This document shows positions 1 through 40,025 of a DNA stretch of 40,025 bases, in pieces. A program made the position numbers and the translations under genes. The stretch is taken from assembly GCA_051453625.1 (NCBI GenBank), contig JBOZIK010000001.1:26778655-26818679 (forward strand). Direction: 5' to 3'. Positions within the stretch are counted from its first letter, which is position 1; each line of letters opens with the position of its first letter. This DNA is from Welwitschia mirabilis (Eukaryota). Under the pieces are notes generated by a model. It did no database searches. It worked only from the letters and a program-made list of their open reading frames with translations, and had not been told where the DNA came from.

Positions 1-440
1 ACAGAATTTTCGCCTCAGTTTTGGTCATACTGGATTGGATGCTGTTGGTTATGTAGATGCTAATTATACTCAGTAAGTCCACTACTGGTCTTGTTCGTTT
101 GCAAAGAGACATGGCTTTGTCAACCACAGAAGTAGAGTACATAGTTATGACAGAGGCAACTAAAGAAATGATCTAGTTAAGACGTTTACTTGGCTAGTTT
201 GAGTTGAAACAATAGCAATATGTGATTTATTGCGATAGCTAGAGTGCCATTCATTTGGCAAAAAATGTTGCTTACCATGCTCGAATGAAGCACATTAATG
301 TGAGGTACCACTTCATCAGGGAAGCATTGGAGGAGAAGCTGAATGTTCACAAAATCCACACACATAGGCGGATCTTGCAGATTTTTTGACCAAGCCTGTT
401 CCTGGGATATAAACATCAGTGGTGCTGTCATGGCATACAC
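1..440 (+). mobile_element. Ty1/copia pol 3' fragment (RNase H), decayed
   Basis: + strand translates to GYVDANY..KSTTG, ALSTTEVEYIVMTEATKE, YCDS*SAIHLAKNVAYHARMKHINVRYHFIRE. These are copia RNase H motifs, with stops and an internal deletion. Confidence 0.9.
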
Positions 441-513
441 CTTGATCCATAGGCTAAGTGCTCACATGAACCTAGAAGCCACTGGGAAGACTTGAACCTG
501 AGACTAGCCAACA
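440..513 (-). mobile_element. Fragment of TRIM internal region (same family as 16112-17043)
   Basis: ccttgatccataggctaagtgctcacatgaacctagaagccactgggaagacttgaacctgagactagccaaca aligns with the internal units of the array at 16218-16318. Confidence 0.85.
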
Positions 514-1221
514 TGTATGGCTTCTTGACTAGGTTTTTATTTATCACAATAGAAGTTGTGTTCCCACATAAAACAAACTTGTACGACCCTTGGCATGAGG
601 CAAAGCACTTGTTTGTGGTTCCTATGCTTCAAATGGGTGATCAATCCATCTACGCACCCCAATGTGGTTTCTTCAACTATTGCAAGACATGCTTAGTCCT
701 AGCGGAAAATCCATCTCATGACATTATTCTCATTCATATGGATTCTTTTTAACTTTTGATTAGCTTTTATGCCATGTATCAAAAACTTTGGGAGCTTAGC
801 TACCACAAAGGTGATTGTTACAACTATTAATATTTTAATCAACATGATATTCTCTTTATTATCACAATAGACATGTCAATTATATCACAGCTTTTTTCCT
901 ACTTAATCAAGCCACAAAAAGAGATTCAATGGACCTCAAAGCTATTGCTTTGATCTTAGCTGTTGAATGCTCACTAATTACAGCCATTCCTTTGCTTTGC
1001 CCCAGTGTTGGTTACCGCACGAAATCATATGTTAGACCAGAGGTCCTTCTTACAAAATGAGCCTAAACCGTTGTTGCAATTTGATATTGATGCACAAACA
1101 TATTTGCGTAGCTTGTGCATATGGTATTGACTCGTTACTGTGTTCTTTTCCTAGTGGATTCCCGCTCCATTACAATTTCTTGTATGTGCCAATTTGTCAA
1201 TGTTTTGGTGTGTGTTTGAAG

Positions 1222-2430
1222 CATGGTTGTGAAACTCGAACTCAGCACTACTCGTTTGGCTACTTGGATTCGGACTCACTAGCGAAACTCGGAAAACTCA
1301 ACAAAACTTGGTGGAAACTCGGGAAGGCCATAAGAGTTTGGGTTTTCATATCTTTTTTGAAAGAAAAAGGCATTTTTATGCATTCTGATAAGGCATAGAG
1401 CATTTCTAAATATTAGACATCTTGAAATACACCATATTAAATATTAATGAGACAAATAACTATGTTTGTCAAAACCTCGAAGTTGTCATTACTTCTTAGT
1501 CATTACAAGCTACAAACTTACAATTATTGTGATTCATTATTTTTGTAAAACAGTTACAATTCCTAAAGATACNNNNNNNNNNNNNNNNNNNNNNNNNNNN
1601 NNNNNNNNNNNNNNNNNNNNNNNNNNNNNNNNNNNNNNNNNNNNNNNNNNNNNNNNNNNNNNNNNNNNNNNNGATACACAATGTCAAACAGTTTTTCTTA
1701 GTTTTCTATAAACTTTTTCTGAACTCCTAAGCTGGAAATGCTTTCTTTGCTTAATTTCATTGCAAGGAAAAGGCAAATACACAAAAAAGAGTGGGGAACG
1801 TAAAAAAGAAATACAAGTTTTAACTTAAGAATTTAATTCTAGAATTTTAGATATCTCAGATCATCTTCTATACCTAACGAAAATGACAAAACACAGTTAT
1901 TATATACACAAAACATGATTATAATAAATATTTTTGTATTGTTTTATGTTTATGCAATTTTCTTGGTGGAAGGAAAACACATAACGATGGCAGAGAGGAA
2001 GGAATCAATAGTGGATGCTACTGCTTTCTTTGCTTGAATGCCGATGCTTTAGCTATGTGTTAAATACTCAAATCTTTGACAAGAGTTAAAAAAATGAAAA
2101 CTTTTCAGCCCGTACCAAGAGTTGCAGTTGAGTTTGAGTCTCTGAGATGACTTTGAATGCTGATGCTTGAATGTTTAATGTTTCACACTTTCACCTTCCT
2201 TTCAACCCTTCTCTTTGCTTGTTTTTGTTTTGTTTTAGAATCCTCTCAAGAGAAATAATGTTTCTTGACTGTCTGAGGGTATTTGAACCTTAAAAAAACA
2301 AGTTTCTGTAACCTTTTTTTTTATGTTGCCATGGATCTCGAACTTGCCAAATTTGTCTTACAGAACTCGCGTTTTTAAACTCGTAGTGAACTGGAGACTC
2401 GTGAAACTTGCCATGAGTTTCACAATAGTG
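1222..2430. mobile_element. Non-autonomous hAT-type DNA transposon
   Basis: Perfect 8-bp TSD GTTTGAAG (1214-1221 and 2431-2438). Imperfect TIRs catggttgtgaaactc / gagtttcacaatagtg (13/16). Clustered ACTCG-type subterminal motifs at both ends. No transposase ORF. Contains a 100-N gap. Confidence 0.9.
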
Positions 2431-2997
2431 GTTTGAAGTAGGCTCTAGGAGTTACATGGAAACTCACACCTAGTTGGAGGTTAAGCAATTGCCAGTCTAC
2501 CTTTAGTTGAAACCCTGGTGTTCTCTCTTTGAAAGGTTTAAGAAGGCTAGTGTGGAACACTAGATGGATCCTTTTGGAGTGCTTGGCTTAGCTCGAGTTT
2601 ATACATGACCTCCCCTACACATTCAAGAGAATAAAGAAGGGGCCGATAGAGCAATGACTTAGCTTGATGTAGCTACTAAGCTTAATAGATGCTTGTTTGG
2701 GCTTGGTCCTTAGCAAAACTTTATTTGCCACGTTAAATAGGACTCTTCTTTGATGTCAAGTAACAAATTTCTTCATTCTATAATTTGCAGGTTGTGGGTT
2801 TCTGCATGCTTCATTAACCACCTCTTGCACTGTGGGGTCTTCCCATAATACTATAATAGTGATGTATGACAATGTCTTTCGCAGAGTACCTCAAATGGTG
2901 ATTTTTTCGTGGAAAAGTGTTTATTCTGATTATAAGCAAATTCTGCAAGTTGAGGTTCCCTCTCCCATGTGGGAGCTTTCCTTCAACGTGTGCATAC

Positions 2998-3087
2998 TGT
3001 TAGGCCCTTTACCATCACACTAAAAGCCATGACTTAGGTAGACACTAGAGCTCTTTTATATTGACTCACTTATTGGGTTGGGCATGA
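2998..3087 (-). mobile_element. TRIM-family LTR, cut off by the gap
   Basis: tgttaggccctttaccatcacactaaaagccatgacttaggtag... matches the LTRs of the 16112-17043 array. Confidence 0.9.
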
Positions 3088-6000
3088 NNNNNNNNNNNNN
3101 NNNNNNNNNNNNNNNNNNNNNNNNNNNNNNNNNNNNNNNNNNNNNNNNNNNNNNNNNNNNNNNNNNNNNNNNNNNNNNNNNNNNNNNTCTGTCTCTAATT
3201 ATTCTCATCCCCAAAATTTTATTAGCCTGCCCAAGATCTTTCATCTCAAATTGCTTCTTCATTGCTGTTTTAAAACATTTAATTTCAACTACATCATTCC
3301 CTACAACTAACATGTCATCTATATACAAAAGGAAAATGACAAATTTACCTGTAACACTTCCAGAGAAGTAAACGTAGTTGTTAAACTGACTCCTCAGGTA
3401 AGATTGTTGCTTCATGAATGTATCAAACCTTTTATACCATTGTCTAGGAGCTTGTTTCAAGACATACAAGCTCTTTCGTAGCTTGCAAACCAGATTAGAA
3501 CTTTGCCGGTCTGAATACCCCTCTGGTTGATGCAAATAGATCTCTTTATCAAGGTCCCCATTCAGAAAAGTTGTCTTAACATCCAATTGTTCTAGCTCTA
3601 AATCAAAGCAAGCAACCAAAGAGAGAACTATTCTGATTGATGAATGCTTTACAATAGAAGAAAAGATTTCTATAAAATCATTACTTGGCTTTTGGGCATA
3701 AACTTTCACTACCAACCTGGCCTTGTAACGCTTCTTCCCATCAGCCTCATCTTTAATTCTAAAGATCCACCTGCTATGTAGAGATTTGCGCCCCTTGGGC
3801 AAAGTAACCAACTCCCAAGTTTTATTGTTCTGCAAGGATTTCCATTCCTCCTCCATAGCTGCCTTCCACTTGGTAGTAGCGACACAAGATAAAGCCTCTT
3901 CTACTGTTTCAGGTTCTCCACAATTAGTATAAAGAACATAATGTAAAAATAAGGAATACCTGTCTAGTGGACGTATGGCTCTAGTTGAACACCTCACCCA
4001 ATGTGTTGCAGGAAGAGGTTATTTATCTTGTTCCAATCGCTCTTTCCCTTCATCCAAGGAAGTCTCATCATTTACAGCTTGTTGATTTTCAACTTCTGAA
4101 ACATTTTCTTCATGTATTTTGTCAGGAATCTGTTTAGCCTCTGTCTCAACATCTTTTAAAAAACTAATAGACTTTTGCGGGATACTAGAGAAGTCTCCTC
4201 ATTCGCACCCTGACGGCCGTGGAACATTACTCGTTCTCTCAATTTAACATCCTGAGATTTGACAACTCGTTTTGCCTCAGGATCCCACAGTCTATAACCA
4301 AGAGCATCTTCACCATATCCAACAAATATACGTCATTTGGCTTTGTATTGCAATTTTGTCATGTTCTCCTTTTGAATGTGCATGTAGGCCTCGCACCCGA
4401 AAACTCTTTGATGCTTGTAAGAAATGTTTTTACCAGTCCAAAGAATCTCTAGAACTCCATTATTGAGAGAGGAATGAGGAGATCTGTTCACCAGAAATGC
4501 AACTGTTACCACCGCCTCTGCCCAAAAAACCTTGGACAAACTTCCAGCTGCAACCATGCATCCAGCATCTTCTAGCAATGATCTGTTGCATCTCTCAACA
4601 ACACCGTTTTCCTGTGGTGCACCTGGAGGAGTATGAATGTGACGTATTCCTTTGTTGCTGCAATATTCACCAAAGGCCTTGGAGGTGTACTCCCCTCCAT
4701 TGTCAATCAACAAACATTTCACCCTAAGACCTGTTTGAGTTTCAACCATTGCAACAAAAGACTTGAAAACACCAAAGACTTCATCTTTGGACTTGAAAAG
4801 GTACACCCAAACCTTCCTAGTGCAATCATCAATAAAAGTAACAAAATAAAGGAAGCCACCAATAAAAGTAGGATTTATAAGCCTAAACACATTAGAATAA
4901 ACCAACTCTAATTTGTTTTTCCTTCTTATATCCAAATCCCTACAAAAATTGACTCTCTCATATTTACCAATAATACAATCTTTACAGAACTCAATAGAGG
5001 CATCTAAATACATGAGGATTAAGGAAAGAGATTGAAGCACCTTAAGGCTAGGATTGCCTATGTGTCCCAAACGTTTATGCCAGACATCTACATCCTCTGA
5101 AGTTCATCTGTAGTAGCAGCAACCATTGCATATGTGTCTGCTTCCAAGGTATACATGATGCCATCTTTCTTCCCTTGCAACACTGTTAGAATTCCCTTGG
5201 TAATCTTCCAACATCCTCCTCTAGAGAAGTCCAAGCCTAGATCATCAAGCTGTGTAAGAGAAACTAGCTTCTTCATCACCTTTAAAACATGTCGAATATT
5301 GTTAATGGTAACCTTGGGCAATCTTAGTTATTGCAAAACAACACTGCCTATTCCAACAACCTATAGAGATCCTCCATTGGCAGCATAAACAACTCCAGAA
5401 GAAATAGGACTGTAAATAAAGAAAGCAAAATGATTTGGACAGATATGAAAGGAAGCACCCAAATCAACTAGCCAAACATCTTTAGTAGACCTCTCTACAG
5501 AAGACCGCATAGTTCTAACACTAGAAAACTAACTCCGTCATCTTACCCAATTGACCTGTGAGGAAGAGTCTCCCGAATGGCCCTATTCATGCTTCTCTTT
5601 TTGCTTTGCCTTCCAAGCATAATAGTCTTTCTTCACATGTCCCTTTTTCTTATAGAACCAACATTCGACGTTTCTGCCACAAGAAACTCCTTTGCTTTTG
5701 CTTCTTCCCCTGCTTTGGTCACATTTCTTATTCCTGCCTCTATTTTCATCTACAAACGCACCCTCCGAAGATTGCATTTCCTTGAGTCTACCCTCAGAAT
5801 CTTGAAGTGTAGAGACAACCTGCTCAAAAGTCATCATGGTAATATTCATAGATGTAGTGATGGATGTCACTACTGCAGACCAAATTTCAGGAAGAGAATC
5901 CAATAAGGTATAAGACTTAACTAAATCTGGAATTTTATTGTTATACTCTTCCAGATTTACCAAATTACCTATCATCTCATCCAGATGATCCTGTAATAAA

Positions 6001-6721
6001 ACTTCCGGCCGCTTCCTTGCCTTGAACACCTTCTGATAGATGTGAAACATATTCAAACCAGATGCTTTATCAAACTTGTTTTTGAGATGGTGCTAGAGAT
6101 CATGAGGATCCATATCTTGTTTAATCGACTGTAGGATCATGTTACCCAAACTTGGATGTATGTAGGAGAGGGCCTTTCTTTTTATCTTTTCCCATTCTTT
6201 GTCTTTCATGGAAGCCGGTTTCGCGGACTCTAGAGCTTCAAGGCACTCTAGCCCCAAAGCGGCTTTCATCAGAACACTCCAAATGTTCCAGTTTTGGTCA
6301 ATGAGCATCTCCGTCATTTGCAACCTCTCCATCACGCTTCATCTCAAAGGAATATATCCAACCACTATGGACCAAAAAAAAAATTTTAAAAAAGGGAAAA
6401 AAAGAAAAAAGAAAAAGAAAAAAAAGCAAGACAGAAAGAAAAAAAAGTAAAATGCTGCGAAACCATATAGCCACAAACAAAATGCTGCGAAACCATACAG
6501 ACGGATCTCAAAATTTGTGCCTCTTGCTTTGCTTCGCTCGGACTTGCATTGCTCTGCTCGCTTCGCTCGCTCTATAGCTACAAGTAACAACACAACCTAT
6601 TTGCTTGTTCACTGCACTCGCTTGCTTCTCTCGCTCGCTCCATTCACAAGCTTCACTCCTAGAAGCTCCAACAATTCCTGCAACTTCCTAACCTTCGTTG
6701 CAACACTTTGAGGCAAACCCT

Positions 6722-6739
6722 AACCAGGCTCTGATACTA
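6722..6739 (-). promoter_or_regulatory. Primer-binding site for tRNA-iMet (copia element)
   Basis: - strand TAGTATCAGAGCCTGGTT versus the plant tRNA-iMet 3' complement TGGTATCAGAGCCAGGTT (16/18), 2 bp from the LTR. Confidence 0.9.
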
Positions 6740-6741
6740 GT

Positions 6742-7104
6742 TGTTAAGAATGGCAGCAACAAACAACAGAAACATGAAGCAAAACAACATAGGAATTTAC
6801 GTGGGAAACCCCGATGTGGGGAAAAGCCATGAAGGCAAGGCAGAGCTCTCTTAATATTTCAAGAAGAATAGTTCAAGGACACAAGCCGTCGTTAATAGCC
6901 GAGTGTTCTGAATGTCTTACTCCTCTCTCAAGATCCTTCCCCTTAAATAGGCTCACTTAAGGTTAAAAACCCTAATTGTACATTGACTTTATAAATAGCC
7001 CCCTCTTACTTTGTAACAGAAAAGAGAAATACACTTTACAAATAAAGTGCTACCATAAGGGAAAAATAGAAGATAGAAAAGAGGATTTGATTTCAACTCT
7101 AACA
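6742..7104 (-). repeat. 5' LTR of the copia element (363 bp)
   Basis: TGTTA...TAACA termini, adjacent to the PBS; gypsy sequence resumes at 7105. Confidence 0.85.
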
Positions 7105-7453
7105 CAGACTGTGTATCCTAAACCCTATTTACTTGTTCAGTCTGTGTCTTTGGGTGCTATGCCTTGCTGAATACTGTCCCATTCCAATTCCTTTTATGAT
7201 TCTTTGCCAAACCTTTCAGATGGACGTGGCATCTTGATTTGACATCATTGTCATGGTAGCCCATGTAGCCTGTACATACTTCCAAGAAACAAATCTACAA
7301 TCTTCTTGAGATAGCTAGCTTGCTTCAATGGTTTAAAATACACCATCTCGGGGAAATGTTCAACTGCTTCTAGAATGCTATCATGACCTTACCTTACTTT
7401 GTTTGTGGCAATCTGGTGTCGTAGTCCATTGCTGTACTCTCCCCTTTCCATGT

Positions 7454-8131
7454 GGGCACAGCAAGGGGTTGGAGAAGGCCCTTTAGCTTGAGTTCAACCT
7501 TAGTTTGCTGGCACATCAGACAAGCCACTATAGATTTTGCGGCTCCTTACTTAAAATGTGACCAATCATATCCCCTCTTTAGTGTTGCTGTTGTTCTCCA
7601 ATATGTCTAGTGCATGAGACTTTGTGGGCTTCCTTCAAGATTTGTCTCTTGAAACTTGCCGTGGATATGTAGATCGTGTTTCTGCATATCAAATATCTCT
7701 TAATATATTTAGAGGGTCACATGTAGGAGACTTTTGTAAGAGATTCAACCACATGCAGCTTAAGGCACATCTTTATTTTCTTTCCCAGCAGGGCACAACG
7801 AGGGGTTGGAGAAGGCCATTTATGTTGGGTTGTCCAACCTTAGTTTGCTGGCATAGCAGACAAGGCACTGTATACTTTGCGACTCCTAACTTTATGTGTG
7901 ACCAATCATATCCTTTCTTTAGTGTTGCTGTTGTTCTGCAATATGTCTAGTGCATGACACTTTGTGGGCTTCCTTCAAGATTTATCTCTTGGAACTTTGC
8001 TTGGATGTGTAGATTGTGTTTTTGCATATCAAATATCTCTTATTATATTTAGGTAGGGGAGTTATATGTAGGAGACTTTTGTAAGAGATTCCACCACATT
8101 CAGCTTAAGGCACATCTTTATTCTCTTTCCC
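7454..8131. repeat. Tandem duplication of about 337 bp (7454-7786 and 7791-8131) inside the gypsy relic
   Basis: Two diverged direct copies, each starting gggcaca.. and ending ..cttaaggcacatctttatt(t/c)tctttccc. No gap between them. Confidence 0.9.
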
Positions 8132-9125
8132 GGAAGTGTATCAAACCTCCATGTCATTTTCCAAGAGGAGCTTCATCCATTGTTGTTTCCTATTGTGTAG
8201 GGGTTGGGTTTGTAGAAATTGTATCCCATGACTGTTTATCTTTACTAAAAATGAAGTCCTGATAGGTAATGCCTGGATACATGCAGCGCATGCACAGCTG
8301 CCAACAACCCAAGATCATGTTAGGGTAATTCACTTCATGTCTGTTGAAATTCTGTGATTCGTATTCAATTATTTACCTCTCTTTGGGTAAGAACAACAAT
8401 ATATGCTTAAATATCAGCCAGTCCTCATATGCAAATCTGATTACAATAATTTTAAAGAGCTGTATTTGGTTTTAAATTATAAGAGTTAGCAATTTAAATG
8501 ATGTTGAAGGTTTAGGTATTTCTGACAAAATGAATCTGAATTTTTTCAGAAAATCAGAATTCAGATTTGTAAATCCAGCTTCTAACCATATTCTTGAAAC
8601 CATACGTTGAATAAATACAACCTTGCTATGAACAAACCTCATTTTCTAACAACAACAAAAGTCGTGGTGCTTTCTTCTAAAAGGATAACATTTAGTATAA
8701 CAACTTACTTACTAAACTAATAGACATCATTAGTGGGAAAATCTGAATGAAAACAAGAGAAAGGAAATTGTTTAGTATTGTTAATGTTTTTCAGAATTTT
8801 ATTCCCTTCAACAATGTACCATAATTGATGCATTCCTTTTGGAATGATCAAAGCTCTAGCTTTGGCTCTTGTGGAAGCAGGCCTTATTAAAAGGGTTTGG
8901 TTTTATATATTCTTGTGTTTTTCTCTTGTGTGCATGTGATTTTTATTTTCAGTATTTATTTTAGTTTGCTTTTGAATTCTACGGTTTAGGTATAGTGCCA
9001 TTGCTTTTGAGGCCTTTTAAGCCTTGCAATTCAAGAAGATTTCTTCTTGTTAACTTATGATAAGAAAAATACTCAAAAAATGGAAACTTACTGTATCTTT
9101 TAGGAATAAATCTGTTCAAAATTTG

Positions 9126-9151
9126 TACACACACACACACAAACACACACA
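9126..9151. repeat. (CA)n microsatellite
   Basis: acacacacacacacaaacacacaca. Confidence 0.8.
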
Positions 9152-9205
9152 AATGTATGGTAATAGATAAAAAAGTGGATGTGAAATTTTGATGGTTTCT
9201 TGTAG

Positions 9206-9305
9206 TTTGCAGGAGTGTGCTCGATATCTGGAGACAATAAAGGCTTATGAGAAGAAACCAGCTGATATGATACAAGAACGACTTGATAACGATTATTTGT
9301 CACGG
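9206..9305 (+). CDS. ERCC1: DNA excision repair protein ERCC1, internal exon (100 nt, phase 2 to 0)
   Basis: tgtag|T TTG CAG... gives (S)LQECARYLETIKAYEKKPADMIQERLDNDYLSR|gtac, matching the plant ERCC1/UVR7 central-domain end ECARYLETIKVYENKPADLIQ. Upstream exons were not found in the window. Confidence 0.95.
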
Positions 9306-9398
9306 GTACTTTTTCAATCTTGTACTATTTTTAAATCAGTTTGTACCGTCTACATATCTTGAAATGGATGTTATACTAATGTCTGAATTTATTGGTAG

Positions 9399-9470
9399 TT
9401 GACAAATGCACTGACAAGTGTACATCGTATCAACAAATGTGATGTTGTTACACTTGGAGCAAACTTTGGG
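9399..9470 (+). CDS. ERCC1: ERCC1 exon (72 nt), first HhH motif
   Basis: tag|LTNALTSVHRINKCDVVTLGANFG|gtatgt, in frame with the previous exon across a 93-nt intron. Confidence 0.95.
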
Positions 9471-10020
9471 GTATGTATTATTTCTTCCACTTTTTAAAAA
9501 CTGTCAAGTTATCATGAGACCCTAGTTACCTTAATACTATGAATAAAAGTAATAGTTATTTCGACTAGTGGGTACGAAAAGATTATTGATATTGACTTGT
9601 AAAATTTTTAGGTATCGCAAATATCTTTGTAACCAAATTAGCTTTTGATTTTAACAAAACTTATTATGATCATCTATAATTGATAAGGAACAAGTCTATT
9701 GTATTTAGTGCACAGGTTAATGATGTTTCTGTAAATAGAAGCTGAGAGACATAGGAATTGAGGAACACATTGAAAATATACTTGTGAAATGCATAATTAC
9801 TGCAGAATCATTTTTTTGCCAAAAGATTCAAATTGTGGGAATCACAAAAATTGCGATGCTGAATTGTGTGAAGTATAGAAAATAAGAAAGTTCAATATTT
9901 CTCTGGCAAATTTTGATAGATATTGAATTTTGAATGATAAGTAAACCCCAAAAGAATATATAAGCATTGTTATAACCTATGAGACTAGTAATTATCACTT
10001 ACTAAAGTTTTTGAAGTATG

Positions 10021-10274
10021 TTTTTTTAATTTGTTCTATTTTTGCAGACGAGGCACCATGGACGGTGTTTCCTAACTGAAAACCTTTCGGCAACATTGTG
10101 CTGACCCACTTGGCAAGTACACGTGGTGTGCTAGTTGTCCCAAAAGGGGCGCGGCCACCGTGGACAATGCAAGTGAAGTCTACCTTGGTAAGGAATCAAA
10201 CCCACAACCATCCACTTGGCATGGCTATTCCAACTTTGGGGGTTTGAGCTAACCAATCATATCACCTGCCTGCC
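10021..10274 (-). mobile_element. Probable tRNA-derived SINE
   Basis: - strand: A-box-like TGATATGATTGG (10264-10253), B-box-like GGTTTGATTCC (10202-10192), GC-richer body, A-rich tail (+ strand T-rich 10021-10044). No TSD recognised. Confidence 0.5.
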
Positions 10275-10559
10275 TTAGTTAAGAGAGTTAAAGAATTTAA
10301 AGTGGTGGACACCATACAATTTTTACAGTCCTAAACAAAATATAAAGTACAACATACACATTTTCTCAAAAATATCAGTCTTATATAAAATGTTAGATCA
10401 GGTGTTTGTATTCCAATAACACTTTTGTGAAAAAGAATGTAGCTGTACAATACAATTGTCAGTTTATCACAATCATCATGTCCAAAATCTCAAAAACTAT
10501 GAATAATACAACTTGGATACTGCATACTAGGTGTACTACAAAAGATTGATGACTTCTAG

Positions 10560-13320
10560 ATCCTTTCCTCCATGAGGTTGAAGCTTGGCAATCTGAATTT
10601 GCCTAGCTTCTTCCTTTGCACTCATTTGCTCCTTCACGAGTGATCTCTTGAGCTCCTTAATATCAGTTGGTGTTAGGTTGGGCATCTTGCGATAACATCT
10701 CACACTACATATGTAGTGACTCGGATCTGCAAGGCTACGACTGGGAGTAGAACAATGATGCTTTACTCCTACATCACATTAGAACATAGACATACACATT
10801 CTATCATGAGAAGTGTTTAAGAAGACGTTTGTTTTCCTTTTTAAAAGCTTTTAAAATTCTCTGATAGGAAATTCTGACATCTGACATCTGAGATCTTTAT
10901 TACATCCTTGGGAGTCCAAAAAGGTCCATTGCATAGAAAATCATTGTACAAGGCCTTTTATAGATCACGTACATGGTACTTATGACTTTCAAATGCTTTG
11001 TTGATAAGGTATCTTCGTTTGATGGATCCCATTTGGAAAAAATCAAATAGATAGATTGGGCTACAATAGCATATGCATTCCTAATAGACTCGCTTCAATG
11101 AGCAAAAATGAAATATATGTTCTTCATCTTCTAACTCACTTTGCTTATAGAATCTGCACGTCTTGTTTTCCTTGGGCATATTAACCCATGGTTCTGTTTC
11201 TATTAGCAAATGATGAGACCCCATTCTTGCTCTAGCAGTACTTGCTTCTCAATTTTGTCTTTAATATTCAAAGGGAAGGAAGTCAGATCTTGCTCTTGGA
11301 TATTCCACTTTCCAACCCCTGCTTTGCTTGGTGAAACCATCCTTTTTGATGGGTAGCATGAAGAACCTAATTGGGTAAATGTGTACCTGGATGAATTAGC
11401 ATTTTTTGGTAAAAAGTTATAAACTGAAACAATGCTTCGATCTAAAAGGGCATTAAGTCTGCTTCCATTAACAAAGTATCATACTGTGTTTGGTTTTTGA
11501 CTTTAAGCTTTTGAACCAGAAACTGTTTTTGGACACACTCCAACCTCTTCCATAAAGTTGCAGGAAGCCTTGGACACAATGACACAAAACCATACAAAAG
11601 CACTAGTTGCACAGGATGACAAAATAGTTGTTGCAAAGCTCACAAGCCTAAGTATTCTCTTTGTTACATTTAGTGGAGAAAGCAATCAAGGCATGCATTC
11701 CAGCTGACGCCCCCTTTTTTGGGTCCAATTATATGTGATTAAGAAAGTAACCCCTAAGTACTTATAAAACTCAATAATCTCAATTTGCTTGTTCCCAGTG
11801 CAGAAATTGTAGCTTTGGTTTCGAGTTCCATACATCATAATCTCAGTGTTGTTTGCATTGACACTCATCCTTAAGTACACAAAAAAGTTGTCTTAAATCT
11901 GCAACAGACTCTGTAGTCTTTCAGGTGATGGTGCAATCGAGACGATGTCATTAGCAAATAAAGTGCATTCATTGGAGTTTGCGCAATTAACATTGAATTT
12001 TCCCTAGTGCTCTGCATCCACTGCTCTAATTCATCAATGAAAATACCAAATAAAATAGTAGAAAGTGGGCAACCTTGCTTCACCTGTATGTGATTGTGCA
12101 AAATAACTTTATCCTGAGTACCTCAATCCTCAGATCATAAGCTTTAGAAAAAATCTATAAAACACAGATATAGTTTTTTTGTGGGATCTTTGGCTCACGT
12201 AATATAGTGCCTAAGAGTAATTAAATGTTCAATTGTGGAATGATGTTCCCTAAAACCTGCTTGAGTGATAGCTTGAACATGGTTCTTTTCAGCCGAAGTA
12301 TCAAGTCTTTTCTCCAAAATTGTGCTTAGTAACTTTGAGAAGATATTGCTCACCACAATGAATCTGTAGTTATTAAGGCCTTTTTTTAGCATCTCCCTTT
12401 TTGAACAACATAACTGTTTTGCTAATGGACTAGCTTTTAGGAAAACCAAACTGAATACCTCCATTGTGGAACTTCCAATGTGCTGTCCCTACAGTGGGTC
12501 CATCCACTTTGATAGCTCCACATATAACCCTAAAGCATCAACAACCTTTCCTGTTGCCAATCCACTAACACTTGCTTTGATTTCTTCATATGAAAACTGA
12601 ATTGATGCCATTGTCACTGCAGGGGATTGGGAAGAATTGAAATGATTAAGAGACAACGAAAGAGATCCACAATATCTGGGAATGGAAAACTCTAGTCCTG
12701 TTTATCCTTCTTTTGCACCATCTTTCAAAAGTTACTGGGATTCTTTTTAATCATGTGGAGCAATGTTAGTTGACGATCTCTAATAAATTTTCTGTTTTTT
12801 AAGACCAAAGAAGATATTTATATTCTTCAAGAGCTCTAGAATTAATAACAGAAGATCTTAAGGACAATCTATGTTCCTTGCAGTCGGCATCAAACCAAGG
12901 ATGCTTCCCTTCATTATTCTTAGAAGCAGCAAGGTTGCGTACAGCTTTCAACATCACGTGATGAAGGTTCCTACTATGCTCTCTGCTCTCCCATAATCTA
13001 TCAGTTTCTTCCTCATAGTGGTGTTGGTAATCATTAGTAAGTCTGTATGTCCTCTGTTGCCACAGAAATCGTTTCTTCTGGCAGATAGATTTGATAGCAA
13101 AACTAAGACAATGATGAGGTGATTCAACCATATTTTACCCTATTTGAAGCTGAGGAAATTATAAAGGGTAAAAGCCATGAAGACATCTTAAAGAATACAT
13201 GCCTCCACTATGAGCATTCTATAGTCATAGAAGATCTCTCAATTCAGACTGAGAAGAAGGCATATTAGCAATCTATTCCTCATCATAAAAATACGTATTA
13301 AAAGATCATTTATACTATTA
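10560..13320 (-). mobile_element. Decayed non-LTR retrotransposon ORF2 (RTE/RTEX-like, apparently not L1); ends approximate
   Basis: HPWFDADCKEHR, NNYRFIVVSNIFSKLLSTILEKRL, QAGFREHHSTIEHLITL, QVKQGCPLSTILFGIFID, YKYLGVTF occur in the correct order, with many stops and frameshifts. Confidence 0.85.
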
Positions 13321-13867
13321 TGACATCAAACTGTAAAAATTCTACACAGCAAAGATGATGGAAACAAGGAGATACATGAATTAGATCAAGATGAATGTTC
13401 AAAGAAGGTGATAAATTTTGATCCATGGAGTGAAAACTCTAATCCAAACTTTGCTAGAAGTTATTTTAGGGGGATGGGGGTGGGTGTTGGAGCTGACGAT
13501 ATCAGTTAGGGGGGTAATGACAAGATGCATGCTTACAACTACAAAGAATCACAAACTTGATGGAGTCTGAGCGTACTGGACCTTGGTCAGCTTCAATACA
13601 TCAGCTTATCCGCTCACATTCATTTATTACATTATTTATTTTCTACATTTCCCTCTACTGCTATGTCTCTAAAAATTCTAAATTTCCACTGTTTATACTT
13701 GAGTTCTAGCCAGCTTCGATTAATTTAAGCTTGTTAAGGTGCTTTTGTTCTTTACTTTTATCTTTTTAAATTTGGAAAATGATATTTGATATTATTTGTC
13801 CTTTATATGCCACTTTGTTTTTGACATAATTTTGAATTGTCATTTTGTCCAAACTAAACTTGCATAG

Positions 13868-13936
13868 ACATTGGCTGGTATATTTGGAGCTTCGATGGAT
13901 GAGTTGGCACGTTGTCCAGGAATTGGTGAACGGAAG
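13868..13936 (+). CDS. ERCC1: ERCC1 exon (69 nt), second HhH motif
   Basis: catag|TLAGIFGASMDELARCPGIGERK|gtattg; LARCPGIGERK is the plant ERCC1 signature. Confidence 0.95.
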
Positions 13937-15089
13937 GTATTGTTTCAATGCTTTGTTATTGTTGAGTTGAGTTCCTTCACCATTTAATACATCAAATTTA
14001 ATACCTAGCAAATTTGTATTCTTTTTCTTCTATCTAATACTGTTCATGTAAGTTGATGTTTTACATTCTAAAATAATTTTCTCCTATTATATTATATTGC
14101 AGACCATTAAGAATGCATTACAGGATGCTAGCATTCTATGAACAGAATTAGTATGATGAGTTTACCATTTGACGAGAATTTTGACAATGATTAACAAACT
14201 GAATTAATTTTTGTTAGAAAATTTAATTATCAATCTTACTATTTTATTTGAAAACAGCCTACTTAATTTGAAAGACTTTCATTACTCATTAAGGTCTACT
14301 TGTGGTATCCTATATGTAAAGCGTCAAGGTTTTTTGTTTTCCAACATTGGGTTTAGTGCTCTTTGCAGTCGAGCATACAGCACATGCCAGGAAGATCTCT
14401 TAAAAACATGTGGGCTTCATCATGCCTGAGAGATTTATAACGGATGTTAAGAATCCTGGTTACTTGTCTGTTACCACAAGAAATATGCCGAGTGTTTGCA
14501 AAAAGTTATTATAATAGCAAAGAATGGATAGTTTTTTCCTTCCCCCTTTCTTCTTGACAAATCCCAGCTATGTTTTGGCTATCAAGTGCTTTTTTTAAAT
14601 GTATTTCACTTTTGTTCATAAGTGATTTGTTCTTGTCGTAGGATTTCATCCAATACAGAATTAAGACAGATGAAATGACTAAAATGCTCTATGCTTGATC
14701 ATAGTCTATTCATTTTGATACAATACTATTTTGGCTCTTTTGATGAAAGTTCTTTCCCAAGGAACACTACTACTTTCAGCTTTGCTAATGTGATGTCTTT
14801 TTCTGTCTTCCTATTTGTGTGTTTAGGACAATATTTCATTTTCTTAAGTTGGTAGGCATTGGAGTAAAACCTCAATACAACCAGATTTTAAACAGGACAT
14901 TTCAGTATGTTGGTCAAATTGTTGTTTCATGTGTTAAATATGTTGCAAGTGATTTTCTAGTGAGAAGCCAATTTTCAAGCCTGGCAATGTGTTGCAAGGT
15001 CAACAATTGTTGAAATTGCCCATTTTGGGCTTGTTTGGACCTTATGCTTCATCACAACCTTCCTAGGGGATGGTTCACATCTGTCCCTC

Positions 15090-15560
15090 TTTTGTCTCTT
15101 GACATTCTGGCATTGTGCTCCAACAAACATGCAAAAACGAAAAATCAAGTTTGATTTTTAGCCTGAGTTTTAATTGATTGACATCAATATATCTTGGAAT
15201 TTGACATTTAGGTTGGAGAGAACTATAAATACCCCATTCTTGATGCACTTTAGGATCACACACTCACACACACCACACGACAACAACTCCTCCTCCTCAT
15301 CTTGCTGCAGCATTTAGGGAATAAGTGTAAGTGATTTCAATTGTAGTCTTTATTCACAAGCAGAAATAATTAATTTATCATTTTAACTACTGAATTCACT
15401 TAGCTACACCAGCCTTTGTTTCCCAACATTCACATTTTACTGCTTTCCCAACCTACCACACTGCCTTTTGCCTCCCATTTCTTGGAGAGGACTCTCAAAT
15501 TTCACCGCTCTTCCGTTTAGCACTAGAAAAATGGCCTCCTTTGTGATTCTGATTTCCAGC
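15090..15560 (-). mobile_element. Possible L1 ORF1 relic (DUF4283 / zinc-knuckle-like)
   Basis: Weak frameshifted motifs AIFLV..RVLSKKW, KCQIPRYIDV, RFCMFV(G)EHNARM. Very decayed. Confidence 0.3.
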
Positions 15561-16111
15561 AATCTATACGGTTACAAACGCTGGGAAAACTTTTCATCTT
15601 AAAAATTATAGCTCTTGTTGTCACTTTGCCAAGAGTTTTTTCGTGCTTAATCATATTTCAATGTTCATATCACTTAAAAACACCTTTAACTTGCCAACTT
15701 TGCATGATTTTAGCTTCATTCGCTTTTCAGTGCACCCTTATCATTTTCATTAATTTTCTTTTAATCTTAGCCTTGTTATTATCAATGGTAGCTCAAGCTG
15801 AGTCTTGGTCCTTGTAATCCTTCTATAATACTTTTGGTATAAAATTTGATGGGCTTGTTTGTAATTGTGCTTTCTTGCACGTAGATGAGGTTCTTGATTG
15901 CATCTCCCATATGGAAGTGTTGAAGTTTGAATCTTCTCATAAGCTTTATAGAATATAGTCATCTAAACTTGCTTGGGTCAAGGATGGGTCTTCAGTGTGA
16001 TATACATGAAAACCTTTGCTTAGTTGTTAATAAATAGGGTTAATGGTAAGGCATTTGTCGTCGTGCATGTACGTGTGTTTTTCAGTGTAGGACCAAGGGC
16101 ACCATAAGGCC

Positions 16112-17043
16112 TGTTGGGCCCTTTACCATTACACCAAAAGCCATGACTTAGGTAGAAATTGGAACCCTTTATATTTATCCACTCGTCGGGCTGGGCATGG
16201 GGACTGTATACCTAACAATCTTCCCCTTGATCCACATGCCAAGGGCTCACATGAACCCGGAAGCCACTGGGGAGACTTGAACCCGAGACCAACTAACAGC
16301 CATAGCTCTGATACCAAGTGTTGAGCCCTTTACCATCACACCAAAAGCTATGATTTAGGTGGAAACTGAAACCCTTTATATTTACCCACTTGTCTGGCTG
16401 GGCCTGGGGAGCGCATACCCAACAATCTCCCCCTTGATCCACATGCCAAGTGCTCACATGAACCAGGAAGCCACCGGGGAGACTCGAACCCGAGATCAGC
16501 CAACAACCATGGCTCTGATACTAATTGTTGGGCCCTTTACCATCACACCCAAAAGTCATGACTTAGGTGGAAACTGGAGCTTACCCACTTGTCGGGCTGG
16601 GCATGAGGAGAACATGCTCAACAATCTCCCCCTTGATCCACATGCCAAGTGCTCACATGAACCGGGAAGCCACCGGAGAGACTTGAATGCGAGACCAGCC
16701 AACAACCATGGCTTTGATACCAGTTGTTGGGCCCTTTACTATCATGCCAACAACCATGGCTCTGATACCAATTGTTGGGCCCTTTACGATCACGCCAAAA
16801 GCCATGTCTTAGGTGGAAACTGGTACCCTTTATATATACCCACTTGTCGCACTGGGCATGGGGACCACATACCCAACAATCTCCCCCTCAATCCACATGC
16901 CAGGTGCTCACATGAACCGGGAAGCCATCGGGGAGACTGGAACCTGAGACCAGCCAACAACCATGGCTCTGATACCAATTATTGGGCCCATTACCATCAC
17001 ACCAAAAGTCATGGCTTTTGGTGTAATGCTAAAGGGCCCAACA
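16112..17043 (-). mobile_element. Tandem-array TRIM (terminal-repeat retrotransposon in miniature), unit about 207 bp
   Basis: LTRs TGTT...AACA at 16112-16217, 16319-16424, 16526-16623, a truncated unit 16725-16772, 16773-16878, and a fold-back LTR 16980-17043. The 101-bp internal regions carry a tRNA-iMet PBS (gctctgatacca, e.g. 16305-16316) and a PPT (atctcccccttg on +). Flanked by AAGGCC at 16106-16111 and 17044-17049. Confidence 0.95.
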
Positions 17044-18865
17044 AAGGCCTAGGTCCTGCATGACCAATTTTACAATAGCAAATGATGTTAATCAAATAAT
17101 TAGTGATGCTATTTGTTGATAAATTAAGTCAGTACTTATAATATGTGTTAGATTATCTTTGGTTATTCCTTATGTATAACATTGTATCGTGAAAATCTGT
17201 AAATATGAAAAAGCCTGTTGCTTAGTAACACATACACGGCAGTAGGCATGGCTAGAAGGCAAAACATACAAAAAAAACCTTTAAGGCTTCTATTTCTTTT
17301 TCAGTTTTCCAATGCCTTTCGGTTTAGGAGCATTACAAATTTGGGGTTTTGTATGAGACCATAGGTAATTGGGGACACTGCCATTCTCAGCCCCATACCT
17401 TTTTTCTCCTTGGTGGGTGGTCTTCCCAACCTCTCCATCATGTTATACTTTTGTAAGCGAACATTACTTTTCCAAAAGTGCTTCATTTCATATGTTCAGA
17501 CACACATAATTCCATTTCAGATTAACCTGTACGTGTTATTCTTGAAGGGTCCCTTAAAGGTCAACTTGCATGATGTATCTGAAATGGTAAATGGCATTTT
17601 AAAACCAGAAAAGGTGTGTAACGCCTGACCACTGGATCTTGGTATCATTGAAAATGACTAAGTTTACAAAGAAACAAAAAGGCTACGAGAACTAAAAATT
17701 GTTTTAAGAAATAATACTTTAAAAAAATTTTGTTCCTGGTAAACCACTTTAAAATTATAGTGAAGTATAAGAAAATGAGTATTCAACACTTTAAAGGAAA
17801 ATAAATAAGGTTTTGCCATAGAGTTTGCCCTTTTTCTTTGCCAATTAGGTAGATTCAACCTTGAAAATAGTTCTAGAGGGAAACCTGAGTGAAAGTGCTA
17901 GAGGCAGGCTGTAGGCAGGTGTAGGAGGTGGACTGCACATTGGTGAGTGCTACAAATCCCTGTTGACCTATTATGGTGGGCTTAAGGTATGCTACTAATG
18001 CCAATGTGTCTGAAGGGTGCCACTAGGTTCTGGCAGTGCCACGCCAGTGTTGGCAATTTTGATGGAGGTTTGATGGTGCCAACTGTGTAAGGATTCTGAA
18101 TCACGATCGTGAGTATTGCGTAGTCTGTTTGGTCGTCATTATGACTTAAAATATAGACGATTATCCATGGATGTTATTTTACTTACCATGTGGCATGAGG
18201 CATACTTACGTTTTTCTTATGACAATTTCTTCTATGTATCTGGAAAATTGAGCAAGTTTTGTTTGTCCAATCCTGCTCCAGATGATTGAATTCTTCGAGT
18301 GTCTGTAGAGATTATTTTCCAAGGATACTTTTTTTGTAATTTTGTTTTGCAATATTACAGTATAATGAGCCTACAACTCATAACATTTCTATGCTATTTC
18401 ATTTAATATAAAATTAAGCTATGTTTTAACATATTTCATTAACATCTTGAGGCACAAGTATACCCATACGTGGAATTCTTTTTAAGTGAGCTCTATAACT
18501 ATGGCCTGTTTGTTCCATGAGAATAAAATGAGAAATGTTCTCAAATCAATATTCTACTATTGCAAAAGTGAAAGGATGTTCTCTCAAATACATGAAAGGA
18601 TAGATGGGTTAACAGTAGAATCTGCAACTTCACTTTGGTGATGTTATAGCCATCATAAGGTTAATATCATATGTGAGCTTTAGCTTAACCGGATTAAGAT
18701 AAGCAGAGGTTGATAATGATTGGAATGAATGCTGCCTATATAATCACTGAATTATCTCTTTATCTGACAAATTATTGATTGAACAGCAGTTTTATACGTT
18801 ATCTCATTTGATTACGTAGAGTTATGTTTTGATGTATTAACTTATTGGAATGCTGCTATTTTCAG

Positions 18866-19998
18866 GTAAAGCGTCTGTATGATGCATTCCATGAACCATT
18901 TAAGCGCACTGTTAAGAAAGTTCATGCCTCAAATGACTGTGAGCCTTCAAATGAAGGAAAAGAGCTATCTGACAATCAGGAGTCTTCCAAAACTGAAGCG
19001 AACCCATCTAATAACAATGAAGCCAAAAAGCCTAGTTTGTCTGTCAAATCTGCCCTTAAGTCAGCATATGAAAAATATTGGGACAAGCTTAGACCAAGGG
19101 ACATTGAAGGACCAAAGACATCAGGAGATAAGGAAAGTAGTCTTGATAATCCTGTTGNNNNNNNNNNNNNNNNNNNNNNNNNNNNNNNNNNNNNNNNNNN
19201 NNNNNNNNNNNNNNNNNNNNNNNNNNNNNNNNNNNNNNNNNNNNNNNNNNNNNNNNNNNNNNNNNNNNNNNNNNNNNNNNNNNNNNNNNNNNNNNNNNNN
19301 NNNNNNNNNNNNNNNNNNNNNNNNNNNNNNNNNNNNNNNNNNNNNNNNNNNNNNNNNNNNNNNNNNNNNNNNNNNNNNNNNNNNNNNNNNNNNNNNNNNN
19401 NNNNNNNNNNNNNNNNNNNNNNNNNNNNNNNNNNNNNNNNNNNNNNNNNNNNNNNNNNNNNNNNNNNNNNNNNNNNNNNNNNNNNNNNNNNNNNNNNNNN
19501 NNNNNNNNNNNNNNNNNNNNNNNNNNNNNNNNNNNNNNNNNNNNNNNNNNNNNNNNNNNNNNNNNNNNNNNNNNNNNNNNNNNNNNNNNNNNNNNNNNNN
19601 NNNNNNNNNNNNNNNNNNNNNNNNNNNNNNNNNNNNNNNNNNNNNNNNNNNNNNNNNNNNNNNNNNNNNNNNNNNNNNNNNNNNNNNNNNNNNNNNNNNN
19701 NNNNNNNNNNNNNNNNNNNNNNNNNNNNNNNNNNNNNNNNNNNNNNNNNNNNNNNNNNNNNNNNNNNNNNNNNNNNNNNNNNNNNNNNNNNNNNNNNNNN
19801 NNNNNNNNNNNNNNNNNNNNNNNNNNNNNNNNNNNNNNNNNNNNNNNNNNNNNNNNNNNNNNNNNNNNNNNNNNNNNNNNNNNNNNNNNNNNNNNNNNNN
19901 NNNNNNNNNNNNNNNNNNNNNNNNNNNNNNNNNNNNNNNNNNNNNNNNNNNNNNTTGAAACAAGTAAACTAAAGGAAGCCAACACAAATGAACTTTAA
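18866..19998 (+). CDS. ERCC1: ERCC1 last coding exon (18866-19157, then a 797-N gap, probable end 19958-19998)
   Basis: ttttcag|VKRLYDAFHEPFKRT..., then an acidic linker and SVKSALKSAYEKY (compare plant TVKTALSAVFARY). Collapsing the TTG repeated either side of the gap gives NPVETSKLKEANTNEL* with TAA at 19996-19998. The end coordinate is inferred. Confidence 0.85.
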
Positions 19999-21319
19999 AG
20001 TTGTATGCTTTTTCTGAACATAATTAACAGTTGTTTTTATCATTTTGATTGATAATTTATTTCGATTATCATCTCTGTACAGTATCTGATCTCCACCTCA
20101 AATAAGACTCTGGCTAGGAATGTTTTAAAAAGAAACATGTTTTGAGATTGTTGTCAAATTAATTGACGTTGTATGACATAAAATGCAAATTATCACATCA
20201 TAATATAAAATGTATATGAATTAAGAAAGATCAAAGAAGTTGAAATTAGTAATATTCCCATGTGTGACATTATTCATATGGTAGTTAGAGAGACATTGAT
20301 TTGTTTTAGTGAGAGCTTTATCAAATTTTTTTTCATGTGGTCTGATTGTTTCTGCTTGGCTTGTATAAACATGTCGACTATTTTCAAGCTTTCTTTTAAG
20401 CTAGTCCACTTCTAAGGATTTAGATTTTGCTTGGTATAGGCTGAGAACCTTTTTAACTACCCTTGCTTTCTTTCTTTCTTTTTTTTTTTTTTTTAAAAAA
20501 AACTTTCTTAAACTAAATAAATCAAATTTGTAGGTGGTTGATGCACCTTCTAGCAGTCAGATTAGTAGCTCTTAAAGATATACAAGGGAAGTCTCAAATG
20601 TGAAAATTTCCCTGCTGCTATTTCTGACTTTCACTTCTAAGCATTTGTCATATGCTCCAAGGTGTTTGTACTTTTGTTTTGACAACAAAGAAGTTGGTTG
20701 TTCATGGTTTGAAGTTCTTGGCCATTTTGAAAATGAATACTTGCATGTGAGGGCTGAACCACAAGGACATGTGATCATTAGCATGAAATTTTTATAGGTC
20801 TCATGACAGCTCTAGGTAGAATAAAAAGTTCACACAACACATAAGCATAATAACAATGTCACGCATAAGGCATAGATATAGTCATTATGCAATCTATCAA
20901 AGGATATAAGATTAGCAAAAACCAGAGTCATACACAAGATTAATACATATCGTTTGAGACATTTCTTTTCATAATTATTCTTACAGTTACTAAAACATAA
21001 TTTATATTTTATAAACTTTACTATTTATTATATGATCGTTATTTATAAAATATTATTTATGGATTCATCTAAAAATAATCTTAAGTTATTACAAACATAT
21101 TTAAAACATAATCAAATAGAAACCACAAATTCAATAGGGATACTAATTTTTCAAATGTTAACATTCTTTTATTTAGCTTTTAATTTTGAGGTTCGTAAGC
21201 TTCCTTCTTAGTTGTCATTAGTCATTTTAGGATATAGTCAAACCATAAAAGTAATATGGAATTGTCAATGCAGAAATAGCTAATTACATTCTATGATGCA
21301 TTGTGAACTCTTATTAAGT

Positions 21320-21820
21320 TTATGAAGGCATATTAAATATTAAAAAAGGATTGCTAGTGTTGAATAAATATAATCTTGCAAATCTTTGTAAACATCTCAT
21401 CATGGATACACAAGTATATGACAACTTCAAACTTATAATCAATTGTAAAAGAGAAAATTTCATAATGTTGAAGTGTTCTTGATTAAGATCAACTTCTTGA
21501 CAAACTTCATAGAAGCCTTTCATGAAAAGTTTAGATCTTCAAGAGAGAACCTAGTGTACTCATTTGTAAAGGTCAAAATCTTATTTTAATAACTTCATGC
21601 ATTTCTTATGAAAAATGATGCTTTTTAACATTTTTATATACACCAAATAGATCTTAATTTTTTTTAATATATTCATTCTGTGTTAGTCATTTCTTTCTTG
21701 TTTAAAGAGGTATCTATTACCTTAAGGAATACCAAGGTAGTCTACATGTCATCACAACCAACTTTCAACTAGAAACCTGACATAAACCTTATGTTCTATG
21801 GCTAAAACAATATTATATTA
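21320..21820 (-). mobile_element. Very decayed copia integrase relic
   Basis: DLFGVY...ILTFTNEYTRFS resembles the copia pattern DLFGP..LTFIDDYSR; boundaries unknown. Confidence 0.4.
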
Positions 21821-22915
21821 TGTTTTGTAACTAAGGTAAGTATGCTTAATTATTCTAGGAATTGATGTTGATGTTCTTGAAGAACACACATTTAAAACGT
21901 AAGACCCTGGAAGATTGTATGAGACAAAGCATGTCATTGGTTGACTAGTTCTCAGTGAGTAAAGATGGATTAGTTATCCACATCAATACAAAAATTCAGT
22001 GATAATTTGCCTACTATGCTTATGAAAATCTCACCAAAGAGGATAATGTTGCATTTAAAAGGGGAGAAAATATTTGTATGACATACAAATAATGGAATTA
22101 TTATCTTTGTTATTTAATGTCTGGTGGTAGGGCCTTGTCTTTGGAATGTTATTATTTCATTAGCTTCTTTGGTTTGTTAGGAGGTCAACCCTCAAGAGCA
22201 GACACTACGTTTCTTTGGAAGCATCATATTGCTAGGAGAATATTATTTGACAAATTGATCAATTTAAAGAAAGGCTATAGATTACTATGAAGGCTTTCTC
22301 AAGTGAGGTGTAACAATAAAACTTTACTAAATTATCTAATTGGAAGGTTGGCCATGGGTTACTTTCATTGCTTACACCTCAATGCTTTATCTTAAAATTA
22401 TCTTTTTTTGCCTATTTGATTAAAGCTCCTTTCAAAACAGCCTTGTAAAGTTCAATGGATAAGATTAGGATGAATGCTTCTTCTAGGCACCTTGATGTAT
22501 AGTAAGTGATAATGTCAAATTCTTCATGCAAGGAGGGTGTTGTGATGCTCAATGATACTATAAAACTAAGGGCTTGTTCGTGAAATATAACGTCTTCTAT
22601 TAAGTGTTCTTTATTTAGGTGAGTGTGTAATTACATTTTCACATTACTAGTAATTGTTCATAGTCCAACTAGTGAGAAAACTATCTTTCGTTTAAGAGGT
22701 TGTGGGTGTGAAACTTTAGATCTCTTGCTTGGCACACTGTGAAGCTTTAGTCACAAGGAATACATATCATTCCTCTAGCTCAAGTCATAACCCATAAGCA
22801 GGAAGGCAAACAACTCCAATCACAATTATACACTCACATAGAACCCCTAACCTTCTTTTATAGCATTAGGGTTTGATACAAAGCCCTAAACTAAGATGAA
22901 CCCCCCATACTCTAG

Positions 22916-22950
22916 CTTCTTCTTCTTCTTCTTCTTCTTCTTCTTTCTTC
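22916..22950. repeat. (CTT)n microsatellite
   Basis: About 10 CTT units. Confidence 0.9.
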
Positions 22951-23029
22951 CCCCATCCCTTTTATGTAATTTTTGCAATTCAAGGCCACTTTTAACATAA
23001 ATGGGGCAGTATAAGGTTTGGCTTTATTA

Positions 23030-24610
23030 TAACTAAAAGCTCCTCCATGCAATTCAAGATAAAGTTCCATTCAATTCTATTGTAAGTTTTGGCATAATCA
23101 ATTCTAATGAAGGTGATATCTTGATTAGTATCCTTTTCTCATGCCAAATTTTTCGAAGTAGATACAACATTATTAAGAACATATCAAGCTTTAACAAAAC
23201 CACTCTTCTCAATACAAATGATACTCAGTAGGATAGTCCTCAACTTGTTATATTTAGTTAAAGTTTTCTAAGAGACATTGAGTAGACTACCCAATGTCTA
23301 ATTGAATTGGAATGCAAATCACTTGATTTTAGCAAAAGATAGATAACACCTTGATTAAGCTTGGGACCTAAGTTGCCTTCATGCAAGGCTTTCTAAACTA
23401 CCCTAAAGCAGTCCTTTCTAATAAAATCTCAAAGATTTTCATAAAATTCTATGGAAAAACTATCCATTCTTAGAGTCTTACCATTAGCCATGTCAAAGAG
23501 TTTCTTTTAACTCATCTTTCTCTAAAATTTGATGATAGGAGTTCTAAAACTTTTTGGGGAATGAAGTTAGTATTTCAATGAAAGATATGTTGATGAAAAC
23601 CATGCAGTTTGAAGAACTTAGTAAAATTTATAGCTTAACAACTAAGAGGGTTGAGGATCAAAGTGTAAATTGCCATTAAATTCAAGTCTATCTAATTGAG
23701 GAGAAACAGAGCTTCTCTTAACAAATTTGAAAAATTCTTTACAACTGGCATCATGAATGTTAAGCTAAGAAACTCTAGTTTTAATTGCAAAACTTTTAGC
23801 AAAATACATTTTCTAGAAATTTAAACAATTTTTATTTTTTGAAAACTACTTATGGAGGTGATGGTTAAAAGGATCTCATTATATAGTTGTAGAAAATGAT
23901 GACATATGCTATTGAATGTTCTTTTCCCGGTTTAGTAGCCATTTGTTTATTAACATTTCTAGAATAATTTTGCATATCATATATAGCATCATGGAATCCA
24001 TCTAGTATTACCACTTGGCTGAGGCTTTGTGCTCCATAACCTTTGCAAAATAGTTTTTTTTTTCATTTAGAATTATAATCATTTCCATGTGATCTAAAGA
24101 GAAAAGAATGGTATAGCCACATGCCTGAATTCAATCTACAAACAAATGTCAAATGATCTAATAATAAGTAATTCTTACAACCTCTAATAAAAGCATTTTG
24201 ATTCTAGAAAGAGATAAAAGAAAAATAAAATCTATCAAAGGCATTGAAGAATAATGCATAGGCAACTATATTAATAAGAAAAATATATAAAATTCCTATT
24301 TTGATGCCTTTCATGATGATCTCTTCTTTATGAGTAAGAGTACAATCACCTAGTCTAAATATAATATGAATTCCTCCATTTGATGAATCACTAATACATA
24401 ATAAAATTTTTCTCAAGTTAATGCATGATTAATTAAAGCTAAGTTTTTGTAATTTGGCCTTAGTAACCTTCGTAAATATGGTCTGTTAAAGTTTGTTATA
24501 TTTGTGTCAATGCTAATGCATAATAGTAGAAGCTTGGAGGAAGGAATTCTATAATTGGCATAGGGCCTTTGCAAGATATCTTTTCAACATTGAATGTAGT
24601 TATTTCTTTT
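23030..24610 (-). mobile_element. Decayed L1-clade LINE ORF2 (endonuclease plus N-half of RT), 3' truncated
   Basis: ITTFNV, FSLDH, MANGKTLRMDSFSIEFY, LNQGVIYLL, EKSGFVK..YVLNNV, IRIDYAKTYNRIEWNFI on the - strand. Confidence 0.8.
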
Positions 24611-25199
24611 GAATTTAGCGAATTAGATAATGGAATAAAAAAAGGTTTCATTTTTTAAAATTCTTGTATTGGTTTCTTAAAATTTCCTTAAACATTTAGA
24701 TCTATTCAAAGACTTATCCAAGTATTTGATTCTAAGATCCAAATTTTTTACCATTTTAAAAATGGTTGGATTTTATTACATCTAAGTAGAATGCAATTGT
24801 TTTGTGTATAAATTTGATAAGAATAGATGTTATCCATTTTGGAAATTCTACCCATCAAAGTCAAATATACTAAACTTCAGTTTTTTATTCATTTCATCAT
24901 TAATTTAAACACTATTATAGAATCTAGATGTAGATTTGTAGGATTTCAAGATTGTTTCTTGAATAGTTCTTTCACTTGATTACTTTTTATGGATGGATCA
25001 TAATTCTTTTTTGGTTAGATCTTGTTTAAGGTTTGCATATTGAAAAATATGACAGTTTCTTATCGCAAAATAGTTTATGTTTAAATTTCTTCAATAGATG
25101 TTCAAAGTATTCTTTTTTTTTAGTAAAGTATTCATCCATGTCATTAATATAGAAAATTCATCTTTCATGCTGTAGATAAACTCAAAGCCAAATATTTAC

Positions 25200-28100
25200 T
25201 TCAAAAAGATTATCTATTCCTAAACAAAAATGATTCTAAAATAAAAGATTATGAAGAAATATAGTTGTACTAATATATTGATTAACAAGGAAGCTAATGA
25301 TATAAAAGATTAAGATATTTCTTTTGATTAAAAATTTATAATACAATTTAAAACTTCATTTATTATTTAGGAAAAAATCTAAAGTACTTTTGGATCTCCA
25401 TAAAATGATTTTTGAAAAAAGTGTATCTCTTAAAGAGGTTAAACCAAGTGAAGAGAAATATTCATAAGAAGGGAATAAGGATAAATTAGTTACATATGAT
25501 AATGAATATTTAATATATTTGCACCTTCAAATAGAAAAAACCAATTAAATATATTTTCAACCAAATGATAGATGTAGAAATAAAAAAATTTACATGGAGA
25601 CAATGATGCACTTGCTTATGGTAATGGATTTTAGTAAAATTCTCTTATTAAATTATCCTTCTTTTACTTCCTTGACCTCTCTTGTTAAGAAATAAGCAAA
25701 TGTAGGGTCTTCAAGCAAGAAAAGTCAACCAATAAAATCTATTGATCTCTTTCTAAAGATCTATTATGTAAATATAGAATTAGAAAAAGAATTATAAGAA
25801 ATGATGATTATGCTATGATTGAAAGAGGTAAAAATGAGGAAAACAAAAATGAGCATGGAGGGAATAATTCTGTCATGCCATAATGAAAATATTTAGTTGA
25901 ACCTTAAGAGTTTATAATGACCCATTAATAATTGACACCCTTAAAATGTGATGTTAGAACGTGAAATCTAATGCTTTATTCATTTTTAAAACCAAATGCT
26001 CAAATTCAACTAGTGATAGAATTGTTTGTAAAAATTATTCTAGTATCTTTTTAATTTTTAAAATAAGTTCAAAAATCAAGTGATATTTGGTTATTATGGC
26101 TTCCTTTTCAGAATGTAAAAGATCTTTACAATAATCAATTCCTTGTTAGTTACAAATTTCATATAGGAAATTCTTTGTTAATTTTAATTACTGTCTATTA
26201 TCCATAATTATCATATTGTGGAAAAAATGAAATAATTTTGAAATTGATTGTATTAAAATATTTGAATATTATTTAAACCTATTTTGGTTGGTGATGATTT
26301 CAATTCTATTATTCATGAATATAAAAAAATGAATGGGAATTTTTAGTTTTAAAAAAACCAAAATTTTCAAAAAAGCTATAGACGATTGTAGTTGGATGGA
26401 AATTTAAATTGAAAATTATAATTATAATTATAATTAGAGTAATACAAAATCTAAGTTAAATTTAGTTCTTAAAAAGTTGAATAGATTCCTTATAAATTAT
26501 TTTTGAATTTTGAGTTTTTAGAAATCTTAAAGTCAAACTAATACTCCTCTTGGGTTAGATTATTAATTGATTCTTCTTCAAATTCGTATTACTCAAAATA
26601 AATGTTAATTTGTTTTTTTTGATGAACTAGTTGGTTTCAATATCTTTATTTGAAAGAAGAAACTAAGAATGGTGGAAGAGTAAAGGTAAGGGCTCCAAGG
26701 AATTCCAACCATAATAGAAGTTAATATTAAGGGATACATAAAATCTTGGTACAACTTTTATATCTTAAATCGCAAAAATAAAGAGAATGATTTAATTCAT
26801 CAAATTTAGTAGTTTGTATAAGAAAGTTAAAAAAACATATTGATAAAAAGTTTAGGGAATAAAGAAAAATAATTATGCTGAGATCTTTACTTTTCCAAAA
26901 TGGAAGAGGTCTTACTAGTCCCAAAGGAAAAAAACACTGAGTGGATTAAAGAAGGTGATGCAAATTATAGACGTTTTGGATAAAATGAGAAAATATATTA
27001 TAAAATATTACAAGAATTTTAGAAAATTCCAAATGAATAAATATGGACAACATTAATAATGTGATTTCTCTTATCAATATACCTTTGAATGATGCCAAAT
27101 TGTGATTTCTTAAGAAAGAACCTACTATGAAAGAAATAAAGAAAGTTTTTTTTTTGTAAAAATGAAAACGAATAAGTCTTTAGGTATAGGTAGTCATTTT
27201 GCTTTTTTCCCCAAAAATTATTTCTAATGAAGCCTGATAGTATTATATCCTATTATTTAGAAAATAATGTTAAAAGTTCTTACAAAAAGATTGAAAATTA
27301 TTGTTCTAATTTTGATTTCATATTCATAAGGAGGACCTATGAAAGAAAGGCATATTTGAAATCACATAAGTTTGATTCACAAGATTTTTCACTGTACTAG
27401 TAGGGGAANNNNNNNNNNNNNNNNNNNNNNNNNNNNNNNNNNNNNNNNNNNNNNNNNNNNNNNNNNNNNNNNNNNNNNNNNNNNNNNNNNNNNNNNNNNN
27501 NNNNNNNNGACCTCTGAAAGAAAGGCATATTTGAAATCACCTAAGTTTGATTCACAAGATTTGTCACTGTACTAGTAGGGGAAAAACAAACTAATGAGGG
27601 ATTCATATTGGATATGAGAAAATCATATCACCATCTTTGTTTGGGTTTGTTACTGTAGGTAGGTTATGGGGAAAGTGAGTACTACATGACTACCCTACAT
27701 CACTCTTATGAACACAGTCATTCCTCGACCATAAAATGAATTGGTATTTTCTTGAGGCAGTAATTAAAAGACTTATGTTTTTGAATGATACTAAAAATTA
27801 TTAAAATTGTGTTATACTTCTTCATACCTTTCTACTAGAGTAAATGTCATATGCATGGGTTTTTAATTGTAAATATGATATTGCTCAAGGTAATGTTTTT
27901 TCACCTTTTCTTTTTCTTTTTGTTTCTAAATTTTTAGGATTATTCATTAATAAGGTCAAACAACTAACTCTTTGACATGTGTTAAAGTTGCACAAGATAT
28001 TTCTACTTTATTTCCTATTAAATACATAGATGATACTTTTATATTTTATATAAGGAAAATAGTGAACTTCAAAAGTATTTAAGATATTTTAAAAATCTTT

Positions 28101-29625
28101 TCTAAAACTTCTAGTTTAATCATTAATCTTCAAAAATCCATGGCATATACTTTTGACATGGATCCAAGATATATTAATAAAATTTTAAGAATTATGATTG
28201 TGGAACTAGTAGGAAGAGTGAAGTAAAAATTATTGAGTAATGTTTCAATAAGATGGAAAAAAAATTAGTACGATTAAAAGGTAACTTTCTCTTTACCAAG
28301 AAGAGCTTAATTCATTTCAAACTATCTTCAATCCTTATCAATTTAGTTAATGTCTTATTTTTGGACTCTAAAAGAAGTTTTCAAGCACATGAAAAGGATG
28401 GAAAGAAATTTTCCATGGAAAATAACTAATGGTAAATTGTATATTCATTAAAAAATTTGAATTATTCATGCAAAATGTGGGATTAATATGGTTTTGGTTT
28501 AAAAAGATGTCATAACTTAAATATTTTTTTTGTTAGCTCAAATAGTTCAATGGTTACATGTGAAGAATTAAAAAACGTTTTAAGTGAGACATGGTTAATA
28601 TTTAAATCAATTTAATTATTTTCTTAAAGGTGTACATATTATTGAAAGATTACAATTTAGAATGATTTTGAAAATTTAAATATGGATTAATGATTTATAT
28701 GCTTTTAAATATTTAGAGTAATTAGAAATAGAAAATCAAAGATAATTTCAATCTCAAAAAGCTTGTAACACTCTTTAAAGCTATCTTATAAATAGAAAAG
28801 AAATTAGATGGAAAATAAATTGGAATTATCCCAAAGTTATAGCTTTTTCTCCCTCTAGAATGATTATATTAATTCTCTTTTTTATAGACTTTTTAGAAAT
28901 GTTGTTAAGCATTTACAAGTTGTTGCTAATTTTTCAAAAATGAATAAGAAACCTTTAGACACTTTGTTCTTCATTGTATGTCAATAAGAATAGTTTGAAA
29001 TTTTAATTTTTTAAATAAAAAAGAAATAGATGATTCTTTCAAATTGTGTTAAACTCTTAGTTAAATAATGCAATTACCCTAGAGGTGGAGGAAAGTTGAA
29101 TATTTCTTTTTGTCATTTGCTTCCTAATATATTATGATAGCTTTGAAAAGAGTATAATTTAAGATTATTTAAAGGAAGATAACCTCATATTTGATCTATT
29201 TCTAAGGTAATTATTAATGGATAAGAGGAAAGTCGAAAAATTTAAAAAGAAAATATAGTTTAAAATGTAATAGTATCATTTACATATTTTATGTTTTTTA
29301 GTCCCTTCATTATTAGCTGGTTGTTTAGGTAATAAAAAATTTAACATGGTAATATAATCTTACCTTTTTCTTTTCATCTAGTCCTTAGGGTCATAGATTT
29401 TTCAGGATGGAACATTTTACTTTCTAAAACTGCTTAGGTAGAAAGTAGTTTTTTGAGAGTTAAGGAAAGAAATTGAACGAAAGATTGTTTTGCATAGAAT
29501 ACAACTTTTATTTGTAAAAACAAGACTCCTATTATTAGTAGTGTACCAATGATCATAGAACTAAATTTTAATTTCTTATTCTTCTTTTTTCATCAAAAAA
29601 GAAAATAATAATAATAATAAAAAGA
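25200..29625 (+). mobile_element. Highly decayed L1 LINE (ORF2 from ATG 25883); 5' limit approximate
   Basis: MKIFS*.LR (25883), ILVGDDFNS, KKLNRFL, WIKEGDANY, LDMRKSY, IAQGNVFSPFLF, KYIDDT in order; A-rich and (AAT)n tail at about 29595-29625. Confidence 0.8.
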
Positions 29626-31902
29626 ATAACAAGAAGAATAAATTAGTAAAGTAACTAGTTTAAGGTTACAAATATCATGTTTTGTAATCATTTTCACTAA
29701 TTAAGTCTTCATATTAATTACTATTGAATCATTATTATGAATGACTAATAGCGAATATTTATTATTAAACTAAGTAATATAGGACTTAACTCAAAACTCT
29801 AGTATGCTAATAGGCCAATGCCATCATCCAAACCCATGAAACCATTGTACTTTTAGAAAATAGTGGAAACCATAAACATGATCATAAAGATTGTCTACTA
29901 ATTAAAAAATTTTGATTAAAAAATATTTAAGAGAATGAAATATTATAAAACTTGTAAATAAATAATAAGGATAAAATTGACTAATCTTGATTTTTGTCAT
30001 GCTAAATGTATTTAAAATATTAAAGAAGTTAATTTGATGTAAAATCCTAGCCTTACTCTTATCTAAAGAATACTTATTCTTAGAGTNNNNNNNNNNNNNN
30101 NNNNNNNNNNNNNNNNNNNNNNNNNNNNNNNNNNNNNNNNNNNNNNNNNNNNNNNNNNNNNNNNNNNNNNNNNNNNNNNNNNNNNNNNNNNNNNNNNNNN
30201 NNNNNNNNNNNNNNNNNNNNNNNNNNNNNNNNNNNNNNNNNNNNNNNNNNNNNNNNNNNNNNNNNNNNNNNNNNNNNNNNNNNNNNNNNNNNNNNNNNNN
30301 NNNNNNNNNNNNNNNNNNNNNNNNNNNNNNNNNNNNNNNNNNNNNNNNNNNNNNNNNNNNNNNNNNNNNNNNNNNNNNNNNNNNNNNNNNNNNNNNNNNN
30401 NNNNNNNNNNNNNNNNNNNNNNNNNNNNNNNNNNNNNNNNNNNNNNNNNNNNNNNNNNNNNNNNNNNNNNNNNNNNNNNNNNNNNNNNNNNNNNNNNNNN
30501 NNNNNNNNNNNNNNNNNNNNNNNNNNNNNNNNNNNNNNNNNNNNNNNNNNNNNNNNNNNNNNNNNNNNNNNNNNNNNNNNNNNNNNNNNNNNAATACTTA
30601 TTCTTAGAGTTAAACATCTTTAATTACATTTTTTTTATTTATCATTGAATTTCATCATTACACTTATTATAATTCTAATTCCTCCATATCCCTTGATTCC
30701 ATTATAGCTTTTATAAGTAGCAAAAGGGATTATCTTATTGTGAGGTTTTAAATCCCTTTATTCTTTCCTGAGCATGCAGAAATGAATATTTCATAAGGAA
30801 AAACTCTTGCAAAGGATATGAGAAATTTTGTACTTGATTAGTAGTGATGCGATTTTACATTATTAGTTAATAAAATTTGATCTCTAATTGGTATTTCATT
30901 TTTTGGTCCAACATTGATATATTTAATAACTTGTAATGGAATAAAAATCTTAAATATTCTTTTGATTATAAATATTTGAGTATGGTTTATTTAACAATTG
31001 TTAGGTTTGTATATTAAGATGATTGATATGTGAGATCTATGAAATCTTGAATGTTTTTTCTTTACTACAAGTTTTTTTTCCCTCCCTTTTTTAACAACAT
31101 TTTAAATCTACAATAAATGATCGATTTATTACCCACAAAACCCTTGTTATTAATGTTGGGTTGATAAAATAACAACAATTCTTGTAATTTCTTTATTTAG
31201 GATTTGTTGGTTAGTTTTCCATTTTGACAACCTTTTCTAGTGCTTAGGAGGAGCACTATTCATCTATTGTTATGTCTCTGCCTTCAAAAACATTACATTT
31301 TAATTGTTTTCATTTTGAATAAATGATTAAAAATAGTGAACACTAGATCTTCCTTAGAATCCTTCTGTAAGAATGAAGACGAGGAATTCCTTATACTATA
31401 ACTAGTAGCCTAGATTTTCTCTTTTAAAAGACTACTATCCTTTACCTTGAAAGATATGGTATATTTTCACAAAAAGGAAACATATTCTATAGTAAAAACG
31501 TTTCAGGGCAATTTTTTGAATATCATTTATGAAGGTATAGAAATGATGACCATAAGAAAGTTTTCTAGTTTATTCATTTTGAAAATTAACTCTTAACTTT
31601 TTTAGTAACAGTATCTATTGAAAATTAATTATACTCATAAGACCACTCATTATGAGTAGCCATATATAATAATGCACTTGAGTTGATAATCCAAAAATTC
31701 CCATTAATGTCTTTTTTTTTTTGAAAAAAGGTATGTATATTAAACTAGGAAATTTACATCAAGGGTGAAAACGCCTGGGAATAATAGGTTATTAAACTGT
31801 TTATAAAAGGGGAGTACTCTAATAGCTGGTAAAGAGGGACTTGAGCAATAGGCCGAAATGGGGGTAAAACTGACCCTTGACGACATAGTCATGGAAATAT
31901 GC

Positions 31903-32592
31903 CTATCTAGTATAGTAAAACACATGTAGAAAATGAACCAAAAAAGAGCATAGAACTGTTGATAGATAGGGGTGAAAACGCTCCTTCAGACCAGAAGTTA
32001 TACAAAACTCAGTTTTAGAGGGGAATAGACCTGAAGGGGGAGGATTACAATCCTCTATAAAATGGAAACATGTTACCATGGTTATGTTCAAGGAGAAATC
32101 TTCCAAATAATCAAAGAGGACTTCAAATGCTTGATTTATCTCTTTAAATTCTTTAGCACCTACTGGATTTTTGTCTGGGTGTAGCTAAACATCTTTCTTC
32201 ATGTAGCTCGATTTTATGGCCTAGAGTAGGGCTCTGTGTGAGAGCCTCAGTGTGATAAAGGAATACCTCTTCAGCCCCTAAATGGTTGCCAGCAATACCT
32301 CCCATCTAGCTGTGTTCATATCGATGTCCTCTTAAGGTTGAGATCATATTTCCACTGACGAAGAATCAGAAGTGGAGTTCAGTGGAGAGCTAGGGCCCAA
32401 GGCTAGAGTAAGGGAGGGTTGAGCATGTTTACCTTGCTCCTGAGTGTTGGGTAATGATTGTTCTTGAGCCAGATCCTGGACTATGCTAGAAAAGTGTTCC
32501 TCAGTTATCTTTTGTTGGGCCGAGGATGAAGACGACTCCCTTAAATGACTTGGGGATGAAGGCACCCCTCTCTTGCTAGGGCTATCATGCAT
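31903..32592 (-). pseudogene. L1-borne ORF3: Ser/Pro/Gln-rich region plus DnaJ J-domain (32265-32110); five premature stops; 3' end uncertain
   Basis: One frame from ATG 32592: MHDSPSKRGVP...SSVEI*SQP*EDIDMNTARWEVLLATI*GLKRYSFITLRLSHRALL*AIKSSYMKKDV*LHPDKNPVGAKEFKEINQAFEVLFDYLEDF. HPD is at 32181-32173. Confidence 0.85.
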
Positions 32593-33430
32593 AGCAGTTT
32601 CCTCTGGAATAAGGTTTCTATTAGGAGAGGTTATTCTTGTAGAAGTTTTCTTAAGGGAAGTCTGATAAGGATGATGATGGGGTTTTGCAGGGAGAGGAGG
32701 GGCTTCTCTTGCCTTAACTTCTTGTGCTGGTCTTCAAAGAGCCAAGATTAATCCTAAGTTCCTTGAGGAATCCTTCTGTTTAAGAACTTGGATGAAAAAG
32801 AATGGCAGATTCATCTAACATCCAAGTTAAGAGCTTTAAGGAAAGAAAAATGNNNNNNNNNNNNNNNNNNNNNNNNNNNNNNNNNNNNNNNNNNNNNNNN
32901 NNNNNNNNNNNNNNNNNNNNNNNNNNNNNNNNNNNNNNNNNNNNNNNNNNNNAGCAGTGGAGTTCTGTGGAGAGCGAGGGCCTAAGGCTAGAGGAGGGGA
33001 GGGTTAAGCATGTTTACCTTGCACCTGAGTGTTGGGTAATGATTGTTCTTGAGCCAGATCCTGGACTGTGCTAGAAACGTATTCCTCAGTTATCTTTTAT
33101 TGGGCCGAGGGTGAAGACGACTCTCTTAAATAACTTGGGGATGAAGGCACCCCTTCTTGCTAGGGCTATCATGCATAGCAGTTTCCTCTGGAATAGGGTT
33201 TCTATTAGGAGAGGTTATTCTTGTAGAAGTTTTCTTAAGGGAAGTCTGGTAAGGACGATGACGGGGTTTTGGAGGGGGAGGAGGGACTTCTCTTACCTTA
33301 GCTTCTTATGCTGGTCTTCAAAGAGCTAAGATTAATCCTAAGTTCCTTGAGGAATCCTTCTGTTTAAGAACTTGGATGAAAAAAAATGGCAGATTCACCT
33401 AATATCNNNNNNNNNNAGAAAAATGAATAT
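32363..33430. repeat. Diverged duplicate (about 32363-32852 and 32953-33430) either side of a 100-N gap
   Basis: Same sequence order with scattered substitutions and small indels. Confidence 0.9.
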
Positions 33431-36400
33431 CTGAAAGCTTAGAGTAATTCCCTGATTGGATGAAGTAATGGTCTACGAGTTCTTCACCTAGTCCCCAAGG
33501 AGGCGGTAATGCCTTCCTACTGATCTACTCGTTGGGCAATTTATGAACCCCACCAAAGAAAAAGTGGAGAGCTTCGTGTTACTGTCTGCTTCCAAAAAAA
33601 ATCTTCTTGCTTTCTGCAGGAATCTCCTGCAGCTTGGAGAGGGAGTCTTCAGAGATTTCTATTAGAGTTCTTTAGAAAGTGGTGTGTCCTTCTNNNNNNN
33701 NNNNNNNNNNNNNNNNNNNNNNNNNNNNNNNNNNNNNNNNNNNNNNNNNNNNNNNNNNNNNNNNNNNNNNNNNNNNNNNNNNNNNNNNNNNNNNNNNNNN
33801 NNNNNNNNNNNNNNNNNNNNNNNNNNNNNNNNNNNNNNNNNNNNNNNNNNNNNNNNNNNNNNNNNNNNNNNNNNNNNNNNNNNNNNNNNNNNNNNNNNNN
33901 NNNNNNNNNNNNNNNNNNNNNNNNNNNNNNNNNNNNNNNNNNNNNNNNNNNNNNNNNNNNNNNNNNNNNNNNNNNNNNNNNNNNNNNNNNNNNNNNNNNN
34001 NNNNNNNNNNNNNNNNNNNNNNNNNNNNNNNNNNNNNNNNNNNNNNNNNNNNNNNNNNNNNNNNNNNNNNNNNNNNNNNNNNNNNNNNNNNNNNNNNNNN
34101 NNNNNNNNNNNNNNNNNNNNNNNNNNNNNNNNNNNNNNNNNNNNNNNNNNNNNNNNNNNNNNNNNNNNNNNNNNNNNNNNNNNNNNNNNNNNNNNNNNNN
34201 NNNNNNNNNNNNNNNNNNNNNNNNNNNNNNNNNNNNNNNNNNNNNNNNNNNNNNNNNNNNNNNNNNNNNNNNNNNNNNNNNNNNNNNNNNNNNNNNNNNN
34301 NNNNNNNNNNNNNNNNNNNNNNNNNNNNNNNNNNNNNNNNNNNNNNNNNNNNNNNNNNNNNNNNNNNNNNNNNNNNNNNNNNNNNNNNNNNNNNNNNNNN
34401 NNNNNNNNNNNNNNNNNNNNNNNNNNNNNNNNNNNNNNNNNNNNNNNNNNNNNNNNNNNNNNNNNNNNNNNNNNNNNNNNNNNNNNNNNNNNNNNNNNNN
34501 NNNNNNNNNNNNNNNNNNNNNNNNNNNNNNNNNNNNNNNNNNNNNNNNNNNNNNNNNNNNNNNNNNNNNNNNNGAGTTGTTGGCGAGCTGTGCTGAGAAG
34601 CTTCCTTAGATAGGAATCCCCATGATCAATTGTCCAATCTCTGTATTTGTAATTAATCAAATCACACCAAGGTTGACCTTCTTCTTGTAGGTTCTTTAGG
34701 ACTCTATGAGCTCCAGTGAGGATATAATATTTAGGTTTTTGAATCCCCCAACCTCCTGATTCCTTTAGATGGGTAATAATCTCCTATTTACAGAGATGAA
34801 TTTGATGGTGATCCTTTCCTCATGACCAAATAAAGTCTTGTAATATCCTATTGATTTTTCATATGATATTTCTTGAGAGGACGATAACAGAAGTTATGTA
34901 CCAGAAGGATGAGATTAAGCAAGAGTTTATGAGAATTATTTTAGACTTTGAGGAGAGAAAGTTATTTCATCATGATCTGCACTACCTTTAGATGAATTCC
35001 AATATTTAATTCCAGATATTTATCTTGTGTCAATTTCAAAGANNNNNNNNNNNNNNNNNNNNNNNNNNNNNNNNNNNNNNNNNNNNNNNNNNNNNNNNNN
35101 NNNNNNNNNNNNNNNNNNNNNNNNNNNNNNNNNNNNNNNNNNNNNNNNNNNNNNNNNNNNNNNNNNNNNNNNNNNNNNNNNNNNNNNNNNNNNNNNNNNN
35201 NNNNNNNNNNNNNNNNNNNNNNNNNNNNNNNNNNNNNNNNNNNNNNNNNNNNNNNNNNNNNNNNNNNNNNNNNNNNNNNNNNNNNNNNNNNNNNNNNNNN
35301 NNNNNNNNNNNNNNNNNNNNNNNNNNNNNNNNNNNNNNNNNNNNNNNNNNNNNNNNNNNNNNNNNNNNNNNNNNNNNNNNNNNNNNNNNNNNNNNNNNNN
35401 NNNNNNNNNNNNNNNNNNNNNNNNNNNNNNNNNNNNNNNNNNNNNNNNNNNNNNNNNNNNNNNNNNNNNNNNNNNNNNNNNNNNNNNNNNNNNNNNNNNN
35501 NNNNNNNNNNNNNNNNNNNNNNNNNNNNNNNNNNNNNNNNNNNNNNNNNNNNNNNNNNNNNNNNNNNNNNNNNNNNNNNNNNNNNNNNNNNNNNNTTCAA
35601 AGAGGAATACTCAGGTAGATATCCTGTAGATCTCCTAACTTTCTACTTAGGATTTAGGTGATTTCACCTCCTCTGATACATTTTCTACCCAAAGTGTGTA
35701 TTCTTGATTTATTCTAATTAGTGTGAATCCCTGTTACCTCTAAAAAGATGTTCATGGCATTTTTGATTACTTTTACTTGCTAACATAAAGCCTTAATCAT
35801 GATGATGGTTTCATCTGCATAGTGATTGTTGAGAAAGGTTTGGCCTCCAATTCTGATTCCTATAACTCCATTTCTTCTTAAGAAAACCTGTAACACTCTC
35901 ATCACAAATGGAAAAAGGTATGAAAATAGGGGATCCCCTTGTTTTAAACCTCTTCCCATTGAGAAGAAATTTAATCTAATGATTGTTAACCTCCACACTA
36001 AATTTAACACAATCCTGCATGTCTAGCCAAAGAATAATAATATCTTGATAAAAGCCTGTTTTTCTAAGAATACACATAAAGCTTATCAACTAAAAAAATT
36101 ATAAGATTTAGCAATATCTAATTTAGCAATAAGGAGAGGAAAAATTTGTATTTTTTAGTAGAGTGAATGATCTCATGAGTCAAGAGAATTTGATCTTAGA
36201 TATACTTGGATCAGATGAAGCCAACTTGGTTCTTTAAAATTACATTAGAAAGCAAAGGGGTGATTCGGCTAACCATGATTTTCGCAAAAATTTTGTAAAT
36301 GATGTTACAAATACCTAGAGGCCTAAAATCCTCTGGTTTGCTAGCATCTCTTTTTTTTCAGTATGAGTACCACTCTAGTTCTGTTCATCTCCCTAAAATC

Positions 36401-38512
36401 CATCTGTTGTGGAAGACTTCCTGCATTACATCATGAAGGTTATCCCCCAGGATGGAGAAGTGGAATTTGAAAAGTTCGATTGGATAACCATTAGGGATAG
36501 GGGCTTGGTTATTATTTATAGATCTAATAACAGATAAGATCTCTTCTCTATTCAGGGGTTTAGTCAATATATAATTATCTTCACTTGAGATTTTCTTATT
36601 TTCTGGATTAAAGCTGGGGGCGATATCATCCCATTCCAAGATTCTCTTAAGATGGACCTGCAATTCCTTAGCTATATCCTCTTCATTTTCTGTGATTTAA
36701 CCTCCTGTAGATAGTCTTTTGATTCTATTATTAGATATGTGCTGGTTAACNNNNNNNNNNNNNNNNNNNNNNNNNNNNNNNNNNNNNNNNNNNNNNNNNN
36801 NNNNNNNNNNNNNNNNNNNNNNNNNNNNNNNNNNNNNNNNNNNNNNNNNNATAAGGAGAGGAAATTTGTATTTTTTAACAGAGTGAATGATCTCATGAGT
36901 CAAGAGGATTTGGTCTTGGATATACCTGGTCGGATGAAGCTGGCTTGATTCTCTGAAATCACATTGGGAAGCAGGGGGGTGATTTGTTCAACCATGATTT
37001 TCGAAAAATTTTTGTAAATGATGTTACAAACACCTAGAGGCCTGAAATCCTTTGGCTTGCTAGCATCCCTTTTTTTTGGTATAAGTACCACCCTAGTTCT
37101 GTTTATTTCCCTAGGAATCCGTCTGTTGTGGAAGACTTCCTGCATTACGTCATGAAGGTTATCCCTTAGGATGGAGAAATGGGATTTGAAAAGTTCGACT
37201 GGCCAACCATCAAGGTCAGGGACTTGGTTAATCTTCATGGATCTGACAGCAGATAAGATCTCTTCTCTACTCAGAGGTTTAGTTAAGATATAATTATCTT
37301 CACTCGAGACTTCTTATTTTCTGGAATTAAGCTGGGGGCGATATCGTCCCATTCTCAAACTCTCTTAAGATGAGCCTGCAATTCCTTAGCTCTATCCTTT
37401 TTATTTTCTGTGATTTGACCTCCTACAGATAGTCTTCTGATCCTGTTGTTTGATTTGTGTTGGTTGGCCTTTTAGAAGAAGAATCTAGTATGTTTATCAC
37501 CCTCTTTTAGCCACTTGATCCTTGAGCGTCCTTTCTAATAATGTTCTTCATCATCATTTATTTCTTTGAGATACATTAGGCACTGATATTCTCTGCTCCA
37601 AAGACTGTCCTTGTTACCTCCCTCCTCCTACTTAGTTTGGACACTTTTAAGTTCCTTCTTAAGTTGAGCTTTTGATTCAAACCTCTCTTTATCTTTCCTT
37701 CTATAATCTCTTATGTGAGCCTTTAAGACATTGAGACCTCTGTATAGAAAAGTTATAGGTTGGGTTCCATCATACTGTGCCCATATTTTTTTCAACAGTA
37801 CTCTAGTTTCTGTCTCGTTAATTCAATACCATTCAATATGAACGTAGTTTTTGAGGAAGAGATTATCCCCATTCTGAGTTTAATAGGAAGGTAATCCGAG
37901 GTAATTATATTCAGACCACAGACTTTAAGTGGAAGTTTAGCTAGATCCTTCCTAGCCAGAACTCAAATCTTAGACATTATCAAATCTGTACTTGCTCTTC
38001 TATTCGACCACATGTATTTGCACCTAACAAGAGGGACGTCTGTAAGGGAGTATCTTACCAAAAAATCTATTAGTATTAAAGCACCTCTTCCAATTATCGC
38101 CCCCTAATTTTTCCCAGTGGTGAAAACATTGGTTGAAGTTACCCAGTATCCATCTAGATTTATCTACTATAGTCTTTTGAGCTTCTTCCAATATCGCAAC
38201 CTTGTCTTGATTGTGCTGTGAACTATAAATATTTATGATAGACTAGCCTTTATCTTAATGAGAATTGTGATATGGTTCTTATTGCTGTGAATTAGAACTA
38301 CCTCTTTTTTGGTAGAAGGCCACCAAAGTTTCCTTCAGCAGCAATGGTGAAAGATGTCCATTACCATCCTAGATTCATTTTTCCATATAATTTTTTTATC
38401 TTCATTTCCTATGAGCAAATTAAATCAATATTATATTGATTGATCAAATTTTGTAGATCTTTTTCTTGTAAGAGGACTCTAATTCCTTGTAATTACATGT
38501 GAGACAATTCAT
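32631..38512 (-). pseudogene. L1 ORF2 (AP endonuclease, reverse transcriptase), disrupted; 3' end inferred
   Basis: MNCLTCNYKEL start, RIKWLKEGDKHTRFF, PDLDGWPVELFK, LIPKKRDASKPKDFRPLGVCNIIYK, GRGLKQGDPL, NHYADET, YLSIPL, KESGGWGI. Probable stop RKLLQE* at 32633-32631. Confidence 0.85.
36131..37470. repeat. Diverged duplicate of L1 RT segment (about 36131-36750 and 36851-37470) either side of a 100-N gap
   Basis: Both start ataaggagagg and encode ..ELFK.HFSIL.DNLHDVMQEVFHNR; many substitutions. Confidence 0.9.
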
Positions 38513-39561
38513 TAGGGGTGTTTTCGTCCCTTTTTGAGTGCTTGTCCTTTCCTTAAGGTATCTTCGATAGTGGCTTGGGAGCTATTTGCAACTTTCTCTA
38601 TCGTTTCTCATTCTTGGAGGATTCTATTACTGGCCTTTCCTTTATTTGGGTTTTTAATTCATTGGGTTCATCATNNNNNNNNNNNNNNNNNNNNNNNNNN
38701 NNNNNNNNNNNNNNNNNNNNNNNNNNNNNNNNNNNNNNNNNNNNNNNNNNNNNNNNNNNNNNNNTAGGGAAAACATTAGTACTTTTTCAGTTTGTTCCTT
38801 GTTTTGCTTATGTTGACATATATTCTGATTGTGACCAGTTTTCTCAAACAAAGTGTAGGTTTTCTTTAGCTTTTCTTCAATATTAATCAGTCTTTTTCAA
38901 CATTCTTCTCGTAGGTAACCCAATCTTCTACAATGTAAACATTTCTTTTCAGGAGGAGCACATCTTTCAAAGAGGTGTTCTGATTTTTCATAAACTATNN
39001 NNNNNNNNNNNNNNNNNNNNNNNNNNNNNNNNNNNNNNNNNNNNNNNNNNNNNNNNNNNNNNNNNNNNNNNNNNNNNNNNNNNNNNNNNNNNNNNNNNNN
39101 NNNNNNNNNNNNNNNNNNNNNNNNNNNNNNNNNNNNNNNNNNNNNNNNNNNNNNNNNNNNNNNNNNNNNNNNNNNNNNNNNNNNNNNNNNNNNNNNNNNN
39201 NNNNNNNNNNNNNNNNNNNNNNNNNNNNNNNNNNNNNNNNNNNNNNNNNNNNNNNNNNNNNNNNNNNNNNNNNNNNNNNNNNNAAACCATGGTCCTCTTG
39301 CAATTATTTTGTCTTAATCTTATTCATTATCTAGTTGAAATAATACCAATCCTTCGGCATTGTAATACCATCAACTTTGCTAATCCCTGTCCATTTTGTA
39401 GCAACCCATTCATGGATCCGATCCAACCTTGGTCGAGGACCAGATGAGACAAACTTATCAGTTAATTTGTATTTGAACTTCTTCTCGATCTCACTATAGG
39501 AATCTTCATCGATGTCCAAAACAAGGGATTTCCCTTTCTTGGAGAACTGAGACTTCTCCAT
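38512..39561 (-). pseudogene. L1 ORF1 (DUF4283-like N-terminus), gapped
   Basis: MEKSQFSKKG...KFVSSGPRPRLDRIHEWVATKWTG..MPKDWYYF; ends KKGRKHP* with the TAA overlapping the ORF2 ATG. Confidence 0.8.
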
Positions 39562-40025
39562 ATTGGGGCCAAACCCCTAGAAAAAAACCCTAAAATCAAA
39601 CTAGAACTGCAAAATGAAAAAAATCCCATAACTTACCTAAAGAATGTCTGTCTTACAACTGAAATCGCCCCTACGCTCTATGACCAGGGACCGAAACCAC
39701 CCTCATTGGTCTGCGATCCTCCAAGACTTGCTCCCTCCTCTGCTCTAGGTCCGCTAAACCTCTTAACGCTAATGTCTAAATTTGAAATATCATATATAAA
39801 TTATCTTATTCTTTGTATTCATAATAATGATTAAATGTAAAAACATCATGATAGCTAAAGCATCTTTATTTTCTTTATGCATCTTAAGATATTGACAATC
39901 TCTTCTTATATGCCTCTTATTTCTTATAATACCAACAAATGACCTTGTTATTACAACTTACTTATTTGACCTACGTATTATTTCTTTGAATATTTTGCAT
40001 TTATTTTGATTTAAAAAAATCATGA

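What the first reader, a model, noticed from the sequence alone, without database searches (positions are those of the whole stretch)
31903..32592. L1 retrotransposon carrying a DnaJ J-domain as a third ORF
Seen: between ORF2 and the poly(A), inside the TSD and on the contig continuous with the tail, one frame encodes about 110 residues of mostly low-complexity linker and then a complete J-domain pattern (F.TL.L...A....IKSSY.K....LHPDKNP.GAKEFKEINQAFEVL.D). It has no introns or frameshifts. All five stops (TGA, TAA, 3 x TAG) are one C-to-T change from Arg or Gln codons, as expected from methyl-C decay after insertion. The ATG lies about 40 nt after the probable ORF2 stop. Known: J-domains recruit Hsp70 through HPD; polyomavirus T antigens carry one, and hepadnaviral RT activation uses Hsp40/Hsp70. 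I know of no J-domain ORF as a standard part of plant L1s. Inference: an L1 family encoding its own co-chaperone, perhaps for ORF2p folding or RNP assembly.
Basis: partly seen in the sequence, partly recalled or inferred. Interest (0 to 1): 0.9.

Follow-up and report, generated by a model that had tools for sequence, protein, structure and literature searches.

The report
Decayed J-domain in a LINE tail
A broken copy of an Hsp70 co-chaperone (J) domain lies in the tail of a LINE-type retrotransposon family present in very many copies, so the whole family carried it, but nothing yet shows that it ever worked for the element.

Summary
On the minus strand, 32110-32253 matches Pfam DnaJ above its cut-off (36.5 bits, E 5.4e-9). 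The HPD motif is intact, and 129 open low-complexity codons precede the domain in the same frame. Five in-frame stops interrupt it, and an A11 run follows at 31712-31722.

It is not a one-off capture. Contigs of two DNA runs give summed depth 3-61 on the flank. From the A-run through the J-domain and linker to 32852 they give 291-16,882, with about 5,000 contigs laid per run. T-rich, mutually unlike flanks start at 31712-31715.

Where most contigs differ from this copy inside the domain, 3 of 6 amino-acid changes give the residue commonest in five J-domain homologues. The ancestor was therefore probably a better J-domain, and this copy is a decayed relic.

What is not shown:
- Contiguity with the reverse transcriptase. 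The scaffold is a mosaic of diverged copies joined over N gaps.
- A target-site duplication, a start codon, an open frame in other copies, purifying selection, or expression.

No relative with this architecture was found among 1.84 billion protein representatives, and no paper describing a LINE-borne J-domain was found.

Verdict: a family-level captured module, most likely a passenger. A working co-chaperone ORF3 stays possible at about 0.2.

The parts
31712..31722 (-). A11 run, the 3' end of the repeat unit
   Evidence: Sequence. Contig homology stops here: loose ends 'before' 31712-31715 in 98+35 (X1) and 81+35+38 (X4) contigs are T-rich, with agreement of only 0.44-0.47.
31723..32109 (-). 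3' region after the J-domain. The J frame stays open to the TAG at 31905-31903. No domain was found here.
   Evidence: High summed contig depth. A 12-nt direct repeat lies at 31763-74 and 31970-81.
32110..32253 (-). J-domain relic (helix I end, helix II, HPD, helix III) with two internal stops
   Evidence: Pfam PF00226 36.5 bits, E 5.4e-9. PDB J-domains. Alignment.
32173..32181 (-). HPD motif codons, intact in this copy
32185..32346 (-). Stretch holding all five in-frame stops (32346-44, 32334-32, 32280-78, 32223-21, 32187-85)
   Evidence: Stops hit 5 of 8 stop-prone codons here against 0 of 10 in the linker, Fisher p 0.0065, post hoc.
32347..32733 (-). Linker: 129 stop-free codons in the J frame, low complexity, no homologue found
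   Evidence: The frame was open in 0.00125 of 20,000 mononucleotide shuffles; the other two frames have 6 and 12 stops. No database match to this part.
32734..32736 (-). In-frame TGA that closes the J frame upstream of the linker; present in both window copies
32811..32852 (-). Last 13 codons and TGA of the ORF2-like frame (stop at 32813-32811)
   Evidence: The same stop is in the second copy. At 32814 most contig depth has G, so the ATG overlapping the stop is private to this copy.
32953..33406 (-). Second, diverged copy of the linker and ORF2-like end, placed across a 100-N gap
   Evidence: 93.4% identity over 455 nt to 32368-32822. It has one stop and a 1-nt deletion in the J frame.
33417..33693 (-). 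Piece read by eye as the zinc-finger-like C-terminal part of LINE ORF2; statistically unsupported
   Evidence: By eye only. No Pfam hit at E<=10. No significant tblastn hit.
34586..34957 (-). L1 ORF2 region downstream of the RT
   Evidence: tblastn to Zingiber L1 ORF2 residues 757-879, E 1.5e-5 in a 3.4-kb search.
35600..37585 (-). L1 reverse-transcriptase region, present as two diverged partial copies around a gap
   Evidence: tblastn. Pfam RVT_1 31.2 bits against a cut-off of 29.6. 36851-37465 against 36129-36747 is 85.5% identical.
38900..39562 (-). ORF1-like region (plant-type DUF4283 and zinc knuckle by eye)
   Evidence: DUF4283 E 0.063, 13.4 bits, below its cut-off. Motifs by eye.

Best explanation
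An ancestral master copy of a plant-type L1 LINE family acquired a host-derived segment once. The segment encodes a low-complexity stretch followed by a canonical J-domain, in sense orientation between the end of ORF2 and the poly(A) tail. Every later copy inherited it, so it is now present in very many copies in this genome.

The copy in the window is a dead, probably 5'-truncated insertion whose J-domain has decayed to five stops. I judge the module most likely a passenger, meaning a captured gene fragment carried in the 3' region and not a protein the element needs.

Shown: the domain, its family-wide copy number, and the 3' end at the A-run. Inferred: single acquisition, attachment to the RT-bearing element, and passenger status.
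For: Domain:
- Pfam DnaJ scores above its cut-off.
- 16 of 16 PDB hits are J-domains.
- HPD is intact and the helix II/III residues are invariant.

Family level:
- 11 flank bins (31000-31681) have depth 2.8-23.8 in X1 and 4.3-61 in X4.
- All 19 bins from 31682 to 32852 have depth 312-16,882 in X1 and 291-11,366 in X4.
- 4,934 and 5,553 contigs were laid at 80% likeness or more, with up to 110 contigs per variant site.
- Among the 16 pieces listed of 10,645, six bridge the J-domain and the linker. Examples are X1 32126-32449 and 32252-32647, and X4 32193-32452.
- No major loose-end cluster at the ORF2-like stop appears among the 24 loose-end rows shown.

LINE-type 3' end: an A11 run, then T-rich flanks that disagree with one another.

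Ancestor better preserved than this copy:
- Most contig depth differs from the window at six amino-acid sites of the domain (32247, 32225, 32201, 32190, 32114, 32109). At three of them the commoner letter gives the residue held by 3 of 5 aligned homologues.
- Most contigs stop aligning between 32179 and 32190. Depth there falls from 1,451 to 253 in X1. Contigs with loose ends 'behind' 32184 (44 in X1, 37 in X4) carry a sense codon where this copy has its last stop.

L1 context: RT and post-RT homology lie upstream on the same strand, in 5'-to-3' order. Both window copies of the linker follow the same ORF2-like stop.

Passenger reading:
- The J frame is closed by a shared TGA at 32736-34.
- The ATG at 32814 is private to this copy.
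- The two linker copies differ neutrally: 4 synonymous against 23 non-synonymous changes, at codon positions 11/12/4.
- No stop position appears among the 40 variant rows shown, although sites 1-3 nt away do. This is a weak hint that the stops are widely shared.
- No protein with this architecture exists in 1.84 billion representatives.
Against: - The 129-codon linker is open in exactly the J frame. This is unlikely for random sequence of its composition (0.00125 of shuffles). Linker and domain were therefore once a single coding unit, which also fits a real ORF3.
- The position just behind ORF2 is where LINEs are known to fix useful domains (passages of PMC4686597).
- The family spans a wide range of divergence. 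Contigs at 99%+, 95-99%, 90-95% and under 90% likeness number 130, 544, 1,841 and 2,419 in X1. The module therefore persisted through a long period of activity.
- Only 40 of 458 variant rows were visible, so whether the stops are family-wide is not known.
- The RT and the J module never share a gap-free block. The piece between them (33417-33693) has no statistical match to LINE ORF2.
- Summed contig depth is not a copy number.
- The two DNA labels are not independent. An X4 contig spans this very insertion junction with 3 differences in 738 nt.
Confidence: 0.55

Rival explanations
1. One reading: the family encodes a working J-protein (linker plus C-terminal J-domain) as a third ORF. This protein recruits host Hsp70 to fold ORF2p or assemble the RNP, and the window holds a dead copy of it.
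For: - A canonical J-domain with intact HPD.
- The majority of family contigs are closer to J-domain homologues than this copy at 3 of 6 sites, and they lack its last stop.
- The linker frame is open beyond chance and in phase with the domain.
- The module is family-wide and lies where LINEs have fixed extra domains before (passages of PMC4686597 and PMC5203782).
- Among 14 clearly polymorphic sites of the putative ORF shown, 6 are synonymous. That is about 43% against roughly 28% expected, which is my own estimate, and it is not significant.
Against: - No start codon is established. The ATG at the ORF2 stop is private to this copy, and the next ATG (32592-90) lies 219 nt downstream.
- The shared TGA at 32736-34 closes the frame.
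- There is no sign of purifying selection between the two window copies.
- Stops are in excess in the J part, 5 of 8 stop-prone codons against 0 of 10 in the linker. This suggests the J part had been decaying for longer than this insertion.
- No intact homologue was found in any database searched.
Confidence: 0.22
2. The J-bearing unit is an independent, non-autonomous poly(A) retroposon derived from a J-protein transcript and mobilised in trans by LINEs. Scaffolding of repeat contigs merely placed it next to L1 pieces.
For: - Everything upstream of 32852 consists of short blocks (234-1,824 nt) joined by N gaps, with overlapping diverged duplicates at 93% and 85.5% identity.
- 33417-33693 has no significant LINE match.
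- The read lay ended at 32852, so a 5' boundary further upstream could not be seen.
Against: - All blocks lie on one strand in the canonical ORF1-EN-RT-tail order.
- Both linker copies follow the same short ORF2-like frame and stop.
- By eye, that frame continues a zinc-finger-like LINE motif.
- Depth stays high to 32852 with no prominent break.
Confidence: 0.12
3. One-off event: a single 3' transduction or processed pseudogene of a host J-protein gene at this locus only.
For: This is the usual way host sequence ends up behind an L1 (recalled knowledge). The copy here is decayed.
Against: The J-domain, linker and 3' region have summed depth 10 to 1,000 times that of the flank, from thousands of contigs at 80-99% likeness in both DNA runs.
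Confidence: 0.03

Closest known systems
Plant L1 elements with an added archaeal-like RNase H domain at the ORF2 C-terminus (Smyshlyaev et al. 2013; seen here only as cited in passages of PMC4686597 and PMC5203782)
   Same: A plant L1 lineage that fixed a foreign protein domain downstream of the RT, carried by the whole lineage.
   Different: The RNase H is in frame within ORF2 and reported as active. Here the domain is a J-domain, lies behind an ORF2-like stop, and is not shown to be open or active. The two Zingiber L1 proteins found with the RT piece carry RNase H and no DnaJ.
Insect R1 LINEs with a tobamovirus-like SF1 helicase domain at the ORF2 C-terminus (PMC4686597; abstract and passages read)
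   Same: An extra domain separated from LINE-specific sequence by a long spacer, at the 3' end of the coding region.
   Different: A different LINE clade, a different domain, and fusion to ORF2.
Phalaenopsis Ty3/Gypsy elements with an extra ORF encoding an AlkB-type RNA demethylase (PMC9289625; abstract and passages read)
   Same: A plant retrotransposon lineage with an additional ORF. A disordered N-terminal part precedes a C-terminal host-derived domain.
   Different: An LTR element, and its activity was shown in vitro. Here nothing functional is shown.
L1 3' transduction and L1-mediated chimeric retrocopies (recalled knowledge, no call)
   Same: Host sequence carried between the LINE body and the poly(A) tail.
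   Different: Those events are normally unique to a locus or limited to a few copies. This segment is family-wide.
J-domains of polyomavirus T antigens (recalled knowledge, no call)
   Same: A mobile or parasitic genome that carries its own HPD J-domain to use host Hsp70.
   Different: A viral protein with proven function and an N-terminal domain, with no sequence relationship tested.

Membership tests
J-domain (Pfam PF00226, DnaJ) | Profile match above the curated cut-off | tested here: met
   36.5 bits against a cut-off of 27.8, E 5.4e-9, profile positions 5-55 of 63. 16 PDB J-domain sequences at E<=0.01.
J-domain (Pfam PF00226, DnaJ) | HPD tripeptide between helices II and III | tested here: met
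   Codons 32181-32173 read H-P-D. They are invariant in the alignment with five homologues.
J-domain (Pfam PF00226, DnaJ) | Uninterrupted reading frame | tested here: not met
   Two stops lie inside the matched domain and three just upstream.
J-domain (Pfam PF00226, DnaJ) | Stimulates Hsp70 ATPase | not testable with these tools
   Needs a bench assay.
L1-clade LINE | Reverse transcriptase of LINE type upstream on the same strand | tested here: met
   RVT_1 31.2 bits against a cut-off of 29.6. tblastn to two Zingiber L1 ORF2 proteins over 37585-35600 and 34957-34586.
L1-clade LINE | RT and 3' module on one uninterrupted sequence | tested here: inconclusive
   Five N gaps lie between 32852 and the RT. 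The blocks are diverged family copies.
L1-clade LINE | Apurinic-type endonuclease and plant-type ORF1 | tested here: inconclusive
   No Pfam endonuclease hit. DUF4283 E 0.063, below its cut-off. Motifs seen by eye only.
L1-clade LINE | Poly(A) 3' end at many different insertion sites | tested here: met
   An A11 run. More than 130 contigs per DNA run diverge into unlike T-rich flanks at 31712-31715.
L1-clade LINE | Target-site duplication | tested here: not met
   The best candidate is 13 of 16, at chance level. The 5' end of this copy is not defined.
One-off 3' transduction or processed pseudogene | Segment confined to one or a few loci | tested here: not met
   Summed depth is 291-16,882 against a flank of 3-61. 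About 5,000 contigs were laid per run.
Element-encoded functional ORF3 | Start codon and open frame conserved across copies | tested here: inconclusive
   The ATG at 32814 is private to this copy. The ATG at 32592-90 is present in both window copies. The TGA at 32736-34 is shared. The state of the stops in other copies could not be seen.
Element-encoded functional ORF3 | Purifying selection on the frame | tested here: inconclusive
   Between the two window copies there are 4 synonymous and 23 non-synonymous changes, with no constraint. Of 14 polymorphic sites shown, 6 are synonymous, which is not significant. Too little data.

The most novel reading that the evidence does not exclude
A plant L1 lineage that encodes its own Hsp70 co-chaperone. 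This would be a third ORF, a disordered linker plus a C-terminal HPD J-domain, translated from the L1 RNA to bring host Hsp70 to ORF2p or the RNP. It would be the first retrotransposon-borne J-protein, and the window would hold a decayed copy.
Probability: 0.2. Interest if true: 0.85.

Novelty: new variant of a known kind. Interest (0 to 1): 0.55.

Why it matters
LINEs are known to gain domains at the 3' end of their coding region, such as RNase H in plants and a helicase in insects. I found no report of a J-domain in one. Five full-text searches returned nothing on this, and three papers on LINE or retrotransposon domain diversity contain no occurrence of 'DnaJ'.

If the module was ever translated, it would tie retrotransposon RNP assembly directly to the Hsp70 system, much as some viruses use their own J-domains. 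This could be tested with an HPD mutant.

If it is only a passenger, it is still a clear example of a captured host gene fragment amplified to very many copies by a LINE. It is also a warning for gene annotation, because J-domain 'genes' in this genome may be LINE tails.

Tried and rejected
- Word-indexed protein search with linker plus J: 191 candidates, none at E<=0.001.
- Full HMMER search of 1.84 billion representatives: 5 hits, all generic J-domains matching only residues 133-209, and nothing for the linker.
- RT piece against longer proteins, to look for ORF2 proteins carrying DnaJ: 2 hits among 149 candidates, both Zingiber L1 at 34-35% identity, without DnaJ.
- Metagenome contigs. The linker protein matched 545 pattern stretches, none confirmed. 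A 22-nt pattern over the HPD region gave 0 matches.
- Whole genome: not held.
- Earlier findings of this scan: nothing by place, sequence or words.
- Other copies inside the window: only the linker duplicate.
- RNA:
  - No RNA holder was listed.
  - Only 77 and 40 reads were laid from two RNA runs, and 68 and 38 of them were under 90% alike.
  - They peak on the conserved helix and come from other loci.
- Pfam on the piece I read by eye as the zinc-finger part of ORF2: nothing at E<=10.
- Sensitive tblastn over the same piece: only chance-level hits.
- TSD search: chance level.
- Idea of an overlapping stop/start (ATGA) coupling ORF2 to ORF3: rejected, because most contig depth has G at 32814.
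- Host lineage from the copia integrase: the best hits are only 40-56% identical and spread over angiosperms, a fern and oomycetes, so it is unresolved.
- Rfam over 30593-33693: one hit far below its gathering score (22 against 54 bits), taken as chance.
- Supplementary tables of PMC5203782, which list per-species L1 domains, could not be opened and might list DnaJ hits.

Full report
**What is there.**
- On the minus strand, the frame starting at 32733 reads 129 stop-free codons of S/P/T/Q-rich sequence (32347-32733). A J-domain follows in the same frame.
- Read through with X at the stops, the stretch matches Pfam DnaJ (PF00226) at 36.5 bits, E 5.4e-9, against a cut-off of 27.8. The match covers profile positions 5-55 of 63, which is window 32110-32253.
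- phmmer against PDB sequences gives 16 distinct hits at E<=0.01, all J-domain proteins. The best is dnj-12 at 1.4e-7.
- HPD is intact (32181-32173). In an alignment with five homologues, eleven columns including HPD are invariant.
- Five in-frame stops lie between 32346 and 32185.
- An A11 run follows at 31712-31722, and the block 30593-32852 has no N.

**Claims that do not hold.**
- The remark about C-to-T stops is true of any stop codon and carries no information.
- The TSD is not confirmed. The best candidate is 13 of 16, which I estimate at chance level.
- The 'ORF2 stop 40 nt before the ATG' is the fourth stop of the ORF2-like frame. That frame first closes at TGA 32813-32811 in both window copies.

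**Surroundings.**
- LINE coding sequence lies upstream on the same strand:
  - RT homology to two Zingiber L1 ORF2 proteins lies at 37585-35600.
  - Post-RT homology lies at 34957-34586.
  - Pfam RVT_1 scores 31.2 bits.
  - An ORF1-like region has a sub-threshold DUF4283 hit.
- Everything above 32852 is made of short blocks joined by N gaps.
- Neighbouring blocks overlap in content but differ in sequence. 32368-32822 against 32953-33406 is 93.4% identical. 36851-37465 against 36129-36747 is 85.5% identical.
- The 'element' is therefore a scaffold-level mosaic of different family copies.
- The only sequence certain for this locus is 31712-32852: the ORF2-like end, linker, J-domain and tail.
- The piece 33417-33693 looks to me like the zinc-finger part of plant LINE ORF2. 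It has no Pfam or tblastn support.

**Is it family-wide?**
- I laid Logan contigs of two DNA runs and raw reads of two RNA runs on 31000-32852 at 80% likeness or more.
- The 11 flank bins have summed depth 2.8-23.8 (X1) and 4.3-61 (X4).
- All 19 bins from 31682 to 32852 have depth 312-16,882 (X1) and 291-11,366 (X4).
- 4,934 and 5,553 contigs were laid, most of them 80-95% alike.
- At 31712-31715, more than 130 contigs per run run off into T-rich sequence with agreement of only 0.44-0.47. These are many different insertion sites behind an A-tail.
- Listed contigs bridge the J-domain and the linker, for example 32126-32449 and 32252-32647.
- This excludes a one-off transduction.
- Two caveats apply. 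Summed depth is not a copy number. The two organism labels are not independent, because an X4 contig covers this very junction with 3 differences in 738 nt.

**State of the domain in the family.**
- Only 40 of 458 variant rows were shown.
- Inside the domain, most contig depth differs from the window at six amino-acid sites. At three of them (32201, 32190, 32114) the commoner letter gives the residue held by 3 of 5 homologues.
- Two further majority differences are synonymous (32179, 32143).
- Most contigs stop aligning between 32179 and 32190. Those with loose ends behind 32184 (44 in X1, 37 in X4) carry a sense codon where this copy has its last stop.
- The ancestor was therefore a better J-domain than this copy.
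- No shown row falls on any stop codon or on the TGA at 32736-34, although rows 1-4 nt away are shown. This is a weak hint that some stops are shared.

**Is it an ORF3?**
- For:
  - The linker is open in exactly the J frame, which occurred in 0.00125 of 20,000 shuffles.
  - The other two frames have 6 and 12 stops.
  - Linker and domain were therefore once one coding unit.
- Against:
  - The ATG that overlaps the ORF2-like stop is private to this copy, since most contig depth has G at 32814.
  - A TGA at 32736-34 is shared by both window copies.
  - The next ATG lies 219 nt after the ORF2-like stop.
  - The two linker copies differ at 31 sites with no synonymous excess. Of the 27 inside the frame, 4 are synonymous and 23 are not.
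- Unexplained: stops hit 5 of 8 stop-prone codons in the J part but 0 of 10 in the linker (Fisher p 0.0065, post hoc).
- RNA reads are few (77 and 40), mostly under 90% alike, and come from other loci.

**Origin and relatives.**
- No protein with the linker-plus-J architecture was found. The word-indexed search gave none, and the full HMMER search gave 5 generic J-domains.
- The closest L1 ORF2 proteins found carry RNase H and no DnaJ.
- Two metagenome scans found nothing.
- The host lineage could not be placed from the copia integrase.

**Literature.**
- Five full-text searches returned no LINE-encoded J-domain.
- PMC5203782, a survey of L1 domains in 503 genomes, has no occurrence of 'DnaJ' in its main text (passages read). 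Its supplements could not be opened.
- There are precedents for domain gain by retrotransposons:
  - RNase H in plant L1 (cited in PMC4686597 and PMC5203782).
  - A helicase in insect R1 (PMC4686597, abstract and passages).
  - An AlkB ORF in orchid Gypsy elements (PMC9289625, abstract and passages).

**Verdict.**
- The stretch is a real but decayed J-domain, carried family-wide in the 3' region of a plant-type L1 family.
- Captured passenger is the most likely reading (0.55).
- A once-functional co-chaperone ORF3 is at 0.22, an independent retroposon misjoined by scaffolding at 0.12, and a one-off event at 0.03.
- It is a new variant of a known kind. A census of copies in the full genome would settle it.

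Noticed in passing
window 32953-40025: The scaffold here is a mosaic of short blocks (234-1,824 nt) from diverged copies of the same LINE family. Content is duplicated around N gaps at 93.4% and 85.5% identity. This looks like an assembly artefact, not a real tandem duplication.
   Followed up: partly
window 32103-32174: RNA reads of both RNA runs carry variants (32120, 32121) found in only 1-3 DNA contigs. Their loose ends agree almost perfectly (0.96-1.0). This points to a transcribed low-copy relative of the J segment, either embedded in a gene or a separate J-like gene.
   Followed up: partly
window 32185-32733: All five stops cluster in the 54 codons at and just before the J-domain. The 129 linker codons, which hold ten Gln codons, have none (Fisher p 0.0065, post hoc). 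No explanation was found.
   Followed up: partly
window 3056-6092 (minus): A Ty1/copia-type element fragment with open gag-like, integrase (256 aa, 4333-5103) and RT (3056-4018) frames. The best database relatives of the integrase are only 40-56% identical.
   Followed up: partly
window 16112-16999: A GC-rich tandem repeat with periods of 207 and 255 nt, 2-3 copies, 85% matches. It contains a 234-codon open frame (16359-17063) that is probably just the repeat.
   Followed up: no
window 12195-13134 and 23046-23288 (minus): Further LINE RT-like fragments. The first was seen by eye in the ORF list. The second is a weak tblastn hit to the Zingiber L1 ORF2, E 1.5e-4.
   Followed up: no
window 32040-32291 (minus): A sub-threshold Rfam match to a retroviral packaging-signal model (22 bits against a gathering score of 54, E 0.038). 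Taken as chance.
   Followed up: no
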